Below the pieces are notes generated by a model that was given only the letters and a program-made list of their open reading frames with translations, ran no database searches and was not told the origin of the DNA. From the NCBI GenBank assembly GCA_963826525.1, contig CAWGXH010000004.1, positions 160,001 through 224,000 on the forward strand: a DNA stretch of 64,000 bases, read 5' to 3'. Source of the stretch: an uncultured Methanomicrobiaceae archaeon. Its GTDB lineage: Archaea > Halobacteriota > Methanomicrobia > Methanomicrobiales > Methanoculleaceae. The position numbers and the translations under genes are program-made. How positions within the stretch are numbered: position 1 is the stretch's first letter; each line of letters begins with the position of its first letter. This document shows positions 1 to 64,000 of this stretch, in pieces.

Positions 1-238
1 CCCCACCATAGATGGTCTGTTTCTCGTTCAGGGAGGTGGAAGCGATGTCCACGGGTTCGTTGTAGTGCTCGACATTCGTAAGGCGCATATACGTGCTGCA
101 GCCCTGGGAGCCATGCACCAGCACCATGGCATTTTCAATGCCCTTGAAGGCGACGACGCCCCCGAGCGGCATGCACATCTGGCACTGGTTCTCGTTGACC
201 GACCGTGCGGTAGTGGTGGTGCCCGTTGTTTCGTCCAT
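1..238 (-). CDS. nifN: Nitrogenase cofactor scaffold subunit NifN, 5' part (runs off window)
   Basis: Manual translation from ATG at 238: MDETTGTTTTARSVNENQCQMCMPLGGVVAFKGIENAMVLVHGSQGCSTY...; NifK/N-type HGSQGC motif; directly follows nifE. Confidence 0.85.
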   Translation of the reverse strand, partial: MDETTGTTTTARSVNENQCQMCMPLGGVVAFKGIENAMVLVHGSQGCSTYMRLTNVEHYNEPVDIASTSLNEKQTIYGG

Positions 239-249
239 ACTGTACCCCC

Positions 250-1623
250 TCACAGGTTCCTTTTCAGATGCTTCCAGACCGGCGAGCACGTGGTGACGTA
301 CACCTCGCGGGCGAACCTGACCGCCCCTTCAAAGCCGGCCAGACCGTCTTTCCGGTCATGGTTGTGGTCGACGAAGCCGATACCCAGTTTGTAGGCAAGG
401 ACGCGTTCCTTTACACCGCCTGCCATGACGTCGACGTTCATCTCGAGGAGGAATTTCTCGAGTTCGGCGGGGTTGGCGTCGTCGATGATCACCGTCCCCT
501 CGTTCAGGAGATCGCTCAGGTTTTCATACTCCTCTTTCTTTCCGGTCTGCGTCCCGGTGAGGACAATCTCCATACCGAGTTCCCGCAGCTGCCGGATGAT
601 GGCGACCGCCTTGAACGCACCGCCGACGTAGATCGCCGCCCGTTTGCCGGTGAGCTTCGTTCGGCACTTCAGGATCTCCGGTCGAATTCGGTTCGTCTCC
701 CGCTCGATGAGTGTCTCAGTCCGGCGGACGATCTCTTCGTCCCCATAGAATGCGGCGATCTTCCGGAGACTCTCAGCCGTATTTTCTGCGCCGAAGAAGT
801 TCACGTCGAGCGAGGGGGTCCCAAACTTCTCTTCGAGCTTGCGTGCAAGCCAGTGCATGGAGCCGGTGCACTGGACGATGTTTAAACATGCTCCGGGCGC
901 CTGCTTCAGTGCGGCAACAGTGGAATCCCCGGTAAAGGCTACGTTGATCTCGATACCGATCTCCCGCAGGTATCGCTCGACGACCCATTTCTCGCCGCCC
1001 AGGTTGTACTCCCCGAGAAAGTTGAGCTTCCGGGTCTTCGGGGCGACCTCTCCCTCTTTCGGGGTGATTAACCGGAGCAGCGCTTCGGCGGCGGCCCGGT
1101 ACCCGACAACCTTGTTGCCGGAGATAAAGCCGCTCGATTCGACCGGGATCACATCGATACCGTGCCGGTGTGACGCATCTTTGCAGACGGCGGTGATATC
1201 GTCACCTATCATCCCGACGACGCAGGTCGAGTAGACGAAGACCGCCGGGGGGCGGTACTTCGCGACCACATCGTCGATACAGGCGGTAAGCTTCGTCTCC
1301 CCGCCGAATACCACGTCTCTCTCTTTCATGTCGGTGGAAAAACTGTTCCGGTACATCTCGGAACCGCTCGACAGACTCCCCCGGATATCCCACGTGTAGG
1401 TTGCGCAGCCGATAGGGCCGTGGACGAGGTGGATTGCATCCGTCACCGGATTCAATACCACCCGTGCCCCGCAAAACACGCAGGCACGCTGACTGACGGA
1501 TCCCGCGAGGCTATCGTCGGTGCAGTGTATACTGCTCTTGTTCTTCCCCGTGGTTATGATGGAGTTTTGACGTTCCGTGATGAACTCAGGCGATCCGCCG
1601 GTCAGCGAACAGGTATTCTCCAT
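250..1623 (-). CDS. nifE: Nitrogenase cofactor scaffold subunit NifE
   Basis: SQRACVFCGARVV, HGPIGC, YSTCVVGMIGDD, VQC motifs; position after nifK. Confidence 0.93.
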   Translation of the reverse strand: MENTCSLTGGSPEFITERQNSIITTGKNKSSIHCTDDSLAGSVSQRACVFCGARVVLNPVTDAIHLVHGPIGCATYTWDIRGSLSSGSEMYRNSFSTDMKERDVVFGGETKLTACIDDVVAKYRPPAVFVYSTCVVGMIGDDITAVCKDASHRHGIDVIPVESSGFISGNKVVGYRAAAEALLRLITPKEGEVAPKTRKLNFLGEYNLGGEKWVVERYLREIGIEINVAFTGDSTVAALKQAPGACLNIVQCTGSMHWLARKLEEKFGTPSLDVNFFGAENTAESLRKIAAFYGDEEIVRRTETLIERETNRIRPEILKCRTKLTGKRAAIYVGGAFKAVAIIRQLRELGMEIVLTGTQTGKKEEYENLSDLLNEGTVIIDDANPAELEKFLLEMNVDVMAGGVKERVLAYKLGIGFVDHNHDRKDGLAGFEGAVRFAREVYVTTCSPVWKHLKRNL

Positions 1624-1652
1624 ACTCCATCACCTCTCTTCTGTGCTCCTTG

Positions 1653-3020
1653 TTACAGTACAAGTTCGTAATCTTCGTCCAGACAGTCGCGGTCCCGCCG
1701 CTCGAGCAGTGCGTTACTGATCATCTCGATCAACCGGAGGCACCCCCTATAGCCGACGATCGGCATCAGGGGGTGCACGGCCCTGTCGAATATCGGGAAC
1801 CCGACCCGTACGAGGGGAATATCCAGAGCCCGTGCCATGTACTTACCGTGCGAGGTGCCGACCAGGAGATCGACCGGGTGTTCCTTGATCCAGGCATGAA
1901 CCTCGAAGAGGTCGCCCTCGGCCTTGACCATGCCCTCCTCGACCCCTGCAGCTTCGAGCATCTGCCGGATCTGGACTTCAAACTGGCTGCCGGGAGTGCC
2001 GGTGACCACGCACGACGGGAGCATGCCCATCGTCAGGAGAAACTCCGTCAGCGCGATCACGGTGTCCGGGTCTCCGAAGACGGCGACCTTCTTCCCCTGG
2101 TAGTGGTAATGCGTGTCGATGAGGGTGTCCACGACCTGCCCCCGTTCAATGGCGATCGACCGGGGTACGGTCACACCGAATCCCTCTTTGAGTGCCATGA
2201 TGAAATCGTCGGTCGCCTTCAGGCCGATGGGGAGCTTTAACGGCACCGCCGGGACATCGCATTTCTCCTGGAGGAGTCCGGCGGCAGCGTCCGATGACCA
2301 GGCACCGAGGGAGAGCGTGAACTTCGAATTACCCGAATCGCGGATCTCGTCGATCGTTGCACCACCCTCCGGATACATGGCGTACTTGTCCGTCAGCGGC
2401 GAATCGAGTACGTTCGAGGTATCCGGGAAGAGGATCAGCGGTATGCCAAGTTCGCCGACGATGCGCCTGATCTCCCGCATGTCACCCGGATTGACGAACC
2501 CAGGCAGGACGTTGACCTGCTCCTTCTTCCGGTCGCCGTCGGACTCGGCAAGGTAGGAGACCATGCCTTTGCACATGTTCGCAAAGCCGGTGATGTGCGA
2601 TCCCTGGTAACTCGGCGTGTTGGCATGAATGACGATCTTTCCTTCCGGGATCTCCGTCTGCTTGATGATGTTCGGAATGTCGTCTCCTATCGTCTCGCTC
2701 AGGCAGGTGGTATGCACCGCCATGACCTCGGGGTCGTAGATCTCAAAGACGTTCTTGATCGACGTCTTTAAGTTCGCCGCTCCGCCGAAGACCGACGCTC
2801 CCTCCGTGAAGGAGCTCGACGACGCCATCGCCGGGTCACGGAAATGGCGGGTGAGCGCCATCCGGTGGTACGCGCAGCAGCCCTGCGATCCGTGGCTGTG
2901 GGGCAGGCAGCCGTGTATGCCGAGTGCGGCATACATGGCTCCGAGCGGCTGGCACGTTTTTACAGGATTTATCTTGCCCGCAGTATGTTTCACCGGCCCT
3001 TCCGGCATGCATTCAAGCAT
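1653..3020 (-). CDS. nifK: Nitrogenase MoFe protein beta chain
   Basis: INPVKTCQPLGA, HSHGSQGCCAY, TTCLSETIGDD P-cluster ligand motifs. Confidence 0.95.
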   Translation of the reverse strand: MLECMPEGPVKHTAGKINPVKTCQPLGAMYAALGIHGCLPHSHGSQGCCAYHRMALTRHFRDPAMASSSSFTEGASVFGGAANLKTSIKNVFEIYDPEVMAVHTTCLSETIGDDIPNIIKQTEIPEGKIVIHANTPSYQGSHITGFANMCKGMVSYLAESDGDRKKEQVNVLPGFVNPGDMREIRRIVGELGIPLILFPDTSNVLDSPLTDKYAMYPEGGATIDEIRDSGNSKFTLSLGAWSSDAAAGLLQEKCDVPAVPLKLPIGLKATDDFIMALKEGFGVTVPRSIAIERGQVVDTLIDTHYHYQGKKVAVFGDPDTVIALTEFLLTMGMLPSCVVTGTPGSQFEVQIRQMLEAAGVEEGMVKAEGDLFEVHAWIKEHPVDLLVGTSHGKYMARALDIPLVRVGFPIFDRAVHPLMPIVGYRGCLRLIEMISNALLERRDRDCLDEDYELVL

Positions 3021-4639
3021 TGATATCACTCCCTGCTTCGTCTTCTTTCTCCCATGGAGCGACGATCATCTTCCACGCAGGCGTCGAAAGGGCGGCTGCC
3101 ACATCCCGCGCAAAGTTAATCGCCCCATTAAAGCCGGCATACGGCCCGCTGTAGTCGTAGGAGTGCAGCTGTTTCGACGGCACTCCGAGTTTCTGAGATA
3201 TGTACTTGTCCCTGACTCCCGAGAAGATCATATCGGGTTTCAGAATTTCAACCAATTCCTCGGTCTCGTAGTGGTTGCAGTCGTCAATGAGGATATGCCC
3301 GTCTTTCATAGTCGGATACATCCCCTCGTAGTCGCCGAGCGAGACGGATTTTCTGAGCTCGTCATACTTCTCCCGGGACATGTTCAGGTGAAGATGCGGC
3401 TCTTTGTAGAGATCCGGATCCGGTTCGAGGTGAAGTTCGGGAATATTTTTCGAGTCGGCATCGCTTTTGATAGTCGGAATAACCTGGCGTCCTTCGTAGT
3501 CGTCGCGGTGGGCAAACTCATACCCTGCAACCACAACCTCCATGCCGAGATCACGGAGGAGATACTGGTAATGGTGGCTGCGGGACCCGCCGACGAATAT
3601 GAAGGCCGTTTTGCCGTCGCAGATCTTGCAGTGACTGTTCGAGCACCGGAGTGATCCGGGCAAGTTCCCGCTCGATAACGACCTCGGTCCGCTCGATGAG
3701 CGCCGGATCGCCGAAACATTGTGCCAGCTCCCGGAGTGTTTGCATGGTTGCAGTAACACCGATGAAATTGCATTTCAGCCACGGCGTGCCGTACTTCGTC
3801 TCCATCATCTCGGCGATGTAGTTGATCGAACGGTGGCACTGCACGAGATTGAGGTGAGCCTGGTGCAGATTTTTGATCTTCAGGTAACTCGAATCTCCGG
3901 TCAGCACGGAGTTTACTGTGTAACCGATATCCGTCAGGATACGCTCGAGTTCCCACCCGTCGCCGCCGATGTTGTACTCACCGAGGAGGTTGATGACGTA
4001 GTTTTCGCCCACCTTCTCTGTGCCTTTGCCGATAATCCGCTCCATCAGATTATTATTAGCGATGTGGTGGCCTGCCGACTGGCTGACACCCTTGTAGCCC
4101 TCGCAGTTGTAGGAGATCACCTGGATGCCGTGGCGTTCCTCCGCTGCTTTCGCCACTGCACTGATATCGTCTCCGATGAGGCCTACGGGGCAGGTGGCAC
4201 AGATATTGATCGCCCTCGGATGGAACATCTCGACGACCTCGTCGATCATCTTCGCGAGTTTCTTCTCACCGCCGAAGACAATGTCGCTCTCCTGCATATC
4301 CGTGGAGAAGCAGAGCGTCGAGTAGATCTTATCCGGGGGTGTCGTATCGTCAGCCCGGGCTTTGTTCCTGCGTGTTCCCCAGCTGTAGTATGCGCAGCCG
4401 ATCGGGCCGTGAGTGATAGTGACCATATCCTTGATAGGCCCGATAACCACACCCTTGCACCCGGCATACGCACACCCTCGCTGGGATATGATACCGGGTA
4501 TCGTTCGCGTATTCGCCTCTATCTGCGGACAGGTTCCGGCCGCTTCGTCTTTGACGATGAGATGTTTCTTTCGATTTTTCCTGACTTTATCAGGGTACTG
4601 GCTGCTCATCTCGTCCAGTTGGTCATCGATAGTCGTCAT
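3013..4639 (-). CDS. nifD: Nitrogenase MoFe protein alpha chain (one +1 frameshift at ~3633, probable sequencing error)
   Basis: RGCAYAGCKGVV, HGPIGC, VQCHRS (FeMoco Cys), LHSYDY (FeMoco His); long insertion after EFAHRDDY as in Clostridium/Methanosarcina-type NifD; ORFs 3551..4639 and 3013..3759 join if one base is removed. Confidence 0.95.
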
Positions 4640-4654
4640 GGTGCCCCGCTTCCT

Positions 4655-5074
4655 TTACCAGATAGCCGCATCGCCTGATTCACCTGTTCTCACACGGATC
4701 GCATCCGAGACAGGCAGGACAAAGATCGCGCCGTCCCCAACCCCGCGCTCGGTCCGGTTGACCCGGGTTATCGCCTCGACGATCCTGGGTACGTCCTCGT
4801 CATATGCAAGGATCGTAAAGAGCCGCCGTGGGAAGAACCGCGAGTCGTCGAGGAAGGTCATGACCTGCTCTTCGGCATCCTTTTCCTCGTTGACATCGTC
4901 TATAGCCATAGCCAGGAGTTTTTCCTTACATGGCACGATGACCTCCGGGTCTTCGACCAGTTTGCCCCTGCCGAGAACCTTGACAACAGTAAACCCCGCC
5001 ACTCCGGCCTCGATAAGGGCTTTTTTGGTCACCCCTGTCTTTTTCATCCGCACGATGGCCATAATCTCTTTCAT
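4655..5074 (-). CDS. nifI2: P-II family nitrogenase regulator NifI2
   Basis: MKEIMAIVRM...VLGRGK...GDGAIFVLPVSDAIRVRTGESGDAAI; second P-II gene between nifH and nifD. Confidence 0.9.
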   Translation of the reverse strand: MKEIMAIVRMKKTGVTKKALIEAGVAGFTVVKVLGRGKLVEDPEVIVPCKEKLLAMAIDDVNEEKDAEEQVMTFLDDSRFFPRRLFTILAYDEDVPRIVEAITRVNRTERGVGDGAIFVLPVSDAIRVRTGESGDAAIW

Positions 5075-5090
5075 CGGCGTATCCTCCCGT

Positions 5091-5418
5091 TCATAACCCG
5101 GGGCTGCCTCGCGAGATGGTGTAGGCCTCTTCGAGGGGGCTGACGAAGATCTTTCCATCGCCGAACGCCCCGTTCTCGCCGGTCCTGGCGGTCTCGAGGA
5201 TCGTCTTGACGATCGCATCTTTATCCTCGTCGTTGATGGCCATCAGAATAAGGGACTTCGGGATCTCGTCATAGACGATATTCCCGATCTTGATGCCCTT
5301 CTGCTTGCCGCGCCCTACGACATCCACCATGGTCGCGGAGTGGAATCCCGACGATGATAACGCTGCAAGGTACTTCGTCCTTCTTCTCCGGCCTGACTAT
5401 CGCTCTTACAAGTAACAT
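5091..5418 (-). CDS. nifI1: P-II family nitrogenase regulator NifI1 (+1 frameshift at ~5370)
   Basis: MLLVRAIVRPEKKDEV / LAALSSSGFHSATMVDVVGRGKQKGIK...GDGKIFVSP after removing one base. Confidence 0.9.
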
Positions 5419-5440
5419 TCTATTCACGCTCCGGATGGTA

Positions 5441-6271
<831 letters not shown>

Positions 6272-6320
6272 TCAATCTGTTGCCACTACAGCATTGGCGG
6301 TTACAATATTTATCATTATC

Positions 6321-6334
6321 GGAAGGAAACTTCC
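6321..6334. promoter_or_regulatory. NrpR nitrogen-repressor operator (GGAA-N6-TTCC) at the nifH promoter
   Basis: GGAAggaaacTTCC, just downstream (minus strand) of a TATA-like TTTATATA at ~6344-6352. Confidence 0.8.
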
Positions 6335-6502
6335 TTCTTACAGTATATAAATATATCTAATTTTGGCGAGAGGGAGAGCCAAAACACAGGAATCGAATAA
6401 TGCATAAAGGGCAGAATAAGAATTAGGGGGATTTAATGAGGCAATATGACAATGAAAAGTCAAAAAAGAGGTATATCCTGAAAAGGGCTTATAAAATCCA
6501 GA

Positions 6503-7730
6503 TTATGTACCGATATCCCAGCTCGTCATGTAGATGACCTGTTTCTCGGTCAGAGTATCGATCGCAATCCCGAGCGCGTCCAATTTGAGGCGTGCAATCA
6601 GTTCGTCAATCTCATTCGGCACCTCGTAGACGCCACCGGGAAGGGTCCTGCCGGCTTTCGCGATGTACTCGGCGCTGAGCGCCTGAACGGCGAAACTCAA
6701 GTCCATCACCTCGATGGGGTGCCCCATTCCTTTCGGCACGGCGAGGTTGACGAGGCGCCCCTCCGCGAGGACGTGGACGGTCTTGTTGCCGAGCAGGTAC
6801 GAGTCGATGCCGTCGCGCCGCTCGATCGCATCTGCATGCTCCTCGAGCCAGTCGACCTCGATCTCGACGTTGAAGTGGCCGGCATTCGAGAGAATTGCAC
6901 CGTTCTTCATCATTGGGAAGTGGCGGTGCGTGATGATCCCCGCATTCCCGGTCGTGGTGACGAAGAGGTCGCCGACCGCTGCCGCCTCGTCCATCGTCAT
7001 GACGGCAAACCCGTCCATGTGCGCCTGCAGCGCCCGCCGCGGGTCGACCTCGGTGACGATGACCCGTGCTCCAAGGCCGCTTGCCTTCTCTGCAAGGCCT
7101 CGCCCGCAGTAGCCGTAGCCTGCGACGACGAGATGTTTGCCGGCGATCAGGATGTTCGTCGTCGTCATGATGGCAGTGAGCGAGCTCTCGCCGGTGCCAT
7201 GGACGTTGTCGAAGAACCGCTTCATCGGAGTGTCGTTGACGGCGATGACAGGAAACTCGAGTTTGCCCTCTTTCGCCATCGCGCGGAGACGGTGGATACC
7301 GGTCGTCGTCTCCTCGCAGCCGCCGACGATCGACTCCAGCAGCTCTCCGCCGCCCCGTATGGATACGGTGGATGAGGTCCATCCCGTCGTCGATGGTGAC
7401 AGCCGGCCGGGCATCGAGAACCCTGTCGATGGCGGCGTAGTACTCCTCAACACTGCACGCCCTCTTTGCATAGCAATGAACGCGCGGGCGCTCGTTCAGC
7501 GCAGCCGCAACGTCGTCCTGGGTCGAGAGAGGATTACAACCCGTGATGTACACCTCCGCACCTCCGGCCGCGAGCGTCTCGACGAGCACCGCCGTCTTTG
7601 CCTCGACGTGAAGCGCCATGCCGATCGTCGTGCCTGCAAAGGGTTGTTCACGCTCGAATCGCTCTCTGATGGATGAGAGCACCGGCATGTACTGCCGTGC
7701 CCACGTTATCTTCTGTTCTCCCGAGTTCAT
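6503..7730 (-). CDS. ahcY: Adenosylhomocysteinase (+1 frameshift at ~7346)
   Basis: [62 protein letters not shown]. Confidence 0.95.
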
Positions 7731-7869
7731 GAAAAGCACCTGTAACGATGAAGTGAACGCACCCCATCCGATCGTCCATAAAGGTTCCCCGTCGCAATAC
7801 TTAAATCCCCATCCATGGGAGCCTCGCGTTTCGGAAACCATCAAGACATCCCTCATCCCACCAGTATCC

Positions 7870-8676
7870 ATGGTTCTGACAAAGCGGATCATCCCCTGCC
7901 TGGATCTCAAGGACGGCCGTGTGGTCAAGGGCACCTACTTCCAGAATCTCCGGGATGCAGGCGATCCCGTCGAGCTTGCGCAGCGGTATAACGAACAGGG
8001 AGCGGATGAGGTCGTCTTTCTCGACATCACTGCATCGAAGGAGCAGCGGGGTACGATCATCGACGTCGTCCAGCGGGCCGCCGATCAGCTCTTCCTTCCC
8101 CTCACCGTCGGCGGAGGAATCCGTGCTCTTGACGATATGCACCAGATACTCCGTGCCGGCGCCGACAAAGTGAGTATCAACACGAGCGCCGTTCAGGACC
8201 CGACCCTGATCAGCAGGGGAGCAGAGCGCTTTGGCACCCAGTGCATCGTCGTCGCCATGGACGTGCGGCGAAACTTCGAGGTATCGCCGGAGAGGAATTG
8301 CGTCGCCCTGCCGGACGGCCGGGAGTGCTGGTATGAGGTCGTCATCTACGGCGGCAGCAAACCGACCGGCATCGACGCGATCGCATGGGCAGAAGAGGCG
8401 GAAGACCGCGGTGCCGGGGAGATCCTCCTCACGAGCATGGAGACCGACGGGACGAAAAACGGGTTTGATATTCCGATCACCTCCGCCATCTCGGGCAGAG
8501 TCGGGATCCCCGTCATCGCAAGCGGTGGGGTCGGCACCCTCGACCACTTCTACGACGGGTTTACCGCAGGGAGAGCGGATGCCTGCCTCGCGGCAAGCGT
8601 CTTCCACTACGGGGAGTTCACGGTGCACCAGGTGAAGGAACACCTGGCTGCCAGGGGTATCCCGGTACGGCTCTGA
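7870..8676 (+). CDS. hisF: Imidazole glycerol phosphate synthase cyclase subunit
   Basis: [43 protein letters not shown]. Confidence 0.97.
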
Positions 8677-10273
8677 GGTCGAGCTCGAGAGCTGCGACGG
8701 AGTGCTCGAGCTCGAAGCCGCCGAGCACCGACGGGTGAATCTCGCCGAAGACCCCTACTTTTTTGTTGTTGACGAAGATGTCACCGCGACGGCCGTCGAT
8801 GAATGCGGGATCCTCCGACTCCGTAACCGAATAGGCAAGGCCGAGTTCGCGGCAGAGCACATCGGCGGCGGCGTAGGCCTCGGAGAAGTCGGCCCCCGGA
8901 TGGATGCTGACCGCTGCAGCCGTCTGGCGGACGGCCATATCTTCGACGACATCGCCAACCGCAAAGAGACGCTGCGGCAGTTCACGGTGTTTGTTGAACT
9001 GCAGCGTCTCCATCAGCAGCGGGAGAATATCGGTCCTGACGACGGTCTGCTCTTCCGATATGGGGTGCAAGACCCGGAGTGCCGCGGGGGAGCGCTCGCG
9101 CTGCATCCGGTCGAAGAGTATCCGCTCGTTCGTCAGCGTAAACGGCATCACCTCGAGATAGCCGAGGCCGACGAATATGGACCGCGTAACTCCCATCAGG
9201 GCATTGATCGGATGCTCCTGTGCGGTGGTAAAGGTCGGCGGCAGCTCAGCAGCGAAATGCTCGTATCCGTACGCGATCGCCACGTCCTCAAAGACGTCCC
9301 AGTCGTGCAGAATATCCGCCCGGTAGCAGGGAACCCGGACACGAAGCAGCCCGTCGCCCGCAGGCTCCGCACCGAACCGCATCTTCCGGAGGAGTGCTGC
9401 CATCGACTCCGCCGTCAGCGGGATGCCGAGCAGTCCAGCGCACTCATCCACACTGACCTGCCGCTCCGCCGGCGCAAGCGACGGCATCTCGAGGCCGTCG
9501 ACGGTAACGGACTCTATCGTCGCCCCCGCCTCGGCGAGAGCGGTGCAGATGATGTTCACGGCGATCATCACCGCCCGTTTATCGGTGCCGGTCGTATCGA
9601 GGAGGATGTTTCGAGTCTCGGTCGTCACCCGCGTCAGTTCGCCGTTGATGATCGGCGGGAACGAGAGCACCCGGTCGTCGGCATCGACGATCAGCGGGAA
9701 GCGGGGGAAATCCTGTACGAGGCGGGCGTAGTCACGCCCTTTCGGGTGTTCCGCGAGCATCTCGTCGAGCGTCATCTCCCGCTCAAAGTCGAGCGGCACG
9801 AAGGAGCGGTCACGCGGCGATGCGATGTAGCGGAACGGGGGCGTGACCCTATCGAGGTCGTGAACGCCTATCGCCACCTTGGCACGGCCGCGGCCGACCG
9901 CCCAGTGCAGCGCCTCCTGCAGCCCCATCAGGCTCTCGATCGCTTCTTCGTCGAGCGAGACGTTCCGGATCACCGCAGAGCCGAGGAAGGGCCGGATCTC
10001 GGCAAGCCCGGGATCGACCGAGAAGGCTATCCCTGACGGGCGGACATCATAGATGTTCAGTCCCTCCTCTATCCCGAGGAAACCCCGCATGGCGCGGGCG
10101 ACCCCTTCGGTGGAGAAGAGATCGGGGCGGTCAGGGAAAAACTCGATATCGGCGTGGTCGTCTTCTATCCGCTCGATATCGGCACCGATCATCGGCACCC
10201 GGTCGATGATCGTCTTCCGGTCGGTGCCGGTCAGCCGTTCGAGATATGCATAGGGCAGGGTAATAATCGGCAT
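8618..10273 (-). CDS. pheT: Phenylalanyl-tRNA synthetase beta subunit
   Basis: [35 protein letters not shown]; follows pheS. Confidence 0.95.
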
Positions 10274-10286
10274 GCTTCTCTCTCCC

Positions 10287-11744
10287 TCACTCGCCGCCGG
10301 ATGGCTGTCTGCCGACGATCGGTGTCTCCCGTATCCATTCTATATCGCTGCGGTAGAGCTGCCGGAGGTCCTTGAGCCCGACCTTCAGCATGGCAAGCCG
10401 GCTCACGCCGAGTCCCCAGGCGAGCACCGGATGTTTGATGCCGCACGGGGCGGTGACTTCCTGGCGGAAGATGCCTGCCCCGCCGAGCTCCACCCAGCCA
10501 AGACCGTCCACCCAGACCTCGGGCTCCACGGACGGCTCGGTGTACGGGAAGTAGGCCGGCCGGAACCGAACGTCTTCAAAGCCCATCTTCCCGTAAAACT
10601 CCTTTAAGAGACCGAGCAGGTGGCTGAAGGTTACACCTTCGTCCATCACGATACCCTCGAGCTGCTCGAACTCCGGGAGGTGGGTCGGGTCGATCGTCTC
10701 CCGCCGGTACACCCGGCCGATGCAGAAGGCCTTTACCGGCGGCTTTGGATGCTCTGCGAGGTGCTGGATGGAGAGGCTGGTCGTGTGCGTCCGGAGTACG
10801 CACTGCTGCGCCTTTTTGCTGCTCCAGACGCCTCCCCACCCGGTGGACGAGGTCTCCCCGCCGTGCTCGTGCATATCCCGGACCCGCTCGAAACCTGCCG
10901 GGAGCGGCCACTCTTCACCGAGGAAGAAGGTGTCCTGCATCTCGCGTGCCGGGTGGTCCTGCGGCTGGAAGAGGGCGTCGAAGTTCCAGAACGAGCTCTG
11001 GACGATACTGCCGTGGATCTCGGTAAAGCCCATATCCAGGAGAATTCTCCGCATATCGTCGAGCATCCGCTGGTAAGGATGCACTTTTCCGGGGTAGATC
11101 CTCTTTGGAAGTTTCTCCACGCTGTAGCGGCGGAGATTGAGATCATTCCACTCACCGGTGATGATCTGCTCCCGGGTGAGCGTGCCCACCTCTTCACGGA
11201 GATCGAGCCCGCGGCGGGCGAGGGCGCGGCCTTCCGGCGTGATCGCAACGGTGTACGTAACGGTCTCGTCCTCCTGCACGAGTCCGCGCTTCCGGAGCTC
11301 GGCGATCCCCTCACCACCCTCGTCTACGGGACCCTTCGTGAGCTTCGCAAAAACGAGCTCGTCCGCTCCGAGTTCAGGGCTCCCATCCTTCCGGACGATC
11401 CCGTCCCGGATGGTGATCCAGCCTTTTTTCCGCATCTGACCGATCCCGATCTTCGCGAGCGGGTGCTGCTGGAGATCCCGCATGGGAATCTCTTCGGCAA
11501 AACTCTCGAGCAATTGCCGTTCGGGGAGACCGGCTCCCGCGTACTTCGCTCCTTCTTCAGTCAGGGTATCGACTGTTCTGACGTGCCGCTTAAGCGTCGC
11601 GAGACCGCGATCGCTCGCAAGGAGGGCGTACTGCACCACCGCCTCTTTTCGCGCATCCATCCGGTCGGCAAGGGTTGCAGCATCGGCTGAGCCAAGGGGC
11701 TCGAGAGCGACGAGCAGTCTCTTTTCGTTTAATGTCAGTTCCAC
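10287..11744 (-). CDS. pheS: Phenylalanyl-tRNA synthetase alpha subunit
   Basis: [40 protein letters not shown]. Confidence 0.97.
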
Positions 11745-11747
11745 CGG

Positions 11748-13016
11748 TTACACCTCCACCATATGCTCCACCGCATCCATCTTCTCACGCAGGTCTTTGA
11801 CGAAAGAAACGACCCGCTCGAAGGTCTCCTTCTTGCACTGTCCACAGGTCAGCTCGCCCCCGACGCACCGGCGGCGGATCTCGGCGAGTTCGGCATCGTC
11901 TTCGACCATGTGAAAGAGGTTTAAGAGGTAGACGGAGCAGCGGTCCGGCTCGCCGCCGAGCTCTTTCTGCTCTTCGAGGGTCATCCGCCCGCCGGTCAAT
12001 GCCGACATCACCTTCTTTTTAATCGCTTTCTCGGGCTCGTAGAAGCCGAACGAGCTCTCCGGGACGCTGCTTGACATCTTGCCGCCCTGCAGGCCGGGCA
12101 TAAAGATATGGTAGGTCGACGACGGCGAGTAGAACCCGAAACCACCATGCTCGATCTCGATTCCCCGGACGACCTCACTGACCCGGCCGAAGGGCACACC
12201 CCTGATATCCACGTGTGCCTCGTACTTCTTCGAGCCCGGGAATGCACGGTGCACGGCAGCGATCGCCGGTTCAGGGGCGTTCTTCGACCTGACCGAGACG
12301 TACTCGCCCCGGTCCTCGACGGTAAACATCCGGAGTTTGTGCGCCACGTCGCGGGTAAGCCGGATATGCGGGTCCTGATCGATCCCCACCGGCACGATCG
12401 TGGGGGCAGGGCCTGCATCGAGCTGAGGGTAGAGAATATCCGCCACCTGGGTGATCACGCTCATCGCGTGAGAGAGAGACGTTTCCGGCCCGAACCCGTA
12501 GATGGCTGAGAGATCGGAGAAGTTCACCTTGGTGGACGCCTCAAACGCCAGGTCTTTTAGGCGGTTATTCCGGCTCTGGAAGTACGTCGTCCCCTCAAAG
12601 CCGAGTGCATAGAGGCACTTGAGGTACTCTCTGCCGTACTCCCGGCACTTCTCCCACGATATCCCCCGGACGGCATGTGCCTCACGGTCGGCGATAGCGA
12701 TATAGCCGGTCCCGCCCTGCCGGACGTGCCAGACGACCTCTTTCATGACCATCAAGTGTCCGAGATGGGGAAGACCGGACGGCATGAAGCCGGTGAGTAC
12801 GTGGAACGGCTTCTTATCCCGTATCGCATCGACTATCGGCTGATAGTCGCGGTGACCGACGACGATCCCTCTCCGCATGAACGACGGGATCTCAGGAAGC
12901 CTCTCTGCGACCGGCATGATCGGTTCGATGCCGAACTCGGAGAAGAGTTTCCCGATATCGCCGGTCTGGTTATTCGACCATGGATTTATTCCGGATTGCA
13001 TGGAAACGATCCTCAC
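11748..13016 (-). CDS. trpS: Tryptophanyl-tRNA synthetase
   Basis: TGFMPSG.PHLGH (HIGH-like), GIDQDPHIRLTRD, GKMSSS. Confidence 0.95.
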   Translation of the reverse strand: MRIVSMQSGINPWSNNQTGDIGKLFSEFGIEPIMPVAERLPEIPSFMRRGIVVGHRDYQPIVDAIRDKKPFHVLTGFMPSGLPHLGHLMVMKEVVWHVRQGGTGYIAIADREAHAVRGISWEKCREYGREYLKCLYALGFEGTTYFQSRNNRLKDLAFEASTKVNFSDLSAIYGFGPETSLSHAMSVITQVADILYPQLDAGPAPTIVPVGIDQDPHIRLTRDVAHKLRMFTVEDRGEYVSVRSKNAPEPAIAAVHRAFPGSKKYEAHVDIRGVPFGRVSEVVRGIEIEHGGFGFYSPSSTYHIFMPGLQGGKMSSSVPESSFGFYEPEKAIKKKVMSALTGGRMTLEEQKELGGEPDRCSVYLLNLFHMVEDDAELAEIRRRCVGGELTCGQCKKETFERVVSFVKDLREKMDAVEHMVEV

Positions 13017-14020
13017 AGTTTTATTCGTGTAAATTCGATATATCTGACGTCGATACTCTGTACACAGCCAAACAGCATCTTCTTTTTGACGCTGTGGGCG
13101 AGCCTGACCGACCGGGAGATGGTGCTCATCGGGAGCGAGACGCCGGACGGCATCGCATGCACCAGCATCTCCGAGTGCGTCTTCTTCCCGGAGTAGACCC
13201 GGAAGTGATGGCCGAACTTATATCCGGTTCTCGGGATGTAGCCTTTGTCCCGGAGATCCGCATACACACGCTCCTTCTCGCGGATCTCAACGTCCTTCTC
13301 GCCCACAGTCTCTACAAATGTATCGGCGTCGATTGCCGCGCCGTCCGACCGGAGGAGAAGAGCTTCACGCCGAACGAGGTAGATCGTCTCGACGGGTCGG
13401 AGCATCAGTCGTTCCGCATCAAGCCTTTTCCCATACCAGTCCTCCTCAAGGGCGGAGCCAGGAGGGAGATGCGCAAGCGCGTACGTTCCGTAGACGGCTG
13501 CGTTCACCGGTTCGCCGTGAGACGGAGGGGCAATCTCCGGCAGATTCTGAACCTTGACCTCGTAGTAGGTGAGCTCGTCCTCGTCGTCCACGACGGCGAG
13601 GACATACTGTTTGCGCATATTGGTTGCGGCGAGGACATCCTCGCTGAGTCTCTCAAAGTCGATGAGATCTCGCTCGGAGAGCACGCGGACGAGGTACTGT
13701 GATCTCCCGCCGCCCGGTTTGTGCCCCCGGCGAAACACCCGGAAGTCGTGGGGGCCGGGCTGCACCACATACCCCCGCTCACGGATATCCCGGTAGACGA
13801 GGTAACTCCTGATGAAGTTCTGCTGACCGGCAAAGTACCCGAGCAGTGCATCGAAGCCGTACTCCTGCACCTCGATCTTGCCGCGCTCAATAAGGTACAG
13901 AGCCTCCTGCGGTGCAAGCCGCAGTCCTCCCCCTTCCTGTCTGCCGTATCCGCCCTGTTCGTAGAAGGTGCGCCCTTCCCCGCCGAGCCGCACCCATGCC
14001 CCGTCGAATATCGCCTTCAC
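13013..14020 (-). CDS. endA: tRNA-splicing endonuclease (homodimeric, duplicated-domain type)
   Basis: VYRDIRERGY and VYADLRDKGY repeats; GYKFGHHFRVY, H, VRLAHSVKK catalytic motifs. Confidence 0.93.
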   Translation of the reverse strand: MKAIFDGAWVRLGGEGRTFYEQGGYGRQEGGGLRLAPQEALYLIERGKIEVQEYGFDALLGYFAGQQNFIRSYLVYRDIRERGYVVQPGPHDFRVFRRGHKPGGGRSQYLVRVLSERDLIDFERLSEDVLAATNMRKQYVLAVVDDEDELTYYEVKVQNLPEIAPPSHGEPVNAAVYGTYALAHLPPGSALEEDWYGKRLDAERLMLRPVETIYLVRREALLLRSDGAAIDADTFVETVGEKDVEIREKERVYADLRDKGYIPRTGYKFGHHFRVYSGKKTHSEMLVHAMPSGVSLPMSTISRSVRLAHSVKKKMLFGCVQSIDVRYIEFTRIKL

Positions 14021-14133
14021 TCCATCAGTATTGGAAGTGAACGGTCATTAAATCAATTGCCGCACTACCGGAAGGCCACCGGGTTTGGCGAAGAGGAAAG
14101 TGAACAAAGAATTTCTTGGAGACAGAGCCGCAG

Positions 14134-14622
14134 ATGAGTACGGTAGCCATAACAGGAAGCAATTCCCCGCCCGGATTTCGGATTTGCGTGCTTATTGCGC
14201 CTCTTATCGCCACCCAGTTCTTCACCGTGCAAGGTGCCGCTGCAGAGGAAGCACCCCCTGTTGAGTGGAATAAAACCTTCGGCATCGACCTCCGAAACAA
14301 ATTCGAGCAGGTTTAACAGACTCCTGACGGCGGATACCTGATCGGCGGGCAGGTCAACGACGATGCAGTCGCGATCAGGACGGACGACCAGGGGGACGTG
14401 CAGTGGAACAGAACATTCCAGCGCGGTGCCGCCTATGCCGCCGATCTGACCAAAGACGGCGGGTATATCCTCGCCTGCATCACGTTTCCGGAGGCGGGCA
14501 TGACGGATGCGTGGCTTGCGAAACTGCAGGATCTCCGGCAGTCGGATCAGGCTTTCCCCGGGTTCGGTCTCCTCACTGCAGTGGGGGCATTCGGAGTTCT
14601 GCTCTTTCTGCGCAGGCGATAA
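14134..14622 (+). pseudogene. Small PGF-CTERM-type surface protein with an in-frame TAA at 14314-14316
   Basis: ORFs 14116..14316 and 14398..14622 are in the same frame; repeated WNKTF/WNRTF and DGGY motifs; C-terminus FPGFGLLTAVGAFGVLLFLRRR. Confidence 0.6.
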
Positions 14623-14754
14623 GCCTTGCGAGAACATCTGCGAGGGCGCTTCAAAAACCCCATCCCCTCCGGGAACAGGAGGCCGACGCCCCGCACATTG
14701 ACTTTACTCCATTTTCTCCATCATAAAGATGGAATCGAAAAGAAAAAGGTGGGG

Positions 14755-17700
14755 TTACTGCCTGTGCCGCGCCGTGTAGATGTATGCTCCGCCGACCAGA
14801 ACGAAGAGAGCACACAGCCCGATTGCGATCTGCATGAACGGTAATCCTCCGCTGCTGTCTGTCGTCCCGGAGTCGGCCGAGACTACGAACCCCGCAGCAA
14901 GGGGATCGGCGACCGGCGGCTCGGTGAAGAGCGCATAGATGCTGAAGTGATCGATCGATGCCGAGACCGTCCGGTTTGCATCGTCTACCGTCGCCGGAAT
15001 ATCTTCCCACACCCCGGCAATCCCGTTATACCACTTCACCGAAAATATGCTGTTTCCGGCGATATGCTCGTCCCATATCTCATCAGGGAGTGTGAACGTC
15101 ACCGTGACGGCAGGGTCGAAGGATGCACCGTCGGGCCCGAACCGGTAGGCGTATCCGGAAACAAGTACAGCGGTTCCATCGGGCGAGGCGGGAAGATCTG
15201 CCGCATCAATGGGATCGACGCTGATACTTTCAAGGGAAGTCCCGTTATCGCAGAGAGCCCTGACCCCTTCGTCGAGGAAAAGGGCAGTCACGTTGTCGGA
15301 TGATACGAAGACCATCCGCTGAGTCGCTATCCCGGACGCGTTCACCCCGATGGGAGTAACCGTCTCGTTAGTGGCGACCGGCTCCGGCGCTACGGTCGGC
15401 GTAGGAGTCGACGTGGAATGGGACCTGCCACTCCCACCGCCGCCACCACCGCTGCTCGATACAACAGGGGCCGGCGATACCGAGATATTCCAGGCCGCTT
15501 CCGTCGTGTTCTCTCCGGCCGGATTGCTGACGGTCAGGGAAACAGTGAACGTCCCCGCCGGGTATGCATGGGACGGATTCTGTTCCGTCGAGGTCGAACC
15601 GTCACCGAAGTCCCAGAGCCACGAGGTCGGAACGCCGATGGATGTGTCGGTGAACCCCACGGTGAGCGGAGCCGTGCCGCTGGATGCATCCGCCGTGAAG
15701 TTTGCCGAGGGCGGGACGAAGAGCTGGATATACCCGGCTTTTTCTTCGGTCGCACTGCCGACGGCATTCGTCACCGTCAGTGAAACGGTGTATGTCCCTG
15801 CTACAGTATAGGTGTGAACCGGGTTCTGCTCAGTCGAGGTCTGATTATCGCCGAAGTCCCAGGACCACGAGGTCGGGTCGTCGGTCGATGCGTCGATGAA
15901 TGCAACGGTCAGAGGCACTCCCCCTTCCGTCACGTTCGCCTCGAAGAGCACTCCGGGCAGGACGGTTGCAGTGATAGAGTCGGTCTCGACCCGGGTGTCA
16001 TTTGAAAGGGCGTTCGTTACGGTCATTGAGACGGTGTACACGCCTCCTGCAGTATAGACATGGACCGGGTTCTGCTCAGTCGAGGTCTGATTATCGCCGA
16101 AGTCCCAGGACCACGAGGTCGGACTGCCTACTGATGTGTCGGTGAACCCGACGGCGAACGGCACCACACCTCCGGTCACATTGACCTCAAAAGATGCGGA
16201 CACCGGTTCGATCACCGTTATGACCTGCTCCTCGATGTCGCTGCCTGCCGCATTGGTTGCGTTCAGCGTGACCGTATACGTGCCCGTCGCGGTATAGGTG
16301 TGAGAAGCATTCTGCTCGGTCGAGGTCGCACCGTCACCGAACTCCCAGGACCACGAGGTCGGGTCGCCGGTCGATCTGTCGGTGAACTGCACGGTGAGCG
16401 GGGCCATGCCGGAAGAGACATTCGCATCGAAGGCTGCACCGGGAAGCACGCCAACCCTGATCAGGTCGGGCTTCTCTTCAGGTACTGCTCCCGAACTCAT
16501 TTGTTGCATTCAGAGAGACCGTATACATACCTTCTGCAGTATAGGTGTGGACCGGGCTCTGCTCATCTGAGGTCGCGCCGTCACCGAAGTCCCAGGACCA
16601 TGAGGTCGGACTGCCGGTTGATGTGTCGGTGAACCCGACAGTAAGCGGCGTTGTGCCCGAGGTCGCATTCGCCGTGAAGGACGCTGTCACCGGCTCGGCC
16701 ACCGTTATGATGCCGATCCGCTCCTCGATGTCGCTGCCCGCCGCGTTGGTTGCGTTCAGCGTGACCGTATACGTGCCCGTCGCGGTATAGGTATGAGAAG
16801 CATTCTGCTCGGTCGAGGTCGCACCGTCACCGAACTCCCAGGACCACGAGGTCGGGTCGCCGGTCGATCTGTCGGTGAACTGCACAGTGAGCGGAGCCAT
16901 GCCGGAAGAGACATTCGCGTCGAAGGCTGCATCGGGAAGCACGGCAACCCGGATCAGGTCGGGCTTCTCTTCAGTACTGCTCTCGAACTCATCTGCTACG
17001 GTCAGCGAGACCGTATACGTGCCTACTTCCGTATAGATGTGGAGCGGGTTCTGCTCATCCGAGGTCGAACCGTCACCAAAGTCCCAGAGCCACGAGGTCG
17101 GAACGCCGGTCGATTCATCGGTAAACTGCACGTCAAGCGGCATCTCGCCGCCTGTCGGCGATGCGGAGAAAGAGGCCACCGGGGCATCGCCGCCTGTGAC
17201 CGTATAGAGGTAAATGTCAGCGTTGCTGTTGCCGTTCCTGCGATCCTCCCAGACAACCCGGTTCCCGGAGACTGAGGGGAGCCACTGATTGGCGGTCGCG
17301 GTCGTGATGAGCGTCTCGGTCTTGGTGAGGCGGTCGTAGATGCAGATATCCCAGAAGTAGAACCCATTGTGGTTCCTGTAGTCCTCCCATGCGATCAGGT
17401 TGCCGTCGATCACCGGCGAGACCTGGGAAGTGGCGTTGTCCGTGATCTGCTCCTCAACACGGGTAGCAAAGTCATACAGATAGATATCCGCATTCCCATT
17501 CCGTTCATCCTCCCACAGGATGATATCACCGGATATCGCCGGGTAGGTCTGGCGAGCGGGATCGTCGGTGATCCGGATCTGTTTATCCTCCGCGATATCG
17601 TAGGCGTATATCTCGCCGTTGCCGTCCCGGTTATCTTCCCAGGCCACCAAGTTTCCTGATATCGCAGGCCACCAGGTCGTGACGGCGTTGCAGGGTATCA

Positions 17701-18172
17701 GGACCTCCATGCCGGTCGGGATATCATAGAGGCAGATGTGCATCCCGCTGTTTCGAACGTCGTACCAGACGACCTTATCACCGGAGACAACCGGGTGCCA
17801 CTGGCTGGCCGTCGCGCTGGTAAGTTGAATCTCCTGATCGGTCGTGAGATCGTACAGGTAGATATCCAGGTTTCCGTTCCGGTTATCCTCCCAGACGATC
17901 CGGTTGCCCGAGACTGAAGGGTAATTTGGAAGAGCCGAATCGGTCGTTATCCGCGTCTCCGCATCGGTTGCGAGATCGTAGAGATAGATCTCCCCGTCGC
18001 CGCTTCGGTAATCGGTCCAGACAATGAGATTGCCGTCGATGTCGGGTCTGATCTGCTGTCCCGGCGCCGTACAGATCGGCGTTTCGCTACCGGGAGCAGC
18101 GAGAGTCGGCAGTACCAGCAGCGATGCCGCCAGGACTGCGCAGAGTAGAATATGTCGTGTATCGTGTACCAT
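14755..18172 (-). CDS. Large cell-surface protein: signal peptide, TolB-like beta-propeller repeats, ~7 PKD domains, C-terminal membrane anchor (+1 frameshift at ~16481)
   Basis: WEDxRNGNxDIYLYD repeats; repeated FTDxSxGxPTSWxWDFGDG; Gly/Ser/Thr/Pro linker; terminal TM helix with basic tail. Confidence 0.9.
16228..16992. repeat. Near-identical ~270-bp direct repeat (PKD domain duplication; ~16228-16500 and ~16721-16992)
   Basis: Long identical stretches read in both copies. Confidence 0.85.
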
Positions 18173-18440
18173 TCGTTGATCACCATGGATGAGAGCATTC
18201 CCCCTATGCATCCTCACACGTTGGTTCGGCAATTGCATGATCGGCAGAGCGGCATGGGTGCGATACGTTCGTCACGTTGCAGCCCTCTGCCGACCCTAAG
18301 GGTGATGGGGAGAGCACCTTTATCACATATAAAAGTATCTCAGCACGAGAGGTGATGGGGAGGAGCTGTTCGGGAAACGAGTATTATAAAAATAGTAGAA
18401 TATTATGCGGAACCCTGTCTGGCCTGTAGGGGATCGGCTA

Positions 18441-19286
18441 TCAGGGCCTGGCAAGTTCCCTGACAACGGAGATGTTCCCTGCATCGTCACGCCGCTCATC
18501 CACCGGGGTTTCGCAGATCAGCGGCAGATCGCGCACAGCCGGATGATGGAGGAGGAGACGGAACCCCTCCTCGCCGATACACCCAAGACCGATATGCTCA
18601 TGCCGGTCGAGATGGCTGCCGAGGTCTCCCTTCGTATCGTTCAGGTGAATCACCCGCAGGTGCGCGAGATCAATCCGGTCGTCGAAGATCCCGAATGTCT
18701 CTTCGATACCGTCCTCGGTCCGGAGTTCATAGCCTGCCGCGAAGGCGTGACAGGTATCGAAGCAGATACCGATACGGCTCAGATTCTCGATGCCGTCCAT
18801 GATCCGGCGGATGTCGTCGGCAGTCGTCCCCACACTGTTCTTATCCCCCGCCGTATTCTCGAGGAGCAGCATTACATCGGTATCCGTATCGGCGAGCGCC
18901 CGGTTGACGGCATCGGCCACCCGCTGCATCCCGATCTTGACCCCAACGCCGCCGTGGTGCCCGAGATGGGTGACCAGGTATGGGATACCGAGCGCCCCGC
19001 ACCGCTCGAGCTCGGCGGTCAGCGTCCCGACGGCCTTTTCGAAGTTCTCATCGTTCGACGTCGCCAGGTTCGGAAGATAGGGCATATGATCGATGACGGG
19101 GTGGAGATTTACCGAGGATACCCGGTTCCTGAACGCCGCCACGGCGTCCGCATCCAGTTCCTTCGCTTTCCAGCCCCGCGGGTTTCTCGAAAAGATCTGA
19201 AACGTATCGCAGCCCCGCTCCTCTGCCCTCTCTATCGCCAGCTCGATCGATCCGGCGATCGAGACGTGGCATCCAACCCGCACCAT
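18441..19286 (-). CDS. nfo: Endonuclease IV (AP endonuclease family 2)
   Basis: GCHVSIAG, QIFSRNPRGW, HMPYLPNL, LLENTAG, CFDTCH, HLND, DRHEHIG. Confidence 0.93.
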   Translation of the reverse strand: MVRVGCHVSIAGSIELAIERAEERGCDTFQIFSRNPRGWKAKELDADAVAAFRNRVSSVNLHPVIDHMPYLPNLATSNDENFEKAVGTLTAELERCGALGIPYLVTHLGHHGGVGVKIGMQRVADAVNRALADTDTDVMLLLENTAGDKNSVGTTADDIRRIMDGIENLSRIGICFDTCHAFAAGYELRTEDGIEETFGIFDDRIDLAHLRVIHLNDTKGDLGSHLDRHEHIGLGCIGEEGFRLLLHHPAVRDLPLICETPVDERRDDAGNISVVRELARP

Positions 19287-19327
19287 TGCAGTCACCTATG
19301 GAGCAAAAGAGATGTTAGGTATTCCCA

Positions 19328-20299
19328 TCAGGGGCCGATCAGAGCCTCGAGCTCGCCGAGAACAGCCTTGCCAAACTCCCGTGTTCCGGTCGCCCCCCCG
19401 AGATCGGGTGTCCGGACGCCCTTCGCAACGGTCAGCCGAACGGCCTCTTCGACCGTTGTTGCATGTTCCGTGTCCCCGAAGTGCCGCAGCATCATTGCGC
19501 CGCTCTTGATCGCCGCTATCGGGTTTGCGACGTTCTTCCCGGCGATATCCGGGGCACTTCCGTGAACCGGTTCGAAGAACGCATGCGTATCGCCGATGTT
19601 GGCGCTCGGGAGCAGCCCGAGCCCCCCGACGAGGTACGCGGCGGCGTCGCTCAGGATATCCCCGAACATGTTGGTCGTGACGATGACATCGTAGCGGGCA
19701 GGGTGCATCAGGATGTCGAGGCAGAGTGCATCGATATAGTGGGCTTTGTACGGCACCCCCGCTTCTTCGGCCTCGCTTGAGCAGATCCCGAGGAAGAAAG
19801 CGTCCGACTTGAGAACGTTCGCTTTGTTGCCGATCGTCAGGTGCCGCCGCTGCTTTGCAAGGGTGCAGGCGCACCGGGCAATCCGCCGGCTCCCCTTCTC
19901 CGTAATCACCCGCAGGGTGCAGGCGCGGTCGGCCTCCCGCCACTCGATCCCCGAGTAGAGACCTTCGGTATTCTCCCGCACGATGACGAGATCGAACCCG
20001 TCACCGCGGATCGGGCGGATGTTGGCATAGAGGTCGAGTTCATGCCGGATCTGCAGAAGGACGCTCCGGTACTCCGGGTCGGGAGGTGTCGTCACGGCAC
20101 CGAAGAGGATCGCGTCGGCCGACCTGAGGCGCTCCATCGTCTCCGCATCGCAGGCACTCCCCGTCCGCTTCCATCGCCCGTAGCCGACCTCGACGTCGTA
20201 TAACGAAAAATCCGGCCTGACCGCCTCGATGACGGCACGGGCAACCGGGATAACCTCCTGCCCGATACCGTCCCCTTCAACAACCGCTATCTGCACCAT
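19328..20299 (-). CDS. aksF: Homoisocitrate/isopropylmalate-family dehydrogenase (AksF-like)
   Basis: EGDGIG.EV, VRENTEGLY, NKANV, NMFGDILSD, FEPVHGSAPDIAG; in an operon with aksADE. Confidence 0.75.
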   Translation of the reverse strand: MVQIAVVEGDGIGQEVIPVARAVIEAVRPDFSLYDVEVGYGRWKRTGSACDAETMERLRSADAILFGAVTTPPDPEYRSVLLQIRHELDLYANIRPIRGDGFDLVIVRENTEGLYSGIEWREADRACTLRVITEKGSRRIARCACTLAKQRRHLTIGNKANVLKSDAFFLGICSSEAEEAGVPYKAHYIDALCLDILMHPARYDVIVTTNMFGDILSDAAAYLVGGLGLLPSANIGDTHAFFEPVHGSAPDIAGKNVANPIAAIKSGAMMLRHFGDTEHATTVEEAVRLTVAKGVRTPDLGGATGTREFGKAVLGELEALIGP

Positions 20300-21098
20300 C
20301 GCATCGCCACCTCCTCGCAACCTCCGTCACCGCACCTGCAATCGCCGCCGGCGGTGCGCCCCAGTGCACCACGGCACCGAACTTTCCGTCGTACGTTCCG
20401 ACTCCTTCCCGCTCACTCCTGCAGCAGCGGGCGATGAACGGTTCCTGCTCCACCGCAGAGAGCGGGCAGGTGTTCTCGAGTTCGAACGCCTCGCCGTAAC
20501 ACTCCCGGACAAGGTCCCTGCCGGTCATGCACCCGGCCACCCGGTCGCCGCCGTGCACGGCATCCGCATCGAGCGTCCGGGAAAAACCCGCTGCACGGCA
20601 GGGATAGAGATCGGCATCGATCTCCGCGATATCCCGGAGGTGCTCCACAAAGACCACCTCAAGGTCGCCGAAGAGACCGCATGCTTCGAGGTCTTTGATG
20701 GTGGCGGCAAGGTGGGGGCGGGGAGGCTGTATATCGTAGACGTGCAGGCGGAGAAATCCGGAGAGGTCGGGATCGAGGACAAACGACGTATGCTCGTCGT
20801 ATCCCGTGAAGACGGTGCAGCGCCGCCCGGACAGGAGCGCCTTCTCGACGAGGCCCCGTCGGTCATGGAGCTGCACCCGATCCGGATAGCAGACGACGTC
20901 GTCTCCTGCGGCAAGAACGCGCATCGCGATCACCTCCCGCATCAGCCCTACCCCGGTCCGGTCGAGCTCGACTTCGAGTACCTCGTGCCCGTTCTCCGTC
21001 TCGCGGATGATGTAGCGGGTCAGGAAGTAGACCAGTTCGCCGCACGGACGATGGCCGGCATCGTATCCGACCTCTTTGCAGTGTGCGGGGAAGATCAC
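20277..21098 (-). CDS. Hypothetical Cys-rich protein
   Basis: GTG start overlaps the aksE stop (GTGA) and its end overlaps the aksF start; Cys motifs HCKE, PCG, YPCRA, GCMTG, ECY, TCP, RCC. Confidence 0.8.
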   Translation of the reverse strand: MIFPAHCKEVGYDAGHRPCGELVYFLTRYIIRETENGHEVLEVELDRTGVGLMREVIAMRVLAAGDDVVCYPDRVQLHDRRGLVEKALLSGRRCTVFTGYDEHTSFVLDPDLSGFLRLHVYDIQPPRPHLAATIKDLEACGLFGDLEVVFVEHLRDIAEIDADLYPCRAAGFSRTLDADAVHGGDRVAGCMTGRDLVRECYGEAFELENTCPLSAVEQEPFIARCCRSEREGVGTYDGKFGAVVHWGAPPAAIAGAVTEVARRWRCDGADSGC

Positions 21099-21565
21099 CG
21101 CTGCGACCTCCAGTACCCGACAAGGCCGCCTGCCGCCAGGATCTCGACCATTCGCGGTGAGAGAGGGCGGGCAGAGTATCGTGCACCGTCCACCTCGACC
21201 CACCCCTCATCGAGGTCGAACCGGACAAGCGCCCCTTCGACACAGGGAAGATCGGCCTCGATAACGGGGAGGCCGATATTGATCGCATTTCTAAAGAAGA
21301 TACGGGCAAACGAAGGGGCGACGATCCCGACAACCCCGGCCTCCCGAAGAGCGATGACCGCCTGTTCCCGGGACGAGCCGCAACCCATGTTCTTCCCTGC
21401 GACGACCACGGCACCGGCGAGACGGCCTGCGAGGGCCGGGTCGAGGTCTTCAAGGACGTGCTCCGCCCAGACAGAGCGGTCTTTGGTGCGGAGGTAGCGA
21501 CCGGCGATGATGACGTCGGTGTCGATATCGCTGCCGAGGCAGACGGCACGGCCTTCACCGTACAT
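21095..21565 (-). CDS. aksE: Homoaconitase/isopropylmalate dehydratase small subunit
   Basis: DIDTDVIIAGRYLRT, GKNMGCGSSREQA, SFARIFFRNAINIGLP; YLRT loop typical of homoaconitase-type small subunits. Confidence 0.8.
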   Translation of the reverse strand: MYGEGRAVCLGSDIDTDVIIAGRYLRTKDRSVWAEHVLEDLDPALAGRLAGAVVVAGKNMGCGSSREQAVIALREAGVVGIVAPSFARIFFRNAINIGLPVIEADLPCVEGALVRFDLDEGWVEVDGARYSARPLSPRMVEILAAGGLVGYWRSQR

Positions 21566-22776
21566 TATGGAGCCTCCGGTTCGGTTATCGTGCCGGTAAG
21601 AGCACTTGCCGCTGCGGTGGCAACCGACGAGAGGTAGATCTCGCCGCCCACGCCCATCCGGTTCTTGAAGTTCCGGTTGGCGGTCGATAGGCAGACCTCG
21701 CCCTCGCCCAGCACCCCGGTGTGGGCGCCGAGGCAGGGCCCGCAGCCGGGAGTTCCCACACTGCAGCCCGCTTCCACGATATCCGCAAGGGCGCCGGACT
21801 GTGCGGCCGCCTGGAGCACGGCCCGTGATGCGGGCACGACGATCGTCCTGACCGCGACCTTCTCCCCGCGCACGATCCGGGCAAATCGTTGCAGGTCTTC
21901 GAATCTGCCATTGGTGCAGGTTCCGACGAAGACCTGATCGAGCGGTATCCCGGCAACCTCCGCTACTTCGCGGACGGTATCCACCCGGTGCGGCACCGCG
22001 ACCAGGGGGGTGATCGCCCCGAGATCGAACTCGAGAGATTGTACGTACTTCGCCTCCTCCGGCGCCTGACGCCCGGCGGCGACGCCGCATCCCGCAAGAT
22101 AGCGGACCGTGGTGGTATCGGCATAGAACATCCCGGTCTTCGCGCCGGTCTCGACGGCCATATTGCAGAGGGTGAGCCTTCCGGCCATGGAGATATCTGC
22201 CGCCGCTTCGCCCACGAACTCGAGCGCCCGGTACGACGCTCCGTCCATACCGAGCCTCCCGACGTAAGCGAGCGCCAGATCTTTCGGTTCTGCCGCTCCC
22301 TGCAGGTGGCCGGTGAGGGAGAGTTCGATCGTCTCCGGCACTCTAAACCAGGTGGAGCCTGACGCCCAGATCGCGGCCATATCCGTCGCACCCACCCCGG
22401 TCGCAAACGCCCCGAAGGCACCGAGGGTGCAGGTGTGCGAGTCGGCACCGACAACGATCTGCCCGGGAAGGACGACTCCTTCGCTTAAGACCTGGTGGCA
22501 GATACCCCCGCCGACGTCGGAGAACGCGAGGCCGGCGGAGCAGGCGTACTCCCGCAGTTCCTTCTGCAGGTTCGCCGTCGTCGAGGTGTTTGCAGGAACG
22601 ATATGGTCGAAGATGAGGTGCACCCGCTCGGGGCAGGGCAGCATCTCCACTCCCATCTCCCGGAGCGTCTCCCGCGTGAGAACCCCGGTCCCGTCGTGGG
22701 CGAAGGCAAGATCGACGGCACGATCCACGTACGCTCCTTCGGCCGCCCCGAGGATACGTTCGGCGAGGGTACTCAT
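21565..22776 (-). CDS. aksD: Homoaconitase/isopropylmalate dehydratase large subunit
   Basis: HDGT, DHIVP, GICHQ, DSHTCT, GTCTNGR, CGPCLG, TANRNF. Confidence 0.8.
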   Translation of the reverse strand: MSTLAERILGAAEGAYVDRAVDLAFAHDGTGVLTRETLREMGVEMLPCPERVHLIFDHIVPANTSTTANLQKELREYACSAGLAFSDVGGGICHQVLSEGVVLPGQIVVGADSHTCTLGAFGAFATGVGATDMAAIWASGSTWFRVPETIELSLTGHLQGAAEPKDLALAYVGRLGMDGASYRALEFVGEAAADISMAGRLTLCNMAVETGAKTGMFYADTTTVRYLAGCGVAAGRQAPEEAKYVQSLEFDLGAITPLVAVPHRVDTVREVAEVAGIPLDQVFVGTCTNGRFEDLQRFARIVRGEKVAVRTIVVPASRAVLQAAAQSGALADIVEAGCSVGTPGCGPCLGAHTGVLGEGEVCLSTANRNFKNRMGVGGEIYLSSVATAAASALTGTITEPEAP

Positions 22777-23903
22777 GCTCCCGTGACCCCCTTCGCCCGT
22801 TTCAGAATATCACAGAGGACATCCGGCGTGATGCTGCATTTGCCTTCACCGCAGATCTTGATCTGATCCAGCACCCACCGGAGCTGACCGTCGTTCAGGG
22901 TGAATCCGTGCGCCTTTGCCACATGCTCGACGGCACGTCTCCCCGTATGCTTGCCGAGGATGAACCGCCGCTCGCCGCCGACGAGCTCGGGCATGATATA
23001 CTCATACGTCAGCGGGTCTTCGAGAATTGCCGCGATATGAATTCCGCTCTCGTGGGCGAAGGCGTGCTCCCCGACAATCGGCTTCGTTTTTGCAGGAAGG
23101 ATCCCGGAAACCTGCGCAACGTACCGGGAGAGATCGGTGAGACCCGCAAGGTCGTAGCGGTCGATACCGCCTTTCATGCGGAGGGCGACCAGCACCTCTT
23201 CGAGGGCTGCGTTCCCGGCACGCTCGCCGATCCCGTTGACGGTCGTGTGGAGCTGGTAGGCTCCCGTAGCCGCCGCCGTTATGGTATTGGCGGAGGCGCA
23301 CCCGAGATCGTTGTGGCAGTGCACGCAGAGAGGGTGGTCCACCGCACCGGTGATCGTCGTCACGGCCTGCTGCATCTCGAGGGGTGTTAAGCACCCCACC
23401 GTATCGGCAAAACTGACGAGATCGGCGCCGTGCTCGGCGCCCCGGGTGTACATCTCGATGAGGAATGCGATATCGGTGCGGGAGGCATCCTCGGCGGCGA
23501 ATCGCACCTGGACGCCGTGATCCGAGGCGTATTCCACCATCGCGAGGGCATCTTCGAGCACCTGCTCCCGGGGCTTGCGGTATTTGTGCCTGATATGCAG
23601 GTCCGACGTTGCGATGAAGATGCTGACCATATCGACGTCGCAGTCGATAGCGGTCTCGACGTCGGCTTTCAGCGCTCTGGCGAGACAGCAGATGCGGGAG
23701 GAGAGGCCGCTTCGCGCAATGGCGGTGACGCAGTCCTTCTCCGAGGGAGAGACAACCGGAAATCCCGCTTCGATCACCTCGACGCCGACGGCGTCGAGGC
23801 GTTCTGCGATCTTCATCTTCTCTTCACAGGTAAACGATACGCCGGGAGTCTGCTCTCCGTCTCGCAGCGTCACGTCACAGATCTCAATATGCCACGGTTT
23901 CAT
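22773..23903 (-). CDS. aksA: Homocitrate synthase-family enzyme (no C-terminal regulatory domain)
   Basis: DVTLRDGEQTPG, HCHNDLG, NGIGERAGNA, HESGIH, LGKHTG; ~376 aa. Confidence 0.8.
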   Translation of the reverse strand: MKPWHIEICDVTLRDGEQTPGVSFTCEEKMKIAERLDAVGVEVIEAGFPVVSPSEKDCVTAIARSGLSSRICCLARALKADVETAIDCDVDMVSIFIATSDLHIRHKYRKPREQVLEDALAMVEYASDHGVQVRFAAEDASRTDIAFLIEMYTRGAEHGADLVSFADTVGCLTPLEMQQAVTTITGAVDHPLCVHCHNDLGCASANTITAAATGAYQLHTTVNGIGERAGNAALEEVLVALRMKGGIDRYDLAGLTDLSRYVAQVSGILPAKTKPIVGEHAFAHESGIHIAAILEDPLTYEYIMPELVGGERRFILGKHTGRRAVEHVAKAHGFTLNDGQLRWVLDQIKICGEGKCSITPDVLCDILKRAKGVTGA

Positions 23904-25157
23904 GTCGTCCATCCTCCGGACAGGTACCCTCAACCACCACGGTACGGGGTTCCTCGGGCACGTACAGCACCTCGCGCAGGGCTTCCTCGTCACCGGCAGT
24001 AACGGTGAACGGCTCCGCCCAGGCGAGGTACTTATGGATATCGTATGCGGGGTGACCACCGGTCATCCCCATACGGTTGTTCTTCAGAACGATACAGAGA
24101 AGCGGTTTACGCTTCTCATAGACGTCAATGAGAGCGTTGATGCCGGAATGGAGCAGGGCATAGTCCCCGGTGAGTGCTACCCTCGTGCTGGCCGCAGCAA
24201 CGGCGACGGACGACCCGAGGCCGTAACTTGCCTCGCCCACCCGGTAGGGGGGATTCATCGCCAGCACCGAGCAGCCCATATCGCAGATCGCCCGAAGACC
24301 CCGCTTCCTCATAAGGGAGAAGACAGCGATGGAACGGGCACTCCCGGCAGAATGTCCGATGAGTAGCCGCGGGTCTCCATCCGTTCCGGAGTCCCGGAGA
24401 GAACGGGAGGTTTGCACCACCGGTGCTCCCGCAGAAACGGCCGGCCGTGCTCGCAGGTATCGGCAAGGAGTGCCGGTTCTGCAGGCGGGGGATAGACCGT
24501 GACGGCCTGTGATTCTCCGAAGCACGTACCGACACCGACCGTTCCGCCCGTCACGCGGTTCAGCGAAGAATCGCGCGACCAGGCAAACATGGCGGCAGTC
24601 CGCCGTTCGGCATCGGCAACACGGCCTGGAAGCGTCAGCCCCGGATCGGCAAGCCGACCGGTGCCGCTCGTTCGCACGACCTCCCCTTCAGGGATATCGG
24701 CATCGAGAAGGAATGGGGTGACCCGGAGCAGTGCGGCGCGGGAGAAGGTCTCCGAAGCTTCGAACGCAGTCTCCACCGCCTGCCGACAGGTTGCGATGCC
24801 CGGTTCCAGCACGGGGATCTCTGCCAGTTCCCCGTAGTAGCGGGAGTCCTGAGCGTTCTGCGACGCCACCACGTCGACATCGTCCCCTGCGACGACCACC
24901 ACGCCCCCGCGAAGTCCCTGGGTGGTTGCGTTGACCAGCGGGTCGGCACAGGCGTTCAGCCCGACGTGTTTGACCACGACTGCCGCCCGGCGGCCGGCGA
25001 GGGAGTCCCCGAGGGCGTACTCGAGTGCCACCTTCTCGTTGACGGCAATCTCGGCGTCGAGAAGCGCCGCAAGCCCGGAGATGGGATAGCCCGGAACGGT
25101 GTAAAACCGGTCGGCGGAACGCCGGAGTGCCGATGCAAGCGCCGCATCACCCTTCAT
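23884..25157 (-). CDS. Thiamine-diphosphate-dependent enzyme, truncated IorA-like (two frameshifts at ~24330-24362)
   Basis: VPGYP, VNEKVALE, KHVGLN.CADP, SQNAQD, FCRECPF, DMGCS, GDYALLHSG...LKNNRMGMTGG; no C-terminal ferredoxin domain. Confidence 0.85.
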
Positions 25158-26126
25158 GGTGTATCCCTCCCCGGCACAAGGTCGCAGCCGGTGCAGGCCG
25201 AGCACATCGAAAGAGCGTTTTTCGGCCTGATGTCCTCACGCTGCAGGGCTCGTTCATGGATCTCCAAGATCCGGAGGAGCCGGGATGCAGACGGGCGAGG
25301 TCTGTCGGCAAGGTCGGCTGCCGGCGAGAGTGGGCGGAGTACCGGGGATGACCCCAATCCGGGCGAGGTCGGTGATGCACCGCTCAAGGTCTTCGTCCGT
25401 CTCGCCAAGGCCGACGATGACGTTCGAGAAGACACGGCCACGGCCGAAGAGTGCAACCGACTGCCGGAGCACCTCCCATACGAATCCCCAGTCAAGGCCG
25501 GGGCACATCTCTGCGAAAATGGCAGGGGTCGCCGCCTCGATATTGAACTTCACTTCGGCAACACCGAGGTCGTGGAGCAGGCGGGGGGTGTTCTTTGTCG
25601 GGTAGATGGAGACGCCGATCGGAAGATCGAACCGCCGTAGCGCCTTCACGACATCGAGCACGTATGCTTCTTCCTCCGGAACCGTCGATGCAACCCCGGA
25701 CGTGATCGAGATGGCGTCGATCCCGTCCTTCACGCTCCCGACGAGTCCGACGATCTCATCGACCGATTTCCGCCTTCCCTCGAGAGACGGAACCGGGCAG
25801 TAGCGGCACCGGAAGATACACCTCCCGGTGACGGTGATGTACGCTTGCCGGGGGCAGTGCAGGGCCGCCGGTTCAAGCCGGCCGAAGACCGGCTCGCCCC
25901 CGATGATCAACTGTGCCTCCCCACCGCCTGTGTGTTCGAGCGTAAGAAGGGCTGCCGGATCGACGGTCAGCCTGACACGGCGGTCACCGACGGCAAAGAA
26001 GACCGAACCCGACCCTCCGGCAGAAGGACCGGCAGCGGAGCGGGATACATAGGTATCCGCCGCTTCTCCGGTCAGCCTGACCGAGCCCTCCGCAAGCAGG
26101 GTTGCCTTCAGTCGTTTCCAGTCCAT
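25154..26126 (-). CDS. Radical SAM protein, biotin-synthase-related (+1 frameshift at ~25345)
   Basis: LHCPRQA, CIFRCRYC (CxxxCxxC), ITSG, NVIVGLGE; C-terminal CSACTGCD. Confidence 0.88.
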
Positions 26127-27001
26127 AACGCGAGCGCCTCGTCGTATCTGGTCGCAAAGGGGATCGCGGCCACCGCCCCGATGATGCCCCGGCCATCCAT
26201 GGCGATCGTCAGGCGGGGATCGTCGAGTGCCGCGAGGTCGTCGTGCGAGACCTCGCCGCTCTTGACCTTCCGCCCGAACACCTCGAGCGGCCCTGGATGA
26301 AAACCGCGGTAGACGGCCATACCGGTCTTGTCGGAGAGCGTGTACTCCTCGAGATACTCCCGGAAACGCCGGACGAGCCCCACCGGATCGTCGGACGCGA
26401 ACTCGCAAGCGATTGCAACGCAGTTCTTCGTCCGATACGGGACAGGGTAGAGTTGAACGATGGTGTGAGAGAGGTAGCGAGACCGCGCATCCTCGACCGC
26501 GCGTGCGATGTTGTGCGCCAGCGTCCAGGTCGCACCCTCCTCGGGGGTATCCGTATCGTCCACCCCTATCAGCACCCGTTCTCTCCTCGGGAGCCAGATG
26601 GTGGAGCCGGCAAGCCTCCCCCCGCCGGCGGGGTCGCTCCGGAATCGGGTGACCCCGGGCGCGGATGCACGGCATATGGAGGCGCCGACGCCTCCGCCCC
26701 CAAGACCACGGTAGGTGATGGCGATCTCGGAATCATCCACCTCGACGCCGGCGATCCCCGCCGGGAATCGCGAGCCTTCGAGGGCAAGGTCGGCTAAACC
26801 GGTCCTGAGAAGATACCGGTTCGTCGACCCGACGGTGCGGATCGATTCGACAAGCGGGCTCTGCGCGTAGTGGTGTTTCACCCACATCGCCCCTCCGACA
26901 CAGTCGAAGAACTCTACCAGCTCGACACGAGTTCCGTCGTCGTCTGCCACCGCGACGATCTGAGGATACCGGATCGTGTAGGGATCAGAGAGTTTCTCCA
27001 T
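26108..27001 (-). CDS. mmp11: Methanogenesis marker protein 11 family
   Basis: VEFFDCVGGAMW, AGI, GLGGGGVGASICR, IGVDDTDTPEEGATW, QLYPVPYRTKNC, GIIGAVAAI. Confidence 0.75.
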   Translation of the reverse strand: MEKLSDPYTIRYPQIVAVADDDGTRVELVEFFDCVGGAMWVKHHYAQSPLVESIRTVGSTNRYLLRTGLADLALEGSRFPAGIAGVEVDDSEIAITYRGLGGGGVGASICRASAPGVTRFRSDPAGGGRLAGSTIWLPRRERVLIGVDDTDTPEEGATWTLAHNIARAVEDARSRYLSHTIVQLYPVPYRTKNCVAIACEFASDDPVGLVRRFREYLEEYTLSDKTGMAVYRGFHPGPLEVFGRKVKSGEVSHDDLAALDDPRLTIAMDGRGIIGAVAAIPFATRYDEALALWTGND

Positions 27002-27942
27002 ACAGCCCTGCCGCTTCACTACCCTTGTTCGCCCAGAGCACCGCGCCAAGTGCCCCAATCCGCCCTTTCCTCCCGGTACGGTCGATGTATTGGATGCCGA
27101 GCCGCTCTGCTTCCGCGTGCGCTTCGTCAAGCGTCAGGATATCCGTCTTCACCCGCCGGAGGAACTCCGATTCTTCAGGGAACGCAATCCCCCGGAAGAC
27201 GGCGATACCCGTATCGTTGCTGACTGCCCGGGACTCGATGAAATCGCGCACGTAGGTAAGAAGTTCGTCGACCCGGCCCGGCATGAACCGCAAAGTTCAG
27301 TGCAGAACCCACGCAGTTCGTCGTCTTCTTCGGCACGGCAGGGTTCAGCTGCACGAGGCGCATATCTAGGTACTCGACTCCCGGGATGGCGCAGCTCTCG
27401 GCGCACTGCAGGGCGAGCACCCAGGTGGCTCCCTCTTCCCGGGTATCGGTGTCGTCGATGCCGATCGTCACCTTCTCATAGCGTGGCGAGACGATCCGAA
27501 CCCGGCACGTCCGGGCACCGCCGGGCCTGAGGTCGTCTTCGGACAGGTACTCCGTGCGGATCACCCCGGGTGCCTGGGGGAGGCAGGCGGCGATGCCGAC
27601 ACCGGCACCGGCGATCCCCGACCAGGAGGTTACCACTTCATCGCCCTGCACCTCGACACCCTCGAGCGCCTGCCCGCCGATCTCGCGATCCGCCGCCCCG
27701 AAGTTCACCGGGGATCTCCCGAGGTTCGCGAGCATCGTCATCGACGTTCCCTCGACGAAGGCCGATCGGAGAGCGCCTCCGGCACGGCGCCGATTCGCGG
27801 CATCCCACTCGATGGTGCCCCGTGCCCGGCACTGCTCGCGTACTTCCGCAACTCCTGCCTTCTCATCAATCATAACGAGAAACTTCCGGGCAAACAGCGG
27901 CCCGTAGCGTGCCCTGACATCCTCCGGCGTGAGCGTAACCAT
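26985..27942 (-). CDS. Second, divergent Mmp11-family protein (+1 frameshift at ~27286)
   Basis: MVTLTPEDV, GIAGAGVGIAAC, IGIDDTDTREEGATW, VQLNPAVPKKTTNC, GRIGALGAV. Confidence 0.72.
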
Positions 27943-27983
27943 GGTATCACCGAAAATTTCGTTAACAGGTTTATCGTTGACGA

Positions 27984-27998
27984 GAATATATATAAAAA
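27984..27998 (-). promoter_or_regulatory. TATA box for the mmp11-aks operon
   Basis: Minus strand TTTTTATATATATT about 45 nt upstream of the ATG at 27942, downstream of the ftr T-tract. Confidence 0.55.
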
Positions 27999-28033
27999 GA
28001 TCGATCCGGGGCGAAAGCAGAGAAAAAAAGGGT

Positions 28034-28942
28034 TTAAAGTTCGTCCGCGAGGACGTCTTTGAGATCGAACCTGAACGGACCGAGGCTGCCACCGAAGTTT
28101 CCGGCACTGATGAACTTCACGCCGGGGACCTTGGTCGCGGCCTTGATGCCTTCTGACATAGCCAGTTTAACGGCATCTTCGTCGACACCGTCGATGACGA
28201 TCTCGTAGATGGCCTTGACGCCATCAGGAACGTTGCTGTTCTCGACCTTCCCTTTCAGGGTAGGACAGTAGGCTTCGTTGGTGCTTGCGGGCATGAACTT
28301 ATACTTCTTGCTGCCCACCTTGGAACCGCTGGCGACGATACCACCGGGGAACGGCGTGATGACACCGCAGACACCACTGATCGCGTCGACTGCGGCCTGT
28401 GCCCCCATGAGAGCGGACATCTGCGTCTCTCCCATGACGAAGAAGTTACCGCCGGCAACTCCCTTCACGGCACCGAACTCTTCCTCGCCGATGTACTCAC
28501 CCTCCATGATCGGGATGGCCCACACCGTTCTGCCGCCGACTTCACGCTTCTCCTCGTATCCGTCACCGAAGAAGTGGAGTTTGACCGGGATCTTCTCGGC
28601 GACTTCTGCAATAACGTCACCGAGACCGTCGAATGCGGCAGTCGTCGGTGCGGTCAGGATGCATTCGCTGATCCGCTCGACGAGCTGCTCTTTCAGCTTC
28701 TTCTTGCTTGCACAGATCAGGATGGCATAGCCCGGCCTGCCGTCGGGAGTCTCGTCGGGTGAGACGAAGCAGTCGATTCCGGCTTCTGCAGGGCAGCCGA
28801 TAGCGGAAGTGGCAAAGCCAACCGCCTCGACGGCTGATTTGTATGCCCATTCCTCAGTTACTGCCGTGATGACGACCCGTGCTACCCAGGTCGGGAAGGC
28901 CTCTGCATACGTATCGTCAATCGGTACACCATTAAGTTCCAT
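28034..28942 (-). CDS. ftr: Formylmethanofuran:H4MPT formyltransferase
   Basis: [65 protein letters not shown]. Confidence 0.97.
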
Positions 28943-30003
28943 ATCTTCACCTCGTTTCTACAATGTCATGATCTTGCTAGAATAAAGTTTCTTTTTAATC
29001 CGCACCGGAGCAGGAAGACCGTCCTCCGGAGTGACGACGCCACCAAAACCCCCTCCTTTTGCGCCGCCGGGGACGGATGAAAGAGCGATCGATAAACGGG
29101 ATATTACCGCAGATTCCGAAAATACCCCATTTAAACAGAGAAAAGCACCAATAGCGCCACGGATAGAGGGTTTTTGAGGGGCAGTGACGACATGAACGGA
29201 CACTGAAATTTGACAGGTTCGACCTGGATACCGAAAACAATAAATCGGCTATCAGGTCACGAATAGCCCCATACGGAATAGTATCAGGGTTTCAAAGAGA
29301 CTGCGAGGGCGTGAGATTCCACAACCATTTCGAACAGTCCTGTGGATAGACCGCCGTAGATGCCGATAACGTCCGTTATGAACCAGAGTGTATCCGGAAT
29401 GTGAAAAAGGACACCATACCACTGCTATCACCGAAGGAATGTATATACCATTGCAGGACTCCCGTCACCGGGAGTAAATGAGATAAAATTGTCACCCAAT
29501 TCAACCCAAAGACAGGGACTCTAAGGACATGGAGCATCGGCACTATCGCGCCCCCCGAAAGAAGGGCGGTCAGGAAACCCGGGGCAGCAGAGATGTTTTT
29601 TCGCACTTTACAGAATAACTGTAGAGAAACGGGAAATTACCGAAAGAATAGGAACTATCAAGCGCATCATATATTGGATAGAGCATATGCGGCAAAAATA
29701 TAAAATGACACAGATAAAACATCCTCGGATACCAACACAGGAAAACGAACAGAATCATAGGTGACCGGGCGGGCAGCAGAGTTGTTGGATATATACCTTC
29801 TGATTTGCGTCTGAAGCCGCACTGCAAACAGGAAGAATACCCGGTCGGATTTAGTTAACCCGGTTACTTATTTAATATATTAAGATTAATATAAGAAATC
29901 ATTATCAGATTTAAAGACTGCGATAATGCAGAAGGTTTATGTATATTATTTGACAACTTTTTACATATCGATTTCTAATCGATCAGATCTGGTGCGTGAT
30001 ACC

Positions 30004-30276
30004 ATGGCATTTGCATTGCACATCAATATGGAACGATGTACAGGCTGTAACAACTGCGTGGTGGCATGCCCTGTGGACGCTCTCGAACTCTACACTGAAG
30101 ATCCTGTAACCAAGGACAAGATCTACAGGGTCAAGGACGGCAAGGCTGTTGTCCTTGACTTCAACTCAGAGCTCTGCGCCGGTTGCGGCGTATGTGTCCA
30201 GGCATGCCCCTACGATGTGATACGGCTTGTTGGACCGTGGGAAGCCAGGGCAAAGACCCGGAAAGCGGTAGTATAG
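30004..30276 (+). CDS. fwdG: Formylmethanofuran dehydrogenase subunit G (2x[4Fe-4S])
   Basis: ERCTGCNNCVVACP and CAGCGVCVQACP; first gene of the fwd/hdr operon. Confidence 0.85.
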   Translation: MAFALHINMERCTGCNNCVVACPVDALELYTEDPVTKDKIYRVKDGKAVVLDFNSELCAGCGVCVQACPYDVIRLVGPWEARAKTRKAVV

Positions 30277-30291
30277 GAGTGATTTCAATCT

Positions 30292-31452
30292 ATGGCACTG
30301 TTTCCAAAATACTCTAAAAAACAGGAAGGCCAGAACGTCATCATGGAGCAGAGGCTCCTGAAGAGCGTTAACAACCTGATCCTGAACTCCGAGACATGCA
30401 CGGGATGCGGTATCTGCGTCGATGCATGTCCTGAAGAGGCAATCGTGCTCGGACCAGTCGGTGCGGCACGCAGAGGGGCAGTTGACTACGCAGCACCCGT
30501 CGACGTCGACGCTGAGAAGTGTTCGTACTGTGGTGTCTGTGTGATCATGTGTCCGTTCAACGCGATGACCCTGAAGATCGACGAGGAGGAGCGACTCCCG
30601 ATCCTCGAGCAGGAAGGGTTCCCCCAGTATGACATGGTCACTGCCATCGACGAAGAGAAGTGCAGCAGATGCACTACCTGCGCCGATGTCTGTCCAAGGG
30701 ACGCAATCTCCCGCGATGTGCCCGCATTTGAGGGGACGAGCGCGGAAGGGAAGCCCCGTCAGGCAGCCCTGCAGACCAAGACGACGTTCAATGTAGATAC
30801 CGAGAAGTGCAACATCTGCGGCGTCTGCGGAGAGCTCTGTCCCGCAATCGACGTAAAACGAAAGCCCATCAGTGCCGAATCCGGCAAGATCGAGGGCGAA
30901 GTCAAGTGGGACGAGTCACAGTGTGATGCCTGCCAGGTCTGTGTCGAGGCCTGCCCCGAGGAATGTATCACCGTTGTGCGCGAAGTCATCAGCGACAAGC
31001 TCCCCGGCAAGGTCGATATCGTTCAGGACAACTGTTGCACCTGTACCTGGTGCGTCGAGTCCTGCCCCGAGGAAGCGATCACGGTGGAGAAGATCTTCGA
31101 GGGCGACATCGAGTTCCACCCCGAGAAGTGCCCCGGCGGCTGCTCCACCTGCGTCGAGGTCTGCCCCTGCAACGCAATCTACCTGCCAAGCCCCGTCCCT
31201 GCCAAGCAGATGAAGGGCGAGATTGAGGCGAACATCGCCGTCAACAAGGACTACTGCATCCTCTGCGGCGCATGTGTGAATGCCTGCCCCGGCGAGGATA
31301 TCATCGTCCTGCGGCGCACCGGTGTCCGCATGAAGGGTAAGGAGACCGACCTCTTCAAGCGTATCAAGGAAAAGCTCCTCGTACCAAGAACCTCGAAGGT
31401 CAAGGAGTCATCCCCCGGTGAGGCTGAAGTCAAAGTTCTGGGAGAAGCGTGA
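30292..31452 (+). CDS. fwdF: Formylmethanofuran dehydrogenase subunit F (polyferredoxin)
   Basis: Eight CxxCxxCxxxCP-type motifs. Confidence 0.88.
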   Translation: MALFPKYSKKQEGQNVIMEQRLLKSVNNLILNSETCTGCGICVDACPEEAIVLGPVGAARRGAVDYAAPVDVDAEKCSYCGVCVIMCPFNAMTLKIDEEERLPILEQEGFPQYDMVTAIDEEKCSRCTTCADVCPRDAISRDVPAFEGTSAEGKPRQAALQTKTTFNVDTEKCNICGVCGELCPAIDVKRKPISAESGKIEGEVKWDESQCDACQVCVEACPEECITVVREVISDKLPGKVDIVQDNCCTCTWCVESCPEEAITVEKIFEGDIEFHPEKCPGGCSTCVEVCPCNAIYLPSPVPAKQMKGEIEANIAVNKDYCILCGACVNACPGEDIIVLRRTGVRMKGKETDLFKRIKEKLLVPRTSKVKESSPGEAEVKVLGEA

Positions 31453-31461
31453 GGGATAGTC

Positions 31462-32043
31462 ATGGCAAGAGCGAAGAATTACAAAGACCCAAAACTTGCA
31501 GAGAAACTCCGGGACCGGAAGTTCTACACAACCGACAGTAACCCCGAGTTCCTCAAGGAAGTCGAGAAGATCGGGCAGACGCCCGCCCACATGTGCTATC
31601 AGTGCGGTACCTGCACCGGTTCGTGCCCGTCGGCACCCAGAAGCTCCTACCGGATCCGGCTGTTCATGCGTAAGGCCGTCCTCGGACTCGAAGAGGAAAT
31701 ACTCACCGATCCCGACCTCTGGCTCTGCACCACCTGCTACAGCTGCACCGACCGCTGCCCGCGCGACCTCGCGCCGACCGACGTCATCATGGCGATGAGG
31801 AACCTCGCCTTCAAGCGCGACATCATTCCACGCAACTTCCTGCAGACCGTTCAGCTGATCTACAAGTCCGGTCACGGCGTTCCGAACAACGACGTCAACC
31901 GGGCAGCTCGCGTGAAACTCGGGCTCGAAGCCGAACCTGAGACCACTCACAAGTACCCCGAGTATCTGCCGGGTATCCGGAAGATGCTGGACCACTACAA
32001 GCTGAAAGAGGAAGCAGACCGAATATTAGCAAAGGGTGAGTGA
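31462..32043 (+). CDS. hdrC: Heterodisulfide reductase subunit C
   Basis: CYQCGTCTGSCP, WLCTTCYSCTDRCPR, GHGVP. Confidence 0.95.
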   Translation: MARAKNYKDPKLAEKLRDRKFYTTDSNPEFLKEVEKIGQTPAHMCYQCGTCTGSCPSAPRSSYRIRLFMRKAVLGLEEEILTDPDLWLCTTCYSCTDRCPRDLAPTDVIMAMRNLAFKRDIIPRNFLQTVQLIYKSGHGVPNNDVNRAARVKLGLEAEPETTHKYPEYLPGIRKMLDHYKLKEEADRILAKGE

Positions 32044-32047
32044 AACC

Positions 32048-32954
32048 ATGAGCAGCAACAATATGCATCAGTATGCATTTTTCCTGGGATGTATCGCCCC
32101 GAACCGCTACCCCGGTATCGAGGCGGCAGCCATCAAGACCAGCAAGAAGGTCGGCATCGAGCTGCTCCCCCTCAAGGGCGCGAGCTGCTGCCCGGCACCC
32201 GGCGCGTTCGGTTCTATCGACCTGAACGTCTGGTATGCGATGGCGGCACGTAACATCGTCCTTGCAGAGCAGATGAATATGGACATCGCCCTGATCTGCA
32301 ACGGGTGCTACAAGTCCATCTGGGAAGTCAACCACAAACTGAAACACAACGACGAACTTCGCGACCAGGTCAACGAAGTGCTCAAAGAGATCGACATGGA
32401 GTTCAAGGGAACTGTCGATGTCTGGCACCTCGCCGAGCTCTACTACGACCCCGAGATCGTCGGTGTGAAGAAACTCGCCGACAGCGTCACCCGGCCCCTC
32501 ACCGGTGCGAAGATCGCCGTCCACTACGGCTGTCACCTGATGAAGCCGAGGAAAGAGCGGCACTTCGGCAACACCGAAGACCCCATGTGGATCGAGGAAC
32601 TGGTCGCCGCACTCGGCGCCGAGCCCGTTCAGTACCCGCAACAAGATGCAGTGCTGCGGTGCAGGCGGCGGTGTTCGCGGATTCGACCTCGTTCACGCCC
32701 TCGATATCACGAACGAGAAGCTGATCAACCTGCAGGAAGTCGGTGTGGATGCAGTCACCGAGGTCTGTCCGTTCTGTCAGCTCCAGTTCGACAGAGGTCA
32801 GATCGAGATCGAGGAGAAGTTCGGCAGCACGTACGGCCTCCCCGTGCTGCACTTCAACGAGCTCCTCGGACTGGCACAGGGCATGAACCCGGACGAGCTT
32901 GCTCTCGACCTCCACGCAATCAGTGTTGAGCCGTTCCTGAAGAAGATCCTTTGA
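32048..32954 (+). CDS. hdrB: Heterodisulfide reductase subunit B (+1 frameshift at ~32636)
   Basis: FLGC, SCCPAPG, CNGC, HYGCH, CCGAGGG, VCPFCQLQFD CCG motifs. Confidence 0.95.
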
Positions 32955-32964
32955 GGTGCAAAAT

Positions 32965-34990
32965 ATGGCAGAAGTAAAAAAGAACGAAGAGCAGCCTAAG
33001 ATTGGCGTTTTTGTGTGCCACTGCGGTACCAATATTGCGGGCTCCGTCAACATTCAGGAAGTCAAGGATTACGCCATGACGCTCCCGAACGTTGTCGTCG
33101 CCGACGAATACCAGTACATGTGCTCGACACCAGGCCAGGGAAAGATCGCCGACGCCATCAAGGAGCACGACCTGACCGGCATCGTCGTTGCGGCGTGTTC
33201 CCCGCGTCTCCACGAACCCACCTTCAGAAACGCAACGAAGGCAGGCGGGTTAAACCCCTTCCGGTTCGAGATGGCGAACATCCGTGAGCAGAACTCCTGG
33301 GTGCACATGCACCAGCCTGAGGAAGCAACAGCAAAAGCAAAGGACGCAGTCAGGATTGCCGTCGCAAAGGCATCCAAACTCGAGGACCTCTTCCCGAAGA
33401 GCGTTCCCGTTGAGAAGTCCGCGATGGTGGTCGGCGGTGGTGTCGGCGGTATGCAGGCAGCACTCGACCTTGCCGACGCAGGCATCAAGACCTACCTCGT
33501 CGAGAAGACCCCGACGATCGGCGGGCGTATGTCCCAACTCGACAAGACGTTCCCGACACTCGACTGCTCGCAGTGCATCCTGACCCCGAAGATGGTGGAC
33601 GTATACAGGAACGAGAATATCGAGCTCCTCACCTACACCGAAGTCGAGGAAGTGCAGGGATACATCGGCAACTTCGACGTCACGCTCAGAAAGAAGGCCC
33701 GCGGTGTCATCACCCCCGCCGAGGCCGAGGCACGAGGCATCGTCGGCGGCGGCTGTACCGGCTGCGGCGACTGTGTCACGGTCTGCCCCGTCATCAAGCC
33801 GAACGTCTTCGAGCTCGGCATGGCTCCACGAAAAGCCATCTATGTCTATCACCCACAGGTCGTTCCGCTCATCTACACCGTCGACTTCGACTCCTGTGTC
33901 AAGTGCGGTCTCTGTGTCGAGGCATGCGGCACGAAGAAGGCAATCGACCTCGAGATGGAAGACGAGCTCGTCACCGTCAAGGTGGGAACCGTCGTCCTGG
34001 CACTCGGGTACGAGATCTTCCCCATCGAGAAGAAGTTCGAGTGGGGCTACAAGAACTTCGACAACGTCATCACCTCGCTCGAGTTCGAGCGCCTGATTCT
34101 GTGCTTCCGGCCCGACCGGCGGCAAGCTGATCCGCCCGAGCGACGGCGAAAAGCCGAAGAAGATCGCCTTCGTGCTCTGTGCGGGTTCCCGTGACAACAC
34201 CGGCGTCGGCAAGCCCTACTGTTCACGGTTCTGTTGCATGTACTCGCTGAAGCACGCCCACCAGATCATCGAGAAGATGCCCGGAGCAATCCCGTATATC
34301 TTCTACATGGACATCCGTTCCTTCGGTAAGATGTACGAGGAGTTCTACTACCGTATTCAGGACGAGGGCGCGAAGTTCATCCGCGGCAGGGTTGCAAACA
34401 TCACCGAGGACCCCGAGAGCAAGAACCTCTTCGTCCACGCAGAGGATACGCTCCTCGGCCGGCCGGTCGATCTCGAAGTCGACATGGTCGTTCTCGCCGC
34501 CGCCATTCAGCCCACCACCGAGACCGAGAAGACCCGAAGACTCTTCGGTGTCTCGTGCTCGCAGGACGGCTGGCTGCTTGAAGCACACCCGAAGTTGAAC
34601 CCGTGCGGCACCACCACTGCCGGCGTCTACCTCGCCGGTGCCTGCCAGGGACCAAAGGATATCCCCGACACGGTCGCCCAGGCAGAGGGTGCGGCATCCG
34701 CAGCATCGATCCCGATCCACAAGGGAGAGGTCGAGCTCGAGCCCTACTTCGCCCAGTGTATGGAAGACAAGTGTGCGGGCTGCGGTCTCTGTGTGCCCCA
34801 GTGCCCCTACTCTGCGCTTGCGCTCGTCGAGAAGGACGGCAGGACGGTCATGCAGGTCACCGAGGCAAAGTGTAAGGGCTGCGGTACCTGCGGCGGATTC
34901 TGCCCCGGCGGCGCTATCTGGATGCAGCACTTCGCAACCCCGCAGATCATTGCACAGATTGACGCATTCCTCCTTGGAGGTGAGCAGTAA
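32965..34990 (+). CDS. hdrA: Heterodisulfide reductase subunit A (+1 frameshift at ~34097)
   Basis: VFVCHCGTNI, ACSPRLHE, VGGGVGG, KTFPTLDCSQC, YCSRFCCMY, GACQGPKDI. Confidence 0.96.
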
Positions 34991-35415
34991 TGGCTGAAGA
35001 GAACTGGAAACCGAAGATCATCGCAATCATCTGCAACTGGTGCTCCTATGCAGGTGCCGACCTTGCCGGCGGCGCCCGTATTCAGTACCCGCCTGACGTC
35101 CGTGCCATCCGTGTAATGTGCACCGGACGTATTGACCCCCTCTTCATCCTGAAGGCATTCCAGGATGGAGCCGACGGTGTTCTCGTTTCCGGCTGCCACT
35201 TCGGTGACTGCCACTACCTCGAGGGCAACTACAAGTGCGCGAAGAGGATGTTCCTCTTAAAGAGCGTGCTCAAGAACATCGGCCTTGAAGACAACCGTCT
35301 CCGCATGACTTTCGTCTCGGCTTCCGAGGGTGCAAAGTGGGGAGCGGTCATGACAGACGTCATCAAGACGGTGAAGGATCTCGGCCCGAGCCCGATCAAA
35401 GAGTTTGCCAAGTAA
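34990..35415 (+). CDS. mvhD: [2Fe-2S] subunit MvhD
   Basis: CNWCSYAGAD, RVMCTGR, GCHFGDCHY. Confidence 0.95.
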   Translation: MAEENWKPKIIAIICNWCSYAGADLAGGARIQYPPDVRAIRVMCTGRIDPLFILKAFQDGADGVLVSGCHFGDCHYLEGNYKCAKRMFLLKSVLKNIGLEDNRLRMTFVSASEGAKWGAVMTDVIKTVKDLGPSPIKEFAK

Positions 35416-35460
35416 TTACCAAATATAACAACTCTGATATATTAAACAGGGGATGATAAA

Positions 35461-35862
35461 TTGGCAATCACAGTAAATCTGATCACGGGTCGGACGATCC
35501 AGCAGGGCGTCTCAATGGAGGGCGGGAAAGAAAAACCCGCCTACACCACCGCCTGCGGGATCATCGAGATTGACCCGTCCGACTTTGCGAAACTCGGTGC
35601 CTATCGCAACACGACCGTTCGCGTCACAAGCGCGTATGGCAGCGTTGCCGTCAAGGCAATCGAGGCAACGCAGGGACCTCACCCCGGAGTCGCGTATATA
35701 CCCATGGGCCCATGGGCGAACCAGGTGATCAACCCGAACACCTACTCAACCGGAATGCCCACGTTCAAGGGTACACCCATCGAGATCACCGAGGCAAAGA
35801 ACGAGACTGTTCTGGACTCACTCGAACTCGTGCGGAAAGCATGCCGGGGTGAAACCGTATGA
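35461..35862 (+). CDS. fwdD: Formylmethanofuran dehydrogenase subunit D (TTG start)
   Basis: LITGRTIQQG, IPMGPWAN, TGMPTFKG. Confidence 0.92.
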   Translation: MAITVNLITGRTIQQGVSMEGGKEKPAYTTACGIIEIDPSDFAKLGAYRNTTVRVTSAYGSVAVKAIEATQGPHPGVAYIPMGPWANQVINPNTYSTGMPTFKGTPIEITEAKNETVLDSLELVRKACRGETV

Positions 35863-37172
35863 CAAAGACAATACCTGATGTAGTCTGCCCATTCTGCGGT
35901 ACGCTCTGCGACGACCTTGAGGTCGTCGTCAGCGATGACGGCAAGCAGCTCCTCGAGGTCTACAACGCCTGCGCCATCGGCGCCGAGAAGTTCCTCCACT
36001 CCCAGGCAGAAGACCGCCTTACCCGGCCGCGACTGGCACAGGAAGACGGCAGCTGGAAGGATGTCAGCTACGAGGAGGCTATCGAGTACACCGCACAGAT
36101 GCTCGCAAACTCCACAAAGCCGCTCATGTACGGCTGGAGTTCCACGAACTGCGAGGCACAGGGCGTCGGTTCCGAGATCGGTGAGCTCACCGGAGCGGTC
36201 ATGGATAACACCGCGACCGTCTGCCACGGAACCAGTCTAATCGCCGTACAGGATATCGGGATTCCCTCCTGCACACTCGGTGAGGTCAAGAACCGTGCCG
36301 ACCGTGTCGTCTTCTGGGGATGCAACCCCGCTCACGCCCACCCGCGGCACATGTCCCGCTACTCGATCTTCCCCCGTGGATTCTTCACCGGGAAAGGTCA
36401 CAAGGGCCGGAAAGTAATCGTCATCGACCCGCGGAAGACCGACACGGCGAACGTCGCCGATGTCCACCTGCAGATCGAGCAGGGACGCGACTACGAACTG
36501 CTTGATGCACTTCGTGTCGCCTTCAAGGGTCTGCCGCTGCCCGATGTCGTGGCAGGTATCCCGAAGAACCAGATCTACGAGGCTGCCGAGGTTCTCAAGA
36601 GCGGCCGTTTTGTGATCATCTTCTTCGGTATGGGTGTCACCCAGTCGCTCGGGAAGAACCACAACATCGACGAAGCCATTGCAGTTACTCGTGACCTGAA
36701 CGAATACACAAAAGCTGCCATCATGCCGATGCGTGGTCACTACAACGTGACGGGCTCCGGGCAGGTCTGGGGCTGGCAGTTCGGCTTCCCCTTCGCGGTC
36801 GATCTCTCCCGCGGGTTTGCACGCTACAACCCCGGCGAGACGACGTCGAACGACCTTCTCCGCAGAGACGAAGTCGACTCCGTCTTCGTCCTCGGCAGTG
36901 ACCCCGGTGCACACTTCCCGTTCAGCTCGGTCAAGAAGATCTCACAGTTGCCGTCCGTCTGCATCGACCCGCACCAGACACCTACCTCGGCAGTCTGCAA
37001 GCTGCACGTCCCGGTCGCATTCGTCGGCGTCGAAGTCGGCGGCTGTGCGTACCGTATGGACAACGTTCCGATCGAGACCAGGAAGGTCGTCGACGCCCCC
37101 GAAGGCATGATGACCGACGAGGAGTTCCTCGAGAAGGTTCTCGGACGGATCAAAGAGATCAAGGGGGAGTGA
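35859..37172 (+). CDS. fwdB: Formylmethanofuran dehydrogenase subunit B (Mo/W-pterin, Cys ligand)
   Basis: CPFCGTLCDD, ATVCHG, HAHPRH, MRGHYNV. Confidence 0.95.
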   Translation: MTKTIPDVVCPFCGTLCDDLEVVVSDDGKQLLEVYNACAIGAEKFLHSQAEDRLTRPRLAQEDGSWKDVSYEEAIEYTAQMLANSTKPLMYGWSSTNCEAQGVGSEIGELTGAVMDNTATVCHGTSLIAVQDIGIPSCTLGEVKNRADRVVFWGCNPAHAHPRHMSRYSIFPRGFFTGKGHKGRKVIVIDPRKTDTANVADVHLQIEQGRDYELLDALRVAFKGLPLPDVVAGIPKNQIYEAAEVLKSGRFVIIFFGMGVTQSLGKNHNIDEAIAVTRDLNEYTKAAIMPMRGHYNVTGSGQVWGWQFGFPFAVDLSRGFARYNPGETTSNDLLRRDEVDSVFVLGSDPGAHFPFSSVKKISQLPSVCIDPHQTPTSAVCKLHVPVAFVGVEVGGCAYRMDNVPIETRKVVDAPEGMMTDEEFLEKVLGRIKEIKGE

Positions 37173-37175
37173 ACG

Positions 37176-38882
37176 ATGGCAGAGTATATCATCAAGAACG
37201 GATTCGTCTTCGATCCGGTCCTCGGCATCAAGGGTGACAAGGCGGACGTTGCCATCAAGAACGGCAAGTTCGTCGAGACGACGGAGTCTTCGAACCCGAA
37301 GACGATCGACGCAACCGGCATGACCGTCATGGCCGGCGGCGTCGATATCCACGCCCACGTAGCCGGCCCGAAGGTGAACATCGGCAGAAACTACCGGCCC
37401 GAAGACAAGCTCTTCAACTGCACCCCAGGGCGGGGTGTCGAGCGGATGCAGGGCGGGTTCTCGGTTCCGACCGTATTCCGGACGGGGTACGACTACGCCC
37501 ACATGGGCTACACCACCGTCATGGAAGCGGCAATGCCGCCGCTCTACGCACGCCACACCCACGAGGAGATCCGGGATACCCCGATCATCGATCAGGGTGC
37601 CTTCCCGGTCTTCGGAAACAACTGGTTCGTGCTCGAGTACCTGAAGAACCACGAGATCGAGAACACGGCATCGTACATCGCCTGGCTGCTTCGGGCAACC
37701 AAGGGGTACGCCGTCAAGGTCGTCAACCCCGGCGGCACGGAGGCATGGGGATGGGGTCTGAACTGCGATAACATTCACGACCCGGTGCCGTTCTTCGACA
37801 TCACCCCGGCGCAGATCGTGAAAGGCCTGATCGAGGCGAACGAGTACCTCGGCCTGCCGCACTCGATGCACGTCCACGCCAACAACCTTGGCAACCCCGG
37901 CAACTACCAGACCACGCTGGATACCTTCAAACTCTCCGAGGGCATCCGCCCGAACAGCAAGTTCGGCCGTGACCAGGTGATGCACCACACGCACGTTCAG
38001 TTCCATTCCTACGGCGGCGAAGGATTCAACTTCGAGTCCAAGGCTCCCGAGATCATGAACTACGTGAACAGCCACGACAACATCACCATCGATATCGGCC
38101 AGGTTACTCTGGACGAGACGACCACGATGACCGCCGACGGGCCTTTCGAGCACCACCTCACCGAGCTCAACCACTTGAAGTGGGCGAACTCCGATGTGGA
38201 GCTCGAGACCGCGGCCGGTGTCGTGCCCTTCGTCTACAGCCCAAACAACAAGGCGAACGCTGTCCAGTGGGCAATCGGCCTTGAACTCGGACTCCTCGCC
38301 AAGGATCTGATGCGGGTCTTCCTCACCACCGACCATCCGAACGCCGGTCCGTTCATCCGGTACCCGCGTGTCATGAAGTGGCTGATGAGCCAGAAGTCAC
38401 GTGAGGAGCAACTCGACGCCTTCAAGCACCGCGACAAGGTCATCGACGTGACCAATATCGCAGGTATCGACCGCGAACTCTCGCTCTACGAGATCGCCCA
38501 GATGACCCGTGCAGGAACCGCAAAGGCACTCGGCCTCTCCCACATGTACGGCAGCGTCAAGCCCGGACTTGAGGCCGACGTCGCCGTCTACAACTTCAAC
38601 CCCGAGGTAGAGAACGCACCGAACGAGATCGAGAAGGCCTTCGGCAACGCGAAGTACCTCTTCAAGGCGGGTGTCCAGATCATCGACGAGCACCAGATCG
38701 TCAGCAACGGCAACAAGCGTACCCTCTGGGTGAACGCCAAGGTCAATGAGAACCCGCAGGTGATGCGCGACGTGAAGGAGAAGTTCCTCCGCTACTACAC
38801 CGTCACGCAGGGCAACTACGAGGTCGCCGGCCACCACTACGTGCCGAACCCCTACGTCATCGAGGTCGATGCAACACAGTGA
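37176..38882 (+). CDS. fwdA: Formylmethanofuran dehydrogenase subunit A (amidohydrolase)
   Basis: GGVDIHAH, KVVNPGG, HVHANNLG, TTDHPNAGPF. Confidence 0.96.
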   Translation: MAEYIIKNGFVFDPVLGIKGDKADVAIKNGKFVETTESSNPKTIDATGMTVMAGGVDIHAHVAGPKVNIGRNYRPEDKLFNCTPGRGVERMQGGFSVPTVFRTGYDYAHMGYTTVMEAAMPPLYARHTHEEIRDTPIIDQGAFPVFGNNWFVLEYLKNHEIENTASYIAWLLRATKGYAVKVVNPGGTEAWGWGLNCDNIHDPVPFFDITPAQIVKGLIEANEYLGLPHSMHVHANNLGNPGNYQTTLDTFKLSEGIRPNSKFGRDQVMHHTHVQFHSYGGEGFNFESKAPEIMNYVNSHDNITIDIGQVTLDETTTMTADGPFEHHLTELNHLKWANSDVELETAAGVVPFVYSPNNKANAVQWAIGLELGLLAKDLMRVFLTTDHPNAGPFIRYPRVMKWLMSQKSREEQLDAFKHRDKVIDVTNIAGIDRELSLYEIAQMTRAGTAKALGLSHMYGSVKPGLEADVAVYNFNPEVENAPNEIEKAFGNAKYLFKAGVQIIDEHQIVSNGNKRTLWVNAKVNENPQVMRDVKEKFLRYYTVTQGNYEVAGHHYVPNPYVIEVDATQ

Positions 38883-38895
38883 GAGGTGAATCAGA

Positions 38896-39696
38896 ATGGA
38901 GACAGTAACACTCACCATGAAGAACCAGCCCTCACTCTGCCTCGAGGCTGACAACATCACGCCCGATTCCTTTGCCGGAAAGAAGGCAGCGGAGATCGCA
39001 GGCCTGAGCGCATACATAGGGAACACCAAGGTCACCCTCGGCGACTTCTTCGAGGTCGCCGGTAAGGGTGGAGCGACCGCAGCCGAGACCAAGATCGTCG
39101 TCAACGGGGCTCTCTCCCGCGTGAAGTACATCGGCATGAAGATGACCGGCGGCGAGATCGTCGTCAACGGCAGCCCCGACATGTACGTCGGCGCCTGGAT
39201 GCAGGGCGGCAAGATCCACGTGAAAGGAAACGTGGACGCCTTTGCAGGAACCGGGATGAAGGCCGGCGAGATCGTCATCGACGGCAACGCCGGCAACTAC
39301 CTCGGTGCCGCATACCGCGGCGACTGGCGTGGCATGCAGGGCGGCAAGATCACCGTGAAGGGCAACGCAGGCAGCGACCTCGGCACCTTCATGAACGGCG
39401 GCGAGATCGTCGTCGGCGGTGACGTTGACGTTCATGTGGGCACCCACGCCGAGGGCGGCAAGATCGTCGTCAAGGGCAACGCGAAGAGCCGCCTCGGCGG
39501 CCAGATGGTCGAAGGCGAGATCTATGTCTTCGGCACCATCGATGTCATGATGCCCGGCTTCCTCTACCGCGAGGACGTCGACCTCGAGGTCGACGGCACC
39601 AAGGCCAAATTCGCCCTCTACGAAGGCGATGTCGGCGAGCGCCACCGCAAGCGGAAGGGCGCAGTCATCTACGGCAAGCTCTACCAGAAATACTAA
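38896..39696 (+). CDS. fwdC: Formylmethanofuran dehydrogenase subunit C
   Basis: LEADNITP and GxxMxGGxIxVxG beta-helix repeats. Confidence 0.96.
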   Translation: METVTLTMKNQPSLCLEADNITPDSFAGKKAAEIAGLSAYIGNTKVTLGDFFEVAGKGGATAAETKIVVNGALSRVKYIGMKMTGGEIVVNGSPDMYVGAWMQGGKIHVKGNVDAFAGTGMKAGEIVIDGNAGNYLGAAYRGDWRGMQGGKITVKGNAGSDLGTFMNGGEIVVGGDVDVHVGTHAEGGKIVVKGNAKSRLGGQMVEGEIYVFGTIDVMMPGFLYREDVDLEVDGTKAKFALYEGDVGERHRKRKGAVIYGKLYQKY

Positions 39697-39710
39697 CCCC
39701 TCTTTTTTCC
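39697..39710 (+). terminator. Oligo-T terminator after fwdC
   Basis: CCCCTCTTTTTTCC immediately after the stop codon. Confidence 0.5.
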
Positions 39711-40040
39711 CGCCTCTCCAGGAGGTTTATAAAAGGTATCCATTTAGAGTGTAACATAGTGTTACCTTTTTTTAGATATATCACACTGCACAAAGAGTAT
39801 AAAAAAAATAATATATTGAGCATTTCATCCGAGGATACCGGATATTTATTATCTTTGAGTTAGTATATAATTCCCCATAGATATAAACAGTAATGCTTAT
39901 ATGCGCAGAGATAGTTATTATCTTTTTGTCCCCATGAGGACGTGCAGTAGTGACTTACAGCCATCATCAGCGTGACTTTTAGTATTCAGCATTCAGTTCC
40001 AGATCGTATCCACAAATCGAGGGTTAAATGGAGGAAAAAT

Positions 40041-41345
40041 ATGGCAAAATATTCAGAAACAATTGACCTGTACGACGATGCAGGCAAGCTGCTGAAGAGT
40101 GGCGTAGCACTCGACAAGATCAGCCCGCTGATCAACCCGGCAACCAGAACGCTCATCGACCTTACCAAGAGGACTATCGCAGTCAACCTCGGCGGAATCG
40201 AGAATGGACTCAAGTCCGGTAAGATCGCCAAGGGCCACATCCTCGGCCGTGAGCTGAACCTTGACATCGCCGGCAACAAGGACGCTATCGTTGCCAAGAT
40301 CAAGGAAATGGTGCAGGTCGAAGAAGGCGACGACACGATCATCCACGAGTTCGGCGGCGGCAAGCTGCTCCTCGTCGAGGTGCCGAGCAGGCGTGTCGAG
40401 GCTGCATCCACTTACGATGCCGCAGTCACCTCGGTCGCAGCCGCGACCACCTACGCACTCGTCGACCAGTTCAACATCAGCATGTTCGACGCATCGACGG
40501 TCAAGGCGGCAATCTGGGGCAGCTACCCGCACACCATGGACATGGTCGGCGCTAACGTCAGCTCCGTCCTGTCGAACCCCCAGAACAACGAAGGTCTCGG
40601 GTACGCACTCCGTAACATTCCCGTCAACCACGTTGTCATGATGACCAACCGGAATGCAATGCAGGGTGCGGCACTCTCGTCCACGCTCGAGCAGGCAGGA
40701 ATGTTCGAGATGGGCAATGCAATCGGCCCGTTCGAGCGCGCCCAGCTGCTCTCCTACGCATACCAGGGCTTAAACGCCAACAACCTGGTCTACGACCTCG
40801 TTAAGGAAAATGGCCAGACCGGAACCATCGGCAGCGTCGTCCAGAGCATGGTCGAGCGCGCCCTTGAAGACAAGGTCATCGCACCCGGCAAGAAGGGCGG
40901 CTACTTCCAGTTCTACGACACCAAGGACCCGATGCTCTGGAACGCCTACGCAGCTGCAGGAACCATGGCAGCAACCATGGTGAACTGTGGTGCCGGCCGG
41001 TTCGCCCAGGCCGTCTCCTCGACGCTGCTGTACTTCAACGACCTGCTTGAGCACGAGACCGGCCTGCCCGGCTGTGACTACGGCCGTGTCATGGGTACTG
41101 CCGTCGGATTCTCGTTCTTCAGCCACTCCATCTACGGTGGCGGTGGCCCCGGTATCTTCAACGGAAACCACGTCGTCACCCGGCACGCAGCAGGTGTCGC
41201 AATTCCGTGTGTGGTCGCTGCAGCAGCGCTTGACGCAGGAACACAGATGTTCTCGGCAGAGAGCACCTCCAAGATCTACGCCGACACCTACGGTAAGATC
41301 GATGTGTTCAACAAGCCCATCCAGCAGATCGCAAACGGTGTATAA
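40041..41345 (+). CDS. mcrB: Methyl-coenzyme M reductase beta subunit
   Basis: EGLGYALRNI, GFSFFSHSIYGGGGPGIFNGNHVVTRH, LDAGTQMFS. Confidence 0.98.
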   Translation: MAKYSETIDLYDDAGKLLKSGVALDKISPLINPATRTLIDLTKRTIAVNLGGIENGLKSGKIAKGHILGRELNLDIAGNKDAIVAKIKEMVQVEEGDDTIIHEFGGGKLLLVEVPSRRVEAASTYDAAVTSVAAATTYALVDQFNISMFDASTVKAAIWGSYPHTMDMVGANVSSVLSNPQNNEGLGYALRNIPVNHVVMMTNRNAMQGAALSSTLEQAGMFEMGNAIGPFERAQLLSYAYQGLNANNLVYDLVKENGQTGTIGSVVQSMVERALEDKVIAPGKKGGYFQFYDTKDPMLWNAYAAAGTMAATMVNCGAGRFAQAVSSTLLYFNDLLEHETGLPGCDYGRVMGTAVGFSFFSHSIYGGGGPGIFNGNHVVTRHAAGVAIPCVVAAAALDAGTQMFSAESTSKIYADTYGKIDVFNKPIQQIANGV

Positions 41346-41360
41346 ATACCATAGATTAGA

Positions 41361-41834
41361 ATGACTGACGCCATATACCCTCAGTGCAGAATTGTCTCTG
41401 CACGGTTCCTCAAGCCCAATACTGCGGAACGGCTCCTGAACCGGATCGTAGAGGTCGGTGGGATCCGGAGGATGTCCATCAACGGACCATCCATCCCCGC
41501 CACCGTCCCCTACGGCCCCGCACGGGGGAAACCAAACCCCCACCCGGACAGGAAAGCGATCCATGTCGGCGATCAGGAGATCCAGCTCAGAGTGCAGGTA
41601 GGCACCATTGTCCTGGAACTCTGTGACGAGAGTCTCATTCCGGCAATGAGAGAGGCATGCGACGAGATATTCGCAGACCTCGGGTTTTCGTATACACTCC
41701 AGCAGGGGCGGTTCATGAAGACGCAGCCGAGCCTCTCTGACTATGTCAAATACGGTCCCGACGCCGAAGATCAGATACTTGGGCTTGTCGATCCGAAACG
41801 GAAAGACGGATTCACCATCGTTCAGGGAAGATAA
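41361..41834 (+). CDS. mcrD: MCR operon protein D
   Basis: VPYGPARG, G.F.KT.PSLSDY.KYG; position between mcrB and mcrC. Confidence 0.93.
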   Translation: MTDAIYPQCRIVSARFLKPNTAERLLNRIVEVGGIRRMSINGPSIPATVPYGPARGKPNPHPDRKAIHVGDQEIQLRVQVGTIVLELCDESLIPAMREACDEIFADLGFSYTLQQGRFMKTQPSLSDYVKYGPDAEDQILGLVDPKRKDGFTIVQGR

Positions 41835-42457
41835 TGCCAATCGGAAGAGTAACCCAGGTCGTCGACTGCCGCGAGAGCATGGGAATGGGAAAAGGAGGCG
41901 GTCTCGCCCAGCGGGGCACCATCTCAGAATCCCGGAGTCCCGATGTGATCGTCATCGGCATGTCACCCGGGCGCCGGCACGTAACAAAACCGGTCTGCGA
42001 TATCACCTCCGGCCTCCGCCGCGAGGGAGCAGAGTTCTCGGTCACCACACTGGTACTGAATGCGGGAAGTGGTGTTCCCGCCGATTCGCCGGTTGCGGGC
42101 CACGTGCTCGGAGCGTACTTCGGGCTTACTCCGAAAGAGATCGCACAGATCGAGCAGCATAAGGTTGCGATCCTGCATCATGGGAACGTACGCTCTCACG
42201 TGGTGCAAAAGGTTCGCTTCATCCTCGAACATGCAGATATAAAGGCAATCGTCGTCTCCCAGGCACCCATCGATTACGAGGACCTGGCACGCGAAGGCGT
42301 CAAGACCGCGTACGTCATGCCACCACCCGATAAGATCAAAACGAAGGGAACGGTGATGGAGATCATCAGTGGTGTGACACGGGGGCAGACCCCGTCACGT
42401 GAAAGACTGGCAGAGGTCATTCGTGCCGTTATGAAGGTTATTAAAAGTTCAACATGA
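41834..42457 (+). CDS. mcrC: MCR operon protein C
   Basis: VVDCRESMGMGKGGGLAQRGT, MSPGRRHVTKPVCDIT. Confidence 0.95.
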   Translation: MPIGRVTQVVDCRESMGMGKGGGLAQRGTISESRSPDVIVIGMSPGRRHVTKPVCDITSGLRREGAEFSVTTLVLNAGSGVPADSPVAGHVLGAYFGLTPKEIAQIEQHKVAILHHGNVRSHVVQKVRFILEHADIKAIVVSQAPIDYEDLAREGVKTAYVMPPPDKIKTKGTVMEIISGVTRGQTPSRERLAEVIRAVMKVIKSST

Positions 42458-42470
42458 GGTGAAAAGCAAC

Positions 42471-43232
42471 ATGGCATACAAACCCCAATATGGACCGGGT
42501 ACCACGCAGGTCGCCGAGAACAGGCGCAAGCAGATGAACCCGCAGTACAAGCTTGAAAAGATGCGCGACATTACCGATGAGGACGTCGTGATGATCCTCG
42601 GGCACCGTGCCCCGGGATCAGCATACCCAACCGCTCACCCGCCGCTCGCCGAGCAGCAGGAGCCCGACTGCCCCATCCGTAAGATTGTGGCCGCTACCGA
42701 GGGTGCAAAGGCAGGAGACCGTGTCCGTTACATCCAGTTCGCTGACTCGATGTTCAACGCCCCGTCCCAGCCCTACCAGAGAACCTACACCTACTGCTAC
42801 CGGTTCCGCGGTATCGACCCCGGTACACTCTCCGGACGTCAGATCGTCGAGTGCCGTGAGCGTGACCTCGAGAAATACTCGAAGGAACTCCTCAACACCG
42901 AACTCTTCGACCCCGCACGCTGCAGCGTCCGTGGTGCAACTGTGCACGGACACTCCCTCCGTCTCGCAGAGGACGGCATGATGTTCGATATGCTCCAGCG
43001 CTGTGTTCTCGGCGAAGACGGCATCGTCCGCTACATCAAGGACCAGATCGGCGAGCCGCTCGACCGTGCCGTTGAGGTTGGAAAGCCCCTCGACGAGAAC
43101 TGGCTCAAAGCACACACGACGATCTACCACTCGCTCGTAGGCACTCCCTACCGCGACGACAAAGAGTACGTCGAATATGTCCAGCGTATCCACTCGCTGA
43201 GGACCAAATACGGGTTCATGCCCAAGGAGTGA
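42471..43232 (+). CDS. mcrG: Methyl-coenzyme M reductase gamma subunit
   Basis: GHRAPG, GDRVRYIQF, GTLSGRQ, GATVHGHSLRL. Confidence 0.98.
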   Translation: MAYKPQYGPGTTQVAENRRKQMNPQYKLEKMRDITDEDVVMILGHRAPGSAYPTAHPPLAEQQEPDCPIRKIVAATEGAKAGDRVRYIQFADSMFNAPSQPYQRTYTYCYRFRGIDPGTLSGRQIVECRERDLEKYSKELLNTELFDPARCSVRGATVHGHSLRLAEDGMMFDMLQRCVLGEDGIVRYIKDQIGEPLDRAVEVGKPLDENWLKAHTTIYHSLVGTPYRDDKEYVEYVQRIHSLRTKYGFMPKE

Positions 43233-43237
43233 TATAA

Positions 43238-44944
43238 ATGGCAAAGATTGAGAGATCCCAGAAGATGTTCCTGAAGGCACTCAAGGAGAAGTTCCAGGGC
43301 CAGGACGTCGAATCCGAGACCGCAGAGTACTACAAGTTCGGCGGCCTGAAGCAGTCTCCCCGTAAGATGGAGTTCATGAAGGCAAGCCGCGCCATCGAGA
43401 TGGACCGTGGCATCTCCATGTACGAGCCCGAGCGCTGCCACCTTGGCGGTATCCCCATGGGTCAGCGCCAGCTGATGACCTACGAGGTATCCGGCACCGG
43501 TGTCTTCGTCGAGGGTGACGACCTGCACTTCGTCAACAACGCCGCTATGCAGCAGATGTGGGACGACATCCGCCGGACGGTTATCGTCGGCATGGACATG
43601 GCCCACCAGACCCTGCAGAAGCGTCTCGGCAAGGAAGTTACCCCTGAGACGATCAACGAGTACCTGCACATCCTGAACCACGCGATGCCCGGTGCGGCAG
43701 TCGTCCAGGAACACATGGTCGAGACCCACCCCGGCCTCGTCGACGACTGTTACGTCAAGGTCTTCACCGGCGACGACGAGATGGCCGACGACATCGAGCC
43801 CCAGTTCCTGCTCAACATCGAGAAACTCTTCCCTGCAAAGCAGGCAGAGGCACTCAAGGCAGCAGTCGGCAAGTCGATGTACCAGGCAATCCACATCCCG
43901 ACCTCGGTCTCCCGCACCTGCGACGGTGGAACGACCTCCCGTTGGTCCGCCATGCAGATCGGTATGTCCTTCATCGCCGCGTACCGCATGTGCGCCGGTG
44001 AGGCAGCCGTCGCCGACCTGTCGTACGCTGCAAAGCACGCCGGCGTCATCCAGATGGGATCCCACCTGCCCGCCCGCCGTGCCCGTGGCCCGAACGAGCC
44101 CGGTGGTATCATGTTCGGTATCTTCTCCGATATCGTCCAGGCCAACCGCAAGTACCCGAACGACCCCGCAAAGGCATCCCTCGAGGTTGTCGGCGCCGGA
44201 ACCATGCTCTTCGACCAGATCTGGCTCGGCTCCTACATGTCCGGTGGTGTCGGATTCACCCAGTATGCAACCGCCGCATACACCGACAACATCCTCGACG
44301 AGTTCACCTACTACGGTATGGACTACATCAAGGACAAGTACAACGTCGACTGGAAGAACCCGAGCCCGAGCGACAAGGTCAAGCCGACTCAGGAAGTCGT
44401 CAACGACATCGCAACCGAGGTCAACCTCAACGGTATGGAGCAGTACGAGCAGTTCCCGACCATGATGGAGGACCACTTCGGCGGTTCCCAGCGTGCCGGT
44501 GTGCTCGCAGCAGCATCCGGTCTCTCCGCCGCTATCGCAACCGGAAACTCCAACGCCGGTCTGAACGGCTGGTACCTCTCCATGCTCCTGCACAAGGACG
44601 GATGGTCGCGTCTCGGCTTCTTCGGCTACGATCTGCAGGACCAGTGCGGTTCCGCAAACTCGCTCTCCATGAGACCCGACGAGGGTGCAATGGGAGAAGT
44701 CCGTGGCCCGAACTACCCGAACTACGCAATGAACGTCGGACACCAGGGCGAATACGCCGCTATCACCGGAAGTGCCCACTACACCCGCGGCGACGCATGG
44801 TGTTTCAGCCCCCTCGTGAAGATCTGCTTCGCGGACCCGTCCCTGAAGTTCGACTTCGCAGAGCCCCGCCGCGAGTTCGCCAAGGGTGCAATCCGCGAGT
44901 TCATGCCCGCCGGCGAGCGCTCGCTCATCATCCCGGCCCGGTAA
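43238..44944 (+). CDS. mcrA: Methyl-coenzyme M reductase alpha subunit
   Basis: [56 protein letters not shown]. Confidence 0.99.
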
Positions 44945-44954
44945 TACCAACTCA

Positions 44955-44968
44955 ATTTTTTTTTCTTT
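44955..44968 (+). terminator. Oligo-T terminator after mcrA
   Basis: T9-C-TTT tract about 10 nt after the stop codon. Confidence 0.6.
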
Positions 44969-45140
44969 AGCGTAACCCCACATTACCAAAACGAAGTTTC
45001 CGGGCGAATTTTTTAATTCTGCTGGTATATTGACGAAACTTTTCGAAACCTTTAATTAAGTCATAAACAACTGTTAGATGAACCACAAAGGTTTTGTATT
45101 GAACTCTGGTGCGACAGAAAGCACGCAGGGAGGATGCTAA

Positions 45141-46041
45141 ATGGAACAGATATTGTTTGGCATCGGAATTACCGCAATGGCAGGTGCTCTTGCAACCGTT
45201 GCCGGCGCTGCGGAAGACACTGAATCCGATATCGGTTCACAGGGTGACCCGAACTCGCAGGTTCAGCTTGCTCCGCAGATGGGATACATTCACCGCATAT
45301 TCAACAAGGCTATTGCCGGTGAACCCCCCGCCTACGGTCTCTGGGTTGCATTGGGTGCTGGTATTGCTTGGGCATTCATGGCGATGCAGATAAACGCGAT
45401 TCTTGCAATCGTAATAGGAAGCGCTCTCGCAGTGTTCGTACAGGGTGTGTACGCAACTACTGCCTATCTCGGGCGTACCGCAAGTCTCGCGAAGTTTGGA
45501 CAGCCGGTGTACATCGACATCATCAAGTCGGTTACCACCGTGACCATGGCGCACGCTTTCGTCGCTATATTTACCACCGTGGCAATGTGCCACCTGATGA
45601 ACGCCGCACTCGGGCACCCCTTCCCGCTGCCGCTGCTCGGCCTCGTCTGGGGTATTGCGCTCGGTGCAGCCGGGTCTGCAACCGGTAACCCGTTCTACGG
45701 AAAGGAGCGGCAGTACCAGGAGCAGAAGTTCGGTGCAGGCGTTCCGATCTCCGCATCCGGCAACATCGTCCGCTACGCGGAAGCCGGTCAGCGCAGCTCG
45801 ATCGACAACGGCTGGTTCAGCGCCAAGCCTCGGCGGCCCGGCATCGGGTGTCTGCTTCGGCCTGATCGTATTCCTCGAACTCTGGCGTACTATCGTCTTT
45901 GAGGAAGTCAACGTCTGGGCACCGATCATCGTCGGTGTCGTCCTGGTTCTCGTCTTCATGGTCATCGACCGTTACATCGAGGTCTGGGCAAGAAAGAACT
46001 TCGGCCCCTACACGACCGAAACTGAGGAGGCATCAGCATGA
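45141..46041 (+). CDS. mtrE: Methyltransferase complex subunit MtrE (+1 frameshift at ~45828)
   Basis: AEDTESDIGSQGDPNSQVQLAPQMG, NKAIAGEP, HPFPLP. Confidence 0.95.
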
Positions 46042-46880
46042 GCGCGCTCGGTGGACCTAAACAGACCGGCGGCATTCAGCCCCCCACGGGAATGGGTCTC
46101 GTCGGAGGAATTGTACTCATTATTATCGCTCTTGCTATCGCGTTCTTCGCCGTCCAGACAGCAGGGCTTCTCGCACTCATCGGCATCATCATCGGCGGTG
46201 TCCTGGTCGCCTTCGGCGTTCACTTCGTCCCGGTCGGCGGTGCGCCTGCCGCAATGGGTCAGGCTCCCGGTATCGCTACCGGTGTGGCGATGCTCGCGGC
46301 CGGTGCCGGTCTTGCCGGACTCTTCGGCGGCGCATGGGCAGCTCCGTACGGCCTCGCCGTCGCACTCGCCGGCGGTGCAGTCGGTGGCGGTCTGATGATG
46401 GCGATCACCTGCCTCATGGTCAACGTCACCTACATCTTCGGCATGGGTATCCCTGCCGCATCCGGTAAGGTCGACAAGGACCCGATCACCGGCGACACGT
46501 TCCCGGCATACAAGAGCCAGGGTACCGAAGGACACGGACTTCCGTTCATTTCCTACGTCGGCGGTGTCATCGGCGGTACGCTCGGTGGTCTTGGCGGTAC
46601 GCTCATCTACCTCATGCTCCTCGGCGTCTATGAAGAGGTTCTCCCCGTTGCAATGAACGCATCGGTCGAGGAGATCGCACCCGTTGCAATCTCGCTCGCC
46701 GGTATCTTCGCAGTCGGCATGTTCCTCATCAACGCTGTGCTTGCAGCATACAACATCACCGGTACCATCGAAGGACCGCACGACCCCAAGTTCAAGCGGT
46801 TCCCGCGCGCCGTCATCGCAGCAGGTGTCGCGTCCGCAGTGACCGGAGTCTTTGCAATCATGCTGGTAGGGGTGCTCTAA
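46038..46880 (+). CDS. mtrD: MtrD
   Basis: VHFVPVGGAPAAM, SQGTEGHGLP, GTIEGPHDPKFK. Confidence 0.95.
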   Translation: MSALGGPKQTGGIQPPTGMGLVGGIVLIIIALAIAFFAVQTAGLLALIGIIIGGVLVAFGVHFVPVGGAPAAMGQAPGIATGVAMLAAGAGLAGLFGGAWAAPYGLAVALAGGAVGGGLMMAITCLMVNVTYIFGMGIPAASGKVDKDPITGDTFPAYKSQGTEGHGLPFISYVGGVIGGTLGGLGGTLIYLMLLGVYEEVLPVAMNASVEEIAPVAISLAGIFAVGMFLINAVLAAYNITGTIEGPHDPKFKRFPRAVIAAGVASAVTGVFAIMLVGVL

Positions 46881-47733
46881 ATGTCAGTGAAAATTGAAGC
46901 CAGTACAGGTGGAGTTCCGCATAACCAGATCATGATCTACGGTCTTATCGGATCCGTCGTACTCATCTACCTGACCTACCTGAACGTACTCTTTGACACC
47001 ACAGTCTTCTCGTTCCTCGGAGGACTCGGCGCTGTCGCAGCCCTCGTCTGGGGTACCGACACAATCAAGCACCTCTGCAGTTACGGTCTTGGTACCGGTG
47101 TGCCGTCCGCAGGTATGATCGCCTTCGGCTCCGGTGTCGTAGCCATGCTGTTTGCCACCACGACCGGTATCTTCGCACCGATTACCGCCCTTATCGTGGG
47201 AGCGATCGTCGGTGCCGTCGCCGGATTCCTGGCGAACAAGATCGTCCGGATGGACATCCCGGTCATGATCATGTCGCTGACCGAGCTCGCCATCGTCGGT
47301 GCGCTGACGCTCCTCGGACTTGCTGTAATGGTCGGTGGAACGTTCGACTTCTTCGGCCTTGCCGTCGGTTCGACGTCCTTCCTCGGGTTCGTCATTGCGT
47401 CGTACGGCGCCTCGGTCATCGGAGGCAGCATTGTCGCCGTTCTCTTCATGCTCGGTGCAATCGCCATCCAGCACTCGTTCAACGCCTGTCTCGGGCCCGG
47501 CGAGCAGCAGGACCGCACGCTCACGCTCGCCGCGGAGTGCGGATTCCTCTCGATGATCGTGGTCTCGGTCATGTCCTTTGCATTCATCGGCTTCATTCCG
47601 GCAATCATCTCGCTCGTGGTCTCTGTCGCAGGCTGGTTCTACACCTATGCAAACTACATCAAGCCTCTCGAAGCGCGATGCATATGCATGGCTCGATGCA
47701 AAGCCGATTCTGGAGCCAAAGGGAGGTGCCTAA
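46881..47733 (+). CDS. mtrC: MtrC (+1 frameshift at ~47664 near the C-terminus)
   Basis: SYGLGTGVPS, HSFNACLGP; corrected end YIKLSKRDAYAWLDAKPILEPKGGA*. Confidence 0.95.
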
Positions 47734-48018
47734 ATGGGATACATTCTCGTACTCCCTGAGTTCGGTCTCGTCGCAGATCCGATCGTCGGTCTTGTGACCA
47801 CCGCTGGTGAGTCGTATGCACCGGTTCTCAACCAGGTGGCCGAGCTCGAGAAGATCTCCGAGGACCTGATCGGCATGCTCTCCGGTGAAGGGAACTTCCT
47901 TGCTTCGTTCCCGAACAGGGAAGGCGTCCTCAAGATTGCCGGCAGTGTGACCGCATTCTGGTATGGAATGGCAGTCGGCCTGCTGATTGCAGGTGTCGTC
48001 GTGTTCGGACTTGTGTGA
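47734..48018 (+). CDS. mtrB: MtrB
   Basis: PEFGLVADP, SFPNREG, single C-terminal TM helix. Confidence 0.92.
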   Translation: MGYILVLPEFGLVADPIVGLVTTAGESYAPVLNQVAELEKISEDLIGMLSGEGNFLASFPNREGVLKIAGSVTAFWYGMAVGLLIAGVVVFGLV

Positions 48019-48029
48019 GGTGAAGTAAC

Positions 48030-48753
48030 ATGGCAGATAAGAAATCTCCGGCCAGTGGATGGCCAGTCGTGCAGGGTGACTTCCACACGGGAGACGCACA
48101 GAGACTGTGTCGCCGTCGTCACCATGGGTTCCCACCTTGACGAGCAGGGCATCTGCAATGCAGGAGCGGCAATCGCCGGTTCCTGTAAGACCGAGAATCT
48201 CGGTATTGAGAAGATCATCGCAAATATAATCTCCAACCCCAACATCAGATTCGTCCTGAACTGCGGAACGGAGGTCAAGGGACACCTGTCCGGGCAGAGT
48301 TTCATGGCTCTCCACAAGGACGGTATCTCCGGCGGTAAGATCGTCGGCGCACAGGGCGCCATCCCCTTCATCGAGAACCTCGATGATGCGGCCATCACCC
48401 GGTTCCAGGAACAGGTCGAGATGGTCGATATCATGGAGTCCGAGGACATGGGAGCGATCGCCGCGAAGATCAAGGAGCTCACCGCCAGAGACCCCGGCGC
48501 GTTCGCTGCCGAACCCATGATCATCCAGGTCAAGGAAGCAGGCGGCGCAGAGGAGGAAGTCGGCGGCGAGGTTCGCCCGCTCTCCGGTGAGCCTGCCCTG
48601 ATCCACGCTCGCATGAAGATCATCGAACAGATGGTCACCGATATCGGATACCGCGACAGGTTTGCAGCCGGTGTGTATGCAGGAAAAGTCGAGGGTCTCA
48701 TGATCGGTCTGATCGTGTCGTTCGCCATTCTGGGGTTCATCTTGCTGGGGTGA
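48030..48753 (+). CDS. mtrA: MtrA, corrinoid subunit, canonical copy (+1 frameshift at ~48104)
   Basis: [34 protein letters not shown]; MtrA-type C-terminus [12 protein letters not shown]. Confidence 0.95.
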
Positions 48754-48758
48754 TATAA

Positions 48759-48971
48759 GTGGCAGAAGAAGGTAACAAAGCAGCAGGCCCTATCCGGATG
48801 GCAGCCATCGACAGATCGATGAACAACATCCGCTACAAGGCCCAGATCATGGCCCGCACGAACAAGCTCGAGTCAGGTATCCAGAGCGGCGGTCTCGTCG
48901 GCTTCGCAGTCGGCATCCTCGCCGCCATGGTGCTCATCCTGGTCCCGGCAGTCTTCCTGGGGGCGATCTAA
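48759..48971 (+). CDS. mtrF: MtrF
   Basis: [17 protein letters not shown] plus TM helix. Confidence 0.9.
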
Positions 48972-48972
48972 C

Positions 48973-49713
48973 ATGGCAGATAAGAAGTCTCCGGCCAGCG
49001 GATGGCCGGTCGTGCAGGGTGACTTCCACACGGGAGACGCACAGAGCTGTGTCGCCGTCGTCACCATGGGTTCCCACCTTGACGAGCAGGGCATCTGCAA
49101 TGCAGGAGCGGCAATCGCCGGTTCCTGTAAGACCGAGAATCTCGGTATTGAGAAGATCATCGCAAATATAATCTCCAACCCCAACATCAGATTCGTCCTG
49201 AACTGCGGAACGGAGGTCAAGGGACACCTGTCCGGGCAGAGTTTCATGGCTCTCCACAAGGACGGTATCTCCGGCGGTAAGATCGTCGGCGCACAGGGCG
49301 CCATCCCCTTCATCGAGAACCTCGATGATGCGGCCATCACCCGGTTCCAGGAACAGGTCGAGATGGTCGATATCATGGAGTCCGAGGACATGGGAGCGAT
49401 CGCCGCGAAGATCAAGGAGCTCACCGCCAGAGACCCCGGCGCGTTCGCTGCCGAACCCATGATCATCCAGGTCAAGGAAGCAGGCGGCGCCGAGATGGGT
49501 GGCGCTGTTGCAGGTGCAAACCCGCAGTACCTTGAGATCGAATCGAGGCTCGACGCTATCGAAGGACAGATCGAGTTCGTCGATGCAGAAATTGCACAGC
49601 GTGTCGGAAGGAAAGTCGGACGCGATATCGGCATCCTGTATGGACTGGTTGCCGGTTTGATCGTATTCATGATGTTGTTGGTGTTGCTGCCGAAACTGGG
49701 CGGCCTTGTGTAA
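48973..49713 (+). CDS. mtrA: MtrA-MtrG fusion protein
   Basis: N-terminal ~172 aa match the first MtrA; C-terminus [11 protein letters not shown]...[16 protein letters not shown] is MtrG. Confidence 0.92.
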
Positions 49714-49728
49714 GGAGGTTTGACAAAT

Positions 49729-50767
49729 ATGTTCAAGTTTGAGAAAGAACAGACGGTACACGATTTCAACGGTACCAAGATAGGCGGGCAGCCCGGCGAA
49801 TACCCGACGGTGCTGGGTGCTTCCATCTTCTATAACAAGCACGAAGTTGTGAAAAACGATGAGACAGGAGAGATCGACAAGGCGACGGCCGAAGCACTCT
49901 GGAACCGTTGCCAGGAACTCTCCGACACCACTGGCGTTCAGCACTTCATCCAGATCATCGCCGAGTATGGTGAAGCATTCGAGAGCTATATCGACTGGTT
50001 CTGCAGCATCGATGACAAGACAGCATTCCTGATGGACTCCTCGGTGCCTGCGGCACTTGCACATGCCTGCAAGTACGCTGACTGAGGCGGGCGTGGCTGA
50101 CCGTGCGATCTACAACTCGATCAACGGGTCGATCGTCCCGGAGAGCATCCAGGCGCTCAAGGAGAGCGACGTCAACGCCGCCATCGTCCTTGCATTCAAC
50201 CCCGGCGATCCGTCCGTCCGCGGCCGTGAGCAGGTGCTCACCGAGGGCGGCGTCGCCGGACAGGAGAAGAGCATGCTGGCCATCGCAGAAGAGTGCGGAA
50301 TCACCCGCCCGATCCTCGACACCGCAGCAACCCCGCTCGGTATCGGATCCGGCGGTTCATACCGTGAAATCCTCGCCTGCAAGGCCATACACGGCCTGCC
50401 GACCGGCGGTGCCTACCACAACATGACCGTCTCCTGGACGTGGCTCAAGCGCTGGAAGGGAACGAAGAAGACCCCCTCGCAGCAGCTGGCCGGCCTGGAG
50501 GGCAAAGATGCCCTTGTCAAGCAGCTCACGCACCACTATCTTGGTGGCACCGATGGAATGCGCCAGGCAGCCTGGTCTGCACCCGATATCGGATGCAACA
50601 TGGTTGCAAGCACGCTCGGCGCCGACCTGATTATGTACGGCCCGATCGAGAATGTCGAGGCAATGATCACCGCCCAGGCATACATCGACATTGTTGTGCT
50701 GGAAGCAGCGCGCGATCTCGGCACTGAGGTTCAGACCGAGAATCACCCGCTCTTCAAGCTGGTCTAA
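49729..50767 (+). CDS. mtrH: MtrH (+1 frameshift at ~50078)
   Basis: MFKFEKEQ, GGQPGEYPTVL, RAIYNSIN, GADLIMYGPIEN. Confidence 0.95.
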
Positions 50768-50770
50768 ACT

Positions 50771-50781
50771 CTCCTTTTTTT
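50771..50781 (+). terminator. Oligo-T terminator after mtrH
   Basis: CTCCTTTTTTT immediately after the stop codon. Confidence 0.55.
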
Positions 50782-51148
50782 CAGGTACAGACATACCGCT
50801 CCGGCGACGGGGCGCTTCAGAACAGCAGTGTCATGCCCTCCGGAAGGCAACATCCTCACCGGCAGGCAGAGAAATCGCCCCTACACCAACCTGGGTGAAC
50901 AGATCCCGAAAAATGTCGAAAGACGCTACGATCCGCTCGGATCAAAGCAACATTCAGTCATCGTATCGACGAATAAGGGCAATACCGGATCTCTGACAAC
51001 GAGCAAGGCTTCCTGTCGGACTATCGCAAGGGGGAGTTCAGGATTGGCTTCACGTACTGACGAGGTAACCTCCCGCTCACCGAGATTGGTAGTGACCCTG
51101 GAAGAAAAGCCACGCAGCAAAAGAAGATGATCGAAAGGCTCCCTGCCG

Positions 51149-52120
51149 TCAGGGAAGCTCGATCGTTCCGACAATACGAAGTTTCCCGCCGTCAAGGTAG
51201 TGGAGAACCGCCTTTCCGCCCGGAAGGTGCACGAGTTCTTTCTCGAGCGTCAGGGTCAGCCGGGGTTTCCTAAAATTTCCATCGTCAGCCACAGCGTCGA
51301 GACGCGCCGGGACGAACTGCATCCAGTGCCCCAGGTGGAGCACCATTCCCTCCTTAAGAGGTGCAGGCCAGTAGGCGACGAGCGTTGCCGGTGCCTCGAG
51401 CGTCTTCCTGACCCGTAGTGAATCGTCGTTCGAGAGGACATACCCCCGGTCGAGATCCTCTGCTTCGATATTTTTGAGTGCAAGTCCGACCCGGTCTCCG
51501 ACACCTGCCCAGTCGGCGTCGTCGTCGTGTTTCTGAATAGAGCGAAGGAGAACCGACTTCTCTCCGGGATAGAGTTTCAGGGTGTCGTGCTTGCGAATGT
51601 ACCCGTCCTCCACACCGCCGAGGACGACCGTGCCGATCCCGCGCACGTTGAAGTGGTGGTCTATAGAGACCGTTCCGAAGGCAGGCGATTTCGCATCCGG
51701 AGGCATCGGCGTCCTCGCTGCCGCAGCAGAGAGAAGCCGCTCACGCATGGCAATCATATCCTCGCTGACGAACTCGTACTCCGCAAGCACGGTTCCCCGG
51801 AAGAGGGGCGCCACCGCCTCGGGAGTCAGGTAATTCTTCAGGATGACGGCACCTTCTTTCACGCCGACGGACTCGAGCATCAGCACCCACTCACCGAGCA
51901 TCGGGGTGATCTCGGAGAGCACGATGATGACATAGTCCGCCATCGACGCCGCAAAAAAGAGCGGGGCAAGCCGTTCAGGATAGCGCGTCGGTTCGATGAG
52001 AGTGACCGTATCCTTTCCTTTCTTGAGGTTGTAGAAGGTGATATCGGATGCGGTGCCCTTTTTGCCGAGATCCTTTGCGTAGCCTTCCGGTGCCAGCACA
52101 GCTACATTCAGATTTCCCAT
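51149..52120 (-). CDS. Archaeal SelB-like (EF-Tu-like) protein with a degenerate G domain
   Basis: LGKKGTASDIT, IDHHFNVRGIGTVVLG, RSIQKHD, GDRVGLALK; no P-loop. Confidence 0.8.
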   Translation of the reverse strand: MGNLNVAVLAPEGYAKDLGKKGTASDITFYNLKKGKDTVTLIEPTRYPERLAPLFFAASMADYVIIVLSEITPMLGEWVLMLESVGVKEGAVILKNYLTPEAVAPLFRGTVLAEYEFVSEDMIAMRERLLSAAAARTPMPPDAKSPAFGTVSIDHHFNVRGIGTVVLGGVEDGYIRKHDTLKLYPGEKSVLLRSIQKHDDDADWAGVGDRVGLALKNIEAEDLDRGYVLSNDDSLRVRKTLEAPATLVAYWPAPLKEGMVLHLGHWMQFVPARLDAVADDGNFRKPRLTLTLEKELVHLPGGKAVLHYLDGGKLRIVGTIELP

Positions 52121-52278
52121 GATGCATAGAGCTTCGATGGCTCATCGTATGAGGTTTGCTCCACCGTTTTACGATAACTCCTATCGATTACACCCAGGCC
52201 GCACTTCTACACATACGAGGCACGCGCATAAAAACAAAATATTTTTAGTAAAGTCAACAATACTTTACTTAATGGAGT

Positions 52279-53229
52279 ATGCCCGGAAAGACGCTGATAG
52301 CTATCCCTATCCTTATTTGCACACTTCTCGCCAGCATGGTGTTCGCAGTTGCGGTAGGACCGACCACTATTCCACTCGAAACCCTCTTCACCTCGCCGAC
52401 CTCGCAGATGATCGTCTGGGACGTCAGGGTTCCGCGGGTGATCACCACAGTGCTGGTCGGATGCGCTCTTGCCATGGCGGGTACGGCTATGCAAGGTCTG
52501 TTCAAAAACTCGATGGCCGATCCGTATATCATCGGCACGTCGTCGGGTGCCGGGCTCGGAGCCGCACTTGCAATCGTTTTCTTCGCCGGTGCCGGGCTTC
52601 CCATCCTGGCGTTCGCCGGAGCGACGATCGCCACCTTTACCGTCTATACCATCGCACGCAAAGGCGGGAAAGTGCCGGTTGAGACGCTCCTCCTTGCCGG
52701 TGTTGCCCTTTCGATGCTCTTTTCAGCGTTCCTCTCGTTTCTCATGTATACTGCAGGAAAGAGCCTGCACCAGATCATGTTCTGGCTGATGGAGGGTTCT
52801 GGAACGTCTAGTGGAACGACGATGTACATAGGCATCCTGATCCCGATCGGCTGCGCGGTCATGTACATCTATGCACGCGACGTGAATATCGTCTCGCTCG
52901 GCGAAGAGGATGCAATCCATCTCGGCGTGAACGTGGAGTCTTTAAAGCAGATACTCCTCTTCATCAGCGCATTCTTAACCGGAATAGCGGTTTCAATTGC
53001 AGGGGCGATCGGGTTTATAGGCCTGATCACCCCCCACGTGATGCGCCTGATCGTCGGACCCGACCATCGTATTCTCTTTCCAGCGGTGGTCCTCGCGGGA
53101 GGTATTCTCCTCCTCTGGTCCGATACCCTGGCAAGAACCCTCGCAAACGAGATGCCGGTCGGGATCATCACTGCCTGTTTCGGCGCACCGTTCTTCATTT
53201 ACCTGCTCAGGAGCCGGATGAAAGCATGA
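52279..53229 (+). CDS. FecCD/BtuC-family ABC permease (corrinoid or iron chelate)
   Basis: [46 protein letters not shown]; apparent compensating indels at ~52790-52825. Confidence 0.9.
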
Positions 53230-54469
53230 GACCAGTCGACGTTATCGATCTCGATGTCTCCTACGGAGCACACAAGATCTTCGAAGCAGTCTCGTTCCAT
53301 GCAGATGCGGGCGAGATTCTTGGGATCATCGGACCGAACGGCTCCGGCAAGACGACGCTGCTCAAAGCGATGAGCAGGATTGTCGCGCCGGACAGCGGAG
53401 AGATCACTCTCAACGATCGCAATCTGAATGCACTCGATTTCCGGGAGCTGGCGCAGCAGATTGCCGTCGTGCCGCAGGATATCTCGATCAATTTCGAGTA
53501 TACCGTCCGCGACATCGTCATGATGGGGCGGCATCCCTACATCGGCAGGTTCTCATCCGAGACGGCTGCGGACTTTGAGATCTGCAACCGCGCCATGCAG
53601 CTCGCGAAGGTCGCACACCTCGCTGACACATCCGTTCATGAGATCAGCGGCGGCGAACGCCAGCGGGTGTTGATCGCCCGGGCGCTTGCGCAGGAGCCGA
53701 AGATCCTGCTGCTTGACGAGGCGACCTCAAACCTCGATATCAGCCACCAGATCGAGATCCTGAATATCATCAGGGATCTTACCGGGAAGGTCACCGTCAT
53801 CAGTGTCTTCCACGATCTGAACCTAGCGCATACTATTGCGACAGGCTGATCATGCTGAAAGAGAAGAGGATCTTTGCTATCGGTGCGCCCGGAGATGTGC
53901 TGACCCGGGAGGCACTCGATGCGGTATACGGGATCGACACGCTGGTAAAAATCCATCCACTGACAGGAAAACCCTATATTCTCCCGGTATACGACAATAC
54001 TACAAAAAATAAACCAGAGCGCAGTGTGCACGTCATATGCGGCGGCGGCACAGGGTCCGATCTCCTCTATGCCCTGCAAAAGGAAGGGTTCCGGATGAGC
54101 ACCGGTGTGCTCACTATTTTTGATACCGACTATGCGACCGCAACGGCACTGCACATCCCCTGCGTTACTGAGGCCCCGTTCAGCGCGATCTCATCCGAAG
54201 CACGCGAGGAACTCGGGCGGTGCATCGATGCCGCGGATGCGGTCGTCGTCACGGCAATGCCCATAGGAAAGGGAAACCTCGACAATATCAGGATACTGAA
54301 GCATTACCGGACAAAGTCAATCATACTTCTGGACGGCGACGGACTCGGGTCTTTCCGGGACTACACCGGAGGGGAGGCCGAAACGATAATTCACGGGCTG
54401 CTCGAGCAGGGAGCGGTTTGGACAGATCGAATCGAGCAGGTCGCGCATCTCCTGAAGGAAACGGCATGA
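53226..54469 (+). CDS. FepC/BtuD-family ABC ATPase with C-terminal extension (frameshift at ~53828)
   Basis: GPNGSGKTT, ISGGERQR, LLLDE, HDLNLA/AYYCD; extension VHVICGGGTG. Confidence 0.88.
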
Positions 54470-54578
54470 TCCCCTCCTTGCAAAACCACAGATACCGGTC
54501 GGATCCGACCCGACAGGACGGAGAGTGACGAGGATGCGAGCATGACGGCAATCGCCTTTCTTCACGATCAAACTGGCA

Positions 54579-54611
54579 GGAAGTCCACGACCAAAGTCGT
54601 GGGTAGTTGAC
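54579..54611. mobile_element. IS200/IS605-family end-like hairpin (orphan end or MITE remnant)
   Basis: GGAAGT-CCACGAC-caaa-GTCGTGG-GTAGTTGAC; no transposase seen nearby. Confidence 0.5.
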
Positions 54612-54841
54612 ATGCTATCAACTCCAGGGAACCAATCCACGGTAATATCAAGCGCACGGTTACCATACCCAGCTCTCCCTGACGGCAAAATGCCACCCAA
54701 TATAGGGTTAAATTCTAATTAACCACAAAGTATTCCACCAATTAAAAAATGAAGACAGAATTTTAAAAAACAAGTGATTTGATATTAATACAATAGTACT
54801 TTGTAAAGTTTTATTAATATAAAACAATTTTAATAGTACAA

Positions 54842-55599
54842 ATGAAACAGACGACATATTTGCTCGTATGCACATTGCTCATCTCTCTATTCCTGGTGGG
54901 ATGCGCAAGCGCCGATTATCCGTGTTTTCACTACGACGCTCAGAGAACAGGGTAAGTAAAACAAAGACGGCACGCTGAAAAAAAAGTTAGCTGGAGAGAA
55001 GACCTAGATGAATTAATAGGCGCACCGACGATAGAGAAGGATGGCCGGGTTTACGTAGAAGTATGGATTGAAATGAACTTAGAAAAAGGAGAAAAATAAT
55101 AAACTGTAAATGACTGAATGAAGACTGAAGGCAGAGAGATCTGGAAAAAAAAGCTAGGCAAAGGTGAAGGCAACATCTAAAGAGAGGCAATAGACAGCAA
55201 AGGCTCTTAGTAGGATGCATGGAGGGCAAAGATTACTACATAGATAAAGCAGAAGGGAGCAAGATCTGGAGAGACAAAGTAAACACAGGGAGGAGCGGCG
55301 GGAACTGGTACGGCCTCGCTTCATGCTCTGCGGTGTGGACGATACATTCTGCGTAACCTATCTCACAGAAGGGAAGCTGCAAGACTTAGATCTAGATGGG
55401 AATGAGGTATGGACATATGAGACAGGGAACGCAACGTTCGCATACTACTCGCCGGCTGTCGATACCGGCAGAAACTGACTTAGCAGGCAAAAACGTTGCT
55501 GATGCTCTCTACTGCGTCGATGCCGCGAAACGCAAGGAGAATCTGAAACGGCAACTGACGGGCAGCTCAGGTGTAAACGGTGATCAGAGGAGAAAAAGT

Positions 55600-55600
<1 letters not shown>
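54842..55600 (+). CDS. Secreted PQQ-like beta-propeller surface protein, 5' part; remainder lost in corrupted sequence
   Basis: MKQTTYLLVCTLLISLFLVGCASADYPCFHYDAQRTG then rapid degradation of the frame. Confidence 0.5.
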
Positions 55601-57749
<2,149 letters not shown>

Positions 57750-57750
<1 letters not shown>

Positions 57751-58720
57751 AAGGATGCAGCGGCAATATCCTGTACCTCGCGACGGAGAGTCTGCGTAAC
57801 CGGTCCGTTCAGGGGCAGGCTTTTACGGAGAAGAGATTGGCAGTCCGGTCCGGGAAACAGGGTATGGAGGTTGCGGAATCGGAGGACGGCCTGTACGGCG
57901 CTGTGAGCACGGAGAGAGGGTATACCTCTTTAATCAGAACGGAACGATGCTCTGGAGCCGTCCTGTTTCCTCCGGCAGGAGCGTTGCTATCTCGCCCGAA
58001 GGCACGTACATCGTAAGCGGAGGTGACCGTCTCCTGCTATTGACCGGAGTGGTGAGGTGCGCTGGAGTTACACCCGGAGTCCCGAGTACGGAGTGTAGCC
58101 GCCGGTGCGGACGCACATACCATCTGTGCAGGCACCGATACCACTCTCTTGGCATTTTCGCTAGACGATGGGCGCAGGAATGCCATATCTCGTGGTCGGT
58201 CGACGTTCAGGACAGAATAGAGAGTATATCGAGGAGAGAGGGATCAGGGATCGTCGCCGGCACCGAATCGGGCAACGTCTGCTTCTTCATGCGATGGCCA
58301 GCTCTCTGGACATATCGGACAGGCAGTGGCCTATCCGGGCTGGTATCTCCCATGACGGTCCACCGTCGCCGTGGCTCGACTCGGATGTCCGTACTCTTTT
58401 AACAGGATGGACGCCTTCTCTGGAAGCTCGGCGAGTGAGAGAGTTACGGACATATCAATCTCCGCAGACGGTTCAACCATCGGCTTGCAAAGGAGGCATC
58501 TCCGCCCGCACAGGGACGGAGATGTCCTGTGGACGTAATGACGAAGCGGATACCAGATGTGTCTCCGTCTCCCGACGCTGCGCATCTCATCGCCGGTGCG
58601 GTTGACGGCACGGCGCGCAGTTCAAACTGCAACCGGGGACATCATCTGTCGGACAGTCCGCACACCCGCACCTGACACCCTCCGACCGAAGAAACCCTGC
58701 AGAACACCACTGCCTTCCCA
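57750..58720 (+). CDS. Fragmented WD40/PQQ-type beta-propeller protein (error-rich sequence)
   Basis: Fragments MLWSRPVSSGRSVAISPEGTYIVSG, SWSVDVQDRIESIS, IVAGTESGNV, LWTYRTG. Confidence 0.45.
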
Positions 58721-58832
58721 ACTGACTGGATACCCCAAAAGCAAGAGGCGGCACCCGCCCGACTGCACCGCTCGCCGTGAGTGCATGCCTGGCCATGCTG
58801 ACATACAGAAGAAGAAAAGGAATGGCCTGACC

Positions 58833-59560
58833 ATGCCCGACGGAGAAGAGATGGATGCTCCACCTGCTGCCTGATGAACCAGACGCTCGAAGAAGCTGAG
58901 TCGTTCTGCCCCCATACAAATCTGGTGGAGATCTCCGACGGCATTCATTCTCTCTTTTTATCCGAAGAGATCTGCGATCGTTCGACCTCCGGTATACGGT
59001 GCATGCACCCTGCGCCGATATCAATATCGCATCGGAGAATGAACGATTGCGGAAGGCAGCCATCACAGTAATCGCCGATCTGGCCACAATTTGCGACAGG
59101 ATAGGAGCAGAACGGATGGTTATTCTCGGGACGCATATGGGGAGAGGAGATGCGGAGCGTCTCCCAGAAAGCCCTTGAAAACTCGCTGATAGACCTGAAA
59201 AGACTACAGGAAGACCGGAACGTCCGACTCACCATCGAGAATATGGGATCGTGGGACTCCTACTTATTCAGGGAGCCGGCGTTTCTGGACCGGCTGGCCG
59301 ATCTCAACCTCGGCTTTACCCTTGATGTGGGGCATGCTCATGTGAACGGCCTCCTTGAAACGTTTCTGGAACGCGGGGGGGCAGTTCTGCTCATCTGCAC
59401 GACAACAGGGGATACAGCGACGACCATCTGGCATGCGGGGAAGGGAGTATCGATTTCGAGCCGGTCATGCGGTCGCTCCCCGCAAATGCCACGAAGATAG
59501 TAGAACCCATGGAACTGCAACACTATTTCAGTGAGTCTCGAACACCTGACGTCACTCTCG
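58833..59560 (+). CDS. Sugar phosphate isomerase/epimerase-family TIM barrel (AP endonuclease 2 fold), multiply frameshifted
   Basis: Fragments VEISDGIH, HAPCADINIA, TIENMG, TLDVGHAH, HLHDN, DDHLACGEGSIDF. Confidence 0.65.
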
Positions 59561-59756
59561 GGTGATCTTGCTCGATCGATCCGGCGCCCCCGGCCGATCA
59601 ACTGTTCCACGGCTTTTTGAAACTCAAGGAAAGACAGTGAGATTTCCTGGCTCTCCAAACCCCGGATACGCGTTCGCGCCGCGCGACGAGACGGTGCGCC
59701 CTCCCGCATCCAGGCGAAGGTGCCAGTAGGTCACGTCCGCGGCGTGAAATATGAGG

Positions 59757-60191
59757 TTATGGCAGGGAGTGCCTGTGGCTGCACGTATCGATCAGGGAGG
59801 AGAGAGCGGTGAGGAGCGCTGTAAACGATTCCGACGGTTCGTCGGAACCGGTGCCGGGGTACGCATTCGCACCGCGCGACGAGACGGTGCGCCCTCCCGC
59901 ATCCAGGCGGAGGTGCCAGTAGGTTACGTCGCAGCAGGCGTGAACACCGTCGTACTCGCTCTCCCAGTCCCAGACACCAATCCGCTCAAGCGCTGCGAAG
60001 AATGTCTCCCAGGCATCTCGATCGGGGTCGAGCTCGAGGACGTCTCCCGAGTACCTCCCTCCCGGTGTCCGTTCACAGATGAGCGTATCCCCCTCCAGGC
60101 GGAGATACAGCGACGGCCCCCCGCTGCCGCCAAGATAGAAGACAAAAAAGGACGGGGGCGGATGCCCGGTATTCCGGCCGGATGGTTCCAT
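59757..60191 (-). CDS. Hypothetical protein
   Basis: 144-aa ORF (…IGVWDWESEY…CCDVTYWHL…SRGANAYP…) downstream of ecfT. Confidence 0.6.
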   Translation of the reverse strand: MEPSGRNTGHPPPSFFVFYLGGSGGPSLYLRLEGDTLICERTPGGRYSGDVLELDPDRDAWETFFAALERIGVWDWESEYDGVHACCDVTYWHLRLDAGGRTVSSRGANAYPGTGSDEPSESFTALLTALSSLIDTCSHRHSLP

Positions 60192-60206
60192 ACGGATATG
60201 TTCCGC

Positions 60207-60981
60207 CTACAGCAGTATAAGGGCGACGAAACCTGCGGCAGAGAGTGCCATCAGGACGAACCCGACCCCGTCAACGGCACCGAAACCGACCTCACGCAGA
60301 GGCGTCCGGGTTCCGTTCCGGTACCCCCGCAGGTCGATCGTCAGGCCAAGGACGTTCGCTTTCCCGAGAGAGTTTGAGACCAGCGGGATGATCACCGGGA
60401 AGAGACTCCTGATCTTTCCTGCGAGCCCCTTCCCCGGCGCATATGCCCGGGCAAGCTGTGCTTCGTGAATCCGCTTTCCCTCGAGCCTGAAGGCTCGGGA
60501 TAAACCGCAGCGCGATCAGGAACATGAGGGTATAGTCGATCGGCATGTGAAGTTTGTCCATCACCTGCACGAGGTCGCGGGGCTGCGTGGAGACGATGAA
60601 GAGCTGGAAGGCAAAGATCATCGCAACGAACCGCAGGGTCATCGAGGCCGCAAGGTCGACGGCTCCCATAGTGATCGGGATATACCCGCCGAAGATCGGG
60701 ATCAGGTACCCGAGCACCTCGCCGCTCTGCAGGGTCAGTACCGTCAGGATGAGCAGGCTGACGGCGAGGGATATGAGGAGGGGCACCTGCCGCAGGAGCT
60801 CGCGGGCAAGGCCGCTCACCGCTGCTGCGATCAGGATCAGGCCGACGAGCAGCGTGAGTGCCGGAACCTCGGTCAGGATGACGGCGAGGACGACCACAAG
60901 CCCGGTGAAGACGACCTTGGTCATGGGGTTTAAACGGTGGAAGTAGCTGTCCCTGTTGATATACTGCATAATTTCTGGCAT
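60207..60981 (-). CDS. ecfT: ECF transporter T component (+1 frameshift at ~60486)
   Basis: SYFHRLNPMTK, TQPRDL, IALRFIPSL, corrected QLARAY, DLRGY coupling-helix motifs. Confidence 0.9.
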
Positions 60982-63032
60982 GCAATCTCCTCAAAGTTCC
61001 GGACGTCCCGGAGAATGATTCCGTCTTCCATTGCAATGATACGGTCGGCATACTCACGCACGAGCCGCATGTTGTGAGTGACCATCAGGATGGTGCACCC
61101 CTCCCTCTGGAGCCGCTGGACGATCTCCATCACGCGCTGCGTCTCCCGGGCATCGAGTCCGGTCGTCGGCTCGTCGAGAACGATCACCTTCGGGCGCATG
61201 GCGATGACGCAGGCGAGGGCAAGGCTTTGGCGTTCTCCACGGCTGAGCGAGCGGGGATACTGGTTCCGGTGATCGGCGAGGCCGACCTCTGCGAGGACGG
61301 CATCGATCAGTTCCCGGTGATCGGCAAGCCCGATGTTCGAAAGGCCGAACGCGATCTCCTCCTCCACTGTCTCGGCAAAGAGCATGGTATCGGGGTTCTG
61401 GAAGACGAGGCCGACGTGCCGGGCGAGCTCCGTCACCGGTGTCGTGGCCGCATCGAGCCCGTCGACAAGAACGGTGCCCTCGGTCGGCCTGAGCAGCCCG
61501 TTGAGATGCTTGACAAGAGTCGTCTTCCCGGAGCCGTTTTCACCGACGATGGCAACGATATCGCCGGGAAGTATCTCGAGGTCCACGCCTGCAAGAGCAG
61601 TCGCCTCTCCATACCGGTGGACAAGCCCGCGGATGGTTATAATCGGACTGATGCCCGCGGATGGCTGCGCAGGGGCGGACATCGGAGCAGCAGGGAGAAT
61701 TTCGGGCTCGGGTGCATCGTCGACCTCGATGAGGCTTCTGACACGCTCGCTCTTCAGCAGGACGTCCGGGGCTCCCTCGGCCGCGATTTTTCCGTCCTCT
61801 ATCAGGATCATGCGGTCGGCCAGCCGGGAGAGTTCATCGACTTTGTGCTCGACGATCACGATCGTCTTTCCTTCCTCCTTCAGGCGCTGCAGGATCCCGA
61901 GGATGGCCTCGGTGGCGATTGTATCGAGTTCCGCCGTGGGTTCGTCGAGGATGAGGAGATCCGTTCCGAGCGCCAGCGTGGCTGCGATCGTAACCCGCTG
62001 CTTCTGGCCGCCCGAGAGGGTGTGCGGTGCACGTTCCAGCAGGTGGGCGATACCGGTGACATCGGTGACGTAGTCCATCCGTCTCTGCATCTCGGCACGG
62101 TCGAGCCCCTGATTCTCAAGACCCGAGACCACTTCTTCCTCGACCGTGGTGAAGATGAGCTGGGCGTCGGCATCGTCGAAGACGACCCCGACCTTTTTCC
62201 CGATCTCACCCATATCCCGGTAGGCCGCGACGTCCTTTCCGGCGATGCTGAGATTGCCGGCAAACGCGCCGCCGTATTCGTGGTAGAGAATGCCGGACGC
62301 GGCAAGGCAGAGCGTTGTCTTCCCGGCACCGGTCGGGCCGGTGACGAGAAGGCACTCCCCCCGCGCGACGTCGAGGTCGATGCCGGCAAGGGCGGGACGC
62401 GTCCCCTGCGGGTAGGTGTAGGATACGTTGCTCATGCTGATCGGCGCATCGGCCTTCGGATTCCTGACGGCCGGGCTGGAGTTCCCCTCGCCGCCGCCCG
62501 GCGCAAGGCGGTACTGTGTCCGCATCAGGACGCGGGATGCAGGCATGTAGAGGGCCTGTGCGACCACCCCGTTGGCACCTGCAGCCAGCAGGACGATCGG
62601 CACCGTGACGATCAGGAACGCATCGATTGTGCCGTACTTCCCGACGATGACCGGGTACTGGGCCATAATGGCAATGGCAACGAACGTGAGGCCGCTTGCC
62701 AGCGTGGCGATGAAAGTCGTTATCGCAGGCGCCACGACGATACGGTCGCGGAGCAGGAGAATGACACCAAGGCAGACGATTGCCCCGATAGGTTCGCTGA
62801 TCAGGTTTCCGGGCGGGAAGACCGAGTGGCTGATCAGGGCACAGACGACTCCCGAGACGATACCGATGCCGACTGCTTCCTTCACCGTCGGTATGATGAG
62901 GATGATGGCAAGGCAGTAGAAGGCAATAACCAGGTTCGAGACGATGGGTCCCGGCACCAGGAGGGAGAGGTATCTCACGATCGCCCCGATGGCGAGGAGG
63001 ATACCGACGATTGCTATATCTCGTGATTTCAT
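60930..63032 (-). CDS. ECF transporter: TrpP-like S component fused to two ABC ATPase domains
   Basis: ~170-aa hydrophobic N-terminus (GILLAIGAIV…NLISEPIGA…ATLASGLTF), then GPTGAGKTT/LSGGQKQR/DEP and GENGSGKTT/LSRGERQ/DEP. Confidence 0.85.
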   Translation of the reverse strand: MKSRDIAIVGILLAIGAIVRYLSLLVPGPIVSNLVIAFYCLAIILIIPTVKEAVGIGIVSGVVCALISHSVFPPGNLISEPIGAIVCLGVILLLRDRIVVAPAITTFIATLASGLTFVAIAIMAQYPVIVGKYGTIDAFLIVTVPIVLLAAGANGVVAQALYMPASRVLMRTQYRLAPGGGEGNSSPAVRNPKADAPISMSNVSYTYPQGTRPALAGIDLDVARGECLLVTGPTGAGKTTLCLAASGILYHEYGGAFAGNLSIAGKDVAAYRDMGEIGKKVGVVFDDADAQLIFTTVEEEVVSGLENQGLDRAEMQRRMDYVTDVTGIAHLLERAPHTLSGGQKQRVTIAATLALGTDLLILDEPTAELDTIATEAILGILQRLKEEGKTIVIVEHKVDELSRLADRMILIEDGKIAAEGAPDVLLKSERVRSLIEVDDAPEPEILPAAPMSAPAQPSAGISPIITIRGLVHRYGEATALAGVDLEILPGDIVAIVGENGSGKTTLVKHLNGLLRPTEGTVLVDGLDAATTPVTELARHVGLVFQNPDTMLFAETVEEEIAFGLSNIGLADHRELIDAVLAEVGLADHRNQYPRSLSRGERQSLALACVIAMRPKVIVLDEPTTGLDARETQRVMEIVQRLQREGCTILMVTHNMRLVREYADRIIAMEDGIILRDVRNFEEIACQKLCSISTGTATSTV

Positions 63033-63096
63033 ATTCGATCGTTAGGTTGGGATATTCGGATAGCGATGCGGGCTATGGAGTGAACGGTAAGAAAAA

Positions 63097-63189
63097 TCAC
63101 CAGGGACGCCAGCGAGGCTGTGAGACCGGCCGTTTGACAGGGGAGGCCATCCGGCACACTGCATGGGAGCCGGAAGATATCGGGCACAT
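63097..63189 (-). CDS. Candidate 30-aa leader peptide MCPISSGSHAVCRMASPVKRPVSQPRWRPW
   Basis: Manual translation; two TGG codons among the last four sense codons, followed by TTTTTCTT. Confidence 0.4.
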   Translation of the reverse strand: MCPISSGSHAVCRMASPVKRPVSQPRWRPW

Positions 63190-63207
63190 TACATTATGAA
63201 ACATCTA

Positions 63208-63233
63208 TGTATAAACTTGTACATTTGAGTATA
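63208..63233. promoter_or_regulatory. TRP-box-like array overlapping the transporter promoter
   Basis: TGTATA-aact-TGTACA-tttg-AGTATA; overlaps minus-strand TATA-like elements. Confidence 0.5.
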
Positions 63234-63310
63234 TATAATCACCTCTTTGCTGTCGCACTATCGTGGCGATCTGTGGGGCTGCCGCAAAAATAGATTGACC
63301 TGATGAAGCG

Positions 63311-63940
63311 TTACCGGTGACGCATCGCCAGCAGTGCGCCCGCAGCAATCAATGCGGCAATGGTGCCGGCAAGCGGGGCAGGAACCGGTGTCGGCTCAGG
63401 AGTCGCCACCGTCGTCTCCGGCGTGGCGGTCGGTGACGGTGTTGGTGCAGGAGTGAGCTCCGCCGGAGGTTCGGTAGCCGGCGTCTCGACGGCACCGACC
63501 GACCCGGGCCCAATCAGGATGACCGGAGTAACGACGTACGAGTGGCCGGCAAGATCCCTGCGATCGACAGGTGCATCGACAACGTACACCGAGTAGGTTC
63601 CACCGTCAAGACCGGTGCCGACCGTATCCCACTTCACGGACCAGGTGTTGTCCGCCAGAACCGGGGCCGTGGTAAAGGTGCCGGGCTCTCCGGTAATGAC
63701 GGGGTCAAAGGGCTTCTCCAGGCTTCCTCCGCCCGCCGGGAGATTCGGACCGGTCACGAAGAGATAGACCGTATCGCTTCCGGTGCTCGTCCCCGACAAG
63801 GGAATCTCTTCACCGAGGTACGCAGTAACACTCTGCTCTGCGCTTACGGGCAGCACCACCCCGGCGGCGAGGATGAGGAGCAGGACGCAGGCAGATGCCC
63901 ACGGCACACCGCTCCCGACAGGTCTCAACAGAAGGCGCAT
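63311..63940 (-). CDS. Secreted or surface protein with Pro/Thr linker and C-terminal membrane anchor
   Basis: Signal peptide, YLFVTGPNLP, PTPSPTATPETT linker, TM helix plus MRHR. Confidence 0.8.
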   Translation of the reverse strand: MRLLLRPVGSGVPWASACVLLLILAAGVVLPVSAEQSVTAYLGEEIPLSGTSTGSDTVYLFVTGPNLPAGGGSLEKPFDPVITGEPGTFTTAPVLADNTWSVKWDTVGTGLDGGTYSVYVVDAPVDRRDLAGHSYVVTPVILIGPGSVGAVETPATEPPAELTPAPTPSPTATPETTVATPEPTPVPAPLAGTIAALIAAGALLAMRHR

Positions 63941-64000
63941 AACAACTACACGGGTGCCGCCACCCAGATGAAGATTTCCATCACCGCAGACCGACCCGGT

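Follow-up and report, generated by a model that had tools for sequence, protein, structure and literature searches.

Coenzyme B (CoB), 7-mercaptoheptanoylthreonine phosphate, is a thiol cofactor needed to make methane. AksA, AksD/AksE and AksF elongate 2-oxoglutarate to 2-oxosuberate, as established for the enzymes of Methanocaldococcus jannaschii. To our knowledge, the later steps are still without assigned enzymes. Does the operon described here, which an initial annotation proposed as the source of these missing steps, encode them? Five of its genes are uncharacterised, and our literature search found no paper assigning them. We find that they are good, testable candidates for the late steps of CoB synthesis.

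A nine-gene operon and its assembly errors

The window, the 64,000-nt stretch of DNA analysed here, contains a run of nine minus-strand genes, four of them aks-type (Table 1). A TATA-like box lies in the 91-nt gap after ftr, the only intergenic gap of the run. This gap has two extra bases in the source genome (G000) compared with a relative (G001). From 5' to 3', adjacent genes overlap by 17, 19, 4 (ATGA), 20, 4 (ATGA), 1 (TAATG), 4 (GTGA) and 23 nt. The DUF7714 gene is wedged between aksE (GTGA overlap) and aksF (23-nt overlap). NCBIfam models and a McrA search identify the neighbours as Ftr, HdrC, HdrB, HdrA, FwdB, FwdA, McrB, McrA, MtrC and MtrA. The nine-gene operon is real, and its content, order, strand and single TATA box are as first described, as is the ftr/fwd/hdr/mcr/mtr neighbourhood.

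Table 1. Features of the operon and its upstream flank, in window coordinates
Feature	Position	Strand	Remarks
Ftr	28942-28034	-	upstream neighbour of the nine-gene run
TATA-like box TTTTTATATATATT	27998-27985	-	read directly; ~49 nt upstream of first ATG
Mmp11 paralogue	27942-26985	-	~318 aa with spurious base near 27284-27286 ignored
Mmp11 (methanogenesis marker protein 11)	27001-26108	-	297 aa
Radical SAM protein	26126-25154	-	~323 aa with spurious base near 25339-25343 ignored
IorA-like TPP protein	25157-23884	-	~423 aa with spurious bases near 24361 and 24328 ignored
AksA-type homocitrate/2-oxoacid synthase	23903-22773	-	376 aa
AksD/HacA-type homoaconitase large subunit	22776-21565	-	403 aa
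AksE/HacB-type homoaconitase small subunit	21565-21095	-	156 aa, YLRT loop
DUF7714 protein	21098-20277	-	273 aa, GTG start
AksF-type homoisocitrate dehydrogenase	20299-19328	-	323 aa

In the assembled sequence, three of the nine genes carry interruptions, a point on which the initial annotation was silent. The Mmp11 paralogue and the radical SAM gene stop prematurely at 27175 and 25254, and the TPP gene is assembled as two ORFs (24309-25205 and 23884-24525). These breaks are caused by four single-base insertions (Table 1) compared with G001, a relative of 90% identity in which the genes are intact. Near-identical public-metagenome contigs omit exactly one letter at all four sites (24329, 24361, 25342 and 27286; depth 2-4, one contig per site). 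The hdrA gene is split in two ORFs as well, and hdrB matches only positions 1-189 of its 290-position profile. Because the extra bases are absent from G001 and from the metagenome contigs, and because hdrA and hdrB are broken too, the frameshifts are assembly errors, not pseudogenisation. The overlaps claimed for every junction agree in size; three of the eight therefore hold only after reading through these errors. Genuine frameshifts in a decaying operon would account for the four insertions as they stand in the assembly, but this is scarcely credible: the extra bases are missing from the contigs, and the same kind of breakage affects hdrA, hdrB and, elsewhere in G000, a LeuA-like gene. All isolated indel events of this kind in the window are extra bases of G000, whose completeness (87.6%) is lower than that of most relatives (97-99%). 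An uninterrupted stretch of 487 A in the window points the same way.

Elongation enzymes and five uncharacterised proteins

The four aks-type genes fall in the same families as the M. jannaschii pathway, although here they form one translationally coupled unit with five others and miss the NCBIfam equivalog cut-offs, which were built on other methanogens. AksA matches the HMGL-like (272 bits) and HCS_D2 (83 bits) domains and lacks the C-terminal regulatory domain of LeuA. Its scores against LEU1_arch (443.6 bits) and nifV (370 bits) are below the cut-offs, and two further LeuA-family genes lie elsewhere in G000. AksD exceeds the cut-off of hacA_fam (486 bits against 385.7) but not that of HacA_Meth (427 against 550), and the NCBIfam Aks models fail to separate it from the LeuC-type copy in the genome (G000:C4:1278622-1279791). 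The best PDB match of AksE is 2pkp, 'Homoaconitase small subunit', at 120 bits; isopropylmalate isomerase small subunits score 99 and 97.5 bits. The YLRT loop of AksE aligns with that of 2pkp, which comes from the CoB pathway of M. jannaschii; in the second small subunit of G000, FLTI occupies this place. AksF matches PF00180 (309 bits) and falls short of its best equivalogs, AksF2_Meth (314.5 bits, cut-off 540) and AksF_Meth (310 bits, cut-off 500). A LeuB-like copy of its family is found elsewhere in G000, which carries a separate leuCDB set. Where testable, the aks-like genes thus belong to the Aks type rather than to the Leu/Ile enzymes.

The DUF7714 protein, previously noted as a Cys-rich unknown, matches PF24830 with 288 bits. 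Cys167, 190, 211, 225 and 226 are invariant among nine sequences. Its structure model (pLDDT 83.5) resembles no PDB fold at E<=0.001. Against the XcbA family (NF052538) it scores 48-50 bits (E 9e-13 to 2.6e-13; cut-off 150), and the alignment spans profile positions 37-290 of 293. Judged by this alignment, DUF7714 is a distant full-length XcbA homologue. In Xanthobacter autotrophicus, the [2Fe-2S] protein XcbA completes bacterial coenzyme M (CoM) synthesis by reducing sulfoethanethioaldehyde to CoM (PMC9457059). DUF7714 is Cys-rich, and both proteins are encoded in thiol-cofactor gene clusters. Unlike XcbA, DUF7714 has archaeal hosts, its putative substrate is a C7 carboxylate thioaldehyde rather than a sulfonate, and its cluster type and activity are predicted. 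The homology therefore suggests a concrete role for the Cys-rich protein, which would suit thiol installation better than the radical SAM protein does.

The radical SAM protein (PF04055, 52-55 bits) carries CX3CX2C and a C-terminal CxxCxxC, and all six cysteines are invariant among ten sequences. Its nearest NCBIfam families are MSMEG_0568 (68.5 bits, cut-off 303.7), LipS2 (62.6 bits, cut-off 270) and variant_rSAM (58.5 bits, also below cut-off). It has the core motif and a further three-Cys motif in common with LipS2, LipA and MSMEG_0568, but its scores are far under the cut-offs and it has no lipoyl or octanoyl context. White's route to CoB reportedly requires no radical chemistry, so the radical SAM protein has no obvious step.

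The TPP protein scores 162 bits (intact G001 copy) against TIGR03336 IOR_alpha, whose cut-off is 650.9, and 34.7 bits against PF02775. The match to IOR_alpha covers an N-terminal region that binds pyrimidine and a C-terminal one that binds TPP. In contrast to IorA and other 2-oxoacid:ferredoxin oxidoreductases (OFORs), the protein has 423 residues instead of ~600 or more and is a proposed decarboxylase; it lacks a ferredoxin domain. The NEK Glu, a GD...N motif and four cysteines (CxxCP, GC, C) are invariant among ten sequences. No PDB sequence match was found at E<=0.01, and no IorB neighbour was seen among the operon genes.

Mmp11 scores 334.5 bits against TIGR03280 (cut-off 255.8), a hypothetical equivalog that is by definition a 'methanogenesis marker'. 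Its paralogue misses this cut-off, with 142 bits for the broken window ORF and 198 for the intact G001 copy. The paralogue carries a TiaS-like kinase domain (PF22641 TiaS_TCKD, 47-62 bits) with an IGIDDTD...GATW motif, and Mmp11 joins a unique N-terminal half to a TiaS TCKD-like C-terminal half. PDB profile matches of Mmp11 are the TiaS entries 3amt, 3au7 and 4rvz, and also 3u02. For its structure model (pLDDT 88.7), all eight Foldseek matches at E<=0.001 are TiaS entries, the best being 3amt_A (E 2.5e-08, rmsd 2.4 over 150 columns). Mmp11 thus keeps the TiaS kinase fold and its DDxD...Thr motif. TiaS, the tRNA(Ile2) agmatidine synthetase (3amt, 3amu, 4rvz, 5xob), phosphorylates a carbonyl oxygen, and its TCKD fold and IGIDDTD...T motif recur in the C-terminal halves of Mmp11 and the paralogue. 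However, only positions 2-151 of the 422 in the TiaS profile are matched, and in place of the remainder there is a unique N-terminal domain of ~140 residues, for which Mmp11 yields no PDB fold match. The substrate of Mmp11-type proteins is therefore probably not tRNA.

Synteny and phylogenetic distribution

We searched 30 related genomes for DNA matches to the 8,615-base operon. The match is uninterrupted over at least 97% of its length in 16 and consists of collinear pieces on one contig in 13; one genome (G004, 81% complete) has weak matches only. The nine-gene order is kept in all five same-order loci examined by tblastn (L002, L003, L010, L031, L032). Within the order, the operon keeps its collinearity from end to end.

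Outside the order, G038 and G034 have DUF7714-AksF-AksE-AksD with a divergent AksA and an adjacent TPP gene, and G184 has DUF7714-AksE. No mcr, hdr or mtr genes were seen in the 20-kb aks/DUF7714/TPP loci examined in three further families. Mmp11 directly adjoins the TPP gene in six loci (L015, L016, L017 and L027 in f7, L020 in f29, L023 in f23). In G038 it adjoins a radical SAM gene (45% identity to that of the window), and the same two-gene unit occurs in six loci of a second Mmp11 subgroup (L018, L019, L021, L026, L029, L030). The radical SAM protein keeps its C-terminal CxxCxxC in both subgroups. In G086, where McrA was not found, the pair lies beside genes for a cysteate-synthase-like protein (273 bits), a fused sulfopyruvate decarboxylase and an SsuA-like protein. 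This context, a single case with a gap of ~700 nt, suggests chemistry of the CoM type and not of the CoB type. In several families of the phylum, the five non-Aks genes are thus linked to aks genes or to one another.

PF24830 is present in 108 of the 251 genomes of the phylum sample, including every genome of f1-f7, f10, f14, f23, f27 and f29, families that all have McrA and Mmp11. It was not found in any family of this sample without McrA. DUF7714 is nevertheless absent from McrA-positive f8/g25 (four genomes), f12 (three), f16, f20 and f28 and from f15, where 30 of 35 genomes have McrA, and in some McrA-positive families none of the genes was found. Small subunits lack YLRT in all five genomes tested from f15 and f12, which are McrA-positive and have neither Mmp11 nor DUF7714, a co-absence that favours the CoB reading. 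Mmp11 is above its cut-off in at least nine genomes with no McrA match at E<=1e-40 (seven in f8, plus G080 and G213), where it usually adjoins the radical SAM gene. M. jannaschii makes CoB, yet neither DUF7714 nor the TIGR04043-like radical SAM protein was found in this control. The synteny and profiling suggested with the initial annotation mostly favour it, through collinearity and the aks, TPP and radical SAM linkages; the McrA-positive families that lack the genes and the McrA-less Mmp11 do not. As universal missing steps, these genes do not hold up.

A proposed route to coenzyme B and its alternatives

We think it fairly probable that this is a CoB biosynthesis operon, combining the elongation enzymes with five uncharacterised enzymes that would carry out part or all of the pathway beyond 2-oxosuberate. 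The basis of this reading is entirely comparative genomics, namely guilt by association and remote homology. AksA, AksD/AksE and AksF, judged here by homology and the YLRT loop, would take 2-oxoglutarate to 2-oxosuberate (step 1). The TPP protein, of OFOR type and with four invariant cysteines that perhaps bind one [4Fe-4S] cluster, would decarboxylate 2-oxosuberate to 7-oxoheptanoate (step 2). Sulfide would add to the aldehyde, and DUF7714, as a predicted Fe-S protein, would reduce the thioaldehyde to 7-mercaptoheptanoate, mirroring XcbA in CoM synthesis (step 3). More speculatively, the radical SAM protein, which has a second cluster motif of three Cys, may provide the sulfur or install it. 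Finally, by analogy with TiaS, Mmp11 might act as an ATP-dependent kinase-ligase, activating the carboxylate for its coupling with threonine, and Mmp11 or its paralogue might phosphorylate the threonine hydroxyl (step 4).

Linkage, Aks type and XcbA homology partly support the CoB interpretation first proposed. The region is a general methanogenesis island (ftr, hdr, fwd, mcr, mtr), and co-location could therefore reflect co-regulation. The XcbA, IorA, LipS2 and MSMEG_0568 matches are all below family cut-offs. The M. jannaschii control, the McrA-less Mmp11 and the inability of models to separate AksD from LeuC also count against the CoB reading. So does a 2025 preprint (10.1101/2025.02.10.637553) that puts forward COG1900 proteins (MMP16, L-ASST) as candidates for thiol formation in CoB synthesis.

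The alternative that survives best, though unlikely, keeps a pathway to CoB, or to thiol cofactors generally, with different roles. Mmp11 and the radical SAM protein would form a sulfur-installing module that turns a carbonyl precursor into a thiol and also serves CoM-like compounds: like TiaS, Mmp11 would transfer phosphate to a carbonyl oxygen, the second radical SAM cluster would deliver sulfur, and the amide ligase and kinase would be encoded elsewhere. The pairing in G038 and the six second-subgroup loci, the conserved CxxCxxC, the G086 neighbours and the sulfur-inserting activity of the nearest named relatives (LipS2, LipA, RimO/MiaB, BioB) all fit such a module. However, similarity to these enzymes is far below cut-offs throughout, the G086 adjacency is one case across a ~700-nt gap, and DUF7714/XcbA already provides a thiol-forming candidate. 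MMP16 is also reported to be the principal CoM synthase of M. acetivorans.

Next in order, and rather improbable, is that the five genes are unrelated to CoB and serve another methanogenesis task, for instance maturing or modifying methyl-coenzyme M reductase (MCR) or another cofactor, their association with aks arising only from the packing of methanogenesis genes into co-regulated islands in Methanomicrobiales. The surrounding ftr, hdr, fwd, mcr and mtr genes, the definition of Mmp11 merely as a marker and its imperfect tracking of McrA are consistent with this. Against it, DUF7714 and the TPP gene lie inside aks clusters or abut them in three additional families whose examined 20-kb loci show no mcr, hdr or mtr, and stop/start overlaps couple translation through the whole unit. 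MCR maturation equally fails to explain Mmp11 in McrA-less genomes.

It is very unlikely that the elongation product is a different one, such as the pimelate/biotin precursor or methanofuran side chain offered as an alternative in the initial annotation. A four-Cys OFOR-type TPP protein could decarboxylate oxidatively rather than non-oxidatively, and the Aks equivalog cut-offs are missed. But the YLRT small subunit is of the type solved from the M. jannaschii CoB pathway, the sole characterised DUF7714 relative makes a thiol cofactor, and all 108 DUF7714-positive genomes belong to McrA-holding families.

Gene order and assembly of the operon

The initial annotation described nine minus-strand genes as a single operon in which every junction overlaps (ATGA, TAATG, GTGA or 17–23 nt). 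Recomputed in order, the eight junctions overlap by 17, 19, 4, 20, 4, 1, 4 and 23 nt, as claimed. The methanogenesis genes placed beside the operon are also there, as Ftr, HdrCBA, FwdBA, McrB through McrA and Mtr subunits (NCBIfam and an McrA search). The genes, their order and their overlaps are real, but three of the genes are broken as assembled: the Mmp11 paralogue, the radical SAM gene and the TPP gene.

Features of the operon and its upstream flank (window coordinates)
Feature	Coordinates	Strand	Basis or position
ftr	28942-28034	minus	upstream of the nine-gene run
TATA region TTTTTATATATATT	27998-27985	minus	inside the 91-nt gap after ftr
Mmp11 paralogue	27942-26985	minus	NCBIfam and Pfam
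Mmp11	27001-26108	minus	NCBIfam and Pfam
Radical SAM protein	26126-25154	minus	NCBIfam and Pfam
IorA-like TPP protein	25157-23884	minus	NCBIfam and Pfam
AksA	23903-22773	minus	NCBIfam and Pfam
AksD	22776-21565	minus	NCBIfam and Pfam
AksE	21565-21095	minus	NCBIfam and Pfam
DUF7714 protein	21098 (GTG start)-20277	minus	NCBIfam and Pfam
AksF	20299-19328	minus	NCBIfam and Pfam

All nine genes are intact in G001, a 90%-identical relative. Aligned to it, the window has four single-base insertions in the broken genes, at about 27284–27286, 25340–25342, 24361–24362 and 24328–24329, and two extra nt in the TATA region. Public-metagenome contigs 95–100% identical to the window, which together cover parts of it, have one letter fewer at all four sites (24329, 24361, 25342 and 27286; depth 2–4, one contig each). 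Further isolated 1-nt insertions relative to G001 lie at about 5082, 5371, 7346, 32637, 34098, 45829, 47665, 50078 and 60487. Within the hdrB/hdrA span (32048–34987), hdrA is split into two ORFs (32965–34191 and 34238–34987), and hdrB matches profile positions 1–189 of 290 and no more. A LeuA-like gene elsewhere in the source genome, G000, is likewise split, and the completeness of this genome is 87.6%, against 97–99% in most relatives. There is also a run of 487 consecutive A at 56428–56914, inside a low-GC stretch at 54–58 kb. The region around the run has a GC content of 0.445–0.47 and extreme skews, no alignment to G001 covers 52122–59739, and no Rfam family matches there; it has the look of filler or of an artefact of assembly. 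Because the genes are intact in G001, the metagenome contigs agree at four of four sites, and insertions, broken genes, low completeness and the A run mark the rest of the assembly, we concluded that the operon frameshifts are assembly errors. The intact G001 proteins stood in for the broken ones in searches. Spurious frameshifts are possible in any gene call of this genome, so each needs checking.

The 8.6-kb unit was followed in the genomes of 30 relatives. In 16 the match is uninterrupted and spans at least 97% of the unit, and in 13 it is split into collinear segments that share a contig; the last genome, which is 81% complete, gave weak matches only. In five of five same-order loci examined, tblastn confirmed the nine-gene order. 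Outside this order the unit is broken up into recurring pairs. A DUF7714–AksF–AksE–AksD run, with a divergent AksA and a TPP gene alongside, occurs in G038 (Methanocella-like) and G034 (Methanothrix-like), and DUF7714 adjoins AksE in the Methanosarcina-like G184. Four genera of family f7, and families f29 and f23 of the phylum sample, have Mmp11 and the TPP gene as direct neighbours; in G038 Mmp11 adjoins the radical SAM gene. All five non-Aks genes are therefore tied to aks, directly or via one another, in several independent arrangements. The synteny comparison proposed in the initial annotation thus finds linkage, to aks or among the five, recurring in several families, as judged from tblastn loci and recurring pairs.

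Two further ORFs or ORF runs were noted on the minus strand of the window. An endonuclease-IV-like ORF (18441–19286; named from a reading of its sequence) begins 41 nt past aksF and holds this position in three relatives (loci L002, L003 and L010); it might be transcribed together with the operon or separately. At 253–6262, an ORF run resembles, by eye from the ORF list, NifH at starts and other nitrogenase-type or F430-type components.

Identity of the encoded proteins

The genome carries, elsewhere, a second leuC–leuD–leuB cluster and two more LeuA-family genes. The operon's aks set is therefore an extra set. NCBIfam equivalogs, among them the models for AksA, AksD and AksF (NF040615, NF040619 and NF040626), were dropped as a means of telling Aks from Leu genes: on HacA_Meth (cut-off 550) the operon AksD scores 427 bits and the genome's LeuC copy 490. 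The operon AksF scores 314 and 310 bits on the AksF equivalogs, below their cut-offs of 540 and 500, and the operon AksA matched no AksA-specific model in NCBIfam. Counting large-subunit paralogues was dropped too, there being two in all five genomes tested, with or without McrA. Because the equivalogs fail to separate Aks from Leu, a solved homoaconitase small subunit (2pkp) was used for comparison instead. The operon AksE scores 120 bits against it, versus 99 and 97.5 against the isopropylmalate isomerase small subunits 1v7l and 3vba. The YLRT loop of 2pkp, which sets homoaconitase specificity in M. jannaschii, aligns in the operon AksE and marks it as a small subunit of the HacB/AksE type; the other small subunit of the genome has FLTI at this position. 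On the NCBIfam models HacB2_Meth and HacB_Meth the operon AksE reaches 158 and 126 bits, both below the 230 cut-off. The earlier assignment to Aks rather than to Leu/Ile enzymes is upheld for the small subunit, but for AksD the NCBIfam models do not separate it from LeuC.

Mmp11 belongs to TIGR03280, with 334.5 bits against a cut-off of 255.8. Its paralogue falls below this cut-off, at 142 bits as assembled and 198 in its intact G001 form. Both proteins carry the TiaS TCKD domain (PF22641; 47–62 bits, gathering score 27). Across 14 Mmp11 sequences D148, T150, D151 and T158 are invariant (DDxD...Thr motif), within an invariant IGIDDTD...GATW motif. Neither is a full-length TiaS, the tRNA(Ile2) agmatidine synthetase: NF040849 gives 21–39 bits against a cut-off of 600, over positions 2–151 of 422. 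For the predicted Mmp11 model (pLDDT 88.7), TiaS structures are the sole fold matches, over the C-terminal 150 residues. Compared with TiaS, Mmp11 has the kinase-domain half (~150 columns) and a unique N-terminal half. The genome holds a third Mmp11-family gene (G000:C5, locus L119:2553-3698, minus strand, 382 aa), whose product matches positions 4–286 of TIGR03280 with 108.6 bits and is extended at its N terminus by ~80 residues.

The TPP protein resembles IorA but is not a member of its family, matching TIGR03336 in two stretches with 161.8 bits against a cut-off of 650.9. It belongs to PF02775 (34.7 bits, cut-off 21.9), and G330, D331 and N359 of the GD...N motif are invariant. The N- and C-terminal TPP regions of IorA type are kept, together with an invariant Glu and four invariant Cys. 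Pfam finds no Fer4/ferredoxin domain in it, no sequence relatives were found in the PDB, and the protein atlas places it in broad 'IorA family' clusters only, with coarse taxonomy. The radical SAM protein is a PF04055 member (51.6–55.1 bits, cut-off 29.5) with an invariant CX3CX2C motif (C103, C107 and C110) and a second, C-terminal motif, CxxCxxC. The named proteins closest to it, all of them distant, insert sulfur. It scores 62.6 bits on LipS2 (NF053743; cut-off 270) and 68.5 on MSMEG_0568 (TIGR04043; cut-off 303.7), and belongs to neither family.

The DUF7714 protein is a clear member of PF24830 (288 bits, gathering score 25; profile positions 2–280 of 280). It also matches the profile of XcbA (NF052538) end to end, with E ~1e-13. 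The scores of 48.1 and 49.9 bits lie below the cut-off of 150, and DUF7714 is thus a significant, full-length homologue of XcbA without belonging to its family. In Xanthobacter, XcbA is described as carrying a [2Fe-2S] cluster and forming coenzyme M by reduction of sulfoethanethioaldehyde, and its authors report no known homologues (PMC9457059). The cluster and the thioaldehyde reductase activity are those of XcbA; DUF7714 is known here from its sequence, which has five invariant Cys. Its predicted model gave no match to solved folds at E ≤ 0.001.

A candidate route to coenzyme B

Every methyl-coenzyme M reductase requires coenzyme B. To our knowledge, the steps of its synthesis after 2-oxosuberate have no assigned genes. 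The coenzyme B genes listed by Kaster et al. 2011 are of Aks type only. For the thiol step, COG1900 proteins are suggested, as a guess, in a 2025 preprint (10.1101/2025.02.10.637553). No paper assigning the five non-Aks genes was found in the literature searched, a body of work mostly without subscription journals.

In the route proposed here, the Aks enzymes would produce 2-oxosuberate (step 1), which the TPP protein would decarboxylate to 7-oxoheptanoate (step 2). Sulfide would combine with this aldehyde, and reduction of the thioaldehyde by DUF7714 would then give 7-mercaptoheptanoate; the radical SAM protein may act in sulfur supply (step 3). Mmp11 and its paralogue would use ATP to make the threonine amide and the phosphate ester (step 4). 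Each enzymatic step is read from gene linkage, profiles and homologies, and the roles given to Mmp11 and the radical SAM protein are the weakest. A rival assignment would make these two proteins a thiol-forming module.

For class II methanogens we regard the coenzyme B interpretation as a hypothesis with good support, neither a demonstrated nor a universal pathway. That the operon encodes their complete pathway is a stronger, joint reading, which we think rather unlikely to hold in full. It would comprise an OFOR-derived TPP/Fe–S decarboxylase acting on 2-oxosuberate and an XcbA-type Fe–S thioaldehyde reductase forming the thiol. Mmp11 would keep the TiaS fold but act on a small molecule instead of tRNA, forming the heptanoyl-threonine amide via a phosphorylated carboxylate and also phosphorylating the threonine. 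If an XcbA-type enzyme does form the coenzyme B thiol, the enzymes making the thiols of coenzymes M and B would be homologous between bacteria and archaea. The operon and the cross-family linkage narrow the search for the late steps to five named families with homologues in genetically tractable Methanosarcina, and the DUF7714–XcbA match adds a specific hypothesis, based on homology, of how the thiol is formed. Should the hypothesis hold, it would fill in the pathway of a core methanogenesis cofactor, provide new points of attack for methane mitigation and aid heterologous production of active MCR.

Distribution relative to McrA

A contig scan with the Mmp11 alignment kept 80 loci, all from Methanomicrobiales; Methanococcales, Methanobacteriales and other phyla were judged solely through the named control genomes of the family searches. 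Among these controls, M. jannaschii and M. acetivorans both have an Mmp11 above the cut-off, and of the methanogen controls M. acetivorans alone has DUF7714 and a TIGR04043-like radical SAM protein.

The phylogenetic profile was drawn from 251 genomes of the phylum with a completeness of 85% or more. DUF7714 occurs in 108 of them, including all genomes of families f1–f7, f10, f14, f23, f27 and f29; Mmp11 exceeds its cut-off in 123, and McrA is detected at E ≤ 1e-40 in 148. The co-occurrence with mcr expected from the initial annotation holds for DUF7714 in one direction, as no family without McrA in this sample has it, but there are exceptions in the other. The McrA-positive families f15 (30 of 35 genomes with McrA), f12 (3/3) and f28 (2/2) lack DUF7714 and match the Mmp11 model at no more than TiaS level. 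The f15 and f12 lineages seem to be without a canonical Aks small subunit as well, because a YLRT small subunit is absent from all five of their genomes examined.

Mmp11, for its part, extends beyond McrA. At least nine genomes have it over the cut-off with no McrA match: seven in the Archaeoglobus-like family f8, and two others (G080 and G213). The Mmp11 of McrA-less genomes forms a second subgroup, which usually adjoins a radical SAM gene with the same two Cys motifs. If the complete-pathway reading is right, this pair in McrA-less Archaeoglobus-like genomes would point to coenzyme B-like thiols outside methane metabolism.

In one of these McrA-less genomes, at locus L030 (G086:C1:795400-815300), positions 8284–15275 hold a thioredoxin reductase, a subgroup-B Mmp11 and a radical SAM protein that scores 254 bits on the MSMEG_0568 model. 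Alongside are a cysteate-synthase-like gene (273 bits, below the cut-off), a fused sulfopyruvate decarboxylase and an SsuA-like binding protein. This cluster hints that thiol or sulfonate chemistry like that of coenzyme M or coenzyme B may also exist apart from methane metabolism.

Follow-up and report, generated by a model that had tools for sequence, protein, structure and literature searches.

The leader of a tryptophan transporter-like gene in the 64,000-nt stretch of archaeal DNA analyzed here (the window) contains a short open reading frame (uORF) that ends in tryptophan codons. By comparing this leader with its counterparts in related methanogens, we found that the frame and the peptide are conserved, that one tryptophan codon near the stop is invariant, and that the promoter carries an operator shared with the trp operon. 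The uORF is very probably a translated and conserved regulatory element that senses tryptophan. As an explanation of the whole locus we lean, with modest conviction, toward control in two layers, in which a DNA-binding repressor and a ribosome reading the uORF together control the transporter. Under this explanation, the ribosome itself probably gauges tryptophan supply through the uORF.

Leader-peptide attenuation is a textbook bacterial mechanism, and archaeal transcription and translation are also coupled. Ribosome-based control by tryptophan is well known in bacteria and hardly documented in archaea. A search of the full-text literature, whose coverage leaves out most subscription journals, returned no report of an archaeal leader-peptide attenuator.

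The transporter gene and its leader reading frame

The following features of the window define the transporter genes and the uORF:

60930..63032, minus strand: the regulated gene, 700 aa, in which a TrpP-like ECF S-component of about 175 aa is joined to a pair of ECF ATPase domains, from profile matches and homologues
60210..60981, minus strand: ecfT (CbiQ family) transmembrane component downstream of the transporter gene, frameshifted in the assembly near 60486/60487
63097..63204, minus strand: leader uORF of 35 codons plus TGA, translated as MFHNVMCPISSGSHAVCRMASPVKRPVSQPRWRPW, from its reading frame and the conservation of frame and end in relatives
63109..63111, minus strand: invariant Trp codon TGG within CGC TGG CGT (R-W-R), termed region 1, from the aligned leaders
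63100..63102, minus strand: terminal Trp codon, the second of the two, shared by the window's genus and, with an independent placement, by the Methanofollis-like group

The transporter gene starts at ATG 63032 (minus strand). Its fused ECF ATPase domains match TIGR04520 (411.7 bits) and TIGR04521 (390.5 bits), and with the CbiQ/EcfT gene downstream they provide the ECF energizing module (A, A', T) that accompanies the S-component. The N-terminal domain of the window's transporter has no Pfam or NCBIfam match, TrpP included, even at E values of up to 10. Among 17 orthologues (56–89% identical), seven match PF17099 TrpP, the best at 8.7e-13. Most homologues at 59–76% identity carry a precomputed PF17099 assignment, and for several the source name is tryptophan transporter or TrpP. 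The window's protein would thus be a divergent S-component of the TrpP family, presumably with tryptophan or a precursor as its substrate. In one relative (G034), the orthologue closes a minus-strand cluster in which it follows a trpB2-like gene, a 386-aa ORF, and a 527-aa ORF; by reading of its C-terminal part, the product of the latter looks like an AMP-forming ligase. The TrpP-like target named in the first-pass annotation is supported by the family matches of the orthologues and by the promoter operator common to the transporter and the trp operon.

The intergenic region upstream of the transporter gene is 278 nt long and contains the uORF. The conserved start is ATG 63204 and the stop TGA occupies 63099..63097 (minus strand), with two in-frame internal ATGs, at 63189 and 63150, that yield versions of 30 and 17 codons. 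The C-terminus reads RWRPW, then TGA, and is followed directly by the T-tract TTTTTCTT (63096..63089, minus strand). The transporter ATG lies 64 nt beyond the stop, about 56 nt of which are left after the T-tract. The first-pass annotation had described the ORF with its RWRPW end, both shorter versions, and the T-tract after the stop, and all these coordinates agree with ours. It had taken ATG 63189 as the start: this ORF is real and in frame, but the conserved start is ATG 63204, with 35 codons, and ATG 63189 is confined to L001 and L002, the window and the relative nearest to it.

Two TGG codons among the last five are expected by chance with p of about 0.002, by simple arithmetic from the base composition of the uORF (p(TGG) of about 0.015 per codon). 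Conservation is a stronger argument for the uORF than this estimate. The leader motif has no second copy elsewhere in the genome. Gene callers seldom call ORFs as short as this one, and exact look-up of four uORF peptides in a collection of 15 billion proteins found none of them.

Conservation of the frame, the tryptophan codon, and the peptide

We collected 96 unique upstream regions of the transporter gene from Methanomicrobiales and Methanosarcina. The Trp motif, CGY TGG CG or, in the Methanofollis-like group, CTGGCG / GCTGGTGA, was found in 36 unique leaders from Methanoculleus, Methanofollis, and their kin. Start codons were placed by a promoter matrix that is blind to the reading frame, and 32 of the 36 motif leaders received one. 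The TGG is in frame, and the frame open from the promoter-adjacent start, in 31 of these 32 leaders; the sole exception, L046, has a GTG start in another frame. Four leaders received no automatic start. In L039, the frame is kept over 117 codons, whose sequence contains a 39-nt repeat in 3.3 exact copies; L073 and L096 keep it from the homologous ATG; and in L027, the start lies 21 nt beyond box 2 of the operator. The distances from ATG to TGG in the 31 leaders take 13 different values between 54 and 228 nt, all of them multiples of 3. At least 12 length changes that keep the frame would be very unlikely in an untranslated sequence, about (1/3)^12 by simple arithmetic, a figure made approximate by the kinship of the leaders.

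The end of the frame is equally constrained. In 25 of 27 loci the stop comes within three codons of the invariant TGG; TGA serves as the stop in 28 of 30, and G-TGGCG is invariant in all 23 aligned leaders. In Methanoculleus and the window's genus, the peptides end in [LF]F[WR]PxxQPRWR(P/S/T/Q)(Y/H/W)-stop; those of the Methanofollis-like group end in HWRW, SWRW, or RRW and those of a third group in CWQWRLH, each directly before the stop. A terminal second Trp is seen in the endings WRPW, WRTW, HWRW, and SWRW. At position −7, Trp is replaced by Arg in about 12 of 29 unique leaders, and one Trp codon alone is invariant across the lineages.

The variation that remains is concentrated at third codon positions. 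Over codons −4 to +1, the entropy at positions 1, 2, and 3 is 0.35, 0.29, and 0.80, and at the Pro codon at −6, where all four synonymous codons are used, it is 0.25, 0.41, and 1.91. For the last ten codons of 24 unique sequences, pN/pS is 0.46 in frame versus 1.12 and 1.39 in the shifted frames. Because of this third-position variation and the in-frame pN/pS of 0.46, we consider that the last ten or so residues are under selection at the amino-acid level, as judged from the alignments. By its frame, length, and pN/pS, the uORF is a short ORF in the leader of a regulated gene for which translation is predicted from sequence.

Purifying selection on a conserved C-terminal motif could also mark an independent micro-protein of 24–38 residues that has its own function, such as that of an accessory to the transporter or to a regulator. 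But the N-terminal half is not conserved, and the length varies from 24 to 117 codons, in-frame repeat expansions included. The peptide has no hydrophobic segment, it is absent from protein collections, and it has been lost in many close relatives. We regard a micro-protein as extremely unlikely.

The residues conserved around the Trp codon (Q-P-R-W-R and the Pro at −6) exceed the needs of a pure codon sensor, which keeps alive the reading of the uORF as an arrest peptide. According to this reading, the C-terminal [LF]F[WR]PxxQPRWRxx-stop would act in the ribosome tunnel, where its tryptophan would count as an amino acid and not as a hungry codon, and would stall elongation or release, either constitutively or upon binding of free tryptophan, in a TnaC-like manner. 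It would account for selection that spans about ten C-terminal codons, beyond the TGG, for the richness of the peptide in Pro, Arg, and Trp, and for the TGA stop in 28 of 30 loci. A precedent is the leader peptide TnaC, on which the translating ribosome stalls in the presence of free L-Trp according to the accessible text of its source (PMC8429421). However, the Methanofollis-like group keeps just xWRW or RRW before the stop, and stalling at high tryptophan would need to shut down an importer, with no evident way of doing so. The layout of TnaC is also absent: Trp lies 0–3 residues from the stop, and the final position is taken by Y, H, W, C, G, or A. We consider an arrest-peptide sensor unlikely and retain the uORF as a reporter of tryptophan supply through its codon.

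Promoter, leader RNA, and possible routes of control

Upstream of the uORF, three elements were recognized:

63229..63238, minus strand: TATA-box-like element TTATATATAC, read in the sequence, its centre about 30 nt before the A of ATG 63204
63208..63223, minus strand: candidate operator, TGTACA (63223..63218), agtt, TATACA (63213..63208), hexamers at a 10-bp period, from the comparison of promoters
63198..63203, minus strand: weak third hexamer TGTTTC, in step with the 10-bp period and covering the TG of the uORF start codon, from the reading of promoter strings

An AT-rich 8-mer is kept at an equal distance from the operator in related promoters. The TATA element together with a TGTACA-like hexamer pair of 6-N4-6 spacing is present at 74 of the 96 unique transporter loci versus 0.6 expected from shuffles. 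Among 30 relatives, 22 also carry the 6-N4-6 motif at −32/−33 of the trpB2-like gene, versus 0.06 expected. In the window's genome (G000), the operator precedes a trpB2-like gene (NF009057, 741 bits), trpE, trpD, and trpA. A loose hexamer-pair pattern is not enriched genome-wide (11 sites versus 10 in the control), and the only sites before Trp genes in the genome are the N4-spaced ones, at the transporter and trpB2. The genome contains one further weak N4-spaced hexamer site.

We take TGTACA to be the TRP-box consensus for TrpY. A literature search for TrpY with TGTACA returned nothing relevant. In the methanogen Methanothermobacter thermautotrophicus, TrpY represses trp genes by binding to TRP boxes, as described in the accessible text of PMC6737238. 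Repeated hexamer boxes likewise overlap the promoters of the trp genes and of the transporter studied here. Since these hexamer repeats are common to the trp operon and the transporter, the transporter and tryptophan biosynthesis appear to form one regulon.

In related leaders, the start codon lies 0–3 nt after box 2, about 30 nt from the TATA centre, and no SD precedes it. The spacing from TATA to ATG 63204 is consistent with a leaderless or nearly leaderless mRNA, which makes a leaderless start plausible. Such a start had been suggested in the first-pass annotation for ATG 63189, with TTTATACA as the promoter box. The suggestion of leaderless initiation holds as plausible when moved to ATG 63204, with TTATATATAC and not TTTATACA as the TATA box. 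The promoter-box reading of TTTATACA for ATG 63189 is rejected, as its hexamer aligns with operator box 2: TTTATACA (63215..63208, minus strand) is this box plus two bases. The place of the third hexamer is occupied in relatives by TGTGCA, TGTTTA, or TGTATT, as read by eye from promoter strings. Because the start ATG overlaps this possible third operator hexamer, conservation of the ATG alone is no evidence of translation.

Ten Methanoculleus leaders are devoid of the Trp motif and of about 70 nt of leader. They keep the operator and the ATG, and five of them have a uORF that ends in ATGA over the transporter start. As these ten leaders lost the Trp motif yet keep the operator, the uORF tier is dispensable. 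uORFs ending in ATGA over the transporter start also occur in other families (L056, L061, L067, L095, and L107), among whose relatives the start ATG is not conserved.

Retention of the start ATG and operator in the Trp-less relatives, with the ATGA overlap in five of ten, would be expected of a uORF that is translated without sensing anything. This would be a leaderless entry ORF starting from the ATG in the third hexamer, which loads ribosomes, keeps the leader unfolded, or fixes a constant level of downstream translation, with control by tryptophan left to the DNA operator only. The folding tests described below, which revealed no consistent structural switch, also agree with it. What it leaves unexplained is the TGG kept invariantly beside the stop across four or more lineages (the window's genus, Methanoculleus, the Methanofollis-like group, and the L071 group), as well as the extra Trp codons and the peptide conservation before a Trp transporter. 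We hold such a non-sensing uORF to be improbable, and a uORF that senses tryptophan remains our preferred reading.

Between the Trp codons and the transporter gene, the leader RNA of the window contains three further features:

63089..63115, minus strand: terminator-like unit, a weak 7-pair stem TCGCTGG/CTGGTGA followed by TTTTTCTT; one found versus 0.1 ± 0.4 in shuffles
63033..63096, minus strand: untranslated G-poor spacer of 64 nt from the uORF stop to the transporter start, from base counts
63054..63069, minus strand: homologue of the conserved noncoding region 2, GCATCGCTATCCGAAT, a possible pairing partner of region 1

The 7-pair stem has a TGG in both arms, and its 3' arm includes the stop. 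An alignment of orthologous leaders, the check put forward in the first-pass annotation, upheld the ORF and the terminal Trp codon (a stop within three codons of the TGG in 25 of 27 loci, and an intact frame in 31 of 32) but not the T-tract. A run of T5 or longer within 30 nt of the stop is found in only three of 30 loci (L001, L002, and L021), and T4 or longer in five. The tract is limited to the window's genus plus one Methanofollis-like locus, and we rejected it as a general feature of these leaders. The spacers of the 30 loci measure 48–76 nt and contain 15% G and 34% C; their first 30 nt are 67% pyrimidine.

Other segments of the leader are conserved although they are noncoding, namely region 2 and a CCCATAC block. 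Region 2, which reads GGATCGCCCGTCGAAC in Methanoculleus, follows the pattern CGCC-C-G-U-CG about 25–35 nt before the transporter ATG and is able to pair with region 1 (CGY-U-GGCG). This helix is paired in 93–100% of cells, with only G-C to G-U changes and no double changes. Within the uORF, a GC-rich hairpin (P1) keeps its pairing through two-sided changes in six of nine pairs while the encoded residues change. Over the whole structure, 84% of cells are paired versus 33–50% in slid controls.

These observations would suit a structured RNA leader binding a protein or a ligand, in which the P1 hairpin, region 1, and region 2 are functional and the open frame is incidental: two-sided changes preserve six of the nine P1 pairs, region 2 and CCCATAC are conserved without coding, and the pairing of region 1 with region 2 (93–100% of cells) exceeds the slid controls for the whole structure (33–50%). 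Yet covariation support for P1 and P2 is no better than in shuffles, the shuffle controls of the whole structure fall short of significance (19 of 500 and 92 of 500), and no Rfam family matches. An incidental frame would also have to be kept in 31 of 32 leaders through 13 length classes all divisible by 3, and to show third-position periodicity and a pN/pS of 0.46. We judge a purely structural leader very unlikely, and selection for a translated uORF fits the leaders better.

RNAalifold applied to the aligned leaders gave −3.43 kcal/mol and 0 compensatory pairs in the helix of regions 1 and 2. Single-sequence folding ensembles did not reveal a single conserved partner of region 1, its partners varying by locus. 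Neither alignment folding nor ensembles of the related leaders revealed a conserved terminator/antiterminator (or sequestor/antisequestor) pair, and the window leader folds no better than shuffles (z = 0.19). We also considered unmasking of the ribosome-binding site and rejected it: blocking the Trp-codon region alters the predicted SD/AUG accessibility in only five of 30 loci (one up, four down), and the mean unpaired probability by thermodynamic prediction over the 30 loci is 0.54, free and blocked alike. The proposal that stalling controls read-through or downstream translation was thus not borne out by folding, with no conserved alternative hairpins and a start-site accessibility unchanged by the block.

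Rfam at permissive thresholds detected no family in the window leader or in ten related loci. A snoR14 match over the AT-rich promoter was below threshold (20.4 bits versus 40). The tRNA genes found far upstream in the same scan are for tRNA-Val and not tRNA-Trp. In Methanofollis-like leaders, GCTGGTGACCGC bears a resemblance to a T-box, a reading that we rejected; Rfam gave no T-box match.

The two-layer explanation that we favour would operate as follows. The uORF would start at or within a few bases of the mRNA 5' end (ATG 63204). In the first layer, a TrpY-type DNA-binding repressor would act on the hexamer repeats between TATA and the start; in the second, a ribosome on the uORF would report tryptophan supply. 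With scarce charged tRNA-Trp, the ribosome would linger on the UGG beside the stop and stay on region 1, whereas with plentiful tryptophan it would terminate and leave 50–70 nt of naked, G-poor leader. Ribosome occupancy would then decide the fate of the spacer, through oligo-U termination (in the window's genus), cleavage, and/or a refolding that joins regions 1 and 2; the fate of the spacer would set the amount of transporter made. The leaderless start, the stall at UGG, the sense in which the response runs, and the step that sets the output are parts of this scheme that we infer. In the hairpin geometry of the window, a ribosome stalled at UGG and one at the stop are not obviously distinguished. 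Because the T-tract and the hairpins are not conserved and accessibility is unchanged, the route from stalling to read-through or downstream translation is likewise one that we infer.

A more specific version for Methanomicrobiales, which we put forward tentatively and which may well not hold, is a two-tier circuit at one promoter, with a TrpY-type repressor reading free tryptophan and a leaderless peptide reading charged tRNA-Trp. In such a circuit, the Pro/Arg/Trp-rich C-terminus would hold the ribosome at the single UGG beside the stop. No bacterial hairpin switch would be involved, and the held ribosome could shield the G-poor or oligo-U spacer from the archaeal termination or cleavage machinery.

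If true, the locus would be a euryarchaeal case of amino-acid attenuation mediated by the ribosome, one that needs no hairpin switch of the bacterial type. From it one could learn how a sensory uORF is accommodated on a leaderless mRNA, and how the ribosome can tune archaeal oligo-U or factor-dependent termination, or re-initiation. It would extend a TrpY-type regulon to an uptake system, with TrpY as the candidate repressor, and it flags an unannotated class of small ORFs. The candidate is compact, conserved, and testable, with about 30 natural variants and cultured carriers (Methanoculleus formosensis, M. nereidis, M. palmolei, and M. frigidifontis), and the relatives without the Trp motif are built-in natural controls.

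Comparison with known systems

Like the enterobacterial attenuators of the trpL type, the archaeal leader combines a short ORF, Trp codons near its stop, and a downstream gene of the tryptophan economy; in the window, a weak hairpin and a U-tract also follow the uORF directly after the stop. Unlike trpL, the uORF is archaeal, probably leaderless, and without an SD, it has a single invariant Trp codon, and its target is a transporter. Neighbouring residues of the peptide are conserved, the U-tract is not, and no conserved terminator/antiterminator was found in the related leaders. Rfam models including Trp_leader gave no match in the window leader or in ten related loci.

In mycobacteria, leaderless polycysteine sORFs act as attenuators, and stalled ribosomes block a duplex that would sequester the downstream RBS, as described in the accessible text of Canestrari et al. 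(bioRxiv 10.1101/834739). As far as that text describes them, they share with the archaeal leader a short first cistron, leaderless there and plausibly so here by promoter spacing, together with cognate codons as the sensor and cis control of downstream genes in the same amino-acid economy, both of them proposed for the archaeal leader. They differ from it in that archaeal SD/AUG accessibility is unchanged in 25 of 30 loci when the Trp-codon region is blocked, in that the archaeal uORFs have one to three Trp codons and not a tract, and in the domain, Archaea.

In TnaC, a tryptophan lies about 12 residues before the C-terminal Pro and the stop. The C-rich, G-poor spacer of the archaeal leaders resembles a Rho loading site; Archaea are not known to possess Rho. 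Tryptophan should repress an importer and not induce it, unlike tna. TnaC is described in the accessible part of PMC8429421 as the arrest peptide that senses free tryptophan in the tna operon of Escherichia coli. With the system as presented there, the archaeal leader has in common a uORF that ends in UGA, conserved Trp and Pro residues in its peptide, and an untranslated stretch ahead of the regulated gene. The conserved residues are spaced differently, and the uORF peptide did not show the fixed-distance layout when tested for it.

The operator is reminiscent of the TrpY/TRP-box system, as repeated hexamers overlap trp-gene promoters in a methanogen and the motif is common to the trp operon and the transporter. 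Two features go beyond what the accessible text of PMC6737238 mentions, the transporter as a member of the regulon and the uORF layer.

The transporter family itself offers a last parallel. In Bacillus subtilis, trpP (yhaG) is controlled at the level of translation by TRAP, a tryptophan-activated RNA-binding protein that blocks the ribosome-binding site, according to the accessible text of PMC10327191. The two systems share the PF17099 transporter family, of which the window's protein would be a divergent member, and RNA-level control by tryptophan in the leader, which is described for B. subtilis in that text and is a candidate here. In place of GAG/UAG repeats, the archaeal leader carries a uORF.

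Hexamer repeats at other promoters

Paired hexamers like those of the candidate TrpY-type operator also lie upstream of trpB2-like genes. In 22 of 30 relatives (loci L112-L141), TGTATA-N4-TGTRCA occupies a fixed position, 32-33 nt upstream of the ATG of a trpB2-like gene. The sole TATA-like element of these promoters is box 1, one of the two hexamers, and Shine-Dalgarno bases resembling GGTGATCC adjoin the ATG. Because of these two features, the trpB2 mRNA may, judging from the sequence, have a very short leader. The Methanosarcina loci (L075-L105) carry three hexamers with a 10-bp period, TGTACA-ttat-TATGCT-ctat-TGTACT, followed downstream by a long AT-rich leader of ~70-250 nt. No conserved upstream reading frame (uORF) was found at the homologous position in these Methanosarcina leaders.

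Organization of the transporter genes

The TrpP-like substrate-binding domain (S-component) and two ATPase domains are fused in the genus of the window, in L022, L024, and genome G037 (frames of 676-746 aa). Methanoculleus and most others encode a stand-alone S-component of ~175-190 aa, and genomes G027 and G037 have two tandem S-component genes. One locus, L143, carries the S-component gene in a cluster:

L143 (G034:C15:35000-39800), minus strand, trpB2-like gene (471 aa), 386-aa ORF, 527-aa ORF, and TrpP-like S-component gene

The gene ends overlap within this cluster, and the transporter gene has neither a promoter nor a leader of its own. On visual inspection of its C-terminal part, the 527-aa ORF resembles an AMP-forming ligase. 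The ORF upstream of the S-component in L143 also precedes this domain in L026, L028, and L109. In the window, the ecfT gene is interrupted:

60210..60981, minus strand, ecfT (CbiQ), frameshifted near 60486/60487

An intact 257-aa EcfT orthologue used as a tblastn query matches two frames (residues 1-195 and 163-257), and the window has a single extra G compared with G001 of the same genus (tcaGGctcga vs. tcagctcga). Either the gene is a genuine pseudogene or the shift arose in the assembly of this genome, which is 87.6% complete.

The leader and its reading frame

Upstream of the leader lies a neighbor gene:

63311..63940, minus strand, gene of a 209-aa protein

This protein has no Pfam match; by eye, its N-terminus resembles a signal peptide, and a linker rich in Pro and Thr and a hydrophobic C-terminal anchor with basic final residues can be made out. 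At many Methanoculleus loci, the upstream gene ends with similar hydrophobic tails, basic at the end. A plant C/D-box snoRNA model (Rfam snoR14) hit the AT-rich promoter at 63174..63247 (minus strand) below threshold (20.4 bits vs. 40, E 0.82) and was dismissed as a chance match.

The uORF varies in length, in part by in-frame repeats:

L039, 879..1008, tandem repeat within the uORF, 39-nt unit (13 codons), 3.3 exact copies

This repeat lengthens the L039 uORF to 117 codons with the frame unbroken, and related inserts occur in L016 and L070 (uORFs of 67 and 80 codons).

Ten Methanoculleus leaders without the conserved Trp motif (including L005, L008, L047, L051, and L093) are short, 79-105 nt, and retain the operator and the start ATG. 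The uORF ends 4-36 nt upstream of the transporter start in five and as ATGA over this start in the other five, an overlap resembling that expected for termination-reinitiation coupling.
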